A DNA stretch of 64,000 nt from Alphaproteobacteria bacterium (GTDB taxonomy: Bacteria; Pseudomonadota; Alphaproteobacteria; Rhodobacterales; Rhodobacteraceae), in the NCBI GenBank assembly GCA_003331935.1, contig QOQE01000009.1, forward strand, positions 3,503 through 67,502, read 5' to 3'. This document shows positions 1-64,000 of this stretch, piece after piece; within the stretch, counting starts at the first letter, position 1; every line of letters begins with the position of its first letter. The position numbers and the translations under genes are program-made. The notes under the pieces were generated by a model. The model ran no database searches and was not told where the DNA came from. It saw only the letters and a program-made list of their open reading frames with translations.

Positions 1-597
1 ATCTGTTATTTGTTCAGCCTCTGTTTCATTAGGCGTAATTATTTCACAAGATTGATAAACTTTTTTATTAATCTTTCCAAAAGGTGCGGGATTGAAAATA
101 GTAATCATACCTAATTTTCTAGCTTCCTTTAAAACTGAAAATGTAGTGTCAGAGGACTGCTCAAATTGGGTTAAAAAGATATCTCCCCTTTGCATTTTAG
201 ATTTTTGTGAGTTGAAGTCATTTATGCTGAGTTGAGCTGAAGCCCCTGGATGAACAATGACACTATTTTCTCCAGTTTTATCATCGATAAATATGCCAGC
301 CATCCCAGTAGGCAAAGTTCTGTCTATTTTTACGCTAGTAGATAATTTTTCTTTTCCCCAAATAGTATTTGCATAGCTATAAAAATTATCATTTCCTAAT
401 CGAGTAATTAAAGTTGTATTTCCTCCAAGTTTTTTCGCTGATATAGCTTGATTTGACGCCTTCCCTCCAGGGCCTACATTTGAACCTTTTGCGATAATGG
501 TCTCTCCGGGTTTTACTTTCTTGTCGACATAGAAAGATATATCGACTGCGAATATCCCAAAAACAAAAATGTGTTTATTTTTTGTTTGTAGTGTCAT
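1..597 (-). CDS. PfkB/ribokinase-family carbohydrate kinase, N-terminal 199 codons (3' end lies beyond the left window edge)
   Basis: Not in the ORF track because it is truncated. Manual reverse-complement translation from ATG (597-595) stays open to base 1: MTLQTKNKHIFVFGIFAVDISFYVDKKVKPGETIIAKGSNVGPGGKASNQAISAKKLGGNTTLITRLGNDNFY...MITIFNPAPF...IITPNETEAEQITD. It shows the ribokinase-type GGKxxNQA, NPAP and PNETE motifs. The start overlaps the end of the upstream CoA-transferase gene by 23 nt. Confidence 0.75.
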   Translation of the reverse strand, partial: MTLQTKNKHIFVFGIFAVDISFYVDKKVKPGETIIAKGSNVGPGGKASNQAISAKKLGGNTTLITRLGNDNFYSYANTIWGKEKLSTSVKIDRTLPTGMAGIFIDDKTGENSVIVHPGASAQLSINDFNSQKSKMQRGDIFLTQFEQSSDTTFSVLKEARKLGMITIFNPAPFGKINKKVYQSCEIITPNETEAEQITD

Positions 598-1711
598 GAA
601 ACTCTTTTCTTAATATCTCATTGTGTTGATTAAATTTAGGAGCTTTTTTCTGCGAATCTTCCCAAACCAAAGGTGGCGAGGGAATAGATAAATTATCATC
701 CAGAGTATTTCTTACATTTATTTTTTTTAATGCCAAATGTCTTTCTAAATCCTTAACTGTGTTTAATCTTCCGTATGCAATTGAGGCTTTTTCAAGCCTT
801 TTTTTGAGGGTTTTATCCGTAAGTGACAATAATATTGACTGAATTGTCTCATCTAATAATTCCCTGTTCTTTACTCTTAATGTATTACTAGAAAACTTAT
901 TATTTTTTGAAACGGCAGAGCTTTTGAGAACCTCTGCACAAAATCTTTTCCACTCAAATTCGTTTTGAATTGAAATTATGAAGCTAGTATTTTCGGAGCA
1001 CAGAAAAGCACCATAGGGAGCAATAGAGGGATGTTTAAGGCCAACTCTTTTAGGAGCTGCTCCCCCGTATTTGCTATGAATATATGGAACAGTCATCCAG
1101 TCTGCAGCAACATCAAAAAGTGAAATTTTAACATCTTTTGTTTTATCAAAACGTTCCCTTAATAATAAAGATTCTATTATGCCGGCATGTGCTGCCATCC
1201 CAGCGCCAATATCACAAATTGAGACACCTATCCTGCCCAGTCCTTCCTGAGATCCAGAAACATCTATCAGCCCACTTTCCGCTTGAATTAATAAATCATA
1301 TGACTTCTTTTTCATCATTTCAGGAGTGTCCCCATAGCCAGAGATATCGCAACAAATAAGTCTTGGGTTAATTGACTTTAAAGTGGCACTATCTATTCTC
1401 AATTTTCTCACAGTAGTTGGAGAGAAATTCTGTATAAAAATGTCGGCGTCAGCGATCATATTTAGGAATATTTTTCGATCATCATTTGTCTTCAGATCCA
1501 GTGCAATACTTTCTTTACCTTGATTAAGCCATATGAAATATGAGCTTTCACCTGCAGCTGCGGTGTCGTAGCCTCTAGCGAAATCTCCACCATCTTTTCT
1601 TTCTATCTTAATTACCCGGGCTCCAGCTAATCTGAGTCTATTGGAACAAAAAGGTCCTGCCACAGCTTGTTCGATTGAAACCACCAATATTCCATCAAGT
1701 GGCAAATTCAT
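575..1711 (-). CDS. Class III (CaiB/BaiF family) CoA-transferase
   Basis: 378-aa ORF. The N-terminus LDGILVVSIEQAVAGPFCSNRLRLAGARVIKIER fits the family III CoA-transferase N-terminal signature. 1-nt gap to the upstream acyl-CoA dehydrogenase gene. Confidence 0.85.
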   Translation of the reverse strand: MNLPLDGILVVSIEQAVAGPFCSNRLRLAGARVIKIERKDGGDFARGYDTAAAGESSYFIWLNQGKESIALDLKTNDDRKIFLNMIADADIFIQNFSPTTVRKLRIDSATLKSINPRLICCDISGYGDTPEMMKKKSYDLLIQAESGLIDVSGSQEGLGRIGVSICDIGAGMAAHAGIIESLLLRERFDKTKDVKISLFDVAADWMTVPYIHSKYGGAAPKRVGLKHPSIAPYGAFLCSENTSFIISIQNEFEWKRFCAEVLKSSAVSKNNKFSSNTLRVKNRELLDETIQSILLSLTDKTLKKRLEKASIAYGRLNTVKDLERHLALKKINVRNTLDDNLSIPSPPLVWEDSQKKAPKFNQHNEILRKEFHDTTNKK

Positions 1712-1712
1712 T

Positions 1713-2861
1713 TTAAAAGCTTCTTGGGAGATTCAAAACGTGCTCAGCGAGATAGCTTAGTATCAGATTCCGAGAAACGGGAGCTGTTTGATAAAGACGT
1801 GTTTCTCTGAACTTTCTTTCAATATCATACTCTTTACTAAAGCCAAAGCCCCCAAACGTTTCCATAGCCGTCGTACCAGCTTTCCAACTCGCATCTGCCG
1901 CTAACATTTTCGCCATATTAGCTTCCGCACCACATTTTTTACCTTGGTCAAAAAGCGATGCTGCCTTATCTACCATAAGTGATGCTGCTTCGATTTGCGC
2001 ATAGCATTCGGCAATTGGAAATTGAATTCCTTGGTTAATACCAATTTCTCTGTTAAACACTTTTCTGGTTTTCGCATAGTTAACAGATTTCTCAATAAAA
2101 TATTTTCCATCTCCTATGCACTCTGAAGCTATAAGGACTCTTTCAGCATTCATTCCATCCATAATCACTCGGAATCCTTTATCTTCCTCACCTATTATGC
2201 TTTCATCAGGAATGAAAACGTCATCAAAGAACAATTCGCAGGAATGATGGTTAATCATAGAGTCAATTTTTACGATTTTAAGACCACTTTTTTTAGCTTG
2301 TTCAATGTTAATTAGGAAAACAGAAAACCCATCAGTTTTTTTGGTAAGGGTTCCCTGAGGTTTGGTTCTTGCGAGAAGGATCATTAAGTCAGAGTGTTCG
2401 ACACGACTAATCCATACTTTTTGCCCACTTACGGTCCAACCACCATGTATTTTTTTTGCCATTGTTTTGATACTGGTAGTGTCAGTTCCTGAGTTAGGCT
2501 CAGTAACAGCAAAACTCTGAAGTCTTAGCTCTCCAGAAGATATTTTTGGAAGAAATTCTTTTTTTTGCCTGTCCGATCCGTGCCTTAAAAGGGTACCCAT
2601 GACGTACATTTGAGCATGACATGCACCAGCGTGCGCACCTTGAAGACTTATTTCCTCTAAAACAACACAAGCTTCTTTTAACCCCAGTCCAGCGCCGCCA
2701 TACTCTAGGGGAATAAGTATATTTAAGAAACCACTCGTCGTCATTTCTTTAACAAAATCTGTTGGATATTCTTTGTTTTTATCGAGATTGCGCCAATATT
2801 TTTCTCCAAATTTCTGGCAAATTGCTGCTACAGACTCCCGGATTTGTGTTGTGTCAATCAA
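1713..2861 (-). CDS. Acyl-CoA dehydrogenase family flavoprotein
   Basis: 382-aa ORF with typical ACAD length and motifs (IPLEYGGAGLG, FAVTEPNSGTD, WISRVEHSD, IGEEDKGFRVIMDGMNAERV, C-terminal YQTAPVSRNLILSYLAEHVLNLPRSF). Confidence 0.85.
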   Translation of the reverse strand: MIDTTQIRESVAAICQKFGEKYWRNLDKNKEYPTDFVKEMTTSGFLNILIPLEYGGAGLGLKEACVVLEEISLQGAHAGACHAQMYVMGTLLRHGSDRQKKEFLPKISSGELRLQSFAVTEPNSGTDTTSIKTMAKKIHGGWTVSGQKVWISRVEHSDLMILLARTKPQGTLTKKTDGFSVFLINIEQAKKSGLKIVKIDSMINHHSCELFFDDVFIPDESIIGEEDKGFRVIMDGMNAERVLIASECIGDGKYFIEKSVNYAKTRKVFNREIGINQGIQFPIAECYAQIEAASLMVDKAASLFDQGKKCGAEANMAKMLAADASWKAGTTAMETFGGFGFSKEYDIERKFRETRLYQTAPVSRNLILSYLAEHVLNLPRSF

Positions 2862-2892
2862 ATGGTGCTCCTTACTAAAACCTTATATTTTA

Positions 2893-3192
2893 TTAATAAC
2901 AGTTTCTTTTAAGTTCAGCTATAAGACTCTTCTTATACTCCGCAGAGTTTATTTCTAAAAAACCTAAAGCGGGTAGGCTGATCGCTCCTAAAAAGTATGT
3001 CGACAATGCGCCTCGTGCTACGCTCTCGCTGGGGTCACTTTTTTGATCAAGTATTTTTTTTCTTATTTCTCTGCACCCCTGCGTATGATATTTCTCATTG
3101 GTTGGGTCAAGTCTTATAATTTCACGGTTTAGATTTGAGGAGCAACAACATAGAAAAGCAAAAACAACAGTTATGAAAATTTTTCTATACAT
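2893..3192 (-). CDS. Small exported protein or putative lipoprotein, unknown function
   Basis: 99-aa ORF with ATG start and an N-terminal hydrophobic signal-like segment MYRKIFITVVFAFLCCCSS (Cys cluster at the end of the h-region). 31 nt upstream of the ACAD gene on the same strand. No family recognised. Confidence 0.45.
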   Translation of the reverse strand: MYRKIFITVVFAFLCCCSSNLNREIIRLDPTNEKYHTQGCREIRKKILDQKSDPSESVARGALSTYFLGAISLPALGFLEINSAEYKKSLIAELKRNCY

Positions 3193-3349
3193 AAATTTTT
3201 AACTTTTCCTTTGTTTTATAATAAATTTATTTTTTTTGCAGGCTTGGATCATTAAGATAAGGGAGCTCCATTTAAAGCAATTTTTGCAATTATGCCTCAG
3301 CGTTCGAGTATTATCATTTCGTTCTCCAAGGAAAAATCCACTAAAAATG

Positions 3350-5791
3350 CTAAACCCTAACTTTTTCAGATCTAGGGTCATACAATGGTTTTGATGATAT
3401 CTTTGCCTTTGCCATTGTACCTGATATCTCAATATGAAAATCAGAGGCCTCAACTGATTTTATGGCTTCTTCTTTTAATGGAATATAACCCATGCCGATA
3501 GCTGATCCTAAAAAGTGACCATAGTTACCAGAAGTCAAATAGGAAATAAGTTTGCCATCTCGATATATCGGCTCGTTATGAAAGAGGAATAATTCTGGAT
3601 CTTCTAGTTGGAATTGGTAGAGATATTTTTCTAGCCCCTGGTTGTTTTTCCTTATAACAGATTCTTTACCTATAAAATCATCTTTGTCTGTTTGTACCGC
3701 AAAACCAAGCCCAGCCTCTAAGACATGATCTTCTCCAGTAATATCATAGCCGAAATGACGATAGGCTTTTTCAATCCTACAGCTATCTAAGCTATGGAGA
3801 CCACAGAGCTTAAGCTTATATTTTTTTCCAGCCTCTTGTATTGTTTCAAAAACATGACAAGCCTGATCGGAGCTGACAAAAAGTTCCCAACCCAATTCGC
3901 CAACATAGCTAATTCGATGTGCTCTAGCTAGTCCATACCCTATTTCTATTTCCTTAGCTAGTCCAAATGAATGGCTATTGTTATCAAATTTGTTTGGTGA
4001 TATTTCTGATAATAGTTTTCTTGAATTAGGTCCCATTAATACTAAAACAGCTTCAGATGAAGTAACGTCAGTTACCACTACATTAAAGCTTTCTTTGTGG
4101 CGGTTAAGCCAATTTAAGTCTCGCACGAGAGTGGTAGCGGGCACTACTAATAAAAAGCAATCCCGCTCTAAACGAGTGACTGTGAGGTCACTTTCGATAC
4201 CACCATTTGAGTTTAGCATCTGGGTATAAACTATTTTTCCAATATCTACATCGACGTTATTTCCAAACATCCTTTGGCAGAATGAAAGAGCATCTATCCC
4301 TTCAACCCTTATTTTTCCAAAACTACTCATATCTATCAGACCAACATTATTTCGGATCGCTAAATGTTCTAGTTTATGATTTTCAAACCAGTTTTGTTTT
4401 TTCCAATCATAGATGTACTTTTTTTCCTGATTCCCAATTGCAAACCAGTTGGCTCTTTCCCAACCTGCTAACTCACCAAAAACTGCATTTTCCTTTTTTA
4501 GATGTTCATGAAGCGTTGATCTCCGGATTCCCCGTGATGTTTCAACCTGTCGATAGGGGAAATGATCTGCAAACAATAATCCTAATGACTCTTTTACTCG
4601 ATCTTTCAAATAAAGACGGTTTCTTTGGAAGGGTTGAGCTCTTCTTATATCAACGTCCCATAAGTCGAAGGGAGGTGAACCTTGGTCGATCCACTGTGCT
4701 AAGGCCATCCCAGCACCACCTGAAGAGACGATTCCAATTGAATTATAGCCAGCTGCCACCCAAAATCCTTTAAGTTCGGGAGCTTCTCCCAAATAGTATT
4801 TATCGTCCGGTGTAAAACTCTCCGGGCCATTGAAAAATGTTTGAATACCATATTTTTCTAATATTGGTATTCGATTAATTGCTTTCTCCAATATTGGTTC
4901 AAAGTGGTCTAGATCCTCTGGCAACTGGTCGAAGCAGAAATTCTCATCAATTCCATCCATTCCCCATGGTTTTGCTTCCAATTCAAAGGCCCCAACTAAA
5001 AACTTTCCTGCATCCTCTTTGTAATAAGTTTGTTCATCGGGCATTCTCAAAACTGGCAATGTACTCAGGTTCTTTACTGGTTCTGTCACAATGTAGAAAT
5101 GCTCACAGGCATGAAGTGGAACATTAACACCATGGCTTTCGGCAAAATCCCTTGCCCACATGCCTGCACAATTTGCAGCATTTTCAGTCTTTATGAGGCC
5201 TTTTCCAAATTCATTTTTCCAGTGAACTCCACTAACTGAATTATTATGAGTATTCAATCCAGTTACCTTTGTATCCTCAAAAATTTTGACACCTAAATCT
5301 CGTGCTCCTTTTGCTAATGCCATTGTGATATTCGCAGGATCACCTTGACCATCTAGTGGCAGATGTACGGCACCTCTTACGCCATTGACATTTAAAAATG
5401 GATGCAAAGATTTCAACTCGGAAACGGAAATCTCATTAGCTTCTACATCAAATGCCTTAGCCATCGATGCCTGCCTAAGTATCTCCTCATGACGGTGCTC
5501 AGTTAGCGCTACTGTTAATGAGCCATTTTGTTTTACACCCGTGGAAATTCCTGTTTCCTTCTCAAGGTTCATGTAGAGGTCTGCAGAATACTTAGCTAAT
5601 CTCGTAATATTTAAGGTTGGTCTTAATTGCCCAATAAGCCCCGCTGCATGCCAAGTGGTCCCTGAAGTCAATTTTTTTCTTTCCAAAAGAACAATGTCTT
5701 TCCAACCTATTTTTGCAAGATGATAGGCAAGCGAGCATCCTGATATACCACCTCCGATAATTACAATTCGTGCCTCTGACGGTATGCTCAT
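3350..5791 (-). CDS. FAD-dependent dimethylglycine/sarcosine dehydrogenase family protein (DAO domain plus GcvT-like folate-binding aminomethyltransferase domain)
   Basis: Track ORF 3350-5803 (817 aa). It has the dinucleotide fold IVIIGGGISGCSLAYHLAK, the covalent-flavin-type motif SGTTWHAAGL, and a C-terminal GcvT-like region (ISYVGELGWELF). Start placed at ATG 5791 (MSIPSEAR) because GGGGGA lies 4 nt upstream. ATG 5803 is the alternative. Confidence 0.85.
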   Translation of the reverse strand: MSIPSEARIVIIGGGISGCSLAYHLAKIGWKDIVLLERKKLTSGTTWHAAGLIGQLRPTLNITRLAKYSADLYMNLEKETGISTGVKQNGSLTVALTEHRHEEILRQASMAKAFDVEANEISVSELKSLHPFLNVNGVRGAVHLPLDGQGDPANITMALAKGARDLGVKIFEDTKVTGLNTHNNSVSGVHWKNEFGKGLIKTENAANCAGMWARDFAESHGVNVPLHACEHFYIVTEPVKNLSTLPVLRMPDEQTYYKEDAGKFLVGAFELEAKPWGMDGIDENFCFDQLPEDLDHFEPILEKAINRIPILEKYGIQTFFNGPESFTPDDKYYLGEAPELKGFWVAAGYNSIGIVSSGGAGMALAQWIDQGSPPFDLWDVDIRRAQPFQRNRLYLKDRVKESLGLLFADHFPYRQVETSRGIRRSTLHEHLKKENAVFGELAGWERANWFAIGNQEKKYIYDWKKQNWFENHKLEHLAIRNNVGLIDMSSFGKIRVEGIDALSFCQRMFGNNVDVDIGKIVYTQMLNSNGGIESDLTVTRLERDCFLLVVPATTLVRDLNWLNRHKESFNVVVTDVTSSEAVLVLMGPNSRKLLSEISPNKFDNNSHSFGLAKEIEIGYGLARAHRISYVGELGWELFVSSDQACHVFETIQEAGKKYKLKLCGLHSLDSCRIEKAYRHFGYDITGEDHVLEAGLGFAVQTDKDDFIGKESVIRKNNQGLEKYLYQFQLEDPELFLFHNEPIYRDGKLISYLTSGNYGHFLGSAIGMGYIPLKEEAIKSVEASDFHIEISGTMAKAKISSKPLYDPRSEKVRV

Positions 5792-5900
5792 TAAATCCCC
5801 CATTGTTCCGAAATACTAACAAACATACGCAATAAAAGGCAAGAGATTGAATAACTAAATCGTAGTATATTTATCGGTTATAATATTCTAAGTTTTTGGC

Positions 5901-6965
5901 CTATATGATGTCAAAATCGAGACATATTTCTTTGTCAAACGGTTCTAATTGACAGGATAATAGAAACCCTTTTTTAATTTCCCAATCTTCCAATGAGAAG
6001 TTTTTTCTCATCAGCGCTTTCCCTGAACTAACCTTACAACGGCAGGTAGCACACATGCCATTCTTGCAAGAATAGGGAACACTTATTCCGTATTTTTTAG
6101 CCTTTTCTATAAAATCATCATTTTTATTCATATAAAAAATTTTCTTACTACCATCAATTAAGACCTCTATTTTACTTTGACTGGCATCAAAATTTTTAGC
6201 TATGCTTTTTGTTGTCTTATTCTCAGCAACATAGAAAAGCTCAGTCTTTATTTTTCGTTCTGATAAACCTCTGTCTTTTAAGAAGGATCTCAGTGCCTTT
6301 GTCATCTCCATCGGTCCGCAAATGAAACATTGGTCTATAGTTTGAATATCAATAAGATTTCTTTCACTAAGAAAAGTGATTTTATCTTTAGTTATTCTGC
6401 CATTTAAAAAATCGGTGTCCTGGATTTCTCGAGAGAAAAAATTAAAAACTACTAACCTATCGAGATATTTATCCTTTAAATTTTGAATATCGTCCCTATA
6501 CATCATATCAGCATAGGTTTTATTTGAATAAAGAAGTGTTACCTTTGTTCGAGTATTTTTTTTTAATTGCGACTTCAAAATTGATACCATAGGAGTAATT
6601 CCAGACCCGGCAGCGATCAGTAGCACCCGACTAGGTTCCTTACTATCAAGAACGAAGTTACCCTCTGGGTTAGATATTTGTATTTTATCTTCTAAGTTTT
6701 TTGTTTTTAGAAACTTAGAAAACATGCCATTTTTTATATGCTTGACACCGATCTCAATAAAGTTTCTATCTGGTTCTGAGCTAATTGAATAGGTTCGCAC
6801 ATGGGCTTTCTTTTTTATTTCAAACTTTATGGAGATGTATTGACCAGGCTTGAAATGAAACTCATCAAGAAGTGTTTCAGGCAGAGCAAACCTTATTCTG
6901 CTGCTACCTTCAGTCTCTTTTTCAATAGATTGAATCCTTAGATTGTGAAAAGCCTGTTTATTCAT
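5901..6965 (-). CDS. paaE: Phenylacetyl-CoA 1,2-epoxidase reductase subunit PaaE (FNR-like plus plant-type 2Fe-2S)
   Basis: 354 aa with RTYSISS (FAD RxYS motif), AAGSGITP (NAD(P) binding) and a C-terminal CKNGMCATCRC...C ferredoxin cysteine cluster. It is the last gene of the conserved paaABCDE order. Confidence 0.9.
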   Translation of the reverse strand: MNKQAFHNLRIQSIEKETEGSSRIRFALPETLLDEFHFKPGQYISIKFEIKKKAHVRTYSISSEPDRNFIEIGVKHIKNGMFSKFLKTKNLEDKIQISNPEGNFVLDSKEPSRVLLIAAGSGITPMVSILKSQLKKNTRTKVTLLYSNKTYADMMYRDDIQNLKDKYLDRLVVFNFFSREIQDTDFLNGRITKDKITFLSERNLIDIQTIDQCFICGPMEMTKALRSFLKDRGLSERKIKTELFYVAENKTTKSIAKNFDASQSKIEVLIDGSKKIFYMNKNDDFIEKAKKYGISVPYSCKNGMCATCRCKVSSGKALMRKNFSLEDWEIKKGFLLSCQLEPFDKEICLDFDII

Positions 6966-7448
6966 TTAAACACACTTGAAATGATCAAACGGCTCTTTGC
7001 AGGCTAAACATCTATACAACGATTTGCACGCAGTTGAACCAAACTCTGAAACCTTCTCAGTTTCAAAAGATGTACACTGAGGGCACCTAACTTTTTTCGA
7101 AGTGGCATCTCCGAGATTTCTTCGGTCTTTAAGAAGAGGAGGTGAAATTCCAAACTCCTCCATTTTTTTTCTTCCATTTTCTGATATCCAATCTGAGCTC
7201 CATGGTGGAGAGAATGACTTTTCAATTAATGCATTTATACCAACTTTTTTCAGCTCGCCTGTAATGTTGTCTTCAATTACTGAAAGAGCAGGGCAACCAA
7301 TATATGTAGGTGCGATGGTTACTATAAAATTGTCTTTTTTTATTTTTATATCTCTTATCACTCCTAAGTCATTCAAGGTTAGGAAGGGTAATTCAGGGTC
7401 CGTCAATTCTCTAAGCACATCCCATGCTTTTTCAGTGTTCTTTCTCAT
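6966..7448 (-). CDS. paaD: Phenylacetyl-CoA epoxidase assembly subunit PaaD
   Basis: Track ORF 6966-7457. It has ELTDPELPFLTLNDLGVIRDI (DUF59/MIP18-like) and a C-terminal Cys cluster CPQCTS...CKSLYRCLACKEPFDHFKC. ATG at 7448 lies 2 nt after the paaC stop. TTG 7457 is the alternative start. Confidence 0.85.
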   Translation of the reverse strand: MRKNTEKAWDVLRELTDPELPFLTLNDLGVIRDIKIKKDNFIVTIAPTYIGCPALSVIEDNITGELKKVGINALIEKSFSPPWSSDWISENGRKKMEEFGISPPLLKDRRNLGDATSKKVRCPQCTSFETEKVSEFGSTACKSLYRCLACKEPFDHFKCV

Positions 7449-7450
7449 GA

Positions 7451-8218
7451 TTACCAACTTGAGTTAGGGAATGTTCTTTGCATGTACTGTAAGTCCGAAA
7501 GAAGATACCCAAATACCTCAGTATGTTCCCCGTTACGGCCCCCTCTTTTTTTCAGAGTTATATTCGGCAAATCTAAATTTGCTTTCGTGAAAACACTTTG
7601 AACCTCAGCTTTCCATTTCTCACATATTAGCCCCAGTTCTGGGAAAAAATCCTTTTGAAAACTCTCTCTTGTGAAATTGTCTTCACTGAAAAGCTCACCA
7701 ACAAACGGCTCTAAATTTATTATTGCATCAGACATCTTTCTATTGCTTTCCTCGGTCCCGTCTCCCAGAGTGATTACCCACTGAGAAGAGTATTGTGAAT
7801 GATATGAGGTTTCCAAAACTGCTTTTTCAGAAAATTTCTTTAATTTTTCAAAACAGCATTGTTCCTTTAAAGCTTCCCAGAAATATTTCATGAATGTCGA
7901 AAAATAGAAGAGGCGTAAGACAGTATTGCCAAAATGTCCGTTTTCTTGCTCCACCAGCAGTACATTTTTGTATTCATGTTCCAGTCGCAGAAAAGCTAGT
8001 GCATCTTCATTCGCATATTTGGGGTTCAGTTCACAAGCTAGTATGTATAATGCCTGGGCATGCCCTATTAAGTCGAGAGCTATATTGGGTAATGCAAGAT
8101 CCTCCTCTAATGTAGGCGCATGTCCACACCACTCCGAGGTTCTGTGACCTAAGATTAAATTATCATCAGCCAATCTTAAAAGACCCTCGAAAACCATATC
8201 GGTCATTTTCTTTCGCAT
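7451..8218 (-). CDS. paaC: Phenylacetyl-CoA epoxidase subunit PaaC
   Basis: 255 aa. LADDNLILGHRTSEWCGHAPTLEEDLALPNIALDLIGHA matches my recollection of PaaC. The start overlaps the paaB stop (TAATG). Confidence 0.85.
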   Translation of the reverse strand: MRKKMTDMVFEGLLRLADDNLILGHRTSEWCGHAPTLEEDLALPNIALDLIGHAQALYILACELNPKYANEDALAFLRLEHEYKNVLLVEQENGHFGNTVLRLFYFSTFMKYFWEALKEQCCFEKLKKFSEKAVLETSYHSQYSSQWVITLGDGTEESNRKMSDAIINLEPFVGELFSEDNFTRESFQKDFFPELGLICEKWKAEVQSVFTKANLDLPNITLKKRGGRNGEHTEVFGYLLSDLQYMQRTFPNSSW

Positions 8219-8508
8219 TACATATGGCCTACATCATCTGGGACATCATAAAAGGTAGGGTGGCGATATATCTTGTCATCGGAGCTAAAAACTTCATCTT
8301 TCTTATCAGGGTCAGACGATACTATATCAGTTGACTTTACAACCCAAATTGATTGACCCTCTCCTCTGCGTGCGTAAACGTTTCTTGCGGATAGTATTGC
8401 CAATTCGCGATCTGAAGCGTGAACTGACCCGCAATGACGATGGGACAGACCATTTTTTGGTTGAATAAAAACCTCCCAAAGGCACGTTTCTTTTTCTTCT
8501 TTGGTCAA
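8218..8508 (-). CDS. paaB: Phenylacetyl-CoA epoxidase subunit PaaB
   Basis: 96 aa. WEVFIQPKNGLSHRHCGSVHA...IWVVKSTDIVSS...YRHPTFYDVPDDVGHM is nearly colinear with enterobacterial PaaB as I recall it. Confidence 0.9.
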   Translation of the reverse strand: MTKEEKETCLWEVFIQPKNGLSHRHCGSVHASDRELAILSARNVYARRGEGQSIWVVKSTDIVSSDPDKKDEVFSSDDKIYRHPTFYDVPDDVGHM

Positions 8509-8509
8509 T

Positions 8510-9481
8510 CTACTCTGCAGCCTGTAAAGCCGCTTGTTTCTTTAAGGCATGTTCGCGTGCAGCATCTCTAACCCAAGTACCTTCATTCCACGCTCTTTGT
8601 TTAGCTGCTAATCTTTCGTTATTCATAGGGCCATCGCCTTTAATAACTCTCCAGAACTCATCCCAGTCGATTTTTCCATAAGCATAACCACCTGTACCTT
8701 TATTTCTTTTCTTATCCCATTTTAAATCCCTATCAGGAATGGTAAGGCCAATCTTTTTAGCCTGGGGCACTATGGCATCTACAAATTTTTGCCTCAGTTC
8801 GTCATTTGTATATCTTTTTATTTTCCATCTAACAGAGTCTTCCGTATTAGTGCTATCTGCGTCGCTTGGCCCAAACATCATAACACTAGGCCACCACCAT
8901 CTGTTAAGTGCTCTTTGGGCCATGTCTTTTTGTGCTTCTGTACCTTTTGCTAGAGTAAGCATGATCTCATAACCTTGGCGCTGATGAAAGCTTTCCTCTT
9001 TACAAATTCTGATCATAGCTCGCGCGTAAGGTCCATATGAACAGCGGCAAAGTGGAATTTGATTCATTATTGCTGCACCATCTACGAGCCATCCAATAGC
9101 TCCAATATCTGCCCATGTAGGTGTAGGATAATTGAAAATAGACGAATATTTCGCCTTACCAGATAGTAATTCTTGGGTCATGTCCATTCTAGACTTTCCA
9201 AGTGTCTCGGCAGCGCAGTAAAGATACAAACCATGGCCTGCTTCGTCCTGTACCTTTGCTAAAAGAGATAACTTTCTTTTAAGTGTAGGTGCCCTCGTAA
9301 TCCAATTGCCCTCAGGAAGCATTCCCACAACTTCCGAGTGCGCGTGTTGTCCTATTTGCCTAATGAGCGTTTTCCTGTAGGCCTCTGGCATAAAATCCTT
9401 GGGCTCTATCTTTTCATCCTGGTCAATTTTTGCCTCAAATTCTTTTATTAAAGAGCCCGTTTTTTGTAATTCTGTAGTCAT
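8510..9481 (-). CDS. paaA: Phenylacetyl-CoA 1,2-epoxidase catalytic diiron subunit PaaA
   Basis: 323 aa. [49 protein letters not shown] and [11 protein letters not shown] (diiron ligand motifs) are highly similar to E. coli PaaA as recalled. Confidence 0.95.
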
Positions 9482-9642
9482 TGCTCCAATTACCGTCTTC
9501 CTTAAAAATATCAGTATACTTTATATGATAAAAAAAATTAATCTTCAATATCAACCGCTATTATATCAAAAAAAATTGCTTTGAAAATTTATCTAATGTT
9601 AATCTAACCCAAGTCCAATTTTATATACTAGCAAGAGAGAGC

Positions 9643-10068
9643 ATGACGCCTTTAGAACGCGCAAAAAAATCCGCAGAAATAATGTGGAAAAAAGACAGAG
9701 CCTCTCAGGGGATTGGTATAAAAATTGAGAGTGTAGCCCCTGGAAAGGCTGATTTAAGTTTAACAGTTCAGAGCAAACACTTAAATGGCCACGATATTTG
9801 CCATGGAGGTTTTATTTTTACTCTCGCAGATAGTGCGTTTGCATTTGCTTGCAATAGCTATAACCAAGCGGCAGTTGCTCAAAATAACATGATTACTTTT
9901 ATAGCGCCCGCGCAGAGAGGTGAGAAGCTAATTGCAAAAGCGAGAGAGGTAAGCCGGACAGGTCGTTCGGGGATCTATGATGTTTCAGTTTTTAACGAAA
10001 AAAAACAGAAGATAGCTGAATTTAGAGGACTTTCAAGAACAATAGGCGGACAAAACTTCAAGGAATAA
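9643..10068 (+). CDS. paaI: Hotdog-fold (hydroxy)phenylacetyl-CoA thioesterase PaaI
   Basis: 141 aa with LNGHDICHGGFIFTLADSAFAFACNS, the hotdog thioesterase core. It lies directly upstream of paaK and divergent from paaA. Confidence 0.85.
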   Translation: MTPLERAKKSAEIMWKKDRASQGIGIKIESVAPGKADLSLTVQSKHLNGHDICHGGFIFTLADSAFAFACNSYNQAAVAQNNMITFIAPAQRGEKLIAKAREVSRTGRSGIYDVSVFNEKKQKIAEFRGLSRTIGGQNFKE

Positions 10069-10072
10069 AATC

Positions 10073-11377
10073 ATGAAAGACTTATCTCCGAAAAAACATG
10101 AATTGGAACGAATTGAGATCGCATCAATTGACGAAATTAAAGCGCTACAACTTGATAGATTGAGGTGGTCTATTAATCATGCCTATAACAACGTAGAATT
10201 TTACAAAAATAAATATGATGAAGTTGGAGTTCATCCTGGAGATTTAAAACATTTGGAGGACATAAAGCTATTTCCATTTACAACAAAAGAGGATCTTAGG
10301 AACAATTATCCCTTCAAAATGTTTGCTTGTAAACTAGAGAATATTGCAAGGATACACGCTTCATCCGGTACTACAGGTAAACCCACAGTCGTTGCTTACA
10401 CCAAAAATGATTTGGCAATGTGGGAGCATTTAATCGAACGATGCCTCCGTGCTTCAGGCATGAAGAAAGGAGATTTGCTTCATAATGCATATGGCTATGG
10501 ATTGTTTACTGGTGGTCTGGGCTTACACGGGGGGGCAGAAAAAATGGGATTAACGGTTGTCCCTGTATCCGGTGGGATGACAGCTCGACAAGTTCAGCTA
10601 ATCAATGATTTTAGGCCTAAAGGTATAACGGTTACGCCTTCGTATATTTTGTCTGTTTTAGATGAGTTCAGAGCACAAGGGCTTGACCCTCGGGAGTGCT
10701 CCTTGGAAGTGGGCATTTTCGGAGCAGAGCCTTGGACAAATTCAATGCGCCAGGAAATCGAATCCCAATTTGACATGCATGCTGTGGACATCTACGGCTT
10801 GTCCGAGGTGCTAGGGCCAGGGGTGGCTAATGAGTGTGTAGAGTCAAAAGATGGACTGCATGTTTGGGAAGATTATTTTTACCCGGAGATAATCAATGTA
10901 GAGTCTGGTAATGTGTTGGATGATGGGGAGAAGGGCGAGCTGGTTTTCTCATCTTTGTGTAAAGAGGCTTTTCCGATAATTCGGTACAGAACCAAGGATT
11001 TGACTAAATTGATGAGTGGAACTGCCCGTTCAATGCGTAGGATGGAAAAGATAACAGGTCGTAGCGACGATATGATTATAATTAGGGGTGTGAATATTTT
11101 TCCAACTCAAATTGAGGAACAGCTTCTAAAAATCAGTGATCTATCTCCCCATTTTCAGATTAGATTAATCAAAGAGGGTAGGTTAGATAAAATGATAGTA
11201 AGTGCAGAGCACTATGAATCCGAAGACTTATCAAAAGAAAATACGGAGAGATTGGCTGTTGACCTAAAAAATCGTATCAAAGATAATATTGGTCTAAATA
11301 TCGAAGTAAATGTTTCTAAGAAGGGTTCTGTCCCAAGATCGGAGGGAAAGGCTGTTAGGGTAATTGATGAAAGATAA
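10073..11377 (+). CDS. paaK: Phenylacetate-CoA ligase PaaK
   Basis: 434 aa with the adenylation P-loop SSGTTGKPTVV, and an N-terminal LQLDRLRWSINHAYNNVEFYKNKYDEVGVHP typical of PaaK-type ligases. Confidence 0.9.
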   Translation: MKDLSPKKHELERIEIASIDEIKALQLDRLRWSINHAYNNVEFYKNKYDEVGVHPGDLKHLEDIKLFPFTTKEDLRNNYPFKMFACKLENIARIHASSGTTGKPTVVAYTKNDLAMWEHLIERCLRASGMKKGDLLHNAYGYGLFTGGLGLHGGAEKMGLTVVPVSGGMTARQVQLINDFRPKGITVTPSYILSVLDEFRAQGLDPRECSLEVGIFGAEPWTNSMRQEIESQFDMHAVDIYGLSEVLGPGVANECVESKDGLHVWEDYFYPEIINVESGNVLDDGEKGELVFSSLCKEAFPIIRYRTKDLTKLMSGTARSMRRMEKITGRSDDMIIIRGVNIFPTQIEEQLLKISDLSPHFQIRLIKEGRLDKMIVSAEHYESEDLSKENTERLAVDLKNRIKDNIGLNIEVNVSKKGSVPRSEGKAVRVIDER

Positions 11378-11395
11378 ACATTAAGGGATAACAAA

Positions 11396-12463
11396 ATGGA
11401 GAAACGAACGACTAATGGCAAAAATAAGCTTTTCGATAGTGTGCTGGAAACTATTGGAGATACCCCTTCCATAAGGATTAATACTCTTGCGCCTAAACAT
11501 GTGAGTTTATATGTTAAGGCTGAGTTTTTTAATCCCGCCAGTTCAGTTAAAGATCGATTAGCAATAAGTATAATTGAAACTGCTGAAGAAAAAGGTGTGC
11601 TAAAGCCTGGCCAAACAGTTGTTGAAGCAACCAGTGGCAACACTGGTATCGGATTGGCAATGGTGTGCGCAGCAAAAGGGTATCCTTTAGTTGTCACTAT
11701 GGCGGATAGTTTCTCTATAGAGAGAAGAAAAATTATGAGATATTTAGGAGCCAAGGTTGTTTTAACACCAAGAGCCGAGAAAGGCTTCGGGATGTACAAT
11801 AAGGCAAAGGAGCTCGCTGAAAAGAACGGGTGGTTTTTTGCTCAGCAATTTGAAACTGAAGCCAATGCTGAAATACATCAGAATACTACAGGAAACGAAA
11901 TAATAAATGATTTTTCAGAGATCGGTCTGGATTATTGGGTTAGTGGGTATGGTACTGGAGGAACCGTCTCAGGTGTTGGTCGCGTATTAAGAGAAAAAAG
12001 TCCTCAAACAAAAATCATTTTATCTGAGCCCGAAAATGCATCTTTAATTGGAAGTAAACTAAAACAAGATAGGAATGCTGATAACACACCTGCATCTAGC
12101 CACTCTTCATGGAACCCTCACTTGATACAGGGTTGGACCCCAGACTTTATACCGTTTGTTCTTCAAGAGACTATAGACAACAATTATTTTGATGAATTAA
12201 TACCTGTTTCTGGTGAACAGGGGATTGTATGGGCAAAAAGATTAGCGCGTGCTGAAGGAATTATAACGGGTATATCAGGAGGATCGACTTTTGCCGTTGC
12301 GATGGAGATCGCAAAAACAGCTCCACCTGACTCAAACATTTTGTGTATGTTGGCGGATACAGGCGAAAGATATTTGTCTTCTCCATTGTTTGAAGATATT
12401 CCTGAAGAAATGACTGAAGATGAACAAAAAATATCAGTTTCAACGCCAAATTATCAATTATAG
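11396..12463 (+). CDS. cysK: Cysteine synthase A / O-acetylserine sulfhydrylase, long form (PLP fold type II)
   Basis: 355 aa with the PLP-lysine motif SVKDRLA, the TSGNTGIGLA loop and GISGGSTFAVAME. It carries an insertion (SEPENASLIGSKLKQDRNADNTPASSHSSWNPHLIQGW) relative to short CysK. Confidence 0.8.
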   Translation: MEKRTTNGKNKLFDSVLETIGDTPSIRINTLAPKHVSLYVKAEFFNPASSVKDRLAISIIETAEEKGVLKPGQTVVEATSGNTGIGLAMVCAAKGYPLVVTMADSFSIERRKIMRYLGAKVVLTPRAEKGFGMYNKAKELAEKNGWFFAQQFETEANAEIHQNTTGNEIINDFSEIGLDYWVSGYGTGGTVSGVGRVLREKSPQTKIILSEPENASLIGSKLKQDRNADNTPASSHSSWNPHLIQGWTPDFIPFVLQETIDNNYFDELIPVSGEQGIVWAKRLARAEGIITGISGGSTFAVAMEIAKTAPPDSNILCMLADTGERYLSSPLFEDIPEEMTEDEQKISVSTPNYQL

Positions 12464-12745
12464 CTAGCGTTAGGAAATTTTGCACTTGATTCGTTTTTTC
12501 CACCATGGATTAGAATCAGCTAAAATATATTTTTTGTTTTAACAATTCTAAAAATTAGCTCCATGATCAATAAAAAAGTAAATAAAATCAACTACTTAAT
12601 TAAATTGAGCTAACTACATGATCTTAAGGTGGGTTAGATTTTATTTTTCAAAGCTAGTCAATGGCTTTTTTATCAACAATTTTATCCACAGGCACTATCT
12701 TATTGAAAAAGAAGAAAATTTGCTTTTTTTGTTATAGTAAATTTT

Positions 12746-12979
12746 TTATATGCTGAGGTCATTTTCCGGCTTTAGAATGCATACGTATCTAATGGTTACG
12801 CCGTTATCAAGGCCTATCTGTTTATCACGATTCGGTTTTTGATTTAATGACCTTGCAGCTTCGATACATGCATTTCTGGTTAGATAGGAACGATTTAAGT
12901 CGGAAATCGAGTGGGATATTTCAAATCCCATACCAGTAACTACAGAATAAAGAAATAATCCCCACATTTGTTCAACCAT
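12746..12979 (-). CDS. Small hypothetical protein with N-terminal hydrophobic segment
   Basis: 77-aa ORF with an ATG start and GAAGGGA about 8 nt upstream. N-terminal MVEQMWGLFLYSVVTGMGF looks like a signal anchor. No family recognised. Confidence 0.4.
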   Translation of the reverse strand: MVEQMWGLFLYSVVTGMGFEISHSISDLNRSYLTRNACIEAARSLNQKPNRDKQIGLDNGVTIRYVCILKPENDLSI

Positions 12980-13094
12980 CAGACAAATCCCTTCTCAAGA
13001 AAAAATTACTTTTAGCGTATGTTAACACTATCTCTGATTCCTCAATGATGGTACATCAAACATCACAATTAAATAAGAGAGGCAGTCGTAGCCG

Positions 13095-13556
13095 TTGAAA
13101 ACAATATACATAGCATATGGATCCAATTTAAACCACGAGCAAATGGCCAAAAGATGTCCAAAAGCTAGTTACATTGGGAGTACAATACTAAAGGGCTGGA
13201 GATTAATATTTAAGTCGGTAGCCACAATTGAAAAGGACATAAGGAAGGAAGTTCCAGTGGGGGTTTTTGAAATTAGTGATCAGTGCGAAAAAGCTTTGGA
13301 TGTTTATGAAGATTATCCGCAGCTCTATGACAAACATAAATTAGATATAAATCTAAATGGCAAATTGGTGACTGCAATGACTTATGTTATGGTGGCTAAC
13401 TATGGAATTGCCCCACCATCCAGAAAGTATTTTGATGTTATTAGTGATGGCTATAAAAATTGTAGCTTAGATCTGGATTTTTTGTTCGAGGCAAAGGAAC
13501 ATTCCATTAAAGCTGACAGTGGTGAAGGGTACGAAAGTGCTCGATGGAACAATTAA
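13095..13556 (+). CDS. Gamma-glutamylcyclotransferase (AIG2/GGCT-like) family protein
   Basis: 153 aa with a TTG start. N-terminal IYIAYGSNLNHEQMAKRCP is the YGSNL signature of the GGCT fold. Confidence 0.65.
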   Translation: MKTIYIAYGSNLNHEQMAKRCPKASYIGSTILKGWRLIFKSVATIEKDIRKEVPVGVFEISDQCEKALDVYEDYPQLYDKHKLDINLNGKLVTAMTYVMVANYGIAPPSRKYFDVISDGYKNCSLDLDFLFEAKEHSIKADSGEGYESARWNN

Positions 13557-13586
13557 CTGTCTAGTACAAAAATGATAGTAATTAGT

Positions 13587-13617
13587 AAGAAGGGCAGCAT
13601 GAATTACTGCCCTTCTT
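13587..13617. terminator. Bidirectional intrinsic-terminator-like hairpin between convergent genes
   Basis: AAGAAGGGCAG-catgaatta-CTGCCCTTCTT forms a perfect 11-bp stem, flanked by A/T-rich sequence. It sits between the GGCT-like gene (+) and the NCS2 permease gene (-). Confidence 0.8.
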
Positions 13618-13628
13618 GTTTCGAGAAA

Positions 13629-14951
13629 TTAGTCTTCTTCTGGTAAAATTAAGTTAAGCAATACGGCGACCAGCGCGGTTGGTGCAACAGCAGAAGTTGC
13701 TAACACTTTTACAACGCCTGGAAGATATTGAACTGCGGAAGGAACTAAATTCAATCCTAGTCCAATAGCTAGTGAAACAGCAATTATAACCATATTTCTT
13801 CTGTTAAGCTTAACCTCACTTAACACGTTTAGGCCAGCTGCTGCTACCATACCAAACATAACTATGACACCGCCGCCCAAGACTGGAAGAGGCATTGACG
13901 CTATTATCGCACCTATTTTGGGTATAAGGCCACAAACAACTAACGCTATAGCTCCAATTGTCACCACGTGACGCGACATAACCCCCGTCATACCAACGAT
14001 ACCGACGTTTTGACTAAATGAGGTATTTGGTAGCCCGCCAAAAACTCCTGCTACGGCGCTACCGAGTCCATCTGCATATGTTGCACCTGAGATTTCCTCA
14101 TCGGTGGCTTCTCTTCCTGCTCCGGCTTTGGTAGTGGCTGAGGTGTCACCGACGGTCTCGATTGCGGAAACGATACAAACGAGCGTGACAGCAATTACAG
14201 CTCCGAGACTGAATTCAAAACCATAGGGCAAAGGTGTGAGGCCAGAAAACCAACTCGCTTTCGCTACTGGGGCGAAATTTACCATTCCTTGCGCAAACGC
14301 CAGTATGTACCCTGCTATTATACCAATTAAAACAGCAGCATTTGAAATCAGGCCTTTTCCAAAAAACTTACATAGCAAAGCAACAATTACCACAGCGCCC
14401 GCTACACTCCAATGCATTAGAGAGCCAAAACTTTCTGCCTTCATTTGGAACTCTGCTGCTCCTCCAGCTGAATATTTAATAGCTACCGGTATTAAGTATA
14501 GACCAATTGCCAAAATCACTAATCCAGTTACAAGTGGAGGGAAAAGCCACCTGATATCTTTTATTACAGCGCCAAGTAAAAAGTGAATTACACCACCTAT
14601 TATACAGGATGTTAATGCAACGGATAGTCCTTGCGTTGCCGCTATACCCGCTAGTACGCCCACGAAAGCAAAACTAGTTCCCTGCATTATAGGTAGTCGT
14701 GCACCTACTGGCCCAAACCCGACAGTTTGAAAAAGTGTTGCTATGCCGGCAAAAAGCATAGCCATTTGAATAAGATAGATCTGCTCAGCTCCTCCAAATG
14801 CCAATCCTGCAGCACCAGCCACTATAACCGATGGAGTAACATTAGAAGCAAACATAGCAAGCACATGTTGAAGTCCCAAGGCGCTAGCTTCTCCCAATGG
14901 GGGTGTCATGTTTGGATCTGCGTATTGACTATTTATATTTGAATTACTCAT
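13629..14951 (-). CDS. NCS2-family nucleobase:cation symporter (xanthine/uracil/urate permease type)
   Basis: Track ORF 13629-14993. It is polytopic with 12 or more hydrophobic segments and has QGTSFAFVG and TSFSQNVGIVGMTGV motifs typical of NCS2. Start moved to ATG 14951 (MSNSNIN) because AAGGAG lies 7 nt upstream. The upstream candidate is a TTG without an SD. Confidence 0.85.
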   Translation of the reverse strand: MSNSNINSQYADPNMTPPLGEASALGLQHVLAMFASNVTPSVIVAGAAGLAFGGAEQIYLIQMAMLFAGIATLFQTVGFGPVGARLPIMQGTSFAFVGVLAGIAATQGLSVALTSCIIGGVIHFLLGAVIKDIRWLFPPLVTGLVILAIGLYLIPVAIKYSAGGAAEFQMKAESFGSLMHWSVAGAVVIVALLCKFFGKGLISNAAVLIGIIAGYILAFAQGMVNFAPVAKASWFSGLTPLPYGFEFSLGAVIAVTLVCIVSAIETVGDTSATTKAGAGREATDEEISGATYADGLGSAVAGVFGGLPNTSFSQNVGIVGMTGVMSRHVVTIGAIALVVCGLIPKIGAIIASMPLPVLGGGVIVMFGMVAAAGLNVLSEVKLNRRNMVIIAVSLAIGLGLNLVPSAVQYLPGVVKVLATSAVAPTALVAVLLNLILPEED

Positions 14952-15096
14952 CAATTTCTCCTTATATTGTTGTTGATAGAGTACTAGCCACAAGATATTC
15001 TAATTAAATATCCGTGGCAATAATTTTAAAGCCATGTTTATTTTTGAGTGGTTAAACTGTGACAAACTTTCTACACTATTAACTTGATTTAATTAC

Positions 15097-16635
15097 ATGA
15101 TGAACGATTTGAGCAGCCAATCTGAAAATATATTACTTCAATGCTCCGCGATAAATAAGGAATTTTCTGGTGTCAAGGCTAACTCTAATGTTTCGATTAC
15201 AGTCGGAAAATCACAAATTCACGCTTTGCTGGGCGAGAATGGAGCAGGGAAATCCACGCTAGTAAAGATTATTTATGGGCTGCTTCAGCCAGATAGCGGT
15301 ACGATGAGGTTTTCTGATGCAGAGTATGCTCCCAAAAGTCCTAAAGATGCCAGGGAGCTCGGAGTTGGTATGGTATTTCAGCATTTTTCGTTATTTGAAC
15401 CGCTATCAGCATTCGACAACATACTTCTAGGACTGGATAAAAATATAGATGTTAAGTCACTCCGTGAGGAGGTTAAGACATTGTCTGAAAGTTATGGGCT
15501 AGAGGTAAACCTATCCTCTTATATTGGAGATTTATCGGCTGGAGAAAGACAACGAGTCGAAATTATTCGAGCTTTGCTACAAAAACCAAAACTCTTGATT
15601 ATGGATGAACCGACATCAGTGCTGACACCTTTTGAATGCGAAAAACTATTTAAGACACTGAAAAAACTAGCTAGTGAGGGTACTTCAATTCTCTATATAT
15701 CTCATAAATTAAAAGAAATTTCCTTTTTGTGTGATACGGCCAGTGTTCTTAGAAAAGGCGAGCTTATAGGAGAGTATGATCCAAAAAAGATGACAGCAAA
15801 GGCGCTGGGAGAGTTGATGGTTGGTCAAACCCTATCTCAACCAAAGCGACCCAGTGCAACGAAGAAAAAGAATAGAGTTCTTTCTGTATCGATGGCCGAG
15901 GTCAAACCAGATACTCAATTTGGAGTTACGTTAAAAAATATAAATTTTGATGTTCATCAATCTGAAATTCTTGGATTGGGTGGTGTTGCAGGTAATGGAC
16001 AAGAAGAACTCATGCAATTAATTACAGGTGAGAGAATTGATCGTAGTATTGATATAAAATACTTGGATTCAAACATTCAATTGTTAAATCCTCATAAAAG
16101 GCGAGAACTGGGTATGGCTTTTGCTCCAGAGGAACGGCTTGGACACTCAGCAGTTGGTTCATTAAGTTTATCTGAAAACAGTTTGATAACTGATCCAAAA
16201 AAACGTTTTCAAACAAACTTAGGCTTTATAGATTTTGATGAATTAAGAAACTACACAGAGAGTGTGATTGAGAAGTTTAATGTAAAAACAACAGGTGCGC
16301 AGGCTGTCGCTTCTTCTTTGTCTGGGGGTAACCTTCAGAAGTTTGTAGTAGGAAGAGAGGTTGGGCAAAGACCATCCTTATTAGTAGTCAACCAGCCTAC
16401 TTGGGGTGTTGATGCGCTCTCAGCTGCGAACATAAGGGAGGCCATTGTTGAAATAGCAAATAGTGGTGCGGCAGTGATTTTGATTAGTCAAGATCTTGAT
16501 GAGCTTCTGGAGATATCAAATAAGGTAGCGTTTTTGACAAATGGACTACTCTCAATTCCTACTGAAACGAAAAACATAAAATCAAGTGAGATTGGCGCTT
16601 TGATGGGTGGTCTTAGAGCAGGGGAAACTATTTAG
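15097..16635 (+). CDS. ABC transporter ATP-binding protein, tandem NBD (BMP/nucleoside-type importer)
   Basis: 512 aa with Walker A GENGAGKST, signature LSAGERQRVEI, Walker B LLIMDEPT, and a second NBD with LSGGNLQKFVVGRE and LLVVNQPTWGVD. Confidence 0.9.
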   Translation: MMNDLSSQSENILLQCSAINKEFSGVKANSNVSITVGKSQIHALLGENGAGKSTLVKIIYGLLQPDSGTMRFSDAEYAPKSPKDARELGVGMVFQHFSLFEPLSAFDNILLGLDKNIDVKSLREEVKTLSESYGLEVNLSSYIGDLSAGERQRVEIIRALLQKPKLLIMDEPTSVLTPFECEKLFKTLKKLASEGTSILYISHKLKEISFLCDTASVLRKGELIGEYDPKKMTAKALGELMVGQTLSQPKRPSATKKKNRVLSVSMAEVKPDTQFGVTLKNINFDVHQSEILGLGGVAGNGQEELMQLITGERIDRSIDIKYLDSNIQLLNPHKRRELGMAFAPEERLGHSAVGSLSLSENSLITDPKKRFQTNLGFIDFDELRNYTESVIEKFNVKTTGAQAVASSLSGGNLQKFVVGREVGQRPSLLVVNQPTWGVDALSAANIREAIVEIANSGAAVILISQDLDELLEISNKVAFLTNGLLSIPTETKNIKSSEIGALMGGLRAGETI

Positions 16636-17711
16636 TGATACAGTTAATACCAAGAGAAAACGTATCCCCAGTTCTTTCTTTGTTAGGGCCTCTTTTTTCG
16701 ATTGGATTTACAATGTTGATAGGTGGGATACTATTCTATTTTCTTGGAGTAGACCCGTTCGCAGCCATAAAAATGATTTTCTGGGATCCGCTCATGAGTG
16801 AGACCTTCTCAACATATTCTATCCCACAAATTTTCATAAAAGGCGCTCCTTTGATTTTGATTGCACTTGGTCTATCAGTTGGCTTCAAGGCTAATATTTG
16901 GAATATAGGGGCTGAGGGGCAGTACATTATGGGAGCGATATTTGGGGCTTCATTTGCGCTTTCTTTATATCCTTTGGAGAGTGCATTTATTTTCCCTTTG
17001 ATGGTTTTTATAGGAATAGCTGGAGGTTGTTTGTGGTCATTGATCCCAGCAATACTGAAAATAAGATTTAATGTTAACGAAATACTCGTGTCTCTTATGT
17101 TAGTCTACGTTGCCGAACAAATTCTTGCTCTCGCATCTTTAGGATTTTTAAGAAACCCAGATGGCGCGGGGTTTCCAGGTTCACGCAATTTAAGTCAATA
17201 CCCTTCAGCCTCAAATTCAGAGCTCATCTTAGGAACAGGAATACATCTAGGTGTTGTTCTTTCTTTATTTATGATTGTCTTTTTCTATATTCTTTTTTTC
17301 AGACATAGCCTGGGGTTCAAGATAAAGTTGCTAGGAAGCTCCCCAAAAGCTTATAGTTTTTCAGGTCAAAACCCTAATAAACTGATTTTCATCTGTTTAA
17401 CTCTATCTGGAGGTCTTGCCGGGTTAGCCGGAATAATGGAGGTTGCTGGACCTGCAGGACAGATCAATATTGATTTTAATGTAGGGTATGGTTTTACGGC
17501 AATTATAGTGGCATTTCTTGGCAGACTAAATCCTATTGGAATTCTTTTCGCTGGTCTCGTCATGGCATTAACATATGTCGGTGGAGAGCTTACTCAATTT
17601 ATGCTAAATTTGCCAGCTGCCGCTATACAACTTTTTCAAGGAATGCTTCTATTTTTCTTACTTTCATTTGATCTTTTTGTTTATTACAAAATTAGACTAA
17701 GGGGAAATTAG
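16635..17711 (+). CDS. ABC transporter permease (BPD_transp_2 type)
   Basis: 358-aa polytopic protein. The GTG start overlaps the ATPase stop by 1 nt. NIWNIGAEGQYIMGA is a motif typical of nucleoside/BMP-type permeases. Confidence 0.85.
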   Translation: MIQLIPRENVSPVLSLLGPLFSIGFTMLIGGILFYFLGVDPFAAIKMIFWDPLMSETFSTYSIPQIFIKGAPLILIALGLSVGFKANIWNIGAEGQYIMGAIFGASFALSLYPLESAFIFPLMVFIGIAGGCLWSLIPAILKIRFNVNEILVSLMLVYVAEQILALASLGFLRNPDGAGFPGSRNLSQYPSASNSELILGTGIHLGVVLSLFMIVFFYILFFRHSLGFKIKLLGSSPKAYSFSGQNPNKLIFICLTLSGGLAGLAGIMEVAGPAGQINIDFNVGYGFTAIIVAFLGRLNPIGILFAGLVMALTYVGGELTQFMLNLPAAAIQLFQGMLLFFLLSFDLFVYYKIRLRGN

Positions 17712-17714
17712 AAA

Positions 17715-18647
17715 ATGGATCTTTTAGAAATCAACTTCGCGGTATTAGTAGCCAGCTTAATCGTGGCGTCTACTCCCCTTGTTTTAGCAGCACTTGGTGA
17801 GTTGGTGGTTGAAAAATCTGGTGTCTTAAATCTCGGTGTAGAGGGAATGATGATTATAGGTGCGGTATCAGGATTTATAGTCGGAGTAGAAACAGGGTCC
17901 GCCTACATTGGTATGATAGCAGCAGCAATTGCGGGAGCACTACTTTCACTTCTTTTTGCTTTTATTGTTCTGATCATGCAAGCTAATCAAGTGGCGTCTG
18001 GCCTCGCGTTAACAATCTTTGGTCTGGGATTAGCGGCCTTGATGGGGCACCCTTACACAGGTATAAAATCACCTCAAATACAAACCATTTCAATACCTTT
18101 TCTGAGTGATCTCCCGATCATCGGACAAATGTTTTTTCAACACGACTTAATAGTCTACCTATCACTAATAGCTGTTTTTGGTGTTTGGTATTTTCTAAGC
18201 CGGATGCGGTTGGGGCTTGTTCTAAGAGCAGTAGGAGAGGATCATGATGTGGCTCACTCTTTGGGGTATAGGGTTATAAGTATCAGGTTCCTAGCTATAA
18301 CATTTGGCGGCGCAATGGCAGGTGTTGGCGGAGGCTACCTCTCACTCGTTAGAGTTCCACAGTGGACGGAAGGAATGACAGCAGGAGCAGGATGGATAGC
18401 ACTAGCACTAGTTGTGTTCTCTGGATGGAGGCCTGGAAGGCTGCTGATTGGAGCGTATATCTTCGGTGGCATAACTATTCTTCAACTTAATCTACAAGCA
18501 ATAGGTGTTAATATCAATATTGCTATCTTGTCTATGGCTCCTTATCTTGCAACTATTCTAGCTTTAGTGCTAATATCATCGAGTGGACTCCACGGGACGA
18601 GGGGAGCACCGGGGTGTCTTGGTAAATCGTTTGTAAAAACAGTTTAA
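17715..18647 (+). CDS. ABC transporter permease (BPD_transp_2 type)
   Basis: 310-aa polytopic protein. LGELVVEKSGVLNLGVEGMMIIGA is the paralogous permease motif. 3-nt gap from the preceding permease. Confidence 0.85.
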   Translation: MDLLEINFAVLVASLIVASTPLVLAALGELVVEKSGVLNLGVEGMMIIGAVSGFIVGVETGSAYIGMIAAAIAGALLSLLFAFIVLIMQANQVASGLALTIFGLGLAALMGHPYTGIKSPQIQTISIPFLSDLPIIGQMFFQHDLIVYLSLIAVFGVWYFLSRMRLGLVLRAVGEDHDVAHSLGYRVISIRFLAITFGGAMAGVGGGYLSLVRVPQWTEGMTAGAGWIALALVVFSGWRPGRLLIGAYIFGGITILQLNLQAIGVNINIAILSMAPYLATILALVLISSSGLHGTRGAPGCLGKSFVKTV

Positions 18648-18674
18648 AATTTAATTTTTTTGAATGGAGAAAAA

Positions 18675-19778
18675 ATGAATAGAAATGTATTGATCGCAAT
18701 CGCTGGTCTAATCGCTGTGGTACTCGCTTTGAGTATATGGAGTTCTCGACAGGATACAGAGGTTGCTAGCTCTGATAAGTATAAAGTTGGCTTTATATAT
18801 ATCGGACCACCTGGTGACCATGGATGGAATTACCAACATGACGTTGGGAGAAAAGCTGTAGAGGAAGCGTATGGGGATAAAGTAGAAACTGTTTTTCAAG
18901 AAAATGTCCCTGAAAGTGCAGACGCTGAACGCGTGATGAGTCAGATGGCTCTAGCAGGAACAGATATGATTTTTGCGACATCTTTTGGGTATATGGATCC
19001 CGTTATTAACGTAGCCAAAAAGTTTCCCGGTGTAAAATTTGAACATGCAACAGGGTACAAAACTGCAGATAATGTATCTACTTATAGCGCAAGGTTTTAT
19101 GAGGGTAGATCTGTAGTAGGCCACGTTGCGGGAAAGATGACTAGGACAAATATTGTTGGATACGTTGCATCGTTTCCAATTCCAGAAGTGGTGAGAGGAA
19201 TAAATTCTGCATACTTGGCGGCAAAGAAAGCCAATCCGTATGTTAAATTTAAGATCATTTGGATTTTTACTTGGTACGACCCAGCAAAGGAAGCGGATGC
19301 GGCAAAAACACTTATATCTCAGGGCGCAGATGTGGTGCTACAGCACGTAGATAGTTCAGCAATCATGTCAGTTGCCGAAGAAAAGGGTGTCTACGCTTTT
19401 GGGCAAGCCTCCGACATGAGTGCTTTTGGGCCTAATGCTCATTTAACAGCAATTATTAATGGTTGGGCTCCTTACTATGTGGAAAAAGTAAAGCAGGGAA
19501 TGGAAGGTACTTGGAAAGGTAACCAGCAAGTCTTTGATGGGATCGGCGCAGGTATGGTCATTATTGGTGACTTAAATGATAATATTCCTGATAGTGTAAA
19601 GAAGGAAGCAATGGCGATTAAAGACGGAATTGCTTCTGGTACACTCCACCCATTTACTGGACCGATAAACAAACAAGATGGGTCTCCATGGCTTAAAAAT
19701 GGGGAAACAGCGGATGTTGGAACACTTCTTGGAATGAATTTCTACGTTGAAGGCATAGAGGGAGATATTCCCAAATAA
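18675..19778 (+). CDS. BMP-family (PnrA/Med-like) ABC substrate-binding protein
   Basis: Track ORF 18660-19778. Signal anchor MNRNVLIAIAGLIAVVLALSIW, then KVGFIYIGPPGDHGWNYQHDVGRK typical of the BMP family. ATG 18675 has GGAG 5 nt upstream. Confidence 0.85.
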   Translation: MNRNVLIAIAGLIAVVLALSIWSSRQDTEVASSDKYKVGFIYIGPPGDHGWNYQHDVGRKAVEEAYGDKVETVFQENVPESADAERVMSQMALAGTDMIFATSFGYMDPVINVAKKFPGVKFEHATGYKTADNVSTYSARFYEGRSVVGHVAGKMTRTNIVGYVASFPIPEVVRGINSAYLAAKKANPYVKFKIIWIFTWYDPAKEADAAKTLISQGADVVLQHVDSSAIMSVAEEKGVYAFGQASDMSAFGPNAHLTAIINGWAPYYVEKVKQGMEGTWKGNQQVFDGIGAGMVIIGDLNDNIPDSVKKEAMAIKDGIASGTLHPFTGPINKQDGSPWLKNGETADVGTLLGMNFYVEGIEGDIPK

Positions 19779-19796
19779 GTGTTGTTAATACTAATT

Positions 19797-19828
19797 AAAA
19801 AGGCCCTTAAAAAAAGGGCCTTTTTTTT
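19797..19828 (+). terminator. Rho-independent terminator after the BMP-type ABC operon
   Basis: AAAAAGGCCCTT-aaaaa-AAGGGCCTTTTTTTT: a GC-core stem followed by a T8 tract. Confidence 0.85.
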
Positions 19829-19843
19829 GGAGATCTTTTGAAA

Positions 19844-21130
19844 ATGAAAATATTTAAGGGAAGAATTTTTTCGTTTTTAAGAAAACCAGAGGATATCAAT
19901 GATACTGGTTCTTATATCTATTTAGAAAAAGGCGCAGTAGTATGTGATAGTAATGGTGTGATAATTGAAATTAATGATTATTCGAAATTAAGCCAGAAAT
20001 ATAAGAATGCAGAAACTGAGGACTTTGGTTCAAAAATTATTTGTCCGGGCTTTATTGATTCCCACAACCACTTTCCTCAAACGCAAGTCATAGCATCATA
20101 TGGAACTAAACTACTAGAGTGGTTAAACAAATATACTTTCCCAAACGAAAGTTTGTTTGCTGATGATAAGCATTGTGAACGTGAGTCAAAAATGTTTCTT
20201 GATTTATTAAATAGTAACGGTGTCACAACATCCGTGTCATTTGGGTCAGTTCATACCAGCTCGGTAGAGTATTTATTTAGAGAAGCTCAAAAAAGAAACA
20301 TGTGTTTAATTGCTGGTAATGTTTTGATGGATAGAAATGCGCCAAACACAGTATTAGAAAAAGCTGATAAAAGCTATTCAAATAGCAAAGAAATAATAGG
20401 CCGATGGCATAATGTTAGCAGATGCAAATATGCTATAACACCCAGATTTGCGATTACTTCTACGCCCGAATTAATGGAAGTTGCTCAAAGTTTATATACT
20501 GAAAATAATTCATGTTATGTGCAGACGCATCTCTCTGAAAATATTGATGAAATTAAAGCAACACTGAAACTTTTTCCTGAGTGTAAAGATTACCTGTCTA
20601 TTTATGACAAATATAAGTTGCTCTCGAATAAGACCTTACTTGCGCATTCTATTCATTTAGAAAAAAATGAGACGGAACGAATGAAAGAAACCAACTCCAT
20701 AGCCGTTCACTGCCCAACATCAAACCTATTCCTCGGAAGTGGACTGTTTAGATATAAAGAATTAGAAGAAAAAGGAGTTAGAACTGCAGTGGCGACAGAT
20801 GTTGGAGGTGGTACATCCTTTTCTATGTTTAGAACGCTGGACGAAGCTTATAAGGTTCAGCAACTGGAGAACTATAGCCTCAACCCCCTCGCAACATACT
20901 TTTGGTCAACTTTGGGAAATGCTGAGTGCTTGGGGCTTCAGAATCAGATAGGATCAATAAAAATGGGAAACTATGCTGATTTAATAGTTTTAAACAGTAA
21001 AAGCACTTCTTTGATGAGACATAGAATGGAAAAATGTAAAACAATTGAGGAAGAACTTTTCATTCTTCAAACCCTCGGTGATGACAGAGCTATTGAAGCT
21101 GTATTTATTGCTGGGAAAAAAATGAAATAA
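19844..21130 (+). CDS. guaD: Guanine deaminase
   Basis: Track ORF 19838-21130. It has the amidohydrolase motifs PGFIDSHNHFPQTQ, HLSEN, HCPTSN and VATDVGGG typical of guanine deaminase. The start is either TTG 19838 or ATG 19844. Confidence 0.9.
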   Translation: MKIFKGRIFSFLRKPEDINDTGSYIYLEKGAVVCDSNGVIIEINDYSKLSQKYKNAETEDFGSKIICPGFIDSHNHFPQTQVIASYGTKLLEWLNKYTFPNESLFADDKHCERESKMFLDLLNSNGVTTSVSFGSVHTSSVEYLFREAQKRNMCLIAGNVLMDRNAPNTVLEKADKSYSNSKEIIGRWHNVSRCKYAITPRFAITSTPELMEVAQSLYTENNSCYVQTHLSENIDEIKATLKLFPECKDYLSIYDKYKLLSNKTLLAHSIHLEKNETERMKETNSIAVHCPTSNLFLGSGLFRYKELEEKGVRTAVATDVGGGTSFSMFRTLDEAYKVQQLENYSLNPLATYFWSTLGNAECLGLQNQIGSIKMGNYADLIVLNSKSTSLMRHRMEKCKTIEEELFILQTLGDDRAIEAVFIAGKKMK

Positions 21131-21132
21131 GT

Positions 21133-21615
21133 TCAATATAAGTTTTGGAGCCTTATTTCCGCTATTTTATGTATCTCATTTATGGCTGTATTGAACTCCA
21201 TTTCAACACTGTTTTTGAGCCTGTCTCTAATATTTCCGAAGACTTTTTCTTTGGTTAGGCCTGAAACAGCTATAATAAAAGGAAATTTGAATTTATTCAT
21301 ATATTCCTCATTTAAGCTGCGTAGTAGGTTATATTCGCTTTCAGAAAGATTATCTAGACCAGCTCGTTTTTGTTCTTGCTTTGAATAAGATGTTAGGTTC
21401 TTTGGTTGGCCTCTTTTTATGCCTAATTCTGGATGTTCTAAAATAAGCTTCATTTTGAGTTCTTTATCCATATTGTTCACATAATCTTTCATTAGTTTTA
21501 GTCTTTCCAGGGGTGATAAAGTATCCAAGCTGTGAAGCTCATATATTTCAATTGCTATGTGAGGTGAATTTTCATACAAACTTCCATAATGCCTAATGAA
21601 TTTTTCTCGCTCCAA
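21133..21615 (-). CDS. uraD: 2-oxo-4-hydroxy-4-carboxy-5-ureidoimidazoline (OHCU) decarboxylase
   Basis: 160 aa with LYENSPHIAIE, EHPELG and KFKFPFIIAV motifs typical of OHCU decarboxylase. Only a TTG start is available upstream of the conserved N-terminus. Confidence 0.8.
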   Translation of the reverse strand: MEREKFIRHYGSLYENSPHIAIEIYELHSLDTLSPLERLKLMKDYVNNMDKELKMKLILEHPELGIKRGQPKNLTSYSKQEQKRAGLDNLSESEYNLLRSLNEEYMNKFKFPFIIAVSGLTKEKVFGNIRDRLKNSVEMEFNTAINEIHKIAEIRLQNLY

Positions 21616-21693
21616 AATCTGCCTCGTTTCTTTAGTTGTTTTTTATCTCTTAATAGTTACCATGTTATTACATAAAAAAAAGAGCTTTTACCA

Positions 21694-22047
21694 ATGACAG
21701 GCCTTACTACACATGTTTTAGATTTGACTTTAGGGAAACCTGCATGTGAACTTGAAATTAGTTTTTATAAGACAGATTCAGATCGCAGAGACTTACTTTC
21801 CAAGTTTGTAACCAATTCGGATGGAAGGTTAGATAAACCTATATTCGATCAGTCTAATATTCGAGCTGGATGGTATGAAATGGTTTTCCATGCTGGAAAG
21901 TATTTGATCGCTAAACACAAAATGAGATCAGCTGAGTTGTTTTTTGATAACGTTTCAATATCCTTTCAAATTAACGAGCTAAAACAACATTACCATGTTC
22001 CTTTATTACTTTCTAAATTTGGTTACAGTACCTATCGAGGAAGTTAA
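21694..22047 (+). CDS. uraH: 5-hydroxyisourate hydrolase (transthyretin-like)
   Basis: 117 aa with N-terminal LTTHVLDLTLGKPA and the diagnostic C-terminal tetrapeptide YRGS. Confidence 0.9.
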   Translation: MTGLTTHVLDLTLGKPACELEISFYKTDSDRRDLLSKFVTNSDGRLDKPIFDQSNIRAGWYEMVFHAGKYLIAKHKMRSAELFFDNVSISFQINELKQHYHVPLLLSKFGYSTYRGS

Positions 22048-22049
22048 GT

Positions 22050-23285
22050 ATGAATTTTGATTACCTTGAATGGATAGAATTTATGGTTCGATGGTTCCAT
22101 GTAATTGCTGGGATTGCATGGATAGGATCCAGCTTTTATTTCATTGCCCTTGACTTAAGTCTGAGAAAATCACCTTCTTTACCTCAGGAGGCTCATGGAG
22201 AAGCTTGGCAAGTGCACGGAGGGGGCTTTTATAATCTAGTAAAATATCTTGTGGCTCCGAGCCACTTGCCTGATCACTTAACTTGGTTTAAGTGGGAGGC
22301 TTATGCTACGTGGATCACCGGTGCAGCTCTATCCATACTCGTTTATTATCTGGGCGCCGAACTATACCTTATAGACTATGAAAAAATAGAATTGTCTAAA
22401 ACTGCTGCTGTCCTGATATCAGTTGGCGGAGTAATATTTGGTTGGGTGATGTATGATCTAATCTGTAGATCACTCGTAGAGAAATCTAATTTAATATTAT
22501 CGTTCGTACTTTTAGTGTTTTTTGTATTTTTGTCTTGGGCATCCTACTCAATTCTTAGTCCGAGAGGAGCGTTTATGCAGATGGGAGTAACTCTTGGTAC
22601 AATAATGGTAGCAAATGTTCTGATGGTAATCATTCCAGGTCAGAAAAAAGTGGTCGCACAATTAATCGCAAAAAAGACACCCAGTCCGGAATATGGTATT
22701 CGGGCAAAGCAACGATCTCTTCACAACAACTATTTGACCCTCCCTGTAATATTCATAATGATTGGTAATCATTATCCTACTGCCTATGCTACCTCTTACT
22801 CTTGGGTGATAATTGTATTGACAATCATTATTGGAGGTCTTGTTAGACATTTTTTTAACGAAAGGCATGCTGGTAATAAAACCCCATATTGGGTTGCAGT
22901 TCCTATTATAATCCTATCATGGGGTTCTCTGATGCTGTCTGAAGTTGATAAACCAAGGTTGGATCAACTATCACCGGAAAAACTAAGCCGCATTGAGGGA
23001 TCATTTTCGCAAGAGTTTAAAGATAGTATAATGGAAGTAACGGCTTATAAATGTTCCACATGCCATCTTATGGAGCCATCTTGGGAAGGAATGAAAAATC
23101 CTCCTAAAGGCGTTTATTTTAGCGAATTTAGTCACTTGATTAATAATTATGAAACTATTTATAAGCAAGTGGCGGCATCAAAGGCAATGCCACCGGGCAA
23201 TATTACGTTTCTAGAAGAAGAAGAACGATTATTATATGCAAACCTTTTTTATAAGATTGAGGAAATATTAAGTGAAGAGAATTGA
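22050..23285 (+). CDS. puuD: Membrane urate hydroxylase PuuD (polytopic N-domain plus cytochrome c domain)
   Basis: 411 aa with VRWFHVIAGIAWIGSSFYFIALDL, typical of PuuD, several TM segments and a C-terminal CSTCH haem-c motif. Confidence 0.8.
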   Translation: MNFDYLEWIEFMVRWFHVIAGIAWIGSSFYFIALDLSLRKSPSLPQEAHGEAWQVHGGGFYNLVKYLVAPSHLPDHLTWFKWEAYATWITGAALSILVYYLGAELYLIDYEKIELSKTAAVLISVGGVIFGWVMYDLICRSLVEKSNLILSFVLLVFFVFLSWASYSILSPRGAFMQMGVTLGTIMVANVLMVIIPGQKKVVAQLIAKKTPSPEYGIRAKQRSLHNNYLTLPVIFIMIGNHYPTAYATSYSWVIIVLTIIIGGLVRHFFNERHAGNKTPYWVAVPIIILSWGSLMLSEVDKPRLDQLSPEKLSRIEGSFSQEFKDSIMEVTAYKCSTCHLMEPSWEGMKNPPKGVYFSEFSHLINNYETIYKQVAASKAMPPGNITFLEEEERLLYANLFYKIEEILSEEN

Positions 23286-24199
23286 TCGTGGTGGAAAGAA
23301 AACTTAGAGATTTAGAAGGTTATCATGGTAATCTTCCCAATTTTAGCTGGCCAGGGGGTCGACGATTAGCGATCCAATTCGTTTTGAATTTAGAAGAAGG
23401 TGGTGAAAATTCCGTCATTTATGGAGATAAGCATTCTGAAACTTTCCTTTCAGAGATAATCGGTGCTGAGCCATTTTTTGGCCAAAGACACATGTCGATG
23501 GAAAGTTTGTATGAGTACGGTACCCGAGCTGGTGCATGGCGAATTTTAAAGCTATTTCGAGAAAGACAAATCCCGATAACAATTTTTGCAGTAGCACAGG
23601 CTTTGGAAGCAAATCCAAAAATTGCAGATCAAATTTTAAAAGATAATCATGAGATTTGTTCTCATGGACTTAGGTGGATAAATTACAAAGATGTGCCCAA
23701 GGCTATTGAAAAAGAGCATATGCAAAAAGCAATAGAGATACAAAAAAAAATTTGTGGGGAAAGACCTATGGGTTGGTACACTGGTCGTACCTCGGAGAAT
23801 ACAAGGGATCTGGTTTGTGAAGAAGGAGGCTTTCTTTATGACTCAGATGATTATAGTGATGACCTGCCATTTTGGTCTCAATTGACTCAAAAACCGCATT
23901 TAATTATACCATATACCCTTGATACAAATGACATGAGGTTTCTGACACCTCAAGGGTTTCATAATGGCGAGCATTTTTTCAATTATTTGAAGGATAGTTT
24001 TGACTGCCTGTATGAGGAAAGATATGAGGGTTCGAAGATTATGAACATTGGACTTCATTGCCGTATAATTGGAAAACCAGGGAGATTTTTGTCGCTTAAA
24101 AAGTTTGTTGATTATGCCCAGTCGTTTAGTGATGTCTGGTTTACAACTAGAATAGAAATTGCAAGACATTGGAGAAAGGTGTTACCACATGAAAAATGA
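23282..24199 (+). CDS. puuE: Allantoinase PuuE (polysaccharide-deacetylase fold, metal independent)
   Basis: 305 aa with YEYGTRAGAWRILKLF, ICSHGLRW and PYTLDTNDMRF, consistent with PuuE-type allantoinase. The start overlaps the puuD stop by 4 nt. Confidence 0.8.
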   Translation: MIVVERKLRDLEGYHGNLPNFSWPGGRRLAIQFVLNLEEGGENSVIYGDKHSETFLSEIIGAEPFFGQRHMSMESLYEYGTRAGAWRILKLFRERQIPITIFAVAQALEANPKIADQILKDNHEICSHGLRWINYKDVPKAIEKEHMQKAIEIQKKICGERPMGWYTGRTSENTRDLVCEEGGFLYDSDDYSDDLPFWSQLTQKPHLIIPYTLDTNDMRFLTPQGFHNGEHFFNYLKDSFDCLYEERYEGSKIMNIGLHCRIIGKPGRFLSLKKFVDYAQSFSDVWFTTRIEIARHWRKVLPHEK

Positions 24200-25184
24200 A
24201 GACAAATTAATAATGTCAAAAAAGGTCAATCTGGCATCTCCAAAAGCAGGAGCTGAAATCACTGATGTGTCTGATGATTTTTTTGCAAAATGTGATCGAA
24301 TGTTAAGTGATAAGGATCCTATTTTCATAGACGAGAAATATGATGATCATGGTAAGTGGATGGATGGCTGGGAAAGCAGAAGAAAAAGGGTAGAGGGCAA
24401 CGACTGGGCCGTAATTGGTTTAGGGGGTAAGTGTTCTATTGAAGACGCTATAATTGACACTAGTCACTTCACAGGGAACTATCCACCAGCCGCTTCACTC
24501 GATTTTTCATGTAAACATAGTTATGAACAAGGATCTATGGACTGGCAAACATTACTAGAAAAACAGGTATTAAAAGGTGACCACGTAAATGAATTCAAGC
24601 TAGCAAAAAATGAAAATGTGTCATTTGTTAGACTAAATATCTATCCTGATGGAGGGGTAGCTAGACTTAGACTTTTTGGAGATCTTATCCCCTTCTCTCA
24701 AGATCTATCTAAGGACATTGAATTATCTGCATTAAAAAACGGAGGTAAGATAATAGGATATAATAACGCTCATTATGGAAACGTAAACGCTCTGCTGTCT
24801 GAAGGTAGAGGAGCAACTATGGGTGATGGATGGGAGACACGACGTAGACGTGTTCCAGGACACGATTTCATTATTATTGAGTTGGGAAAATCTGGATTTA
24901 TTTCGAATGTAGAAATAGATACCTGTCACTTTAAAGGCAATTTTCCTGATAGAACTTCAATCCAAACAATTGACTTAAAAAATGAAAAAGACAAATTGAA
25001 AGCATTTGAGTCTTCTGATAAGTGGGAATTTTTGCTAGGTGAGAAAAAGTGTAAAGCAGATTATATTCATAGCTTTGGAAAGGGTGACTTATTGCATGAA
25101 AAAACAGTCTCTCATGTAAGATTAAACATATACCCTGATGGAGGTGTGTCGAGACTACGAATTTTTGGTCAACCCGTAATTTAA
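24189..25184 (+). CDS. alc: Allantoicase (allantoate amidinohydrolase)
   Basis: Track ORF 24159-25184. It has two allantoicase repeats (DGWESRRKR...RLNIYPDGGVARLRLFG and DGWETRRRR...RLNIYPDGGVSRLRIFG). ATG 24189 overlaps the puuE stop. ATG 24213 is also possible. Confidence 0.9.
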   Translation: MKNEDKLIMSKKVNLASPKAGAEITDVSDDFFAKCDRMLSDKDPIFIDEKYDDHGKWMDGWESRRKRVEGNDWAVIGLGGKCSIEDAIIDTSHFTGNYPPAASLDFSCKHSYEQGSMDWQTLLEKQVLKGDHVNEFKLAKNENVSFVRLNIYPDGGVARLRLFGDLIPFSQDLSKDIELSALKNGGKIIGYNNAHYGNVNALLSEGRGATMGDGWETRRRRVPGHDFIIIELGKSGFISNVEIDTCHFKGNFPDRTSIQTIDLKNEKDKLKAFESSDKWEFLLGEKKCKADYIHSFGKGDLLHEKTVSHVRLNIYPDGGVSRLRIFGQPVI

Positions 25185-25185
25185 A

Positions 25186-25701
25186 ATGAATTTAAATTTA
25201 GAAAAGCTGTCCATAAGCCAAAAATTATTCAAGCCTTATGGAGACATAATTTCAAAAGGGATGGAGAATAATAAATATATTATAAATCAAGGATATTGTG
25301 AAAGGTTTGATGAGGTGGCACCGGTAAATTTACTAGATAAGAAAGCTAAACCCATAATCTCAATATTTTCTGCTATTCCAAGAAAAAGACCAATAAAAAT
25401 CGATTATCTGGAGATGCATCCTCTTTCTTCTCAAGCTTTCATGCCAATTCAAAAAATTGATTGGTTAGTAGTTGTGGCAAACGATAATCATGGTTCTCCA
25501 GATCTTTCGTCATTGAAATGTTTCAGTGTACCAGGAGATGTTGGTATAAGTTATAATCCGAACGTTTGGCACTTTCCACTTCTTGTTAAAAAAGCTCAAG
25601 ATTTTTTGGTTATTGATAGATCATCAGCTTCAGATAAAAACAATGAAAATTTAAGGGAACTGTTCTTTCAAAAAAATGATAAGAGCATTTACATAGATTG
25701 A
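25186..25701 (+). CDS. allA: Ureidoglycolate lyase (AllA family)
   Basis: 171 aa, the size of AllA-family proteins, with MHPLSSQAFMP and NVWHFPL motifs. 1-nt gap after alc. Confidence 0.8.
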   Translation: MNLNLEKLSISQKLFKPYGDIISKGMENNKYIINQGYCERFDEVAPVNLLDKKAKPIISIFSAIPRKRPIKIDYLEMHPLSSQAFMPIQKIDWLVVVANDNHGSPDLSSLKCFSVPGDVGISYNPNVWHFPLLVKKAQDFLVIDRSSASDKNNENLRELFFQKNDKSIYID

Positions 25702-28016
25702 TCGTTGTAAATTGCCGCTAGAATTTTTGATGGTGTAGCGGGGGCGTTTAATAAATCTGCGTTTGATTTTTTGCTAGCCATTGAGACAGCATTTTTGAGT
25801 GCCAAGAAGTGAGAAATGGCTAGCAACAACGGCGGTTCACCAACAGCTTTTGATCTAAATATTGTCTTCTCTTCATTAGGGGCGTTCTCCAATAATTTTA
25901 TATTAAATTCGGGAGGTACGTCACGACTACCGGGTATTTTATATGTTGAAGGGCCAAGAGTTAATAACTTGCCCTCTGGATTAAAATAAAGTTCTTCACA
26001 TGTTAACCATCCTATACCCTGGACGAAACCCCCTTCTATTTGACCCTTGTCAATTAATGGGTTGAGGGAGCTCCCACAATCTTGAATAATGTCCGCTCTG
26101 AGTATTCGGCTTTCTCCAGTATCAATATCTATAACTGCTTCTGAAATCGCGGCGCCCCACGTGAAATAAAAATACGGACTTCCCTTAAACTTTTCCTGAT
26201 CCCAAGAGATTTTAGGTGTTTTGTAAAAGCCTGTTGACGAGAGAGATACTCGGCTTTCCCAACAGGAAAAAGCGAGTTCCTTAAAAGTCATACTCTTGTT
26301 TCCACTCAAAATAAGACCATTCCTAAACTCAATAGAGGATGATGGCTTTTGAAATATTTTGCTTGCTTGTTTAAGCATTCTTTTTTTAATTACACTAGCG
26401 GCTTTCCATGCAGCCATTCCGTTAATATCTGATCCAGAAGATGCAGCAGTTGCTGAGGTATTCGGAACTTCATCTGTACTTGTTCCAGAAATATGCACAT
26501 AATTGATAGGGATATTGAAGCATTCAGAGACAACCTGAGCAACCTTAGTAAATAGCCCTTGACCCATCTCCGTTCCACCATGATTCAGTCTAACCGAACC
26601 GTCTGTATATACATGCACTAAAGCACCAGCTTGATTTAACGATACTTTATTAAAAGATATGCCAAACTTTGCAGGCATGAAGGCAATGCCCTTTCTGTAG
26701 GGCTTTTTTTCATTAATTTGTAACTTATTAAATTTTTCAACCTCTAGTTTTCTTTTTGTTAAACCCGCAAAGTTCTCCATTTCAGCTATTATCTTTTCAA
26801 TTTTTATATTTTTAACTATTTGCCCATAGGGTGTTTTTATACCGTTTTTGTGGGAATAATAATTCTCATGCCTAAGTGCATCTAGATCAATCCCGAGAAA
26901 TCGAGAGACCCTTTCAAGGATATTCTCAATGGCAAGCATTCCCTGTGGGCCACCAAAGCCTCTAAACGCTGTGTTTGAGACAGTATTCGTTTTACATATA
27001 TAGCCTCGCGCGGTGAAGTTTTTAAAAGAGTAACAATTATCTAAATGGGTCAATGCTCTTGACATTACAGGGGCTGATAGGTCACAGACATTACCCGCAT
27101 TGCTAAGTAATGTGATATCTAAACCTTTTATTTTTCCTCTTTTGTCAAAACCTACAGCATACTTAACTTCAAAGTCATGTCGTTTCCCAGATGATGCCAT
27201 ATCATCTTTGCGATTTAGCCGGAGCTTTACCGGTTTTTCTAAAATATAGGCTCCTAGAGCTGCTATTGCCGCATATATTGTTGATTGACTTTCTTTGCCT
27301 CCAAAGCCACCACCAAGCCTTCGCACCTTACTAGAAATCTTTGCCGCTGGTATATTTAACACGTTAGATACACCATGTTGAACTTCAGTAGGGTGTTGGG
27401 TGCTTGACCAAATCGTGAACTCAGAATTCTCATGTGGAATAGCGAGAGCTACATGAGTCTCCAAATAGAAGTGATCCTGCCCACCTATGGAAAATGAACC
27501 TTCTAGTTGGTAGGATGATTTTTTTATGTGTTCTCGTGCATTTCCTCGCTCAAAATGAATTGGCTTTAAAAAGAAGCTTTTTTTCTTAAATGCAATTTCG
27601 AGATCTAATATTGGATCTTTATCTTGTTTATAGACAATTTCTACTTCTTTAACAGCTGCTCTTGCTCTCTCCATTGACGAGCCAACAATAAGGCCGATGG
27701 GTTGACCAACGTAGGTCACTTTTTTCTCGGCAAATATAGGCTCATCTTCAAAAATAGGAGCTATATCATTCTTACCTGGTATATCTTTTGCCGTAATGAT
27801 TTTTATACTTGGGTCGAGCTCTTTTGCTTTTTTTGTGTTTATTGACACAATTTTCCCAGATGGGATAGCCGAAAGGATAAGTGCTCCATGAAGTGCATTC
27901 TCTGTTAATGGCATATCATCTATATATTCTGCCTTTCCCGTAAGCTGTCTAAAAGAGGAGTCTTGGTAGTGGGATTTTCCAACAGAGATATTATGTTCGT
28001 TATCTAAGGCCATCAA
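25689..28016 (-). CDS. xdhB: Xanthine dehydrogenase molybdopterin-binding large subunit
   Basis: 775 aa with RRLGGGFGGKE, FRGFGGPQG and GTEMGQGL motifs of the xanthine oxidase family. The start overlaps the xdhA stop by 4 nt. Confidence 0.9.
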   Translation of the reverse strand: MMALDNEHNISVGKSHYQDSSFRQLTGKAEYIDDMPLTENALHGALILSAIPSGKIVSINTKKAKELDPSIKIITAKDIPGKNDIAPIFEDEPIFAEKKVTYVGQPIGLIVGSSMERARAAVKEVEIVYKQDKDPILDLEIAFKKKSFFLKPIHFERGNAREHIKKSSYQLEGSFSIGGQDHFYLETHVALAIPHENSEFTIWSSTQHPTEVQHGVSNVLNIPAAKISSKVRRLGGGFGGKESQSTIYAAIAALGAYILEKPVKLRLNRKDDMASSGKRHDFEVKYAVGFDKRGKIKGLDITLLSNAGNVCDLSAPVMSRALTHLDNCYSFKNFTARGYICKTNTVSNTAFRGFGGPQGMLAIENILERVSRFLGIDLDALRHENYYSHKNGIKTPYGQIVKNIKIEKIIAEMENFAGLTKRKLEVEKFNKLQINEKKPYRKGIAFMPAKFGISFNKVSLNQAGALVHVYTDGSVRLNHGGTEMGQGLFTKVAQVVSECFNIPINYVHISGTSTDEVPNTSATAASSGSDINGMAAWKAASVIKKRMLKQASKIFQKPSSSIEFRNGLILSGNKSMTFKELAFSCWESRVSLSSTGFYKTPKISWDQEKFKGSPYFYFTWGAAISEAVIDIDTGESRILRADIIQDCGSSLNPLIDKGQIEGGFVQGIGWLTCEELYFNPEGKLLTLGPSTYKIPGSRDVPPEFNIKLLENAPNEEKTIFRSKAVGEPPLLLAISHFLALKNAVSMASKKSNADLLNAPATPSKILAAIYNDQSM

Positions 28017-29431
28017 ATACTCATTATTGAATGTTGTTCCTCACCACTAACGAGTGATCTCTGCATCTTTTTGATCAACCCAACCATAGCAGTTGATCGA
28101 TATCTTGCTGTACCTCTAAGATCACTTATTGGAGAAATATCATGACTTATTGCAGTTTGCAGTGCGCTTTGGCTGAAGGTCAGATTTGTTTTCTTTAATA
28201 GTCTAGCAGTCTGGTGCAATATTAAAGGTGTGGGACCCACGCCCCCTGCAGATAGAATAATCTTCTCTAAACTCTGGTTTTTATCCAAAGTTACCCTTGC
28301 TGCCAGGGATAAAGTTGAAATGTCTTGATCATACCTCTTTGACAGCTTCCAAGAGAAAAGTGTGTCTTTCTTTCCTTTTTTTGGAAGCACAACTTTAAAA
28401 ATAAGCTCATTATTTTTCAAAGAGTTCTTTCTGTAGTCTTTAAAAAAGTCTTTAATCGGAATAGTTCTCTCTCCCATTGGACCTAGCAAAGACAATTTTG
28501 CTCCTAAAACAAAAAATAGTGGCGCTAGATCGCCAATAGGGCTCGTCGTTCCAAGGTTTCCTCCAACTGTTGCCGCTGTTCTGATTTGTGGCGACCCGAA
28601 TCTGATCACTGTATCTACAAATGAGGGAAAAAACGCGTGACATAACTCTTCGAATTTAGACAGTGTAACACATGCTCCAATTTCGAAAGACGAAGTGCTA
28701 ACTTTAACTCTAGACATTTCCTTTACATTTTTCAGAAAAAGTATTTTCTGTTCTTTAAAATCAGCATCTTCTGCCTCTAGGTTCCAGTCTGTGCCACCCG
28801 ATAAAACAGTGTAATTTTTTTCTTTTGATATAAACTCAACCAGTTCTTTTTTGGATTTGGGATAGATGTAGGTGGTCTTCCCAAATACAGCTGACTTCAG
28901 GGTGGGGTCTTTTCTAATTTTGGGATTCGGAAACTTTATTTTTTGTTCTAGAGATTGGATACCTTCCACAATTGGCCTATACCCCGTACAACGACATAAA
29001 TTTCCAGACAGAGAGTCATGGATAGTCTTTTCAGAAGGGTTTTTATGCTTTCCTTTTAGCGCAACAGCTGCCATTACGAAGCCAGGTGTGCAAAACCCAC
29101 ATTGGGATGCTGCCTTAGAATTTAATGCTTCAATCAAAGGTTTAATGGAAGTTAATTTGCTGGCACCTTCAATCGTCACTATATTCTTGTCTAAAATTTG
29201 ACCTACTTTTAAAATACAAGAATTTACAGGTGCTAATCCCCCGTCTTCCTCAAGAATTATGACGGAACAAGCACCGCAGTCGCCCTCAGAACACCCCTCT
29301 TTTGTCCCAGTTAATTTATGGTTATGTCTCAAAAAGTTAAGCAAACTCATATTGCTGTCTATATTACGCGCGTAAACTTTCTCAAAATTTACGTAGAAGC
29401 TAGGCCCCGATAGTTTGTTTTCTTTTTCCAT
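28013..29431 (-). CDS. xdhA: Xanthine dehydrogenase small subunit (2x [2Fe-2S] plus FAD domain)
   Basis: 472 aa with CSEGDCGACSV and CGFCTPGF...CRCTGY cluster motifs, followed by an FAD-binding CO-dehydrogenase-type domain (VLSGGTDWNLE). Confidence 0.9.
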   Translation of the reverse strand: MEKENKLSGPSFYVNFEKVYARNIDSNMSLLNFLRHNHKLTGTKEGCSEGDCGACSVIILEEDGGLAPVNSCILKVGQILDKNIVTIEGASKLTSIKPLIEALNSKAASQCGFCTPGFVMAAVALKGKHKNPSEKTIHDSLSGNLCRCTGYRPIVEGIQSLEQKIKFPNPKIRKDPTLKSAVFGKTTYIYPKSKKELVEFISKEKNYTVLSGGTDWNLEAEDADFKEQKILFLKNVKEMSRVKVSTSSFEIGACVTLSKFEELCHAFFPSFVDTVIRFGSPQIRTAATVGGNLGTTSPIGDLAPLFFVLGAKLSLLGPMGERTIPIKDFFKDYRKNSLKNNELIFKVVLPKKGKKDTLFSWKLSKRYDQDISTLSLAARVTLDKNQSLEKIILSAGGVGPTPLILHQTARLLKKTNLTFSQSALQTAISHDISPISDLRGTARYRSTAMVGLIKKMQRSLVSGEEQHSIMSI

Positions 29432-29590
29432 TTTTTATTTTCTGGCTCAACTCGATAGCTTGATTATACATTATTGTGAAATATAAAATATCGTAATTTT
29501 TTCAAATCAAAATTTGTATTAATTAAAAGATCGACTTATTGTAAAATAACAACAAGTCACTTATTTTGTATTCTGTGGGGTCAAGTAGAA

Positions 29591-30076
29591 ATGCCTAGTT
29601 TTGATATTGTTAGTAAATTAGATATGCAGGAAGTTGAGAATGCAATTTTCAATGCTAGTAAAGAAATTAACCAAAGATATGATTTTAAAGGTTCGAAGAC
29701 AGATATTGAGAGAAATGAGAACTCATTGACTGTGGAAACAGAAGACGACTTAAAGGCAAAGCAAGTCAATGAGCTTTTAATCGGTCATTTTGTAAAGAGA
29801 AGTATTGATCCAAAGGCTCTCAAGGTGAGATCTACAGAGAGTGCTTCCGGCAATCGAGTGAGACAGACCTATGATTTGTTAGAGGGGATTGAGCAAGACA
29901 CATCAAAGAAAATAATTTCTTCAGTTAAACAGAGTAAGTTAAAGGTGCAAGTTAAAATACAAGGAAATGAACTTAGGGTTTCAGGACAAAAAAGGGATAA
30001 TCTTCAGGAAGTTATTGCATTGACCAAAAAACTAGATTTACCTCTTCCTCTACAATTCATAAACTTTAGAGATTAG
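29591..30076 (+). CDS. yajQ: YajQ-family nucleotide-binding protein (UPF0234)
   Basis: 161 aa. MPSFDIVSKLDMQEVENAI...RYDFKGS is the canonical YajQ N-terminus. Confidence 0.9.
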   Translation: MPSFDIVSKLDMQEVENAIFNASKEINQRYDFKGSKTDIERNENSLTVETEDDLKAKQVNELLIGHFVKRSIDPKALKVRSTESASGNRVRQTYDLLEGIEQDTSKKIISSVKQSKLKVQVKIQGNELRVSGQKRDNLQEVIALTKKLDLPLPLQFINFRD

Positions 30077-31545
30077 AGCTCATACAAATCAGAAAATTTT
30101 TCGTCTAAATAATTTAAAAATGGCTCAGGAGTAAAATTCTTTCCTGTTGCTTTTTTGATCAAGTCTGCCGGCTCGTAAAGGCTCCCATGCTTATGTATAT
30201 TCTCTGTTAACCAAGTGGTTGCTAATGTTACGTCACCTATCTCAAATTGGTCTTCAAGACGGGGAATATCTTTTCGCATCTTTTCAAATAAACAACCGGC
30301 ATTTAAGTTTCCCAAAGTGTAAGTTGGAAAATATCCAAATGCACCGATTGACCAATGCACGTCCTGAAGAATCCCATCTGAGGATTTTTCTATGTCTCGG
30401 CCAAAATAATCCTTAAATTTCGTATTCCAGGCCTCAGGTAAATCCGGAACTTCTAAATTTCTTGCAATTACCTCTACTTCAAGCTCAAAGCGAAGCATAA
30501 TATGTAGATTGTAGTGAACTTCATCCGCTTCAGTTCTTATAAAACCGGTTTCAACCTTATTAACCAAACGGTAGAATTCTTCCTCATCGTTAATATCAAA
30601 CTCTCCAAAATAGTTTTTCATTTTTTTGAACAGCCACTTGGTGAATTGCCTAGATCTCCCTATTTGGTTCTCAAATATTCTAGACTGACTTTCGTGAATT
30701 CCCAAAGATACGCCAGAACCCAGAGGAGAGTGTAAAAAGTCTGAAGATACATTTTGCTCATAGCACGCGTGCCCCACTTCGTGAATGGTACTGTATAAAC
30801 AGTTAAAAGGGTCCTTACTATCGACCCGTGTTGTAATGCGTACATCATCGCCGCCACCCGAACAAAAAGGATGTGTTACAGTATCAATTCTTCCTCTATT
30901 AAAATCATAGGAAAATGTCTTTGCTATTTCATGAGCAAGTTTTAATTGTTTCTGAGAATCAAAGTCGCCTTTTAATACGGGCTTAGAAAGTTTTTTTTCG
31001 CTTATTCTCTGTCGCAAATCAAGAAGTCTCGGCTTCATATCTGCAAAAATACTGACAATTTCATTTTTTGTAGTTCCAAACTCGTAGTCATTTATTAACC
31101 CATCATATAAATCCCCACTAGGAGATAAAAGGGAAGCCTCTTCTCTTTTTAAGTCGATTACTTTCTTTAAATGTGGTGAGAACTCAGAAAAATTATTATT
31201 TTGCCGAGCCTTCTGCCAGGCCATTTGAGCCAAGGATGTTGTTGCAGCCAAATTAGATGCAAGTTTGCTCGGTATAGCTACTGCTCTGTCGAAGTCTCTT
31301 TTTATTAGAGTGTATGCTCGTTTTTGAAAAGTTGTTTTAGGTTTGGCTTCCTCCAATAATTTTCCAACCTTCGAATTTTTTTTTCTTTCGTGAATAACTT
31401 CTTCAAGCGCACCCATCTCCATTGCTCGGGAGTTGCCACTTTTGGATGGCATCATTGTCTCTTGATCCCAGGCATTTCTACCAGCTACGGATTGGAGTAA
31501 CCCAGTCGTTCTATTGTAATTGATCAGCTGATCTATAGCGTCCAT
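30073..31545 (-). CDS. M32-family (Taq-type) metallocarboxypeptidase
   Basis: 490 aa with HEVGHACYE (HEXXH), IHESQSR, DVHWS and GYFPTYTLG motifs typical of M32. Confidence 0.85.
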   Translation of the reverse strand: MDAIDQLINYNRTTGLLQSVAGRNAWDQETMMPSKSGNSRAMEMGALEEVIHERKKNSKVGKLLEEAKPKTTFQKRAYTLIKRDFDRAVAIPSKLASNLAATTSLAQMAWQKARQNNNFSEFSPHLKKVIDLKREEASLLSPSGDLYDGLINDYEFGTTKNEIVSIFADMKPRLLDLRQRISEKKLSKPVLKGDFDSQKQLKLAHEIAKTFSYDFNRGRIDTVTHPFCSGGGDDVRITTRVDSKDPFNCLYSTIHEVGHACYEQNVSSDFLHSPLGSGVSLGIHESQSRIFENQIGRSRQFTKWLFKKMKNYFGEFDINDEEEFYRLVNKVETGFIRTEADEVHYNLHIMLRFELEVEVIARNLEVPDLPEAWNTKFKDYFGRDIEKSSDGILQDVHWSIGAFGYFPTYTLGNLNAGCLFEKMRKDIPRLEDQFEIGDVTLATTWLTENIHKHGSLYEPADLIKKATGKNFTPEPFLNYLDEKFSDLYEL

Positions 31546-31590
31546 AAAGCTCTCAATTTTCTAATAAGATTGTTGTCTATTTCCAAAAAG

Positions 31591-31983
31591 TTAGCTGATC
31601 GACATTGCTGACCAATACAAATAGAGGATACTTAGCAAACTCGCAATCCAACTCGCAGATCTTACCCCGATAATGTTCAACCCATATGCGATTACGTAAA
31701 CGAGACGAGCCCAAAAGAAAACTTGAACTGCCAGTATAGTATTTGCACTGCTGGTTTCGGTCATTGCAAGTGCTAAGATTGCTGGACCTATCATCGCTAG
31801 TGCTATCACACAATTTAAAATAGCGCGTTCTAATCGTCCGGTCATACCTGAAAAATTGACGCCTTCTCGACTACTAAACACAGGCATAATTCCAACGTTT
31901 GCCAAGCTAGTAAGCTGTTGGACAAGGGTAGTGGCTATGATTAGAAGTCCATATAAACAGACATAGTATAGTTCTACGCTCAT
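31591..31983 (-). CDS. MAPEG-family membrane protein (microsomal GST-like)
   Basis: 130 aa with 3-4 TM segments. The size and the ERAILNCVIALA-type central motif are consistent with MAPEG. The call is moderate. Confidence 0.55.
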   Translation of the reverse strand: MSVELYYVCLYGLLIIATTLVQQLTSLANVGIMPVFSSREGVNFSGMTGRLERAILNCVIALAMIGPAILALAMTETSSANTILAVQVFFWARLVYVIAYGLNIIGVRSASWIASLLSILYLYWSAMSIS

Positions 31984-32061
31984 TTTTATACCTCTGGTTT
32001 TTTATATTACATTTTTAGAAATAGTTTATTATAAAACTGTTTCAACTACAAAAAATTTACG

Positions 32062-32667
32062 ATGGATGAAATTCAATTAAGAAATCTTTATGGTCCTGCT
32101 ACCGAGAAAGCATCTGCGAAGATAATGAAAAGCTTGGATCCACATAGTGTCAGTTTTATAAATGCATCAAATTTTCTGGTCATGGGGACTTTTGACGGTG
32201 AAGATATTGATCTCTCTCCCAAGGGTGATCCGAAAGGTTTTGTTAAAGTTATATCTGATGATCGCATCGAAATAGCAGACAGACCTGGAAACAATAGGAT
32301 TGATGGGCTTCTAAATATTTCTAAAAACGCAACTGTATCCTTAATATTTTTCATCCCAAAAGTAACAGAAACACTTAGAGTTCAAGGGAAAGCCACTATA
32401 TCAAACGACCCAAAAGTCCTCGAAAATCATAAATTAAAATCTAATTTGCCAAAGACAGTTACAGTTATTAAACCAACAAAAATATTTCTGCATTGTGGCA
32501 AAGCACTACTTCGATCAAGTCTATGGAAGCCTGAAAGCTGGCCTGCTACAAGACCCATAGCCACGCTTTATGAAATGATTGAAGATCAGACCGGATTAAA
32601 TTGTGAAATAAAAAAAGAAAACGACATTATAGAAATGTATGAACGTGAACTTTACGAAAATAAATAA
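32062..32667 (+). CDS. PPOX-class FMN-binding split-barrel flavoprotein (pyridoxamine 5'-phosphate oxidase-related)
   Basis: 201 aa. FLVMGTFDGEDIDLSPKGDPKGFVKV...ADRPGNNRIDGLLNI...LRVQGKATI matches my recollection of the MSMEG_1061-type PPOX family. Confidence 0.65.
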   Translation: MDEIQLRNLYGPATEKASAKIMKSLDPHSVSFINASNFLVMGTFDGEDIDLSPKGDPKGFVKVISDDRIEIADRPGNNRIDGLLNISKNATVSLIFFIPKVTETLRVQGKATISNDPKVLENHKLKSNLPKTVTVIKPTKIFLHCGKALLRSSLWKPESWPATRPIATLYEMIEDQTGLNCEIKKENDIIEMYERELYENK

Positions 32668-32849
32668 TGAATGCAATCTTTATGAATAATTTTATAAAAA
32701 CAAAATGTGGATTAGAAAAGTACGATTTGCTCAAATCACGGAAAGGCATGTACGCAAAGCTTAGATTTTACTGGTTCGTCTTTTTCGCATCAATAAGAGA
32801 CTTAGGCTACAAAAAGAGGATTGAAAAAACTCAAGTTAAAGCTGAGTAA
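32667..32849 (+). CDS. Possible small basic protein (60 aa), very uncertain
   Basis: The ATG overlaps the PPOX-like gene stop (TAATG), which suggests translational coupling. The product is K/R-rich with one hydrophobic segment (FYWFVFFASI). The 3' end overlaps the convergent isomerase gene by 19 nt. No family recognised. Confidence 0.2.
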   Translation: MNAIFMNNFIKTKCGLEKYDLLKSRKGMYAKLRFYWFVFFASIRDLGYKKRIEKTQVKAE

Positions 32850-33469
32850 TCTCCCGTAACCTTCGCACTGATAAGAGCTAATTTTTCACTCCCCCAAAAT
32901 ATTTCTTCTTCAAAGACAAAGGTTGGCACCCCAAATATTCCCATAGATAGTGCGGTATTCATTAAAGCGGTCACACAGTTTTGATTATTGCTCTTCCAAG
33001 ATATGAAATCGGTGCTATCAAGTTGAAATTTGTCGATTAAATTTAAAAGCACCTTTTCATTCTCTATGTCCAGCGCTCTCTTCCAAAATAATTGAAAAGA
33101 CTCGCGCAAAAAAGGTAACAAAGTTTTTTCCGATTTTTCTTTGACCCATAAATGAGCCATAGAAAATAATGAGCTATCCCAAATTTTTTGAGTACCTAAA
33201 ATCGTTTTGCCTTGTAGATTAGCCATCCTTCTGCAATCCATGTAGGAATATTTAACTCTGCGCCACTGATGTGCTGTTCTATTTGAAGAGATTATTTTCC
33301 CTTCGTTATTGACCGTCGCGCTTCCTAAATAGTCAGCAATATCTAGCGTGTATGGCAATAGGTTGCATTTTAATCCCAGTTGATTAAATATTTTTGTCGC
33401 AGGGTCTAAAGCCAAGTAGGCATAGGGACTTTTTATGTCGATGTAAAAATCAATTGAATTATTAGACAT
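32831..33469 (-). CDS. DsbA-fold 2-hydroxychromene-2-carboxylate isomerase-like (kappa-GST-like) protein
   Basis: Track ORF 32831-33475. IDFYIDIKSPYAYLAL at the N-terminus and GIFGVPTFVFEEEIFWGSEKL near the C-terminus are typical of HCCA isomerase/DsbA-family proteins. ATG at 33469. Confidence 0.65.
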   Translation of the reverse strand: MSNNSIDFYIDIKSPYAYLALDPATKIFNQLGLKCNLLPYTLDIADYLGSATVNNEGKIISSNRTAHQWRRVKYSYMDCRRMANLQGKTILGTQKIWDSSLFSMAHLWVKEKSEKTLLPFLRESFQLFWKRALDIENEKVLLNLIDKFQLDSTDFISWKSNNQNCVTALMNTALSMGIFGVPTFVFEEEIFWGSEKLALISAKVTGDYSALT

Positions 33470-33532
33470 CAGCAACTTAACTTAAATGATTTTTAGCGAC
33501 TCTACCTAGATTTATTAAAAGTTAAATATAGC

Positions 33533-33898
33533 TTAATCGGTCTTCGCGTAAGTTTGCGCTGCGGTTGAGTTAAATTCAAACGCTACTACTTCTTCGTCAC
33601 CTACTACCCAACCATTATGACCGGGTTCAATAACATAAACGTCACCAGGCCCAAAAACCTGTTCTGTGCCATCATTATGTTTAGCAGCCATTTGACCAGA
33701 AATCACTGTTCCAACGTGTTTTGCTTGACAACTTTCTCCCCCAACCATCGGTTTGACGCATGTTTCCCAACTCCATCCTGGCTGAAGAACGAGCTTTGCA
33801 GCTGCTATTCCCCCTAGATCACAGACAGATACCTTTGCCTTATCAGGCGCTCTCACTTCATCTGGATTATCAAATGATTTCTTCATTACTGTACTCAT
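33533..33898 (-). CDS. Cupin-domain protein, unknown function
   Basis: 121 aa with AAGGAG 6 nt upstream of the ATG. The beta-barrel-type sequence carries VYVIEPGHNGWVVGDEEVVAFEF. The first cupin metal motif is degenerate (only one His in CQAKHVGTVISGQ). Confidence 0.6.
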   Translation of the reverse strand: MSTVMKKSFDNPDEVRAPDKAKVSVCDLGGIAAAKLVLQPGWSWETCVKPMVGGESCQAKHVGTVISGQMAAKHNDGTEQVFGPGDVYVIEPGHNGWVVGDEEVVAFEFNSTAAQTYAKTD

Positions 33899-34011
33899 GG
33901 TTGCTCCTTTTTTTAGTTCATATATAAAACTAATAGATTTTTTTTGAAATTAGAGTATAACTAATTTTCTTGAAATTACCTAAATAGTTTTTATGTCTTT
34001 ATGGGGAAAAG

Positions 34012-35127
34012 ATGAGTAAAACTGCGGCAGAAAATTTTACCAGTGATATAACACCAGCATTTCAGTTTGGTCTCCCCTATCTTTTTGCACCATTAATGAT
34101 GATCTCGTGGTTTTTTGGGGGATGGACAATACTACTTGTGCCAATATTTGGGTATATCGTTATTACAATTTTTGATGGTTTGATAGGAAAGAAGCTAATT
34201 AAGCCAATTGAGAGTGGTAATGTATCGGAGAACAGGTATAAATACGTTCTTTATGGTTGGGTTCCTCTCCAGTTTTTTTTGATATTCGGCAGTTTAGTTG
34301 CAATATTTATGTTTGACCATCTTAGTGGTACGGAAGCTTTTTTCCTTATGATAGTTCAAGGCATTATTTCAGGAGCAGTGGGGATTGTTTTTGCTCACGA
34401 GCTGATGCATCAAAGAACAAGGTTTGAAAGATTTTTATCAGATCTCTTAATGGGGATGGCGCTATATGGTCATTTTAGAACTGAGCATGTTCTTGTTCAT
34501 CATAGGCACGTTGGAACACGTAAAGATGCGGTCACTGCAAGATATGGGGAAAACTTTTATAGATTTTTTATCCGCGTAATTCCCGAATGTTTTTTGTCCT
34601 CTTGGAACACAGAAAAGGAGCTTCTAAAGAAGAAAAATTTACCTTTATGGGATTTTCAAAATCCTTTTTTTATTTATTTTGGACTCATGCTTTTCTTTTT
34701 ATTGCTAGCTATCCTCATAGGCGGGATACTCGGTGCCATTTGTTTCTTTGTACAAGCTTTCGTCGCAGTATTACATTTGGAAGTAGTGAATTACATTGAG
34801 CATTACGGTCTTGTCAGACAAAGGTTAGACAATGGAAAGTTTGAGCCAACTAGGCCGCATCATAGCTGGAATGCTAACGACCACGCGAGTAACCTTTTGC
34901 TAATTAATCTTCAAAAGCACTCTGATCACCATGCACGACCAAATAAAAAATATCAACATCTCCAATCATATGATGCAGATGACGCGCCTCAGTTACCTTT
35001 TGGCTACCCTTTGATGGTGCTTTTGAGTTTAATCCCACAATTTTGGATGAAAGTTATGAATCCAAAGGTCTTAGAGTGGAGAAAACGATTTTATCCAGAA
35101 TTACAAGAGTGGTCTGAAAGCCCGTAA
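34012..35127 (+). CDS. alkB: Integral-membrane alkane 1-monooxygenase (AlkB) / fatty-acid-desaturase-type diiron hydroxylase
   Basis: 371 aa containing all four AlkB signature boxes: HELMHQ, EHVLVHHRHV, NYIEHYGL and LQKHSDHHA(RP), plus multiple TM segments. Confidence 0.8.
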   Translation: MSKTAAENFTSDITPAFQFGLPYLFAPLMMISWFFGGWTILLVPIFGYIVITIFDGLIGKKLIKPIESGNVSENRYKYVLYGWVPLQFFLIFGSLVAIFMFDHLSGTEAFFLMIVQGIISGAVGIVFAHELMHQRTRFERFLSDLLMGMALYGHFRTEHVLVHHRHVGTRKDAVTARYGENFYRFFIRVIPECFLSSWNTEKELLKKKNLPLWDFQNPFFIYFGLMLFFLLLAILIGGILGAICFFVQAFVAVLHLEVVNYIEHYGLVRQRLDNGKFEPTRPHHSWNANDHASNLLLINLQKHSDHHARPNKKYQHLQSYDADDAPQLPFGYPLMVLLSLIPQFWMKVMNPKVLEWRKRFYPELQEWSESP

Positions 35128-35128
35128 A

Positions 35129-35452
35129 TCAGGTTCCTGGAGGGGAATAGGCGCTAGCCACACTTTTCGCCGTCTTGAGGGCGCTATCTATGTCAATCTC
35201 ACTAAGGGTCACGAGATCCTTGATGGCTCCGCTAGCATTAACGGCAATGGCAGCGCCTAAAGCAACATCTTCGGATGGAACTTCGAAGGTAACTACGATA
35301 TCATATTGACCTCTAGTAAACATCATATCTGTAAGTGTTGCGCCTGCACTACTAACAACGCTTTCCATTACTTTCCTTCTTTCTGCATAACTACTTCCAA
35401 TCATACCTTTCCATGCCGATTCATTATATTTTGCTAAGGCTATTATTTTCAT
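35129..35452 (-). CDS. GYD-domain protein
   Basis: 107 aa with the RGQYDIVVTFEVPSED motif (GxYD) and a length typical of the GYD family. Confidence 0.7.
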   Translation of the reverse strand: MKIIALAKYNESAWKGMIGSSYAERRKVMESVVSSAGATLTDMMFTRGQYDIVVTFEVPSEDVALGAAIAVNASGAIKDLVTLSEIDIDSALKTAKSVASAYSPPGT

Positions 35453-35515
35453 TTTTATCTCCTACTTTATTGATAAGTAATTGTACCATTTGTAGATTAG
35501 AATCTAAATTCTTAT

Positions 35516-36220
35516 TCATAGCTCCCAATTAATAGAGGAAATAACATTGTTGTTTAAATATGTGTTTGTTTTTGAAAATGGTTTTGAGTCAAAAAATCCA
35601 TTTGCAGCTGAATATGGTGAGGGATGAGCACTTTTAATAATTAGATTTACATCCCCGTTTAAAAAGGTCCCTTTTTCTTGTGCTTTTTTTCCCCATAAAA
35701 TATATACCAAATTTGTTTTCTCTTCATTTAATAGAGAAAGTACTTTGTCAGTGAATATTTCCCAGCCCTTGCCCTGATGGGAGGCTGGTTTACTCTTTTC
35801 CACGGTCAATACAGTGTTCAACAACAAAACACCTTCCTTTGCCCACTTTTCAAGACATCCTGACTTAGGTCGCACCAAGCCTATATCTGACTTTAATTCT
35901 TTGAAGATATTTTCAAGAGATGGGGGTGGTTGAACGCCATCTTTTACAGAGAAACTTAGCCCATGTGCTTGTCCTCTCCCATGATAGGGGTCTTGACCTA
36001 GGATCACGACCTTGACTGTTTCAAAAGGGGTTAAATTAAAGGCAGAAAATATCTCTGACCCTACTGGAAAAATCTCCTTTCCCTCTTTTTTTTCTGCTTT
36101 CAAAAAGGTGCTTAGTTCTCTCATATAGGGTTTTTCGAATTCCTCGATAAGCCTTTTTCTCCAACTTTCTTCAATGTTAATACTCGACAAACTAGTTTCC
36201 TTATTAAAACTGAGATGCAT
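35516..36220 (-). CDS. ung: Uracil-DNA glycosylase (family 1)
   Basis: 234 aa with the catalytic motif ILGQDPYHGRGQAHGLSFSV and the C-terminal HPSPYSA motif. Confidence 0.95.
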   Translation of the reverse strand: MHLSFNKETSLSSINIEESWRKRLIEEFEKPYMRELSTFLKAEKKEGKEIFPVGSEIFSAFNLTPFETVKVVILGQDPYHGRGQAHGLSFSVKDGVQPPPSLENIFKELKSDIGLVRPKSGCLEKWAKEGVLLLNTVLTVEKSKPASHQGKGWEIFTDKVLSLLNEEKTNLVYILWGKKAQEKGTFLNGDVNLIIKSAHPSPYSAANGFFDSKPFSKTNTYLNNNVISSINWEL

Positions 36221-36273
36221 TTGTTCATTTAATAGTTTAATATAGAAAAACTTTACAGGAATAGCTTATTTGT

Positions 36274-37554
36274 ATGATTGAAAAAGAACTTTCAGAAAGA
36301 ATTAATGCGGAAGTTGATAAATTATTTGATGATCAAATAAAGTTTACGCAAAAGCTTACTAGATTTCCGTCGTTACGCGGTCAGGAACATACAGCCCAGG
36401 ACTTTCTTTTTGACGAAATGACGAAGCGAAATTATGCACTTGATCGGTGGACGGTGAATGTGGAAGATATAAAGGATCATCCAGGCTTTTCACCAGTAAA
36501 GGTAGATTACTCAAATGCAATTAATGTTGTCGCTACTCATAGGCCAAAAAAAGAAATAGGAAGATCTCTCATTCTAAACGGACATATTGATGTCGTTCCA
36601 GAAGGCCCTTATGAAATGTGGTCACGCAACCCGTTTGACCCTGCTATTGAAGGTGATTGGATGTATGGTAGGGGCGGGGCAGATATGAAGGCAGGAATCG
36701 TTGCAAACATATTTGCTATGGATGCGATAAGAAACCTGGGCTACCAACCAGCAGCGCGTGTTCATATTCAGTCAGTAGTAGAGGAAGAATGTACAGGAAA
36801 CGGTGCGCTAGCGTGTTTGGTTAGAGGATATAATGCGGAAGCAGCAATTATTCCAGAACCGGTTGATGACAAATTAGTGAGAGGGAACGTCGGTGTATTA
36901 TGGTTTAAAGTAATAGTAAAAGGTCTGCCTGTACACGTGAGAGAAGCGGGCGCTGGCCAAAATGCAATTGAAGCGTGCTTCCCAATAATTAAAGCTTTAA
37001 GAAAACTTGAAGAAGATTGGAACGTAGAAAAGACAAATTTTAAATATTATAAAGATACTGAACATCCCATAAATTTTAATGTTGGAAAGATTAAAGGGGG
37101 GGACTGGGCGTCCTCTGTCCCATCTTGGTGTGAATTCGACTGTCGAATTGCAATTTTTCCTGACTGGGATCCGAAAGAAAAATCATTAGAAATAGAAAAA
37201 TGCATTAGAGAAGCTTCGCTAAATGATGCCTTTCTTTCAAATAATCCCCCTCAAATTGAGTGGAACGGTTTTTTTGCAAAGGGGTATGTTTTAGAGGAGG
37301 GCACAGAAGCTGAGAAAGTACTAGGTGAGTCTCACTTTCTTGCTTATGAAGGAGATATGAAAAGCTTTATTAGTCCTGCATACCTTGATGCTAGAGTATT
37401 CATGGTATATGGCGATTGCCCCTGTTTGGTATATGGACCGTATTCAGAAAATATTCATGGTTTTGATGAAAGAGTGAGTTTGAGCTCGGTCAGGAAAATA
37501 ACAAAGACAATAGCGTTATTCATAGCTGATTGGTGTAAATTGGAAAAGATTTAG
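36274..37554 (+). CDS. M20-family ArgE/DapE-type deacylase
   Basis: 426 aa with LILNGHIDVVP, GRGGADMKAG and SVVEEECTGNG motifs of M20 metallohydrolases. Confidence 0.8.
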   Translation: MIEKELSERINAEVDKLFDDQIKFTQKLTRFPSLRGQEHTAQDFLFDEMTKRNYALDRWTVNVEDIKDHPGFSPVKVDYSNAINVVATHRPKKEIGRSLILNGHIDVVPEGPYEMWSRNPFDPAIEGDWMYGRGGADMKAGIVANIFAMDAIRNLGYQPAARVHIQSVVEEECTGNGALACLVRGYNAEAAIIPEPVDDKLVRGNVGVLWFKVIVKGLPVHVREAGAGQNAIEACFPIIKALRKLEEDWNVEKTNFKYYKDTEHPINFNVGKIKGGDWASSVPSWCEFDCRIAIFPDWDPKEKSLEIEKCIREASLNDAFLSNNPPQIEWNGFFAKGYVLEEGTEAEKVLGESHFLAYEGDMKSFISPAYLDARVFMVYGDCPCLVYGPYSENIHGFDERVSLSSVRKITKTIALFIADWCKLEKI

Positions 37555-37581
37555 TTTAAAAAAATCTTTAAATTAAAACTA

Positions 37582-38280
37582 CTAATCGGGCATCATTCCC
37601 GTTGGTACTGCTTTCCCTTTGATAATCAGTTTTGGTTCCTCTTTTATTCCAACAAGTTCGGGTCTAGAATCCAGATATTCGGATACGCCTTTTAAATTTT
37701 CTATTGCACTTAGAAAGCCCTTTATGGTTGGCCAATCATCAAAAATAGTGGGCTCCAGAACTCGAATCATTGATAATTGATGGTATGTCCCAAAGTCGCA
37801 ATACGTGGGACTCCTTCCTAGAAAAAATGGACCACTATTATCTCTTTCTAAATACTTATTGAAATAAAATATCTTTGGTTCACATCCAGATAGAATCATT
37901 TTTTTGAGAGACTCGTATTCCTCTCCGACTTTAAAATTTATAGTTGCATTTAGAGGCTGGAATAGTTCTTGGCTTGACTCAAATATTGCATCGGCTACTC
38001 CCCTGTCTTCTTCATTAATAGGACAGGTGTTTGCCAAATTGGCTGTATATCTCATTATCGAGCCGCTTTGCCATATATGTGTTTTGTTATCTACAATGAG
38101 AACAGGTAGCTGACCGAACCCTATTTCCTTTTTCATTTCTGGCCATGGTTTGTCAAAATATTCCCAAGCCATATAATAGGTGTAGGGAACATTGCCGTAA
38201 CATAATTGCATTTGTATTGCTTCTGTAAATGCTCTCATTTTAAAATATACAAGATCAAGTTTTGGGAAAGACTTTTCCAT
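37582..38280 (-). CDS. Glutathione S-transferase family protein
   Basis: 232 aa. The thioredoxin-like N-domain carries GFGQLPVLIVDNKTHIWQSGSIMRYTA (the GST G-site region), followed by a helical C-domain. Confidence 0.65.
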   Translation of the reverse strand: MEKSFPKLDLVYFKMRAFTEAIQMQLCYGNVPYTYYMAWEYFDKPWPEMKKEIGFGQLPVLIVDNKTHIWQSGSIMRYTANLANTCPINEEDRGVADAIFESSQELFQPLNATINFKVGEEYESLKKMILSGCEPKIFYFNKYLERDNSGPFFLGRSPTYCDFGTYHQLSMIRVLEPTIFDDWPTIKGFLSAIENLKGVSEYLDSRPELVGIKEEPKLIIKGKAVPTGMMPD

Positions 38281-38347
38281 AGGTATTCTCCAACATTCCG
38301 CTTAGTGCGAACAGCCGATGAAGCTGTTGCGTTACTAATAAAGTTAA

Positions 38348-38377
38348 TTTATTCATTTGGATCATATCATGAATAAA
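38348..38377. promoter_or_regulatory. 9-bp perfect inverted repeat (TTTATTCAT-N12-ATGAATAAA) in a divergent promoter region
   Basis: Read directly from the sequence. It lies between the GST start (38280, -) and the PqiA-like start (38395, +). Function unknown. The AT-rich composition lowers its significance. Confidence 0.3.
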
Positions 38378-38394
38378 CTACGAATCGGCCCTAT

Positions 38395-38817
38395 TTGTTA
38401 AGAATAATCATTTTTACAGCTACCGAGACAGTCCTTCTTTTTTTAGGAATACTTTCTCCATTTGCTCGGATACAAGAATTTTGGATTTTTGAAGAGGAGT
38501 TTTCAATATTTAGCCTAGTTCTTTCTCTATTTGATGAGCAAAATTTTTTGCTTGGTGTAACGATATTGGTCTTTGGCATTTTAATCCCTCTTGTAAGACT
38601 ATGTACTAACTGCATCCCAGGCTCTAGACTCAAAAATTTAAATTTGCATAAGCTAGCAATGTTAGATATTTTTCTGATAAGTTTTCTTATTTTTTCATCT
38701 CAAATGTCCTATTTCTTTGAGGTCAGCCTCCTAAGAGGCTTCTATTTTTTATTTGCAGCTTTGGTTGTAAGCTACTTAAACCACTGGATTGGCATGGGTA
38801 AAAATAATGTTAATTAA
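38395..38817 (+). CDS. Single-domain PqiA-like integral membrane protein
   Basis: 140 aa with a TTG start and 4 hydrophobic segments. SIFSLVLSLFDEQNFLLGVTILVFGILIPLVRL resembles the PqiA-domain core. No MCE/PqiB partner is adjacent. Confidence 0.5.
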   Translation: MLRIIIFTATETVLLFLGILSPFARIQEFWIFEEEFSIFSLVLSLFDEQNFLLGVTILVFGILIPLVRLCTNCIPGSRLKNLNLHKLAMLDIFLISFLIFSSQMSYFFEVSLLRGFYFLFAALVVSYLNHWIGMGKNNVN

Positions 38818-39211
38818 TGAACTATTTATAGAGACATCCAATCTCTTTAACCGACTAGTGGAAATAAATTGGCATTATATGGCAGCAAAAAGAAAGACTA
38901 CCAGTCAAAAAAGAAAAAATTTCTTGGCTGTTCTGGAGGAAGAAATCATACAAGAAGGAAGTGGGTCAAATATCACTTTTGTCGAGGACGGTGGAGATGT
39001 TTATATTTGCATGATATTCAGGGACGAAAATATAATAAAAAAAGTTGTTATAGACATTTTGGATCCAAACCGTAAAAATCCTATACAGCCAAATTCCCAA
39101 GGTGGAAACGTATATATTTATGGGGCTTCTGGAACTATATTTCAACCATCTGTAAACAATAGCTTTTCAGATTTTGTTAATAGTGAAAAACCCAGTGATT
39201 TTGATAGTTAG
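38789..39211 (+). CDS. Hypothetical protein, start uncertain (TTG 38789, ATG 38807 or ATG 38879)
   Basis: 140-aa ORF overlapping the PqiA-like gene end by 29 nt. It has a K/R-rich segment (AAKRKTTSQKRKNF) followed by a predicted beta-rich region. No family recognised. Confidence 0.4.
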   Translation: MAWVKIMLINELFIETSNLFNRLVEINWHYMAAKRKTTSQKRKNFLAVLEEEIIQEGSGSNITFVEDGGDVYICMIFRDENIIKKVVIDILDPNRKNPIQPNSQGGNVYIYGASGTIFQPSVNNSFSDFVNSEKPSDFDS

Positions 39212-39263
39212 TACAATATAAATACTAACATTGCCTTTACTTTTCATAAAGAAGTATATGGAA

Positions 39264-40148
39264 TTAACATACAATTTTAAGTGGTTTTCTACCTAAGCTG
39301 ATGGTTACGGGTAAATCTCCTAGATATTCCCCATCTCCGGAGACAATTGAGCTCCATCGATCTGCAGAAAGACTTTCAATTTTAACACTCTTAACATGGG
39401 AGTTTGTGACCGCACTATGGAATATATGGCTTCCAGAAAAAACCTTAATTAATAACTTTACAGCTTGAACCCGACTAAGTTTCTTCGCGAATAATAGATT
39501 TATTTTGTCCCTGAACTTACTCGCATCAGGCGCAATATACATTCCGCCACCAGTATATTGTGAAGCAGCTCCCGCTAATATTAAGTTTTCCATCTCTACT
39601 TTTTGTGTTTCAGTGGTTACAACATATCTATGTGATTTTAAGTTAATAAAGCTAATTAATGCAGCGGTTGCATATAATAGAGAACCTTTAAGCACCGGAA
39701 TATTCGAGGCACGAAATGATGCTTCACTTAATAGTCCAACCCCTGCATTCGTGAGGGAAATTCGGCTCTTATTTGAAAATACTACGCTCAAGTAACTCAC
39801 TGAGTTAAAATTACCGGTTCTAATCGCATGAACAGCGTTATCAAGCGTATGGAGATTAAGTGATCTAGCAAAATCATTTCCTCTACCAAACGGAAGGACA
39901 GCCATGTTACAACAGCAGTCTATTGCTTTTTGCGAAATTAAATTAATGAAACCATCTCCTCCGCAGGCCACCACTAAGTATCTCTTAGACATGAACTCAT
40001 AAGCCTTCTCCTTCGCATCTTCTGCTGAAGTCGAAAAAATTATCGCTGGATTAGAGCCAGGATCTATATTTTCAATTACCCGTTGTTTTTCTTTCTTAGA
40101 GAGCTTTCCTGCTACTGGATTTACTAAGTAAACAATTTTTTTTTTCAT
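39264..40148 (-). CDS. Diacylglycerol-kinase-catalytic-domain lipid kinase (YegS/BmrU-like)
   Basis: 294 aa with VYLVNPVAGK, ACGGDGFIN (GGDG motif) and LPFGRGNDFARSL, typical of the DAGK_cat family. Confidence 0.75.
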   Translation of the reverse strand: MKKKIVYLVNPVAGKLSKKEKQRVIENIDPGSNPAIIFSTSAEDAKEKAYEFMSKRYLVVACGGDGFINLISQKAIDCCCNMAVLPFGRGNDFARSLNLHTLDNAVHAIRTGNFNSVSYLSVVFSNKSRISLTNAGVGLLSEASFRASNIPVLKGSLLYATAALISFINLKSHRYVVTTETQKVEMENLILAGAASQYTGGGMYIAPDASKFRDKINLLFAKKLSRVQAVKLLIKVFSGSHIFHSAVTNSHVKSVKIESLSADRWSSIVSGDGEYLGDLPVTISLGRKPLKIVC

Positions 40149-40272
40149 AATATTTCACTAGTCCATAATAACGGGCTAGCTAAAGTTTAATCAGAGCGGG
40201 CTTAAACGACAAACAATTATACAAAACAAGATTTTTACTCTACTAGTATTTAAACTTACTTTGAAAATTATA

Positions 40273-41160
40273 ATGACCAAATTACTCAAAAAGAGATGGA
40301 ATGGTGTGACGATTGTATTGTTATCATCTTTCTTTTTTGCCTTTGTTCCGACATCGGCAAAAATTGCTCTGGATAGTGGCGTATCGCTTATGGTGTTGCT
40401 AATTTCCAGGTGTATAATAGGTTTAATTATTCTAGCACCTTTGACGAAAAGTCTGGGGCACTCAATCTTTGTAGATAAAAGCAAAGTTGCTACCTTGATA
40501 TTTGTGAGCGTCATTTCTGTCTGCTTAATTGCCTCAACATACCATGCTTTTGAATACATAAGCATCGCTCTTGTATTGATGATCATTTATCTCTTTCCCA
40601 TTGGGGTAGCTCTTATCACGACAATCAGAGGAGAAGAAAAGTTAGGACGAACTCAATGGTTTTGCATCATAGGCGTTTTATTAGGTCTTGGGATTTTAAT
40701 TTTAGATAAACCTTCCGCAACTAGCATTTACGGAATATCTATAAGCGTTATTGGGCTGTTATTATTTATTACATTCATATACTTCACCGGGAAGCTGGTG
40801 GACGACATAGGCTCAGTCACAATAAATCTACACTTGAGTTTTTTCAGCGTAATTATCCTATTAATATATATCTTAGTTCTACCCGTGGAATTTTTACTGC
40901 CCGCCAATGGCGTTGGTTGGTTAGGCATAATAGGTAATGGAGTATTTTACGTTTTAAGCTATGTTCTCTTTTTCATTGGCTCAAAGGCTGTGGGCATCAC
41001 TACAGCCTCTGTTTTAGCTCTAACTGAGCCTCTTTTCGCAACGATTGTCGCATTATTTATTCTCAATCAGTATTTGTCTCTGCAGGAATTTTCAGGCTTT
41101 TTTGTAACGATTTGTTTTCTATTGCTATTCTTGATAAATGCTCCAAAGGAAAAGTTATAA
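40273..41160 (+). CDS. DMT-superfamily (EamA-like) transporter
   Basis: Track ORF 40261-41160. It has about ten hydrophobic segments arranged as two EamA-type halves. ATG at 40273 (MTKLLKKRW). Confidence 0.75.
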   Translation: MTKLLKKRWNGVTIVLLSSFFFAFVPTSAKIALDSGVSLMVLLISRCIIGLIILAPLTKSLGHSIFVDKSKVATLIFVSVISVCLIASTYHAFEYISIALVLMIIYLFPIGVALITTIRGEEKLGRTQWFCIIGVLLGLGILILDKPSATSIYGISISVIGLLLFITFIYFTGKLVDDIGSVTINLHLSFFSVIILLIYILVLPVEFLLPANGVGWLGIIGNGVFYVLSYVLFFIGSKAVGITTASVLALTEPLFATIVALFILNQYLSLQEFSGFFVTICFLLLFLINAPKEKL

Positions 41161-41213
41161 AATTTAATTTAACTTTAGCTGAAGGGAACTAAATCATAGT
41201 AAGATCGAAGATC

Positions 41214-41879
41214 ATGTTATTTTGTAGACCCTTAATGAAGAATAAATATAAGACAAATTTAGTGACAAAAATGCTTAACTATGTTCCAAACCTTGGTTGG
41301 ACTTGGGAGGCACTGTATAAGGCTGCATTGAACTCTAAAGAAAAAAAACGTTCCAGTGAAGAAGAATTACGTGCTCTTTTTGACGATAAAATATCAAATA
41401 TTATTGGTGTTTTTAACGACAAATTAGATGAAGAGATGTGTGAAAGATTTAATGCTGACAACAACAAAAATTTTGGAGTCACCGGTACCGTGAAGGCGCT
41501 CATTTTATGTAGGTTAAGATCATCTCAAGATTACAAAAGTATAATCAAGGACTCTTTATTTTTTATGGGCAAGCCGAGAAACGCGTATGACGCATTGAAC
41601 CAACTGATGAAAACATCCAATAAAATTTGGGAAATAACAGGTGATACGTCAAGCGGGCGAACCTTCTATTCAAAAAGACTTATTTTGGGAGGAGTATATT
41701 CATCTACTCTGGCCTACTGGCTTGCCACAGAGACCCGAAGTATTGATGAGTGCGAGGATTTTCTTGACAAAAGACTCGACAATGTCCGAACCTTTGGGAA
41801 AATATCTAAACAGTCTCTTGAAGTGTTTGAGAAAACAAAACAGGAGCTGCATTCAATAATAAAAAAAAAATATAGGTAG
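41214..41879 (+). CDS. COQ9-family protein (RpsU-divergently-transcribed-protein type)
   Basis: 221 aa. The C-terminal GRTFYSKRLILGGVYSSTLAYWLATETRSIDECEDFLDKRLDNV matches my recollection of the COQ9 domain. The start is uncertain (M1, M8 or M20). Confidence 0.6.
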   Translation: MLFCRPLMKNKYKTNLVTKMLNYVPNLGWTWEALYKAALNSKEKKRSSEEELRALFDDKISNIIGVFNDKLDEEMCERFNADNNKNFGVTGTVKALILCRLRSSQDYKSIIKDSLFFMGKPRNAYDALNQLMKTSNKIWEITGDTSSGRTFYSKRLILGGVYSSTLAYWLATETRSIDECEDFLDKRLDNVRTFGKISKQSLEVFEKTKQELHSIIKKKYR

Positions 41880-41923
41880 CATATTGTTTTAAGTTTAACG
41901 ACTTAACTAATTTTGATAACACA

Positions 41924-42706
41924 ATGAACGAAAAAATCAGAATATTCGCTTACTTACCGAGTCCAAGGGTTTGGAAATCTTTAATTACGGCTAAACTTGG
42001 TAATGTTGAAGTGAAAGTGCTAGGAGATAAACCAAAAAATTTAGTTGATTGGTTATGGGACTTTGATGCAAAGAAGTTGAGCAATCAAGATAAAGATAAT
42101 TTGAAGAATTTTGAAAGACAGGGGAAAAGGGGTTTTGAGGGGAGCCTATACAAAACAGATAGTTTTCTGAGAACGCAACCATTTGGGACCGTACCGGCTG
42201 GCTTTAATGATGATGGGTCAATTGGCATATTTGAGTCAAACAGCATAATGCGTGCTGTAGCTCGTAATTCGACAAACACCAAACTTTATGGAGATAATGA
42301 TCCCTATTTACAATCCCGGATAGACAGTTTTTTGGATGCTAATCTTATATTTGCAAGAGAGTTTCAGGTCTATGTCTTAGAATTAAATTTATTAAATGAT
42401 CAGTTTTATAACAGAATGAAAGAAGCTTATTTATTTTACCTGGATGGTATAGAAAATGCTCTTTCGAAAGATGATTATATTTCTGGACCACATTTGACAA
42501 TAGCCGATGTCTCATTTGTTTGTGACGTAGCACAATTTTTGAGAGAAAGAGATCGACAGCACCTAATCAAGGAAAGGGGCTACGAGATTATTTCAAAGAA
42601 TTTCGAGAAAGAATTTCCCAAATCGTGCAAACACTTATTGATGGTATACAATACAGATGAGTTTCAAAAGGTCATGAAAGGTTTTCTCGATGGGATTTTG
42701 TCTTGA
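41924..42706 (+). CDS. Glutathione S-transferase-like protein with an insertion in the N-domain
   Basis: 260 aa with FGTVPAGFNDDGSIGIFESNSIMRAVA (G-site with cis-Pro and ES motif) and a C-terminal helical domain (LTIADVSFVCDV). Confidence 0.65.
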   Translation: MNEKIRIFAYLPSPRVWKSLITAKLGNVEVKVLGDKPKNLVDWLWDFDAKKLSNQDKDNLKNFERQGKRGFEGSLYKTDSFLRTQPFGTVPAGFNDDGSIGIFESNSIMRAVARNSTNTKLYGDNDPYLQSRIDSFLDANLIFAREFQVYVLELNLLNDQFYNRMKEAYLFYLDGIENALSKDDYISGPHLTIADVSFVCDVAQFLRERDRQHLIKERGYEIISKNFEKEFPKSCKHLLMVYNTDEFQKVMKGFLDGILS

Positions 42707-42721
42707 AATCTTAAATCTAAG

Positions 42722-43951
42722 CTAATTAGCTTCTGAATATACTAGCTTCTCCTTGATTGGCAGGTGGATAAGTGCTGCAAAAATTGCGAGGGAGGCATCT
42801 AGAAGCCAAACAGTAGTGTAGTCGCCAGATATACTAAAAAAGTATCCACCAAGATATGCTCCAAGAAAACCACCAATCTGATGAGAAAAGAGTGCAAACC
42901 CAAAAAGCGTTGCCATGAATTTTGGACCAAACATTTTTCCAACTAGACCCGCTGTTGCAGGAATAACTGAAAAATATGTGAATCCCAGAGCGATTGAAAA
43001 AATTAAAACACTAACAAGATCTTTAGGGGAAATTAGGAAACATAAGACAATTAGACATCTTGCAAAGTAGGTATAACTAAGGAACAGTCTCATACTATAC
43101 CGGGAAATATACCAACCTGCAAAAATACTTCCCACTATATTGAACAACCCAATTAAACCAAGAGACCAGCCAGAGACAGTGGGTGGCAATCCACATGACG
43201 CAATAACCCCAGGCATATGCGTTGCAATAAAAGCCACGTGAAAGCCGCATACGAAGAAACCGGAAACTAAGTACACATAACTTGGAGTTTTAAAGGCAGT
43301 CCTTAGGGTTTCTGCTAATCCTCTCTCAACCTCAGGCGCACTCTTCTCCTTGCTAGGCAGTCTTGAGCGCAAAATATATGAAAATGGTAAAACACTTGCA
43401 AACATGATACTTAGAAAAATAATACACGCTACCCAGCCGTAACTTACAACTACTAACCCAGCAATTGGTGCTAATATAAGTTGACCGAGTGATTGACCAG
43501 CATTTACCAGTCCAAAAGCCATACCAACTTTCTCCGACGAAATTAACTTATTAACAGAGGCTAATACTACTGGAAGCCCTGCAATACCTAACCCTATTGA
43601 AGAAATAATTCCTAGTGAAAGAGACAGCGTGACAACATTTGTCGAATACGGGATAAGAAGCATGCCAAAAAGAGCCAATAGAATGCCCATTGTTAAGGTT
43701 TTTCCAGTACCATACTTATCTGCAATCATTCCCCCGAATGGAGAAATAGCTCCAACAATAAGCTGACCTAACGCGAAGGCAAAACTAATTTGCAAGTAAT
43801 CCAATGTATTAGACTGATCTATGCCCTGTATGGTCAAAGACAAGGAGTTGCGGCTCCCGAACATAACAGCGACAAGACATGAAGCTGCAATAACGATCAG
43901 TATAAAACTTTTATTTGCCCCTTGACCATTTGAAGAAGTTGCTTCTGACAT
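42722..43951 (-). CDS. MFS transporter
   Basis: 409 aa with 12 predicted TM segments and GGMIADKYGTGKT (the MFS loop 2-3 motif). Confidence 0.8.
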   Translation of the reverse strand: MSEATSSNGQGANKSFILIVIAASCLVAVMFGSRNSLSLTIQGIDQSNTLDYLQISFAFALGQLIVGAISPFGGMIADKYGTGKTLTMGILLALFGMLLIPYSTNVVTLSLSLGIISSIGLGIAGLPVVLASVNKLISSEKVGMAFGLVNAGQSLGQLILAPIAGLVVVSYGWVACIIFLSIMFASVLPFSYILRSRLPSKEKSAPEVERGLAETLRTAFKTPSYVYLVSGFFVCGFHVAFIATHMPGVIASCGLPPTVSGWSLGLIGLFNIVGSIFAGWYISRYSMRLFLSYTYFARCLIVLCFLISPKDLVSVLIFSIALGFTYFSVIPATAGLVGKMFGPKFMATLFGFALFSHQIGGFLGAYLGGYFFSISGDYTTVWLLDASLAIFAALIHLPIKEKLVYSEAN

Positions 43952-44053
43952 AATAAACTCTCTTTATAAGGTTCACGGTTAGAACTAAAACAGCCCATTG
44001 TAAAGTGAAATAAATTATCATTTCAATTTAAGTGATTTCGCGTCGACATTGTT

Positions 44054-45547
44054 ATGCTAAACTTCCTTAGCTTAATAAACGGAGAATCTGTGTATCAACA
44101 ACTTGACGATGAGCGACCAAAAGATGAGTGTGGGGTCTTTGGAATATATGGACACGAGGACGCAGCAGCCATCACAACACTTGGGTTACATGCCCTACAG
44201 CATAGAGGCCAAGAATCTGCTGGTATAGTTACATTTGATAAGAATCATTTTCATGCCGAAAGAAGAATTGGTTTAGTTAGTGAACATTTTACCAAACAGA
44301 ATGTTATAGATAGACTTTCTGGAAACACGGCTATCGGTCACGTTCGGTATTCAACTACTGGTGGAACAGTATTGAGGAACGTCCAGCCACTCTTTGCCGA
44401 CCTTACCGTTGGAGGCTTTGCAATAGCCCATAATGGAAACCTCACAAACGGTCTCACATTACGGCATGAGCTTAAAAAAGAAGGTGCTATCTTCCAATCC
44501 ACGTCGGATACAGAAACTATTCTTCAACTGGTCGCTCGATCGAAAAAAGGCAATACGATTTCAAGATTTATTGATGCACTAACCCAGATCGAAGGAGCCT
44601 ATGCTCTAGTTGCATTAACAAACAAAAAATTAATTGGAGTTAGGGATCCGCTTGGAATAAGACCATTGGTTCTTGGCCAATTAGATGGAAATTACATACT
44701 GACTTCTGAAACCTGCGCTTTAGATATAATTGGTGCCAAGTTTATTAGAGAAGTTGAGAATGGTGAGATAGTAGTAATAACAGACAATACTATAGAAAGT
44801 ATTAAACCTTTTCCGCATATCAAACCAAGGCCATGCATTTTTGAGTATATCTATTTTTCAAGACCTGACAGTATTGTAGGTGGTTTAAGTGTTTACCAAT
44901 GTCGAAAAGCTTTTGGAAAAGAGCTAGCTAAAGAGTCTTTTGTACAAGCTGATATGGTCATTCCTGTTCCAGACAGCGGAGTGCCAGCTGCTATAGGTTA
45001 TGCAGAAAAATCAGAGATTCCTTTTGAAACCGGTATTATTAGGAACCACTATGTTGGCCGCACATTTATCGAACCCCAACAGTCAATAAGAGCATTCTCA
45101 GTTAAGCTTAAGCATAATGCTAACAATATTTTGGTTGATGGAAAGAAGGTAATATTAGTCGATGACTCCCTGGTGAGAGGTACGACCTCTATTAAAATTG
45201 TTAGGATGATGCGGGATGCTGGGGCCAAAGAAGTACATATGCGTATCGCTGCACCGCCTATAAAGTATCCTGACTATTACGGCATCGATACACCGGTAAA
45301 AGAAAACTTATTAGCAGCTAATCATAGCCTTAATGAAATAAAGGATTTCTTAGACGTGGATAGCATAGCTTATTTATCCATTGATGGTCTTTACCGTGCT
45401 ATGGGTCACAAAGATGGAAGAGACCCAAAAAATCCGGTTTATACAGATCACTGTTTTACAGGAGATTATCCTACGACCCTCATGGACCAAAGTGGTGAGG
45501 AAAATATAAGACAATTATCGCTTCTTTTTGAAACCCAAAAAGAGTGA
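44054..45547 (+). CDS. purF: Amidophosphoribosyltransferase
   Basis: 497 aa with the Ntn nucleophile context ECGVFGI, the PRPP loop VILVDDSLVRGTT, and Fe-S cysteines (CIFEYIYF, CFTGDYP). The true start may be internal (see rejected notes). Confidence 0.95.
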   Translation: MLNFLSLINGESVYQQLDDERPKDECGVFGIYGHEDAAAITTLGLHALQHRGQESAGIVTFDKNHFHAERRIGLVSEHFTKQNVIDRLSGNTAIGHVRYSTTGGTVLRNVQPLFADLTVGGFAIAHNGNLTNGLTLRHELKKEGAIFQSTSDTETILQLVARSKKGNTISRFIDALTQIEGAYALVALTNKKLIGVRDPLGIRPLVLGQLDGNYILTSETCALDIIGAKFIREVENGEIVVITDNTIESIKPFPHIKPRPCIFEYIYFSRPDSIVGGLSVYQCRKAFGKELAKESFVQADMVIPVPDSGVPAAIGYAEKSEIPFETGIIRNHYVGRTFIEPQQSIRAFSVKLKHNANNILVDGKKVILVDDSLVRGTTSIKIVRMMRDAGAKEVHMRIAAPPIKYPDYYGIDTPVKENLLAANHSLNEIKDFLDVDSIAYLSIDGLYRAMGHKDGRDPKNPVYTDHCFTGDYPTTLMDQSGEENIRQLSLLFETQKE

Positions 45548-45555
45548 CGTATTTT

Positions 45556-46194
45556 TTATCTTACTATTGTAAAGGTGACATCATTTTCTAGGCTTATATC
45601 TCTCGTAATGCGTGTTGGTCCTAACTTTGTAACACAAAAATCTATGATGTCTGACGTTCTTGCATAGTATATGTTTTGTGAACCAATCCTCTTTGTTTCC
45701 GAGGTTTGCAAATTGAAAATCATTGCGGATTTTGCGTAAGCCCAACACTCGGAAAGACAATCAAATAAATACTGCTCCCATAATGTCACGTTCTTTGTAC
45801 TCGCTAGATTATAGGTTCCCGACATTATTACAAAGTCCTTGTCCGATGATGGTTTGCCACCGACTGCAAATCTGAGACTGGAGTCTAAAAAATTACGATG
45901 ACAGTATTCTATAAAATCCTCATTAATATCTAGGCCCTCATATTTAAACTCACTTCTATTTAATTTCTTGAAAAGATAGTCGGCAAAGGAACCATATCCA
46001 CAACCAACATCAGCAATATCTAAAATAGTTTGCTTTGGGGAAATCTTTTGAATTTCTTTAAGGATTAAATCGAAACGGGTTTCTTGACGTTCAGTTGAAA
46101 CCCAAAAAACTCCTTTAGGAGTGGCCCCGAACCTCTGAAACCTTTTTGAATATTGAGATTTAATCTCAGCTTCAAATAATGCTTTATTTTCCAT
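45556..46194 (-). CDS. Class I SAM-dependent methyltransferase
   Basis: 212 aa with SAM motif I ILDIADVGCGYGSF. Confidence 0.75.
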   Translation of the reverse strand: MENKALFEAEIKSQYSKRFQRFGATPKGVFWVSTERQETRFDLILKEIQKISPKQTILDIADVGCGYGSFADYLFKKLNRSEFKYEGLDINEDFIEYCHRNFLDSSLRFAVGGKPSSDKDFVIMSGTYNLASTKNVTLWEQYLFDCLSECWAYAKSAMIFNLQTSETKRIGSQNIYYARTSDIIDFCVTKLGPTRITRDISLENDVTFTIVR

Positions 46195-46305
46195 GTTCTA
46201 AAACAATAAAATTACAATTCATACATTCATGTAGTATATTCAAGTCGCCTGAGGCAAGCCCTCAGCTAATAATAAAACACAAATAAAAGATTAGGAAAAT
46301 TAAAG

Positions 46306-47304
46306 ATGGATGCGAGTATGATGAAAGCTATAACCTACAGCGAGTTTGGTGTTGCCACCGATGTTCTAAAAGTTAAGGAATTACCTATACCAAAAGTAAG
46401 TAAGGATGAGGTGCTAGTCGCTCTCGAATTCTCAGGATCCAATCCGTCAGATGCAAAGTCACGAGCTGGAAATCGACCCGGTATAACAAAGCCACAGTTT
46501 GAGCAAATAGTGCCTAACTCTGATGGTTCTGGAATTATTACTGCAGTAGGTGAGGCTGTTGATAAAAGTCGTATTGGCCAAAGGGTATGGATATGGAATG
46601 GTCAATGGCAAAGACCAAATGGAACTGCTGCAGAGTATATTTCCGTTCCAAGCGCTCAGGCTGTTGAAATGCCAAAGGATATGTCCTTTGAGACCGGAGC
46701 ATGTTTAGGAATTCCTGGACTTACCGCGTCCTATTGTACCTTAGGAGATGGAGCGCTCGGTGGAAAAACGGTATTTGTATCAGGAGGAGCTGGAGCTGTG
46801 GGACACACTTGTATACAGTTGGCTAAGTGGTCTGGCGCAAGGGTAATAGCCTCTGGGTCTGAAAATGGATTTCAACACATTCGAGAGGCTGGCGCTGATC
46901 ATGTGTTTGATTATAGAGATCCTGATTTATCAAAAAAAATTTTAGATATATGTCCACCAGGAGTTGATCGAGCTATAGAAGTGGAGTTTGGGGAGAATGT
47001 AAACCTCTTGCATAAGATTGTTAGACAGAATGGAGAGATATCTCTCTACGGAGGGGCAAAAAATATGAACCCTACATTCCCTTTCGGTCCCTATCTTTTC
47101 AAAGCTTTAAAAATAAATATCGCGTTGATCTATATATTACCTGAGCAAGATAGAGATATTGCTATAAAAGCGTTACATGACGCTCATTCAGAGGGCGCTC
47201 TAAAAATGGCAGTCGGGAATGTTTTTAGGCTTGAGGAATGCGCCTTATCTCATGATGCGACTCTTACTCCAGGTAGGAGAGGTAGTGTTCTTCTTAAGAT
47301 TTAA
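46306..47304 (+). CDS. NADPH:quinone oxidoreductase / zeta-crystallin-type MDR
   Basis: 332 aa. The GroES-like N-domain is followed by VFVSGGAGAVGHTCIQLAK, a Rossmann motif. Confidence 0.8.
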   Translation: MDASMMKAITYSEFGVATDVLKVKELPIPKVSKDEVLVALEFSGSNPSDAKSRAGNRPGITKPQFEQIVPNSDGSGIITAVGEAVDKSRIGQRVWIWNGQWQRPNGTAAEYISVPSAQAVEMPKDMSFETGACLGIPGLTASYCTLGDGALGGKTVFVSGGAGAVGHTCIQLAKWSGARVIASGSENGFQHIREAGADHVFDYRDPDLSKKILDICPPGVDRAIEVEFGENVNLLHKIVRQNGEISLYGGAKNMNPTFPFGPYLFKALKINIALIYILPEQDRDIAIKALHDAHSEGALKMAVGNVFRLEECALSHDATLTPGRRGSVLLKI

Positions 47305-47347
47305 TGGATTTCTAGCTATTGAGCTTTAATCTATATCTAAATATTGT

Positions 47348-47374
47348 TTCTGGGGACAAAAAGTGTCCCCAGAA
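47348..47374. terminator. Bidirectional terminator hairpin between convergent genes
   Basis: TTCTGGGGACA-aaaag-TGTCCCCAGAA forms a perfect 11-bp stem. Confidence 0.8.
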
Positions 47375-47385
47375 GGTATAAAAGT

Positions 47386-48006
47386 TTACATTATATTTAA
47401 AACTCGTGACATTTTGAGAGTACCTAGCTCATTTGCTTTCGTAACAAGATTCTGAAAATCCTGATTTTCAACCATAGCATCCAGCGCGCTGCCCATATGA
47501 TCTATTGAAGTAAATCTATATGTTATACCTATCATTTCGTGATCTGCTGCAATCACAGGCATTACTACTCCAATTGAAACATCTACTTTTTTGAAAAGAG
47601 CCTCCAATTCTGGTGCCATGGCTAGCATATCTTTTACTTTACCTCTCTGCACATGATATCCTCTGTTAATTAATATCGCCGCTGGTTTAGCGGGTGGATC
47701 ACCATAGACAGACCTATATAAATCTGGTCCCATTATATCGCCAGCAGGATTTACTGCTCTTTCCATAAATAGTTTCGCTAATTCAGGATCTGCTGAGTAC
47801 TTTTGAAACGAAGTGGTAGCTTCTGAAAAACTATTGTACATGTTTATCATTAGATAATTTCCTGCTCCAGCTCCCCCTCCAATTTTAAAAAGACGTGACG
47901 CGGCTCCATGTCTTGCCATCACACCAGAAGCTCTTCGCAAACGCTCTTCCATGAGTGTTTCTTTTCCGGCTGACGGTGACATTTCCCTGACTGATATTAC
48001 TTTCAT
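47386..48006 (-). CDS. Hypothetical protein with apparent internal duplication (two ~100-aa alpha+beta halves)
   Basis: Track ORF 47386-48063. Start moved to ATG 48006 (MKVISVREM) because AAGGAGGG lies 5 nt upstream. By eye the halves align (VISVREM...GK / ILINRGY...GK; YLMINMYNSFSEA / MIGITYRFTSIDHM). No family recognised. Confidence 0.6.
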   Translation of the reverse strand: MKVISVREMSPSAGKETLMEERLRRASGVMARHGAASRLFKIGGGAGAGNYLMINMYNSFSEATTSFQKYSADPELAKLFMERAVNPAGDIMGPDLYRSVYGDPPAKPAAILINRGYHVQRGKVKDMLAMAPELEALFKKVDVSIGVVMPVIAADHEMIGITYRFTSIDHMGSALDAMVENQDFQNLVTKANELGTLKMSRVLNIM

Positions 48007-48134
48007 AAGTCCCTCCTTAGTTAAGTTCAAATTGTGTACGATATTAGCAAATGTTTGTGACAAATATATAAAAACTTATTGCACTAAAAAAATTAGTGAT
48101 AGGGTAGTATGAGCTTGATAGAAAATTTTTATGC

Positions 48135-48653
48135 ATGAAAAATACATTAATTATATATTCGACTACTGACGGGCAAACAAAAAGAATTTGTGACCGACTA
48201 ATTGATTTTTCTGATAAGAAAAAAAGTATAACTTTATGTGCGATAGAAAATGCTTTTGAAAAGTCTTTGGATCAATACTCAAAAGTAGTAATTGGAGCAA
48301 GTATCAGATATGGAAAGCATAATCGGTTAGTCTACCAATTTGTAAAAGTAAATAGGGAAAAGCTAGAAAAAAAACAAACAGCCTTTTTCACAGTAAATGT
48401 TGTCGCTAGAAAGAAAGAGAAAAACTTACCCGAAACAAATCCTTATATGAAAAAATTCTTGGAGCTGTCGGGTTGGCAACCCGGCAAATTAGCGGTTTTC
48501 GCAGGAAAGATTGACTACCCCAGTTATCGATTTTTTGATCGATTAATTATTAGATTTATCATGTTTATTACAAAAGGTCCCACGGACACCACCCAAACTT
48601 ATGAGTTTACAGATTGGAAAAAAGTGGAAAATTTTGCACAAGAAGTTCTTTAA
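48135..48653 (+). CDS. hemG: Menaquinone-dependent protoporphyrinogen IX dehydrogenase (flavodoxin-like)
   Basis: 172 aa. LIIYSTTDGQTKRI, VVIGASIRYGKH, NVVARKKEK, YPSYRFFDRLIIRFIM and FTDWKKVENFAQE are colinear with E. coli HemG as recalled. Confidence 0.9.
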   Translation: MKNTLIIYSTTDGQTKRICDRLIDFSDKKKSITLCAIENAFEKSLDQYSKVVIGASIRYGKHNRLVYQFVKVNREKLEKKQTAFFTVNVVARKKEKNLPETNPYMKKFLELSGWQPGKLAVFAGKIDYPSYRFFDRLIIRFIMFITKGPTDTTQTYEFTDWKKVENFAQEVL

Positions 48654-48662
48654 TCTGAAATA

Positions 48663-48686
48663 GGGAGAGGGTGCTTACCCTCTCCC
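48663..48686. terminator. Bidirectional terminator hairpin between hemG and hsp20
   Basis: GGGAGAGGGT-gctt-ACCCTCTCCC forms a perfect 10-bp GC-rich stem followed by ATTT. Confidence 0.85.
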
Positions 48687-48694
48687 ATTTAAAA

Positions 48695-49144
48695 TTATTT
48701 TATCTTAACGAGACGTGGCTTTTTTTCTTCTGGTACCACTCGCTCTAAATCTATTGAAAGCATCCCATCTTTCAAAGACCCATCTTTAACGACAATGTCA
48801 TCTGCTATTGTAAACTTCCTGGTGAAGTTTCTTGAGGCAATACCTCGGTAAACTTTATTGTCGCTTTCTTCAACTGTTTTCATGGACTTTATTGTTAAAA
48901 CACCATCCGCAACTTCTACATCAATATCGGATTTGCTATAACCGGCTAGCGCCATTTCGATTGTATATTTATAGTCATCGTGTTGAACAATATTGTAATG
49001 TGGAAAACCTACATTCGTATCACTTTGGTGCGCTGCATAGTCCCAAAGGCGATCGAACGTCTTATCAAAACCAACAGCAAAAGGTGAAAATGTATTTGTA
49101 TCAAATGCCTGCAAGGCACTTCTTAGTGTGCTTAAACTATTCAT
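48695..49144 (-). CDS. Small heat-shock protein (Hsp20/IbpA family, alpha-crystallin domain)
   Basis: 149 aa. FPHYNIVQHDDYKYTIEMALAGYSKSDIDVEVADGVLTIKS...FTRKFTIADDIVV...DGMLSIDLER is a canonical ACD. Confidence 0.9.
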   Translation of the reverse strand: MNSLSTLRSALQAFDTNTFSPFAVGFDKTFDRLWDYAAHQSDTNVGFPHYNIVQHDDYKYTIEMALAGYSKSDIDVEVADGVLTIKSMKTVEESDNKVYRGIASRNFTRKFTIADDIVVKDGSLKDGMLSIDLERVVPEEKKPRLVKIK

Positions 49145-49205
49145 ATTTATCTCCTTTATTAAGCAAGATTTATGTGAGTAGACCCTATTAGGCGTCTACT
49201 ATATT

Positions 49206-49234
49206 AAGATGGGTACTTAAAAAAGATTTACAAG
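49206..49234 (-). promoter_or_regulatory. Sigma-32 (RpoH)-type heat-shock promoter upstream of hsp20
   Basis: The minus strand reads CTTGTAAA-N13-CCCATCTT, compared with the recalled consensus CTTGAAA-N13-15-CCCCATnT. It lies about 60 nt upstream of the hsp20 ATG, which has an AAGGAG SD. Confidence 0.6.
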
Positions 49235-49259
49235 AGGTCTGCTTGTAAAAGGTGTATTT

Positions 49260-51164
49260 TTATTTTTCCGTTAGCCCATACGGTTTGAGGGCAGATATTA
49301 ATTCGTTAAGATATGTTTTATCACGCGCAGTGATAAATTCTTTGTGAATAATCTCACCTGTTTTACCCTTTCCGTCGATGGCTTTATGTAGCTCGAACAT
49401 TTTTTTTGCCTTCTTTTTACTTCCCTTTAACTCATAAAGATAAGCAAGCTGAAGATATAATGTTTGGTCAACTCCACTCCAATTATGCTTTTCATTTAAT
49501 TTTGTAAGAGCGAAATTTTCTGCCTTATCGTATTGAGTATTTTCAATTAATGCGTGATTGTACATATAGAATATCCATGCCTGATGATGCGGATTAGATA
49601 GCATTATTTTCTCATAGTTCTCTATTGCTTCTTCTAACCTTCCACAGGAGTGAATAACTAGATTTGCCATGCCTAAATCTGAATGATCTTTGGATGCTTG
49701 TAATAGAGTAGGTATCCTGCCACAGGCCTCATCATACTTTTTTAAAAATAATTCGATTAAGCCTGCTAGAGCTTTAGGCGTTGTCCATTCAGTAAACTCA
49801 TCAATAGCATTCAATGCAATGTTGTAGGCTTTCTCCATATCCCTTTTTGGGTTGTCAGAAATTCTCATTGTTACCTTTCTCCAGTTAACCCAAGCCATCA
49901 TAAAGTTTAATCGTCTGTTGCTGGGATCCAACTCAATAGCTTTTTTCCAAAGCTTTTCAGCTTTTTGACTTCCATCCACAGTTTTAAGGCCAAAAGCAGA
50001 CCAAGCGTTGAGATAATTTCTATACGCTTCTGGGTTAGTAAAATAGTTTACATCGCTTAGCTGTGACCCCCGTGTTTTAACACTGAGCTGTTCCAGAATG
50101 GCTAAACTTATCTTTTCTTGAACAGGGAAAAGCTGTTTTAATTCTCCAAAATCAAAAAGCTTTGACCACACAACTTCACTACTCTTAAGATCAGTCATTT
50201 GCAAAGTGACACGAAAGGCTCCCTCGGTACCTTGTACATCGCCTCTCAACAGATATTGAACCCCATAGTTCCGTGAAATCTCTTTATCAGTGTAATTTCT
50301 TTCTTGAACATATTTCCCAGTACTGGATGAGGATACCATTATTGAGTCATTAATTGATAAGGTGGATATTATATTACTTGTTACACCAAATCCTATGAAG
50401 TCATTATCAGAATTCCCTGTTTGATTTTCAAAAGGCATTACCAAAATTGAGGGTTTATCAATTGGCATCATTTGGGTTTTGCTGACTGGTATTGTGTCTG
50501 ATTGGAAATAAAAAATAATTCCAATAATTACAATTGTGGATACTGAGGCCAAAATTGCTAAATTGCGTAGCATCGGCTTTGAAGATGCTCTTAGAGTTCG
50601 TTTTTGCGATTTACTTAAAAGAATATCATAGGCATGAAACTCATTTTCTTTAACTTTTTGCAAACCAAGATCATTGAAGGATAAATCTACTTTTCCATTA
50701 ACCAAATCAAAAATTGACTTAGAAATTGTTACTCCTGCGGGTTGAGCCAAGGCCTCTAATCTCGCTGCAATATTAACACCGTCTCCCAGAAGATTTCGCT
50801 TCTCTTTTATTACGTCGCCCATATGTATTCCAATACGAAATTGTAGCTTAATTGGGAGATCATTCTGAGAGTAAAATTCATTAAGTCGTTCTTGAAATTC
50901 GGATGCGCATTCAACAGATGATACGGCACTAGGGAATTCGGCAAAGAAAGAGTCGCCACCAGAATTAAAAAGTCGGCCTTCATATTTTTTGAACAGATCT
51001 TTAAGAATATTCTCACACGCTCGAAGAGTTTTTACTGACTCATCCTCATTTTTTTCCATATGCTTGCTATAGCCAACGACGTCAGTTGCAAAAATGACTG
51101 CCAGTTTTCTATTTATGGTGCTAATCGTTATTCTCTCATAGAAGTTTAGATGTAGAATTATCAA
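49260..51164 (-). CDS. Membrane-anchored class III adenylate/guanylate cyclase with extracytoplasmic TPR-containing sensor region
   Basis: 634 aa with cyclase motifs AVIFATDVVGYS, GDSFFAEF, IGIHMGDV and GDGVNIAARLE, one TM (LAILASVSTIVIIGIIFYF), then about 400 aa with TPR-like helical repeats. There is no in-frame ATG upstream of the catalytic core (TTG at 51164). Confidence 0.8.
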   Translation of the reverse strand: MIILHLNFYERITISTINRKLAVIFATDVVGYSKHMEKNEDESVKTLRACENILKDLFKKYEGRLFNSGGDSFFAEFPSAVSSVECASEFQERLNEFYSQNDLPIKLQFRIGIHMGDVIKEKRNLLGDGVNIAARLEALAQPAGVTISKSIFDLVNGKVDLSFNDLGLQKVKENEFHAYDILLSKSQKRTLRASSKPMLRNLAILASVSTIVIIGIIFYFQSDTIPVSKTQMMPIDKPSILVMPFENQTGNSDNDFIGFGVTSNIISTLSINDSIMVSSSSTGKYVQERNYTDKEISRNYGVQYLLRGDVQGTEGAFRVTLQMTDLKSSEVVWSKLFDFGELKQLFPVQEKISLAILEQLSVKTRGSQLSDVNYFTNPEAYRNYLNAWSAFGLKTVDGSQKAEKLWKKAIELDPSNRRLNFMMAWVNWRKVTMRISDNPKRDMEKAYNIALNAIDEFTEWTTPKALAGLIELFLKKYDEACGRIPTLLQASKDHSDLGMANLVIHSCGRLEEAIENYEKIMLSNPHHQAWIFYMYNHALIENTQYDKAENFALTKLNEKHNWSGVDQTLYLQLAYLYELKGSKKKAKKMFELHKAIDGKGKTGEIIHKEFITARDKTYLNELISALKPYGLTEK

Positions 51165-51258
51165 TCAAATATATCGCAAATAAGTAATTTGTGTATAGTA
51201 AACTTATTTACTAAGCCGTTCTTAATAGGAAAAATTAATAAAAAATGGAGTAGGCGCA

Positions 51259-53340
51259 TTGATTGCTATAGTAAGCTATTTTGATAGTAATCCAGAGCCT
51301 TTAAATTGTGAAAGCGTTGTAGCAGAAAATACAGCAGCCTCTCGTCATGGTTATTATTTTGTGCCTTTGAATAAAGACGACATGCCGTTGGGAGCTCAAA
51401 TAATTTTAAAAGAAGAACCAATAGAGGGGCTGAAGAAATATTTGTCCAACAAGAACTTTCAGGGCATTGGACCCAAGAACGCTGATGCTATAGCGCAGAA
51501 TATTGGGATGAAAGTTATCAAGTATTTAAATGAGCGCAATATTAATATACTTGAAAAAAAGACATCAAAGAAACTTTCCGAAGCTTTGTTAGGAGGATGG
51601 GATCTAGACTATGAAAACTCAGGGTTTGAAATCTTATTTTCACACATTGGCTTTTCTTATACACAAAAGAAATTTGTTAAAGACGAGTTTGGGAATAAGT
51701 TCTTTGCTGAAATACATAAAGATCCATATATGTTGCTTCAAAGAATTCCTAGACTTAGTTTCGATAGGATAGAAAGTATTATTTCCATTTTTGGAATTGA
51801 AGTCTCTTTAGATAAAAAAATAGTTGCTGCTACTAGACATGCACTGATGCAAAGTGAAGCCGAACGGGGCAATACTTGTGGGCCTTTAGAGAGGGTTTTG
51901 TTAAGAACTCAAGAAATTACAAAAAATGACTTTGAAACAATTCAAGCAGCTATCAGTAGTCATCACCACTTGTTTAATAAATTTGAAATCAAAGATAAAG
52001 AGTTTTTGGAAACCTCTGAGGCATGTGAGCGAGACAATGATATCGCTCAACAGATCTTTTTGATTAAGGATAGTTTTAGGGCAATTAAGGGTAAGAAGTT
52101 TTCGGCTAATAGGAATGCAACCAATCCTTTATCGGAGGAGCAAGTTTTAGCTATCCAAAATTCTTTAGAGGCGGGAGTCTCCATTATTACTGGTGGCCCA
52201 GGAACCGGTAAAACAAGAATAATAGAAGGCCTTGCTCAAGTTCTAGTCAACGGCTTCAAAAAGACAATTCGTATATGTGCTCCGACGGGACGAGCTGCAA
52301 AACGAATAGCTGAAAATCAGGCATTAAAAAAGTTTCAACCATCAACTATTCACATGTTAAAAGCAATGATCGACTCCTCAGCAAAGGATACCGAGTTTGA
52401 TGCATTGATTGTCGATGAGTCCTCCATGATTGATATAAATTTATTTAAAGACTTGGTGAGAATGCTACCTTTAGGATCACAACTAATATTGATAGGAGAT
52501 GTTGATCAACTTCCACCGGTAGGTGCAGGACAACCATTCTTAGATTTAATAAGATCAAAAAAAATAGTTGTTAGTAGATTAACAAAGCAGTTCCGACAAG
52601 GTAGTGACAGTATGATCCCAAACGTAGCTAGATCAATAAATAACGGTGAGATAATGGAATTTCCAACCGACTTTGCAAACTCAGGCTTCTCATTTGTAGA
52701 AGTCGATAAAGGGCAAGTTGTTGATAAGATTATTGAAGTTGTTGATTTTTTTACTAGTGATAAAAATGGTAATAAAGATTTTGATAGAACACAAATTCTA
52801 TCCCCTATGCGCCGGTATCCAAGTGGACTAATAAACCTAAACTCAATTATGCAAAAAAAATATAATCCTAATGGAGAAAAAGTATTTTCAAAAATGGAAG
52901 GTGATAGGGAAGTAAAATTTTCTGCAGGAGATAAAGTGATTTGCACACAAAATGATTACGACATTGATGTTAGGAATGGTGATATTGGTTACATTGTTAA
53001 TAAAGTGGGAAAAAATATTAGAGTAGAGTTTGACGGAGAGATGAAACTATTCCATAGCAATAAAATCGATTACTTGGACTTAGCGTACGCTATAACAGTT
53101 CATAAAAGTCAAGGCTCTGAATACTCAAACGTAATAATGCCAATAGTAGATGATCATCGCATAATGCTTACAAGAAAGTTGATATATACCGCAATTACAA
53201 GGGGCAAACAGAATGTCTGTTTAATTGGAAGTAAAAGCGTTCTACGAGAAGCACTAAAAAAAGTTTTTTTGAACTTACGGTATTCTAGCCTCAATAAAAA
53301 AATTGAAACAGCGGACGAAAATCTATTTCACAAAACCTAG
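51259..53340 (+). CDS. recD2: RecD2-type SF1B ATP-dependent DNA helicase
   Basis: 693 aa with a TTG start (GGAG 8 nt upstream), Walker A GGPGTGKT, Walker B VDESSM, DVDQLPPVGAG, an SH3-like insert (GDKVICTQNDYDIDVRNGDIG) and ITVHKSQGSE. Confidence 0.85.
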   Translation: MIAIVSYFDSNPEPLNCESVVAENTAASRHGYYFVPLNKDDMPLGAQIILKEEPIEGLKKYLSNKNFQGIGPKNADAIAQNIGMKVIKYLNERNINILEKKTSKKLSEALLGGWDLDYENSGFEILFSHIGFSYTQKKFVKDEFGNKFFAEIHKDPYMLLQRIPRLSFDRIESIISIFGIEVSLDKKIVAATRHALMQSEAERGNTCGPLERVLLRTQEITKNDFETIQAAISSHHHLFNKFEIKDKEFLETSEACERDNDIAQQIFLIKDSFRAIKGKKFSANRNATNPLSEEQVLAIQNSLEAGVSIITGGPGTGKTRIIEGLAQVLVNGFKKTIRICAPTGRAAKRIAENQALKKFQPSTIHMLKAMIDSSAKDTEFDALIVDESSMIDINLFKDLVRMLPLGSQLILIGDVDQLPPVGAGQPFLDLIRSKKIVVSRLTKQFRQGSDSMIPNVARSINNGEIMEFPTDFANSGFSFVEVDKGQVVDKIIEVVDFFTSDKNGNKDFDRTQILSPMRRYPSGLINLNSIMQKKYNPNGEKVFSKMEGDREVKFSAGDKVICTQNDYDIDVRNGDIGYIVNKVGKNIRVEFDGEMKLFHSNKIDYLDLAYAITVHKSQGSEYSNVIMPIVDDHRIMLTRKLIYTAITRGKQNVCLIGSKSVLREALKKVFLNLRYSSLNKKIETADENLFHKT

Positions 53341-53375
53341 GAAGTAACCATTTATTTTATAACTAGGGAAAAACT

Positions 53376-54413
53376 ATGATTATTAAAGCTCCTATAAAAC
53401 TAATTGGTAATAATGGATCTCCATATACACGAAAAATGGTGTCCTTACTCAGGTATAAGCATATCCCATACAAAATTATCTGGGGGGAACCAGAGGAATA
53501 CTTAGACCGACACAATATTGAGAAACCAAAGCCAATTTTACACCCAACATTCTTATTCGAAAATTCTGAAAACAAAATTGTAGCTGTTACCGACTCAACA
53601 CCCATCATTAGAAAGCTAGAGAGCAAATTCAAAAGCCGCAGCACTATTCCCTCAAACCCAGTTTTGAGATTTCTTAACTACTTGCTGGAAGATTATGGTG
53701 ATGAGTGGGGAACGAAATTTATGTTTCATTACCGATGGTATGATGACAAGGACATTGACAATGCAGGGACGTTGTTACCTCTTTATGCAAACTCCACACT
53801 AACAAATGAGGAACTTAGCCAGAAAAAAGAGAAAATAGCTGACCGCCAGCTTGGAAGGGTTTGGGTTGTAGGATCAAATAAAAAAACAGCGCCCCTTATT
53901 GATCAAAGTTTCAAAAGGGTCATAAGCATTTTGGAGGACCATTTTATTACTTATCCATTTTTACTTGGATCCCGCCCGGCCTCGGCAGATTTTGCTTTCT
54001 TTGGACAATTGAGTCAGCTTGTAGGCTTTGACCCAACGCCCCGTTCAATCATACAAAATATTTCAATGCGCACTGTGGCATGGGTAGGAAAAACTGAAGA
54101 CTTATCTGGCTTGGAACCAGATAGCGAAGATTGGATCAGTGACTCAGTTCTTCCATGGACCCTTAAAAATATTTTTGGAGAGATTGGAAAGACATATGTA
54201 CCAACAATGTTGGAGAATGAGGATGCTTTCAATAAAGGCAAAGAAAAATGGAACGCAGTAATTCTAGGCAGTGAGTGGGAGCAAAGAACATTTCCTTATC
54301 AAGTAAAATGTTTGCAGTGGATTCGCAAAGAATTCAAAGGTCTTGCGTCAAATGAACAACAAAAAGTCCTTAATCTATTAGAAGAGTCAGGCTGTCAAAA
54401 GCTAATAGTCTAA
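53376..54413 (+). CDS. Extended glutathione S-transferase-like protein
   Basis: 345 aa. The thioredoxin-like N-domain (LIGNNGSPYTRKMVSLLRYKHIPYKII...VAVTDSTPIIRKLE) is followed by a long helical C-domain (LLGSRPASADFAFFGQL). Confidence 0.6.
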   Translation: MIIKAPIKLIGNNGSPYTRKMVSLLRYKHIPYKIIWGEPEEYLDRHNIEKPKPILHPTFLFENSENKIVAVTDSTPIIRKLESKFKSRSTIPSNPVLRFLNYLLEDYGDEWGTKFMFHYRWYDDKDIDNAGTLLPLYANSTLTNEELSQKKEKIADRQLGRVWVVGSNKKTAPLIDQSFKRVISILEDHFITYPFLLGSRPASADFAFFGQLSQLVGFDPTPRSIIQNISMRTVAWVGKTEDLSGLEPDSEDWISDSVLPWTLKNIFGEIGKTYVPTMLENEDAFNKGKEKWNAVILGSEWEQRTFPYQVKCLQWIRKEFKGLASNEQQKVLNLLEESGCQKLIV

Positions 54414-54419
54414 AAAGAG

Positions 54420-55640
54420 TCATTCTGAGATAGCGCCAGAATCTTTTAAGTCTTTAATTTGATTGTCATCTAAACCAAGCATTTCTCTCAATATTACGAT
54501 ATTATCCTCTCCCAGTTTTGGGGCTCTTCTAATATCGGTTTCAGCCATATTTGAGAGCTTTATTGGATTCCCAAAGACTTTAACCATCTCATTTAGCACA
54601 GGCATATCCAGAATCATTTTTCGATCTATTAATTGAGGATCGGAAACAACTTCTCCAATTCCCTTGATCGGGCTTAAGGGAACTTTGTCTGCGAGCATAG
54701 TTTCAAGCTCAGCTTTTGTGTATCTAGAAAACCATCCATTTATAAGAGGCTTTATACGTCGATCATAAACTTCCTTATTGAAACGCTTATGCATTGTATC
54801 AATTTCAGGGTCTGAAGCTAAATCATCACAATTAAAAACTTTAAGCGTTTCTCGCCACTGTTTATCATTATATCCACCAAAAAATACAAATCCATCCTTG
54901 CAGGAAAATTGCTCATATGGACGTACAAAAGCGTGATCATTTCCCGTAGGAGTGGCTTCCACACCATCTATAGAGTATCGGAGAAGCGCACTTTCAGTAA
55001 GGCATAGAGTAGAGTCAACCTGAGCTACATCAACCAATTGGCCTAATCCTGTTTTTTCTGCTTCCCTAAGGGCCACAATAGTTCCTATTGTGCCAAAAAA
55101 GCAAGCTGCTAAATCTCCAATGATGGTACCCACCCTTACCGGCGGCCTGTCAGGATAACCATTCATTGACCAAAGACCACTTTCAGCCTGTCCAGTATTA
55201 TCAAAGCTTGGTCTTGATGATTTGGGTCCAGTTTGTCCAAAACCACTTATTGAGGTATATACGAGTGCAGGGTTTTCTTTTTTAAGATCGTCGTATCCTA
55301 GCCCTAGACCGTTCATGGCACCAGGACGAAAGTTCTCGATCAAAATATCGGCCTTTTTAACTAATTTTTTAAGAGTTTTTTTACCCTCTTGATTTTTTAG
55401 GTCTAGGGTCATTCCTAATTTATTTCTATTATACTGAGCAAAGAAAGCGCTTTCCTTATCCGTTTTTGTAAAAGGCGGAAAGTTTCTTGTATAATCAGGA
55501 TCATTGGGGTTTTCGATTTTTATTACTGTCGCGCCTAGATCTGCGAGGATCATTGCGCTGTAGGGACCAGCAACTACTCGTGTTACATCTAGGACAACCA
55601 CACCTTCCAGAGGTAGGCCCTTGGAGTCAGCTAAGGTCAT
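54420..55640 (-). CDS. Class III (CaiB/BaiF family) CoA-transferase, last gene of the ABC operon
   Basis: 406 aa with LEGVVVLDVTRVVAGPYSAMILADLGATVIKIE and ADILIENFRPG signatures. 21 nt downstream of the ATPase gene on the same strand. Confidence 0.85.
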   Translation of the reverse strand: MTLADSKGLPLEGVVVLDVTRVVAGPYSAMILADLGATVIKIENPNDPDYTRNFPPFTKTDKESAFFAQYNRNKLGMTLDLKNQEGKKTLKKLVKKADILIENFRPGAMNGLGLGYDDLKKENPALVYTSISGFGQTGPKSSRPSFDNTGQAESGLWSMNGYPDRPPVRVGTIIGDLAACFFGTIGTIVALREAEKTGLGQLVDVAQVDSTLCLTESALLRYSIDGVEATPTGNDHAFVRPYEQFSCKDGFVFFGGYNDKQWRETLKVFNCDDLASDPEIDTMHKRFNKEVYDRRIKPLINGWFSRYTKAELETMLADKVPLSPIKGIGEVVSDPQLIDRKMILDMPVLNEMVKVFGNPIKLSNMAETDIRRAPKLGEDNIVILREMLGLDDNQIKDLKDSGAISE

Positions 55641-55661
55641 AGCTTGCCTTTCATAGGTTTT

Positions 55662-57164
55662 TTAATGTACCGCTGCGTAAATAATTTTCTCTTCAGATGC
55701 ATCTTCTATTTCAAACTCCTCAACGATTTGACCAAGTCTAGCCACTAAAATTCTATCTGAAATTGACATTACCTCAGGCAAATATGATGAAACGACGATT
55801 ACAGTAATTCCCTCATCAGCTAAAGACTTAATGAAATCATGTATTTCTTTGATAGCACCCACATCAACTCCACGAGTTGGTTCATCAAAAATTACAACTT
55901 TAGGTTTTTGAACCAGCCCCTTAGCGATCACTACTTTTTGTTGGTTGCCCCCTGACAATTCAACCACTGGGGAGTTTATATCTTTTGTCTTAATATTTAG
56001 TCGCTCTATCCAATGGTCTGCAAGAGTTTTTGCTTCAGACAAACTTACAGTATTCCAAAGCTTATCTTCAGCAACCATTTTGCCTAATTGTATGTTCTGA
56101 CTGATGCCAAAGTTTTCAAAAAAACCTTCACTTTTTCTATCTTCAGTTACATAGATTATTCCATCATTGACTGCAGTTCTGGGAACAAGGTATCTAACAT
56201 ACTTACCATTTAGAAGTATGTTACCCCCATGAAAAATATTTCTTTTATAAACTCCGGATACTACCTTCATCATCTCTGTTCGTCCCGAACCAACTAAGCC
56301 AAAAACACCAGTAATTTGACCTGAGTAGGCTGAAAAAGTTGAGTTTTTTACCATAGAGCCCATAGACAAATTCTCGACTTCAAGTGTTTTTCTACCTCTT
56401 TTACGTGGCTTTTTACGTGCAGTTTTTTTCGTAGCATAAGCCGAGTCAGTTAAATCTCGTCCTATCATCGCTTTTACAATTCGTTCTCTATTGAAATTTT
56501 TTGCCTTGTCTGTTTCTATCAACTCGCCATCCCGCAAAACAGTTATTCTGTCAGAATGTTCCAATGCCTCTTCCAAAGCATGAGAAATGAATACTATTGA
56601 TACGCCTTCTTTCTTCAGTCTTTGCATTAACCCAAAGAAATGGTGTTTCTCTTCTGGTGTTAACGTAGCTGTAGGCTCATCAAAAATTATAACTTTAGCG
56701 TTATGGTGTACAGCTCTTGCAATCTCAACCATCTGTTTTTGTGCAGCACCTAGTTGCGATACAAGAAGGTTTGGGTCAACATTAAAGTTAAGTGATTGCA
56801 AAAATCTACTCGCTTTGATATTCAGTTTTGCCAAGCTATTAAAGAAATTTTCTGCACCTAAGTAGATATTTTGAGAAACAGTCATATTGGGGACCAGACT
56901 GTTCTCCTGAAATACCATTACTACTCCATTATTTAAGGCTTCTGATGGGTTTAAAAATGTTGTTTCTTTTCCTTCAAAAATAAATGAACCAGAGGTTAAC
57001 TGGTAAACACCTGCAGCTACCTTTGTCATTGTCGATTTGCCGGCACCGTTTTCGCCAAGAAGAGAATGTATTTCTCCTCTAAGAAGACTAAAATTGACGT
57101 TTGTTATTGCTTTAACACCGTGAAATTCTTTTGTTCCGTCAATAATTTGAAAAACTTCAGTCAC
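55662..57164 (-). CDS. CUT2-type sugar ABC transporter ATP-binding protein (tandem NBD)
   Basis: 500 aa with Walker A GENGAGKST, Walker B VIIFDEPT, a second-NBD signature LSGGNQQKVVIAKG, and VVIFDEPTRGVD. Confidence 0.9.
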   Translation of the reverse strand: MTEVFQIIDGTKEFHGVKAITNVNFSLLRGEIHSLLGENGAGKSTMTKVAAGVYQLTSGSFIFEGKETTFLNPSEALNNGVVMVFQENSLVPNMTVSQNIYLGAENFFNSLAKLNIKASRFLQSLNFNVDPNLLVSQLGAAQKQMVEIARAVHHNAKVIIFDEPTATLTPEEKHHFFGLMQRLKKEGVSIVFISHALEEALEHSDRITVLRDGELIETDKAKNFNRERIVKAMIGRDLTDSAYATKKTARKKPRKRGRKTLEVENLSMGSMVKNSTFSAYSGQITGVFGLVGSGRTEMMKVVSGVYKRNIFHGGNILLNGKYVRYLVPRTAVNDGIIYVTEDRKSEGFFENFGISQNIQLGKMVAEDKLWNTVSLSEAKTLADHWIERLNIKTKDINSPVVELSGGNQQKVVIAKGLVQKPKVVIFDEPTRGVDVGAIKEIHDFIKSLADEGITVIVVSSYLPEVMSISDRILVARLGQIVEEFEIEDASEEKIIYAAVH

Positions 57165-58250
57165 TTATTTCCAGCCTCCTAATTTCCCATCTCCTCTAGA
57201 CGTAACCAATATATTTTGGCTATTATCAACAATTACGCTAGTAGTGCCATGAAAATTCCCACTTGTGCGACTGTGATAACTTGCTAGTGCTTTTAAATCT
57301 TTATCAAATCTAACAACTAACCCATACGAGAAAGCGGGCGCCCAAGGTTTTAGGTATCCCATCGTCTTTATTCCCGATTGTTGGAGGGGCTCTCTGATAT
57401 GTTTTCCGCTTCTGTAGGTAGGTGCAACCCACAAACTTGGGTCAATTTCTGCCATCATTCTAGTTTTATATTCTTCTTCAGTTAAAATAAACTCAACGAG
57501 TTGATTTCTAGGAGCAAAAAAGCAAACCAAAAGCTCTTCATTTGAGCTATTGAAGAAGCTTTTTCCTGGATAAGCTGGAAGCTTGCTAATCTCTTTATCA
57601 AGTCTTGATGCTGAACTCTGGTCATCACTAAGTTTATGAAAACTTATACGGTGCATCCAAGACTCCGAAATACAAAACGTTGTCTTTCCGGTAAACGTAA
57701 TGCCGGTAGGCCAAGATAATTCTTTTATAAGCACTCGCTTATTTGAACCATTGAGTTCATTTATACAAACGGTTCCACTGCATCCATTAGAGAGAAGGTC
57801 ATGTTGCCATTGAGCAGCCAAGAATTTTTGAGAACCCGTCGTATAAATTAAAGCTTCATTATTAAAACACATAGAGGTCACACACTTCTCTTGGAACCTG
57901 AACGCTTCCTTTAGTGTCTTCAGAATTAAAATGATTATATTGTCATCATCTAAGGCAACGGCCAATTTTGATCCCGACGCATTTACAGCCATTGCGGTGA
58001 TCTCGTTAGAGAACGTTATAACTTTTTTTGCTTTTTTTGCGCTGGAGATAGAAAAGACTGATGATTTTGCTGAAAAAAAAGTGGTCCCTTTATTCAATGT
58101 CAGGTTGTCCACATCTTCCTGTTTGTGAATTATCTTTATACTATCCAAGAACTCGTTCGGTTTCAAAGCCCCGTCCATTACTGGAACAAATATACTGTGT
58201 TTGCCTCTTCCAAAGACATAATCGATACGATCTTTCAAAAAGCTGAGCAT
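57165..58250 (-). CDS. Free-standing divergent strictosidine-synthase-like (SSL) beta-propeller paralogue, probably non-catalytic
   Basis: 361-aa ORF abutting the ATPase gene (0-nt gap), 3 nt after the fusion gene. By eye it aligns with the C-terminal domain of 58254-60377: LSWPTGITF...ISESWMHRISF vs LKFANGVCV...FAETFGMKVSRYWF; LPAYPGKSFFNSSNEELLVCF vs IPGYPDNINRASDGNYWLAL; the C-terminal ILVTSRGDGKLG vs LYLGGIQNNRIG. Confidence 0.55.
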   Translation of the reverse strand: MLSFLKDRIDYVFGRGKHSIFVPVMDGALKPNEFLDSIKIIHKQEDVDNLTLNKGTTFFSAKSSVFSISSAKKAKKVITFSNEITAMAVNASGSKLAVALDDDNIIILILKTLKEAFRFQEKCVTSMCFNNEALIYTTGSQKFLAAQWQHDLLSNGCSGTVCINELNGSNKRVLIKELSWPTGITFTGKTTFCISESWMHRISFHKLSDDQSSASRLDKEISKLPAYPGKSFFNSSNEELLVCFFAPRNQLVEFILTEEEYKTRMMAEIDPSLWVAPTYRSGKHIREPLQQSGIKTMGYLKPWAPAFSYGLVVRFDKDLKALASYHSRTSGNFHGTTSVIVDNSQNILVTSRGDGKLGGWK

Positions 58251-58253
58251 TTT

Positions 58254-60377
58254 TTACTTAGTACTCCAATAATCTGGGAAGCCACTCCAGTTTTTATTAG
58301 CATCTGGAATTTGATATTTACCGATTCTGTTGTTTTGTATCCCACCCAAATAGAGGTGGCCCTTATGCTCCCTCATAGAGGTTACCATTGGGTGGTTTTT
58401 AGCTTTAAGGTCCCATAGGGTTTCTAATACTTCTCCATTTTCAGTTATTTTTAAAACGCAACCAGTATTAATATTAGGAAATAACCAATTCGACGTATTG
58501 ATACGTCTAGACATTCTTTTTCTAAAGTCAGGAAGGGTTAGCGCTAGATCTAAAGCCGGGCCTCTCATCCCAACTAGTGCAAGCCAATAATTTCCGTCTG
58601 AAGCACGGTTTATATTGTCTGGATAGCCTGGAATATTGTCCATAATGACTTCTGTTTTGCCCTTTTTAGGTCCTTCGAACCAATATCTACTTACTTTCAT
58701 TCCAAATGTCTCAGCAAATAGGATCGACTGACAATCTTTAGTAACACACACTCCGTTTGCAAACTTTAGATCTCTAATTATAGTTCTTGTTGTATCGGTT
58801 TTAGGGTCATAACATATTATTCGACCATTACCCCTACTTTCCACGCAGTCCATTGGCCAATCCTTCAAGCGATATCTTATAGTTGCCTCAGAGAAAAATA
58901 TCCGCCCGTCAGGCGCAATGTCCAAATCATCAGCTAGACTTAATCTCCTATCATCAATCACCGAAGTAAGGCTCCTGTTAGTTTCATCTGTAATCTTAGA
59001 TACTTTCCTGTCTTGTGATATCGAGATAACTCCCATGTCAGGAATACAAGCCACAAGGTTATAATTTTTGTCCCATGCTAATCCAAGAGGATGTCCACCT
59101 ACGTGTGCAAAAACTTCCATTTTTTCATGATTTTTACCATAGAATCTTACGATGTCTCCGTGCCTGCTTCCAGCATATAAGTTATCGTCATCATCAAGTA
59201 TAACGTCTTCAGGTCCTTCGACTTTCCCAAGCCCAATTACACTAACATCTTTAAGTTTGTCGTTTACTGAATAAGGCGAGCCACTCTCTGCTTCTATTGA
59301 TGCGGGAGCTGGTAGCTTAACGTACGTGGGAGACACGTATACTTTGTTTAATAACCGAAATCTATTTTTTACCCATCGGACATCAATCAATATTGTAAGC
59401 AGTAATATGATCCCAAATATGAGTTGTATGGCACCACCCTGAATTCCAAATTGTATTAATCCATTAAGCAGCAACAATACTATCAATGATCCAAAAATTG
59501 CTTTTGGAACGGAACCTCTCCCCCCACCGAGACTAACTCCGCCTAGCACAGCTGCCGTAAGTATTGTAAGCTCAAGTCCTTTACCAGTGTCTGCACCAGT
59601 ACTCGCCATTCTGGCTGCATACATAAATCCAGCGACAGAACATAAAATGCCACAGGTAACGTAAGAAAAAAAGATCGTTTGCTTAACTTTTATACCAGCA
59701 TTATAAGCTGACCGTCTAGATCCTCCGACTGCTGTAAGGTGCCATCCAGGTTTCATCCTACTTATCAACAGATGGCCTGCCACAAATATAATGATTGTGG
59801 CAACTAAAACAAAAGGTATTCCATAACTATCTCCATCTCCTATAAATTCCCATAATTCAGAATCTGGAAAAACTGAAGAAATGTCTAAAGCATATTCGAG
59901 TAGTAAAAGATCTACTATTGATCTGTAAATTATTAATGTTACCAAGGTCGTCAAGAAGGCGCGCATTCCGATTATGCCAATGAAAAACCCATTAAATGCA
60001 CCACAGATAGCACCTACACTCATTGTTATAATTAGTGTAAGAATAGGATCTAAACTCAAAACATGTACACAATATAGAGCTACAAGATTTGCTATAGCAA
60101 ATATTGATCCAACTGAAAGGTCCAAACCCCCTCCCATCATTACCACAGTCATTCCAAGAACAATTAAGCCAAGTTCTGCATACTGTCTTCCATATTCTGT
60201 TAAATTATAGGCGGTATAAAAACCGGGTAATACCAGCAAAAGACCGAAGCCAACAAAAAATAAGGTTAGAAACGGTATTGCGTTGTCTGCCCAACGCTTT
60301 GCAAGTATTTCACCAAATACATGATCGGGAAATATATTATACCTCGCAGTTAAAAACCTTTCTCTTAGAGTGCTCAT
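58254..60377 (-). CDS. Fusion protein: RbsC-type ABC permease (N-terminal ~335 aa) plus strictosidine-synthase-like/APMAP-type six-bladed propeller domain (C-terminal ~350 aa)
   Basis: An uninterrupted 707-codon ORF. Permease motifs are GGGLDLSVGSIFA and ILTAAVLGGVSLGGGRGS. SSL motifs are VEGPEDVIL, HPLGLAW, DLDIAPDGRIFFSE, FANGVCV, LFAETFGMKVSRYWFEG, IPGYPDNINRASDGNYWLAL and EHKGHLYLGG. Confidence 0.8.
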   Translation of the reverse strand: MSTLRERFLTARYNIFPDHVFGEILAKRWADNAIPFLTLFFVGFGLLLVLPGFYTAYNLTEYGRQYAELGLIVLGMTVVMMGGGLDLSVGSIFAIANLVALYCVHVLSLDPILTLIITMSVGAICGAFNGFFIGIIGMRAFLTTLVTLIIYRSIVDLLLLEYALDISSVFPDSELWEFIGDGDSYGIPFVLVATIIIFVAGHLLISRMKPGWHLTAVGGSRRSAYNAGIKVKQTIFFSYVTCGILCSVAGFMYAARMASTGADTGKGLELTILTAAVLGGVSLGGGRGSVPKAIFGSLIVLLLLNGLIQFGIQGGAIQLIFGIILLLTILIDVRWVKNRFRLLNKVYVSPTYVKLPAPASIEAESGSPYSVNDKLKDVSVIGLGKVEGPEDVILDDDDNLYAGSRHGDIVRFYGKNHEKMEVFAHVGGHPLGLAWDKNYNLVACIPDMGVISISQDRKVSKITDETNRSLTSVIDDRRLSLADDLDIAPDGRIFFSEATIRYRLKDWPMDCVESRGNGRIICYDPKTDTTRTIIRDLKFANGVCVTKDCQSILFAETFGMKVSRYWFEGPKKGKTEVIMDNIPGYPDNINRASDGNYWLALVGMRGPALDLALTLPDFRKRMSRRINTSNWLFPNINTGCVLKITENGEVLETLWDLKAKNHPMVTSMREHKGHLYLGGIQNNRIGKYQIPDANKNWSGFPDYWSTK

Positions 60378-60401
60378 AGATTATCCATTCAGAAGTTTGG
60401 T

Positions 60402-60431
60402 TTCTCGAGCCATAACATTATGGCTCGAGAA
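60402..60431 (-). other. Perfect 13-bp intercistronic stem-loop immediately downstream of the binding-protein gene
   Basis: TTCTCGAGCCATA-acat-TATGGCTCGAGAA, read directly from the sequence. It starts 13 nt after the SBP stop codon and 24 nt before the fusion-permease ATG. No U-tract follows on the minus strand. Confidence 0.6.
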
Positions 60432-60444
60432 GTTAATAAAATTA

Positions 60445-61470
60445 TCAGTTAGATGATAAGCTTTCAACAGTCCAACATGCTCCAGATCCCATATACGAAG
60501 CCATGTTTTCCTTGGTGAGTATCTGAGGCTGAGTGAAGAATGAAACTTTTCCAGCCTTTCCTGGCTTATTGCCGGATTGCAGAAGGCTCTTCAAAGCGTT
60601 TGAAAGGTCCCTAGCCTGCCCTGGAACATCGTAACTTACAAAAACATCGAAAATGTCATTTTCCAAGTTATCGCACCCATTTTTTCCGCCGCCGCCTGAA
60701 GTAGCAAGAAATACTTTTTCATGCATTCCGGCTTCTTTAACTGCTGCTCCTGTGCCTATATCCATTCCATCCCAAAACCCGACAATACCACATAAATCTG
60801 GATTCTGTTGAAGAGTTGTTTCAGTGATCGCACGAGCTTTGGTGGAATCCCAGTCAGCTGCCTGGTTTGACACAACTTTAATATTTGGATTTTTTTCAAG
60901 GATATTAGAAACACCTCTGAGTTGGTAAGCGCTTGCTGCTGCCGTCAAAACTCCTTGCACAATAGCTATCTTTTGAGACGTGCCAGGCCCGCATTGATCA
61001 ACGACTTTTTGGGTTACTATCTCACCTATTTCGATATAATCAGCTCCCACGAAAGCATCTGTTGGGAAAGCTGATTTCATATTAACTTGTACAATATGTA
61101 TCCCAGCTTTTTCAGCTTTCTTCAGAAGCTTAGCATAAGTTTGCACGTCAGGATTGTGGATCACCATTGCATCAGGCTTTTCTGAGATTAGTGATGAAAT
61201 AGCTTTAGAGCCTGCGTCAGCACTCCAGTTTGGGTCTCGTAAAATCATCTCAACTCCCAAAGGCTCAAGAGCCTTTTTCATGCCTGCATACCAACCTTCT
61301 GTTAAGTCAAATCCCATAGCTAGTGGAACAAAGGCAACTCTTTTCCCTTGTAAAGCTGAGTAGTACTTATCTCTGGCAGGGTCCGCTATGCCCATCTTTT
61401 CTGCTTGTGCACTGAGAGGTAGCATAAGAGCTAACGCCACAATGATTAGTTTTAAAGTTTTAAATTTCAT
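60445..61470 (-). CDS. Periplasmic binding protein type I (RbsB-like sugar ABC substrate-binding protein)
   Basis: 341 aa with the signal peptide MKFKTLKLIIVALALMLPLSAQA, then the RVAFVPLAMG...DAMVIHNPD...HIVQVN pattern typical of CUT2 SBPs. Confidence 0.85.
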   Translation of the reverse strand: MKFKTLKLIIVALALMLPLSAQAEKMGIADPARDKYYSALQGKRVAFVPLAMGFDLTEGWYAGMKKALEPLGVEMILRDPNWSADAGSKAISSLISEKPDAMVIHNPDVQTYAKLLKKAEKAGIHIVQVNMKSAFPTDAFVGADYIEIGEIVTQKVVDQCGPGTSQKIAIVQGVLTAAASAYQLRGVSNILEKNPNIKVVSNQAADWDSTKARAITETTLQQNPDLCGIVGFWDGMDIGTGAAVKEAGMHEKVFLATSGGGGKNGCDNLENDIFDVFVSYDVPGQARDLSNALKSLLQSGNKPGKAGKVSFFTQPQILTKENMASYMGSGACWTVESLSSN

Positions 61471-61502
61471 ATTTTCCTCCTTTTTTAAAACTTGTTTGAT
61501 TA

Positions 61503-62489
61503 TTATATATCACCTTGTTGGGTAGTTTGTTCATCTCTTGGGTTTAATATTGTATCTGTCATAATAGCAATCAACAAAATTATCCCCTTTATTAGGTTTT
61601 GAACAATGAAAGATATATCCATAATTACCATTCCGTTAAGAAGAGTACCAATCAGAAGAGTTCCTAGAATGACATTGTGCATACCTCCCTTGCCACCGGA
61701 AAGGCCAATGCCACCAACTACTACCACCAAAAGCACGTCGTAGATCATAGAGCCTGACACCATTCGTGTATTTATAGAACTTATTGCTCCAGCGGTCAGT
61801 AATCCTGCAAAGTAAGCAACTAAGCCGGCAATAACAAAAATGATTACAAGTATCGGTCTCACAGGAACACCTGCAGTTCTTGCTGCTAGTCCACTGTCAC
61901 CGATAGAGTAAACAAACTTACCAAAAGTCGTTTTTTTCAAAACGAGATGCATTATAAAGGCCAAGGACAAAAAACATATTATTGGCATCGGCACTCCGAG
62001 CAGTTGCCCTCTTCCCAAATATTCCAACCAAATAGCATCTTCAGGTAAATAATTTAACTCATCCCCAATAAATAGCGTTCTTCCTAAGCCATAAATAACG
62101 CCTGCCATAGCCAATGTCACAAAGACTGAAGCCATATCCCAATAAGCAACCAAAATACCTGTAATGGCGCATAATATAGCTGTAAATAGAAATCCTAGTA
62201 AAACCGCATACACAAACGGTAGGTCGAATGAAGGCAAGACATCTGGGGAGCTCATTACCGATGCTAAGGCAGTCCCAACAGCAAGGGTCGCAATTAATGA
62301 AAGATCTATACCTTTAGAAATTACAACCACTGCCATGGCAATACTGAGGATCCCCAAAATAGAGACACTTCTCATCAAGGTTAGAAGATTTCCAGTTGAA
62401 AAAAATTTATCTAGAAAAATTGAAAATCCAGCAAAGATAACAACGGTTACGATCAAAATGATCAATTCTTGGTTACGTAACTTAATCAA
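61503..62489 (-). CDS. RbsC-type ABC permease (first gene of the operon)
   Basis: 328-aa polytopic protein with SKGIDLSLIATLAVG and VVVGGIGLSGGKGG motifs of BPD_transp_2 permeases. Confidence 0.85.
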   Translation of the reverse strand: MIKLRNQELIILIVTVVIFAGFSIFLDKFFSTGNLLTLMRSVSILGILSIAMAVVVISKGIDLSLIATLAVGTALASVMSSPDVLPSFDLPFVYAVLLGFLFTAILCAITGILVAYWDMASVFVTLAMAGVIYGLGRTLFIGDELNYLPEDAIWLEYLGRGQLLGVPMPIICFLSLAFIMHLVLKKTTFGKFVYSIGDSGLAARTAGVPVRPILVIIFVIAGLVAYFAGLLTAGAISSINTRMVSGSMIYDVLLVVVVGGIGLSGGKGGMHNVILGTLLIGTLLNGMVIMDISFIVQNLIKGIILLIAIMTDTILNPRDEQTTQQGDI

Positions 62490-62555
62490 AAGCCTATTCC
62501 GATATTAGTTTTCAAATGACTAAGCTTAACACGTAGCAAACCCTTGTAAAGCCTG

Positions 62556-62576
62556 TAAGTTTAAATATTAAACTTA
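62556..62576. promoter_or_regulatory. Perfect 8-5-8 inverted repeat TAAGTTTA-AATAT-TAAACTTA upstream of the ABC operon (candidate operator)
   Basis: Read directly from the sequence. It lies 67-87 nt upstream of the first permease start codon (62489, minus strand). AT-only arms lower its significance, and no regulator gene is nearby. Confidence 0.3.
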
Positions 62577-62662
62577 AAATGGGCTAATTTATGTGATAGC
62601 CGCTGACGCCTTTTTCATCGACAAATTAGGCCTCGTTAAACTATGTTCTCTTATAAATAACC

Positions 62663-63082
62663 TCAAGAATAGAGCTTGTCACTTAACCCATAAATCAGAA
62701 TTGCGTTCAATATTGTGAAACCTGCAGGCGCGATATATGCCTCAGCGCTATACTTTACGCCATCCATTTTAGCAGCGTCTGAGTGGTTCACGGTCACGTA
62801 ACCAAAATATGTAAAAATCAAGCTTTGTAAAAAACCAAATACAAAAATAGGCCAAGTTCCTTGAGGGCCATTTTCACGGAATAATATATAAATTGAAACC
62901 AGTACTAACGCTGCTATCAGGGAGCCCGCTAATCTAAGTGGTAAAATTGCGGAGTGATGAATACCGTATTGGTCACAAAATTTTTCTGATGTAAAAAGAG
63001 CCTGGTAGGCGTAATAAGCTCCACCCAGAAAATTGATAATGAAAAGAACTAAAAATATTGGTCCATTGAATGTATCGATCAT
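62663..63082 (-). CDS. Small 4-TM membrane protein, unknown function
   Basis: Track ORF 62663-63094. ATG at 63082 (MIDTFNGPIF) has GGAG 7 nt upstream. It has four hydrophobic segments. No family recognised. Confidence 0.55.
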   Translation of the reverse strand: MIDTFNGPIFLVLFIINFLGGAYYAYQALFTSEKFCDQYGIHHSAILPLRLAGSLIAALVLVSIYILFRENGPQGTWPIFVFGFLQSLIFTYFGYVTVNHSDAAKMDGVKYSAEAYIAPAGFTILNAILIYGLSDKLYS

Positions 63083-63290
63083 TTTTTTCTCCAAAAGTTA
63101 TTTTTGAGAGTGTACCATGAAAAGTTCACATACGCTACGATTGTAGCAAAAGGTGAAGCCTAAAATGAGTAACGTTATTGGTGCTAGCTTTGAAATAAAA
63201 ATACTTTGACTATTACGAAGCGATTATTAGAAATTAGAATTGAGTTAATCTTTAATAACGCCTTAGCAAAATAAGAGTGGAGCAATAAAA

Positions 63291-63698
63291 TTGTTTGATA
63301 CAAAAATAGCCATAGTACTTCTAGCATCATTAAAGAATTGGCAAAAACTTAATATCACGTCATTTCTGACCACTGGAATTATTGGTCAGACAAGCTCGTT
63401 GATCGGCAAAAAATATATTGATAAATCAAATTATGAATATCTTGCACTTAGTAGACAACCAGTAGTTATTTTGGAAGCCGATTTGGTTGCCTTAAAAAAA
63501 ATTCATGCCAGAATTTTGGAAAGATCCCTGACCTGTTCCCTTTATATTGAGGATATGTTTACAACGGGAAATGATGAGGCTAATAGAAGTACTGTAAAAA
63601 ATTATAACAGTGGGGATCTTCCACTTGTGGGTCTGGCACTAAGAGAAGAAAAAAAAATAGTCGACAAAGTAACGAAGGGTGCGAAGCTTCATTCATAG
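63291..63698 (+). CDS. DUF2000-like protein
   Basis: 135 aa with a TTG start. FDTKIAIVLLASLKNWQKLNITSFLTTGIIGQ resembles my recollection of the DUF2000 N-terminus. Moderate call. Confidence 0.5.
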   Translation: MFDTKIAIVLLASLKNWQKLNITSFLTTGIIGQTSSLIGKKYIDKSNYEYLALSRQPVVILEADLVALKKIHARILERSLTCSLYIEDMFTTGNDEANRSTVKNYNSGDLPLVGLALREEKKIVDKVTKGAKLHS

Positions 63699-63780
63699 TG
63701 AATAAGTGGTCAATAAAAGTTTAAAATAAAAGCATAAGTCAAACAATAATCAATAAATTTGCATTTAAGGGGGAAAACTC

Positions 63781-63981
63781 ATGCAATGGGAATATTATGT
63801 AAAGGATTTTAAATTTGATGAAAATCAAATAGAGGATGGATTTCCAAATAAATTGGAGCATGACGATTTGGCCCATCTGGGAAATGCTGGGTGGGAATTA
63901 ATAAATATTGTTTCCTATCGATCAAGCGACAATGAACTCTGTTTAAGGTATTACTACAAAAAAGCTAAAATGACGAATTGA
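63781..63981 (+). CDS. Small DUF4177-like protein
   Basis: 66 aa with GGGGGAAAA upstream of the ATG. The MQWEYYV...LGNAGWELINIV pattern resembles DUF4177. Confidence 0.45.
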   Translation: MQWEYYVKDFKFDENQIEDGFPNKLEHDDLAHLGNAGWELINIVSYRSSDNELCLRYYYKKAKMTN

Positions 63982-64000
63982 AAAAATGTGGAAACTAGCA

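Follow-up and report, generated by a model that had tools for sequence, protein, structure and literature searches.

The operon described here, from a marine bacterium, encodes a widespread sugar-type ABC importer that carries an enzyme-like β-propeller on one of its membrane subunits and has so far been annotated only generically. Its conserved unit consists of five genes, encoding a first permease, a substrate-binding protein (SBP), a permease-propeller fusion, a free-standing propeller and a tandem-NBD ATPase; this order is the same in 95/95 related loci wherever the contig extends far enough and, recurring in all of them, is far beyond chance. We put at about one half the probability that the system imports a neutral lactone, hydrolyzes it at the transporter and delivers the product to CoA activation, a reading in which the substrate class and the hydrolytic activity are what we infer. 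A preliminary description had proposed this scheme for a six-gene system: the scheme passed every computational test proposed for it, whereas the sixth gene, encoding a CoA-transferase, lies outside the core, although its orthologues accompany the core in 11 other loci.

In the 64,000-nt stretch of DNA that was analyzed (the window), an ORF check places the six genes on the minus strand of 54420-62489 exactly as first stated (Table 1), with intergenic gaps of 32, 67, 3, 0 and 21 nt computed from the coordinates, and their order and all domain calls hold. Neither promoter-like matches (22 versus a shuffled expectation of 26.9) nor terminator-like matches (9 versus 6.9) showed an excess, and no element was identified in the upstream intergenic region; the boundary is therefore drawn from gene spacing alone.

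Table 1. Coordinates of the operon features within the window.
Feature	Coordinates	Strand	Description
Permease subunit 1	61503..62489	-	328 aa; RbsC/AraH-type BPD_transp_2; ~10 TM, without extra domain
Periplasmic substrate-binding protein	60445..61470	-	341 aa; Peripla_BP_4; signal peptide MKFKTLKLIIVALALMLPLSAQA
Whole fusion gene	58254-60377	-	BPD_transp_2 + SSL_N + Str_synth + SGL matches
Fusion residues 1-346, permease subunit 2	59340..60377	-	BPD_transp_2, 10 helices
Fusion residues 347-707	58254..59339	-	Basic linker RWVKNRFRLLNK, SSL_N segment, six-bladed SSL/PON-type propeller
Free-standing propeller paralogue	57165..58250	-	361 aa, cytoplasmic; predicted non-catalytic accessory subunit
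Free-propeller insertion, codons 284-305	57336..57401	-	Candidate interaction loop
Tandem-NBD ATPase, CUT2 type	55662..57164	-	500 aa; two ABC_tran
Class III CoA-transferase, SUGCT-like	54420..55640	-	406 aa; CoA_transf_3
Upstream intergenic region, presumed operon promoter region	62490..62662	-	173 nt; gene spacing only

The carriers of the core include Rhizobiales, Rhodobacterales, Rhodospirillales, Sneathiella, soil and marine metagenomes, and a Vulcanimicrobiota MAG. Among loci with enough sequence, permease 1 heads the core in 67/67 and the ATPase is present in 70/70; the fusion stop and the free-propeller start overlap by 4 nt in 60/81 loci, and the free-propeller stop overlaps the ATPase start in 56/68, mostly also by 4 nt. 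The propellers are never missing from the 95 related loci, and a domain-architecture search shows the fusion to be real, widespread and generically annotated. No characterized family with this architecture was found, in line with the earlier statement that no such importer is known, and no publication on an importer with a permease-propeller fusion was found in the literature.

The fused domain matches both SSL and SGL profiles above their Pfam cut-offs (SSL_N 52.6, cut-off 18.9; Str_synth 70.5, cut-off 25; SGL 42.7, cut-off 26.3). AlphaFold models it as a six-bladed propeller; the full-length AF2 model of the fusion is moderately confident (pLDDT 78, pTM 0.58), and its domain arrangement is not reliable. 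The permease 2 part (BPD_transp_2 at 101.3 bits), whose helix count comes from this AF2 model, contains a basic EAA-type NBD-coupling loop at residues 206-233, with 6 K/R and 0 D/E, in which G218, G219, R221, R222, A224, N226 and G228 are invariant in the alignment of relatives. Four helices and then RWVKNRFRLLNK come after this loop, which places the propeller in the cytoplasm.

Foldseek retrieves strictosidine synthases (TM 0.81), TGW6 (0.78) and the Rpa3624 lactonase (0.77) for the fused domain, followed by lower-ranked matches to DFPase, PON1 and SMP30; TGW6 and the strictosidine synthases are its nearest solved relatives in both sequence and fold. DFPase residues E21, N120, N175 and D229 align to E390, D483, N541 and D587, and PON1 residues N224, D269 and N270 to N541, D587 and N588, in an approximate mapping based on manually entered PON1 and DFPase sequences and on a PON1 alignment spanning part of the domain only. 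By this sequence comparison, the fused propeller keeps the complete DFPase/PON1-type Ca2+ ligand set (E390, D483, N541, D587 and N588), which is retained in 86-87/87 sequences of 53-66% overall identity, together with the further conserved D391, D484, D486, E497 and N590. The domain is predicted to be a cytoplasmic SSL/PON-type Ca2+-dependent hydrolase; the SSL family also includes non-hydrolases, such as strictosidine synthase.

Of the two propellers first described as enzyme folds, the fused one thus keeps its metal site, whereas the free-standing one has lost its metal and catalytic site, the corresponding positions being occupied by the variable residues T182, G229 and K230. In Pfam the free propeller reaches Str_synth only under threshold (22.6 versus 25), and its divergent paralogy with the fused domain is confirmed by hhalign profile-profile comparison (99.7% probability, E = 5e-26, 304 columns, 14% identity) and by the six-bladed AlphaFold models of both (pLDDT 88 and pTM 0.85 for the free protein), its structural matches being Drp35, PON1 and STR folds. 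The protein lacks any hydrophobic segment, its relatives fall into 342 clusters at E <= 1e-30, and D26, N32, W198, R248, Q290, K301, P302, W303, S308, R328 and H334 are invariant in 83/83 sequences. Its best conserved stretch is the insertion 284-305 (E287, Q290, K301-P-W-A-P305), which corresponds to a gap in the fused domain in the hhalign alignment and is predicted to be disordered in the monomer (pLDDT < 50). Because the metal site is lost while a separate set of invariant residues is kept, the free propeller is probably a non-catalytic subunit with a structural or regulatory role. In one relative (P0358), it is fused to the ATPase.

The remaining transporter subunits belong to familiar families, and no subunit of the system reaches an NCBIfam sugar-transporter equivalog cut-off. 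Permease 1 (BPD_transp_2 at 84.5 bits, 10 hydrophobic segments) matches the AraH and RbsC models far under their cut-offs, and the ATPase matches the AraG, XylG and RbsA models at 443-463 bits, again under cut-off. The binding protein (Peripla_BP_4 at 146.5 bits) begins with a hydrophobic segment resembling a signal peptide, MKFKTLKLIIVALALMLPLSAQA, meets no NCBIfam equivalog cut-off, and finds its nearest solved relatives among allose, ribose and galactofuranose binders only at E ~1e-15.

The CoA-transferase (CoA_transf_3 at 389 bits) has human succinate-hydroxymethylglutarate CoA-transferase (SUGCT, 9br7) as its best solved relative (E = 8e-69) and stays under all NCBIfam equivalog cut-offs, including those of the succinyl-CoA:mesaconate (283 versus 700) and succinate-glutarate (266 versus 750) models. 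Its GD motif places D176 where the catalytic Asp of the family is expected, and its predicted role is activation of the hydroxy-acid product, with succinyl-CoA as the probable donor. Orthologues 53-66% identical to it stand beside the core in the 11 other loci (L001, L014, L065, L072, L074, L039, L042, L046, L047, L049 and L057) in two arrangements, upstream or downstream, while other CoA_transf_3 paralogues are at most 34% identical to it; the adjacency is also kept in 5/5 close relatives that reach this position (L005-L008 and L010). In marine relatives 70% identical, an AMP-binding ligase occupies the same slot. This AMP-binding acyl-CoA ligase and the CoA-transferase are two interchangeable CoA-activating enzymes. 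At least 13/24 fully flanked loci have either of them within 3 kb, and in about half of the well-flanked loci that distance contains neither. A second, unrelated CoA_transf_3 gene is located at 575-1711 of the window.

The genes flanking the core in relatives indicate, by their sequence families, lactone or hydroxy-acid catabolism. Some loci carry a degradative HMG-CoA reductase and an HMG-CoA lyase, both over NCBIfam cut-offs (mvaAB-type), and others encode a paired ACAD11-type kinase and ACAD, which act on 4-hydroxyacyl-CoA (PMC12440821, PMC11342911), together with an acyl-CoA ligase and an SDR. A third, AttKLM-like type (type C) combines hydroxyacid and aldehyde dehydrogenases with an MBL protein that weakly resembles the AttM/AidB/AiiA lactonases (57 bits versus a cut-off of 360-390). 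No sugar kinase or isomerase, and no other recurrent enzyme family, occurs among the labelled flank genes or the clustered unlabelled ORFs, in a survey that covered recurrent families. Flank types follow sub-clades of the transporter, so extrapolation to the clade of the window is indirect, and different sub-families may take different substrates. Near the operon in the window there are no lyase, ACAD11-like or HMG-CoA genes, and the CoA-transferase alone accompanies the core.

We propose a five-subunit, binding-protein-dependent CUT2-type importer composed of the SBP, two permeases, the tandem ATPase and two cytoplasmic propeller modules. The binding protein would capture a small, neutral, sugar-like lactone (less likely an ester), and ATP hydrolysis would drive it through the permease pair to the cytoplasmic exit, where the fused hydrolase would open the ring to yield a charged hydroxy-acid that could not diffuse back, a form of metabolic trapping. 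The SUGCT-like CoA-transferase would then turn the acid into a CoA thioester, to be degraded in a beta-oxidation-like or HMG-CoA-lyase-like manner. The free propeller would most likely be a non-catalytic partner docking through its conserved K-P-W-A-P loop, perhaps onto the ATPase or the propeller-less permease 1. A point against a lactone substrate is that CUT2 binding proteins usually have sugars or polyols as ligands and that the solved relatives of this one are sugar binders.

The fused propeller could instead be an enzyme other than a lactonase, either an esterase acting on acyl-sugar or ester conjugates or a strictosidine-synthase-type lyase or condensing enzyme. In the esterase version, sugar and organic acid would be released, as by TGW6 from IAA-glucose, and the acid CoA-activated; a CUT2 binding protein would suit the glycosyl moiety, the acyl-CoA flank genes could handle the freed acid, and the ester hydrolase TGW6 is, with the strictosidine synthases, the nearest solved relative. 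We consider this unlikely. The fused domain has a DFPase/PON1-type site with three acidic ligands, in contrast to TGW6 and to the strictosidine synthases, which are metal-free; the gamma- or delta-hydroxy acids specifically suggested by the ACAD11-type and mvaAB-type flanks are what ring opening of lactones yields; and the recurrent flank families offer no kinase, isomerase, dehydrogenase or dehydratase set for the sugar. Slightly less likely still is an ordinary CUT2 importer of a sugar or polyol with unrelated CoA genes, in which both propellers are non-catalytic and structural or regulatory, for example sensing a cytoplasmic metabolite for trans-inhibition. All transporter parts do score best against the AraFGH, RbsABC, Xyl and Als models, ABC importers with regulatory domains, such as MalK and MetN, are well known, the free propeller has clearly lost its metal site, and about half of the loci lack a nearby CoA-activating gene. 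Nevertheless, the metal-ligand conservation over 87 sequences would be difficult to account for if the site neither catalyzed a reaction nor bound metal, and the scores under the sugar-transporter cut-offs, the missing sugar pathway genes, the two independent arrangements of the CoA-transferase orthogroup and its replacement by a ligase in the same slot all argue against this explanation.

Very unlikely is the uptake and inactivation of signalling lactones (N-acyl-homoserine lactones or the gamma-butyrolactone type), in parallel to the CUT2-family Lsr system, by which AI-2 is imported and then processed in the cytoplasm. Lactonases of the PON and MBL types are well known from quorum quenching, the transporter parts weakly match the LsrC, LsrD and LsrB models, type C flanks include the MBL protein described above, and the acyl chain could be broken down by the products of beta-oxidation-type flanks; yet the MBL matches are far below cut-off, AHLs are hydrophobic, unlike known CUT2 ligands, no recurrent amidase or acylase occurs in the flanks, and the mvaAB-type and ACAD11-type neighborhoods are more in keeping with nutrient catabolism. 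That the CoA-transferase is a chance neighbor of a five-gene transporter, as the many loci without it and the commonness of the family in this genome (two genes in the window) might suggest, is hardly credible given its 21-nt spacing on the same strand, its retention in all five close relatives and its orthologues in 11 distant loci.

Compared with the CUT2 importers (TC 3.A.1.2: RbsABC, AraFGH, XylFGH, AlsABC, YtfQRT-YjfF and LsrACDB), the system shares Peripla_BP_4, BPD_transp_2 and a ~500-aa tandem-NBD ATPase, and its permease heterodimer resembles YtfT/YjfF and LsrC/LsrD. It differs in the ~360-aa cytoplasmic propeller on one permease, in the extra propeller gene, which separates the permease genes from the ATPase gene and whose start and stop codons overlap its neighbors, and in flanks of acyl-CoA and hydroxy-acid instead of sugar catabolism. 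With the six-bladed Ca2+-dependent propeller hydrolases PON1, squid DFPase, S. aureus Drp35, SMP30/gluconolactonase and R. palustris Rpa3624 (PMC9843451) it has the propeller fold in common (TM 0.64-0.77); Drp35, SMP30 and Rpa3624 are lactonases. These hydrolases are stand-alone soluble, secreted or lipoprotein-associated proteins, whereas here an ABC permease carries the domain covalently and a degenerate paralogue is encoded alongside; identity to them is 13-15%, and the family is SSL (Str_synth + SSL_N), not SGL/arylesterase. The best sequence and fold matches are SSL proteins, namely plant strictosidine synthase, rice TGW6 (8kg3) and animal APMAP/hemomucin. The placement of SSL_N and Str_synth straight after a membrane helix resembles membrane-anchored eukaryotic SSLs, but here a 10-helix ABC permease serves as the anchor, and the domain lies on the cytoplasmic side. 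Three acidic metal ligands are present here, whereas TGW6 has only one and showed no bound Ca2+ (PMC10958001), and nothing suggests Pictet-Spengler chemistry. The CoA-transferase shares the full-length CoA_transf_3 fold with SUGCT and bacterial class III enzymes (YfdE, Frc, mesaconate and glutarate transferases), scoring far under the equivalog cut-offs of the latter two.

At the pathway level, the flanks of relatives are like P. mevalonii mvaAB (mevalonate), P. putida lvaABCDE and mammalian ACAD10/11 (4-hydroxy acids; PMC12440821, PMC11342911), and Agrobacterium attKLM (gamma-butyrolactone). Genes of these mvaAB, lva and attKLM types do not adjoin the operon in the window. To our knowledge, none of the described mvaAB, lva, ACAD10/11 and attKLM operons includes a propeller-bearing ABC importer. 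Translocation is coupled to a reaction in PTS group translocation, FadL/FadD vectorial acylation and PnuC/NadR trapping, and the common logic is a reaction that makes transport irreversible or processes the cargo. An enzyme domain can also be carried by an ABC transporter, as the fused C39 peptidase of PCAT exporters demonstrates; here, by comparison, the transporter is an importer, and the predicted hydrolase lies on the trans (cytoplasmic) side, is fused to the permease rather than to the NBD, and is accompanied by a pseudoenzyme paralogue.

The six open reading frames of the operon lie on the minus strand, separated by gaps of 32, 67, 3, 0 and 21 nt, as the preliminary description had them, and its domain calls were all borne out by Pfam, the free-standing propeller being a sub-threshold Str_synth match that was linked to the family through hhalign. 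Among the NCBIfam models, the transporter parts are nearest to AraFGH, RbsABC, Xyl and Als, all far below the equivalog cut-offs; the ATPase scores 443-463 bits against the AraG, XylG and RbsA models, and no subunit reached an equivalog cut-off (AraH 156 versus 378, AlsB 67 versus 335, AraG 463 versus 689). Promoter and terminator scans of positions 53800-63400 returned no more matches than shuffled sequence, and we therefore draw no claim about transcription units from them. Downstream, the CoA-transferase gene converges with a GST-like gene on the plus strand (53376-54413); only 6 nt separate the two stop codons (54413-54420), which leaves no space for an intergenic terminator. Upstream, 173 nt from the first permease gene and on the strand of the operon, lies the gene of a hydrophobic protein of 143 aa that matches no Pfam or NCBIfam model (62663-63094, minus), followed by that of a DUF2000 protein (63291-63698, plus).

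Features of the operon and of the phenylacetate-like gene set in the window
Feature	Position	Strand	Assignment and remarks
First permease	61503-62489	minus	BPD_transp_2 (PF02653), 84.5 bits
Binding protein	60445-61470	minus	Peripla_BP_4, 146.5 bits; N-terminal hydrophobic signal segment, residues 3-21
Permease-propeller fusion	58254-60377	minus	BPD_transp_2 (PF02653), 101.3 bits, then SSL_N, Str_synth, SGL
Free propeller	57165-58250	minus	361 aa; Str_synth 22.6, below the cut-off of 25
Insertion core of the free propeller	57336-57401	minus	Codons 284-305; E287, Q290 and K301-P-W-A-P305 (near-)invariant in 83 sequences
ATPase	55662-57164	minus	Two ABC_tran stretches in one polypeptide of 500 aa
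CoA-transferase	54420-55640	minus	CoA_transf_3, full length, 389 bits, 366/366 profile positions
PaaA/PaaC-family genes	7451-8218, 8510-9481		
PaaE-like ferredoxin reductase	5901-6965		
PaaK-like ligase	10073-11377		

The best-supported reading of this locus, to which we give a probability of roughly 0.5, is a five-step model of lactone import, hydrolysis and CoA activation. The periplasmic binding protein would capture a small, neutral, sugar-like lactone, which a heterodimeric permease and the tandem ATPase would import. The propeller carried by the second permease, using its putative Ca2+ site, would hydrolyse the lactone on its arrival in the cytoplasm, giving a charged hydroxy-acid that could not diffuse back, the degenerate paralogue would serve as a stoichiometric, non-catalytic partner, and the SUGCT-like CoA-transferase would then form the acyl-CoA. 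The comparisons establish the architecture, its conservation, the topology, the retention or loss of the ligands and the genomic linkage; the substrate class, the hydrolysis, the trapping and the formation of a complex are inferred.

The architecture is widespread, and the names under which it is deposited are generic only. Among the best 120 database clusters for the fusion, which are 56-95% identical to it, one is a 459-aa fragment, and the remaining 119 cover the full length and repeat its four Pfam domains; their source labels include 'ribose transport system permease', 'ABC transporter permease' and 'SMP-30/gluconolactonase/LRE family protein'. Clusters with a named organism are mostly alphaproteobacterial (Mesorhizobium, Rhodobacteraceae, Kaistia, Vineibacter, Acidisoma, Roseiarcus, Hypericibacter), with one Vulcanimicrobiota MAG; carriers that can be cultivated are Mesorhizobium sp. 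(CP034453), Hypericibacter adhaerens (CP042582) and Kaistia geumhonensis. The assignment of P0120, a full-length representative 56% identical to the fusion of the window, to Candidatus Cybelea (Vulcanimicrobiota) takes the module beyond the Proteobacteria and suggests its horizontal transfer. The free propeller forms a family of its own, with at least 342 representative clusters (50% identity) at E <= 1e-30, whose members are mostly unnamed or 'hypothetical'. The DNA is that of an uncultured marine alphaproteobacterium, and single-cell genomes, including AG-426-E23 and AG-897-D05, are 94-95% identical; a free-propeller homologue at 90% identity is labelled Paracoccaceae, and one marine metagenome contig encodes a fusion 100% identical to that of the window over its full length.

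Gene order was compared in seven Pfam-annotated genomic neighbourhoods and 80 metagenome loci, the diverse ones drawn from homologue-encoding contigs and an alignment-based metagenome scan, while a single-protein scan of genome contigs returned close marine single-cell genomes only. The order first permease, binding protein, fusion, free propeller, ATPase is identical at at least 95 loci, wherever the contig reaches far enough, and where the contig suffices the ATPase was present in 70/70, the first permease in 67/67 and the binding protein in 77/78. Its lone absence and the apparent absences of the free propeller are ORF-boundary artefacts: that gene, seemingly missing in 69/86 loci because of stop-to-stop boundaries in high-GC contigs, was found in every flagged locus. 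Loss of the propeller genes from homologous loci, which would have spoken for a chance assembly, was thus seen in none of the loci inspected. A 4-nt overlap between the stop codon of the fusion and the start of the free propeller occurs in 60 of 81 loci, and 56 of 68 show an overlap of the free-propeller stop with the start of the ATPase gene; such overlaps are typical of subunits produced in a fixed ratio. Between orders, identity to the proteins of the window stays at 55-67% for the fusion and the ATPase and is only 34-38% for the free propeller.

The fusion has ten helices and a basic conserved GG-RR-A-N-G loop at residues 206-233, followed by four helices and an exit from the membrane via RWVKNRFRLLNK. 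This loop is the NBD-coupling loop, which must be cytoplasmic, and with four helices after it the fused propeller also lies in the cytoplasm; a periplasmic site for the propellers was rejected because of this topology. The fused domain exceeds the Pfam gathering thresholds of SSL_N (52.6, cut-off 18.9), Str_synth (70.5, cut-off 25) and SGL, so that the proposed relation to SSL/SMP-30-type propellers holds. Its AF2 model is a six-bladed propeller with a Foldseek target TM of 0.78-0.82 against strictosidine synthase and TGW6; TGW6 and strictosidine synthases rank first (TM ~0.8), followed by the Rpa3624 lactonase, DFPase, PON1 and SMP30. In family profile alignments, using DFPase and PON1 reference sequences entered by hand for ligand mapping, E21, N120, N175 and D229 of DFPase align to E390, D483, N541 and D587 of the fusion, and N224, D269 and N270 of PON1 to N541, D587 and N588. 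The N-terminal ligand assignments come from the DFPase alignment and motif context, since the PON1 alignment spans only fusion residues 519-605. E390, D483, N541, D587 and N588 are conserved in 86-87 of 87 distinct sequences, as are D391, D484, D486, E497, N590 and D594. TGW6, the closest solved relative, has one acidic ligand only and no bound Ca2+ (PMC10958001). Given the conserved ligand set on one side and the single acidic ligand of TGW6 on the other, the fused site therefore resembles those of metal-dependent hydrolases; the fused domain belongs to the SSL (Str_synth) family, and its predicted metal site is PON/DFPase-like. The structural ranking would also suit a propeller with another chemistry, for example a TGW6-type acyl-sugar esterase; with the ligand set so well retained, we regard this as improbable, albeit the most serious of the rival explanations.

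Regarding the free propeller, profile-profile comparison with the fused domain by hhalign gave 99.7% probability (E = 5e-26, 304 columns, 14% identity), and AlphaFold models a confident six-bladed propeller (pLDDT 88, pTM 0.85); the earlier proposal that this 361-aa protein is a divergent paralogue is therefore correct. Its closest Foldseek matches are Drp35, PON1 and strictosidine synthase (target TM 0.64-0.71 against strictosidine synthase and TGW6), and it carries no hydrophobic segment, which we read as a cytoplasmic location. The metal-ligand positions are occupied by D/E48, a gap, F/A/Y/T/S182, S/G/A229 and R/K230; being replaced, gapped or variable, they indicate that the metal site is gone, and the protein is best described as a degenerate SSL paralogue. 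Invariant in 83/83 sequences are D26, N32, W198, R248, Q290, K301, P302, W303, S308, R328 and H334. A ~28-residue insertion absent from the fused domain is the best conserved stretch of the protein, and its residues 284-305 are modelled as disordered (AlphaFold pLDDT below 50); this combination is read as a candidate partner-binding loop. In P0358, a 905-aa family member, a linker of ~25 residues joins the propeller in frame to the tandem-NBD ATPase. If genuine, this fusion would count as Rosetta-stone evidence that the two associate; alternatively, the usual 4-nt overlap may have been read through or misassembled. As a single case it points the same way, to a partner role. A metal-free propeller at this position would also be expected if both propellers were purely regulatory or structural additions to an ordinary sugar importer. 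This we consider rather unlikely: the ligands of the fused domain are retained, and no sugar kinase or isomerase was seen among the labelled flank genes of the related loci.

The flanks of the related loci fall into three recurrent types, each of which tracks a transporter sub-clade. Type A contains a CoA-transferase, an enoyl-CoA hydratase, an HMG-CoA lyase (393 bits, cut-off 246) and a degradative NAD-dependent HMG-CoA reductase (442, cut-off 260), the lyase and the reductase being the mvaAB pair of mevalonate catabolism. In type B there are an acyl-CoA ligase and an SDR, together with a kinase of the APH family and an ACAD, each of which resembles one half of ACAD11 (E = 3e-78 and 4e-124). 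Type C combines an MBL protein with a hydroxyacid dehydrogenase of the HIBADH type, an aldehyde dehydrogenase, and proteins of the CMD and PrpD families; its enzymes follow the same scheme as the gamma-butyrolactone pathway encoded by attKLM. Mevalonate corresponds to an opened delta-lactone, and 4-hydroxy acids to opened gamma-lactones. ACAD10/11 and the bacterial LvaA/LvaC phosphorylate 4-hydroxyacyl-CoA and then eliminate phosphate (PMC12440821, PMC11342911). The type C MBL protein (L003 15690-16496, L015 14741-15616, and a third locus, L036) is weakly similar to the AttM, AidB and AiiA lactonases, with a match of ~57 bits, far below the cut-off; it would be a second, unrelated lactonase-like enzyme beside the transporter. 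The same resemblance would speak for an uptake and quenching system for signal lactones; the mvaAB- and ACAD11-type contexts fit nutrient catabolism better, and we judge such a function quite improbable. A single substrate for all contexts was rejected, flank type not being independent of sub-clade: types A and C are each monophyletic in binding protein, ATPase and fusion. Substrates are therefore likely to be sub-family-specific, and we assign no specific one to the system of the window. Clustering of the unlabelled flank ORFs yielded an AraC-type regulator (10 loci) and antisense artefacts, and no further recurrent enzyme.

The sixth gene encodes a class III (CaiB/BaiF) CoA-transferase that falls into none of the specific equivalogs, its scores reaching none of the cut-offs (mesaconate 283 versus 700, glutarate 266 versus 750, oxalate 251 versus 522). 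Among solved structures human SUGCT is the most similar (E = 8e-69), with SUGCT, YfdE and Frc as the top relatives. Orthologues at 53-66% identity adjoin the core in 11 further distinct loci, where they stand either upstream together with an enoyl-CoA hydratase (L001, L014, L065, L072, L074) or, as in the window, directly after the ATPase (L039, L042, L046, L047, L049, L057); other CoA_transf_3 genes in these loci are at most 34% identical. In marine relatives with a ~70%-identical fusion, an AMP-binding acyl-CoA ligase fills the same downstream slot. Considering the 58 non-redundant loci with usable flanks, a ligase lies within 5 kb in 18, a CoA_transf_3 gene in 9 and at least one of them in 26; within 3 kb, one or the other occurs in at least 13 of the 24 loci having at least 3 kb on each side. 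Of the six-gene unit first proposed, the five-gene core thus stands, and the CoA-transferase falls outside it. That the adjacency arose by chance, as its presence beside the core in few loci might suggest, is very improbable given its recurrence in two arrangements.

Within the window, the CoA-transferase is the only pathway gene near the core; the remainder, and the sequence past the edge, hold unrelated genes. A second CoA_transf_3 gene (575-1711) adjoins an acyl-CoA dehydrogenase (1713-2861) on the minus strand (575-2861), and these are 42% and 57% identical to transporter-flanking counterparts in L002 and L013; the pair and the operon are ~52 kb apart, and a connection between them is therefore speculative. 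A phenylacetate-catabolism-like set (5901-11377) is adjoined by a DAO and GCV_T fusion (3350-5803) resembling dimethylglycine/sarcosine dehydrogenases. Two cyclase-domain proteins occur in or beside the window. One (49260-51164, minus, 634 aa) begins with an adenylate/guanylate cyclase domain, continues with a hydrophobic segment and ends in a long region to which no Pfam model matches. The other, a 599-aa protein just past the high-coordinate 3' edge as seen in AG-426-E23 (L008 3466-5265, minus), combines four CDGSH iron-sulfur fingers with 2Fe-2S ferredoxin, adenylate/guanylate cyclase and Rieske domains, an unusual cyclase architecture that is apparently redox-sensing.

If the five-step model is true, it would represent a new design principle, in which transport is coupled to immediate chemical trapping by a permease-fused cytoplasmic hydrolase and a pseudoenzyme subunit, and would give a first molecular handle on bacterial scavenging of small lactones, for which we know of no dedicated importers. 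Candidates would include mevalonolactone and gamma-/delta-lactones from plants, algae and biomass solvents; the type A relatives, located inside an mvaAB-type operon, would be a directly testable candidate for the missing mevalonate/mevalonolactone uptake system. Thousands of genes labelled 'ribose transport system permease', 'SMP-30/gluconolactonase/LRE family protein' or 'hypothetical protein' could gain re-annotation. A bolder proposal, which we hold to be possible and on balance doubtful, is an importer 'holoenzyme', in which a permease-fused Ca2+-dependent lactonase and an ATPase/permease-bound pseudoenzyme would be obligatory in the transport cycle. Translocation would be mechanistically coupled to ring-opening, an ABC-type group translocation trapping membrane-permeant lactones (mevalonolactone, gamma-/delta-lactones), and the system would be an unrecognised class and, for Alphaproteobacteria of soil and sea, a major way of taking up lactone carbon that has so far gone unseen.

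In the literature searched, the coverage of which is incomplete, nothing described the fusion or a lactone ABC importer, and queries on strictosidine synthase/ABC permease, lactonase/ABC transporter/GVL and mevalonate/mvaA/mvaB transport returned nothing relevant. The Rpa3624 lactonase, an SGL enzyme that stands alone, is not linked to a transporter and does not act on mevalonolactone (JBC paper; PMC9843451). With the Ca2+-dependent propeller hydrolases PON1, DFPase, Drp35 and SMP30, the fused domain shares the ligand set (Glu, Asn/Asp, Asn, Asp). Strictosidine synthase is defined by a catalytic Glu309 in an environment of Tyr151 and His307 and by a tryptamine/secologanin pocket; its sequence alignments reach only fusion residues 489-599 and not the catalytic region. 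Binding-protein-dependent ABC importers consist of a binding protein, permeases and ATPases, the known additions being regulatory domains on the ATPase and fused binding proteins. By architecture the system is a member of the CUT2 family (TC 3.A.1.2), sharing with it a Peripla_BP_4/1-class binding protein with an export signal, RbsC-type permeases and a ~500-aa double-NBD ATPase. Characterised CUT2 members import a monosaccharide, a polyol or AI-2, and by its model scores the system is not an orthologue of any of them. We read it as a canonical importer into which a putative enzyme and a putative pseudoenzyme have been built as subunits, strikingly conserved in architecture, for which we infer the function.
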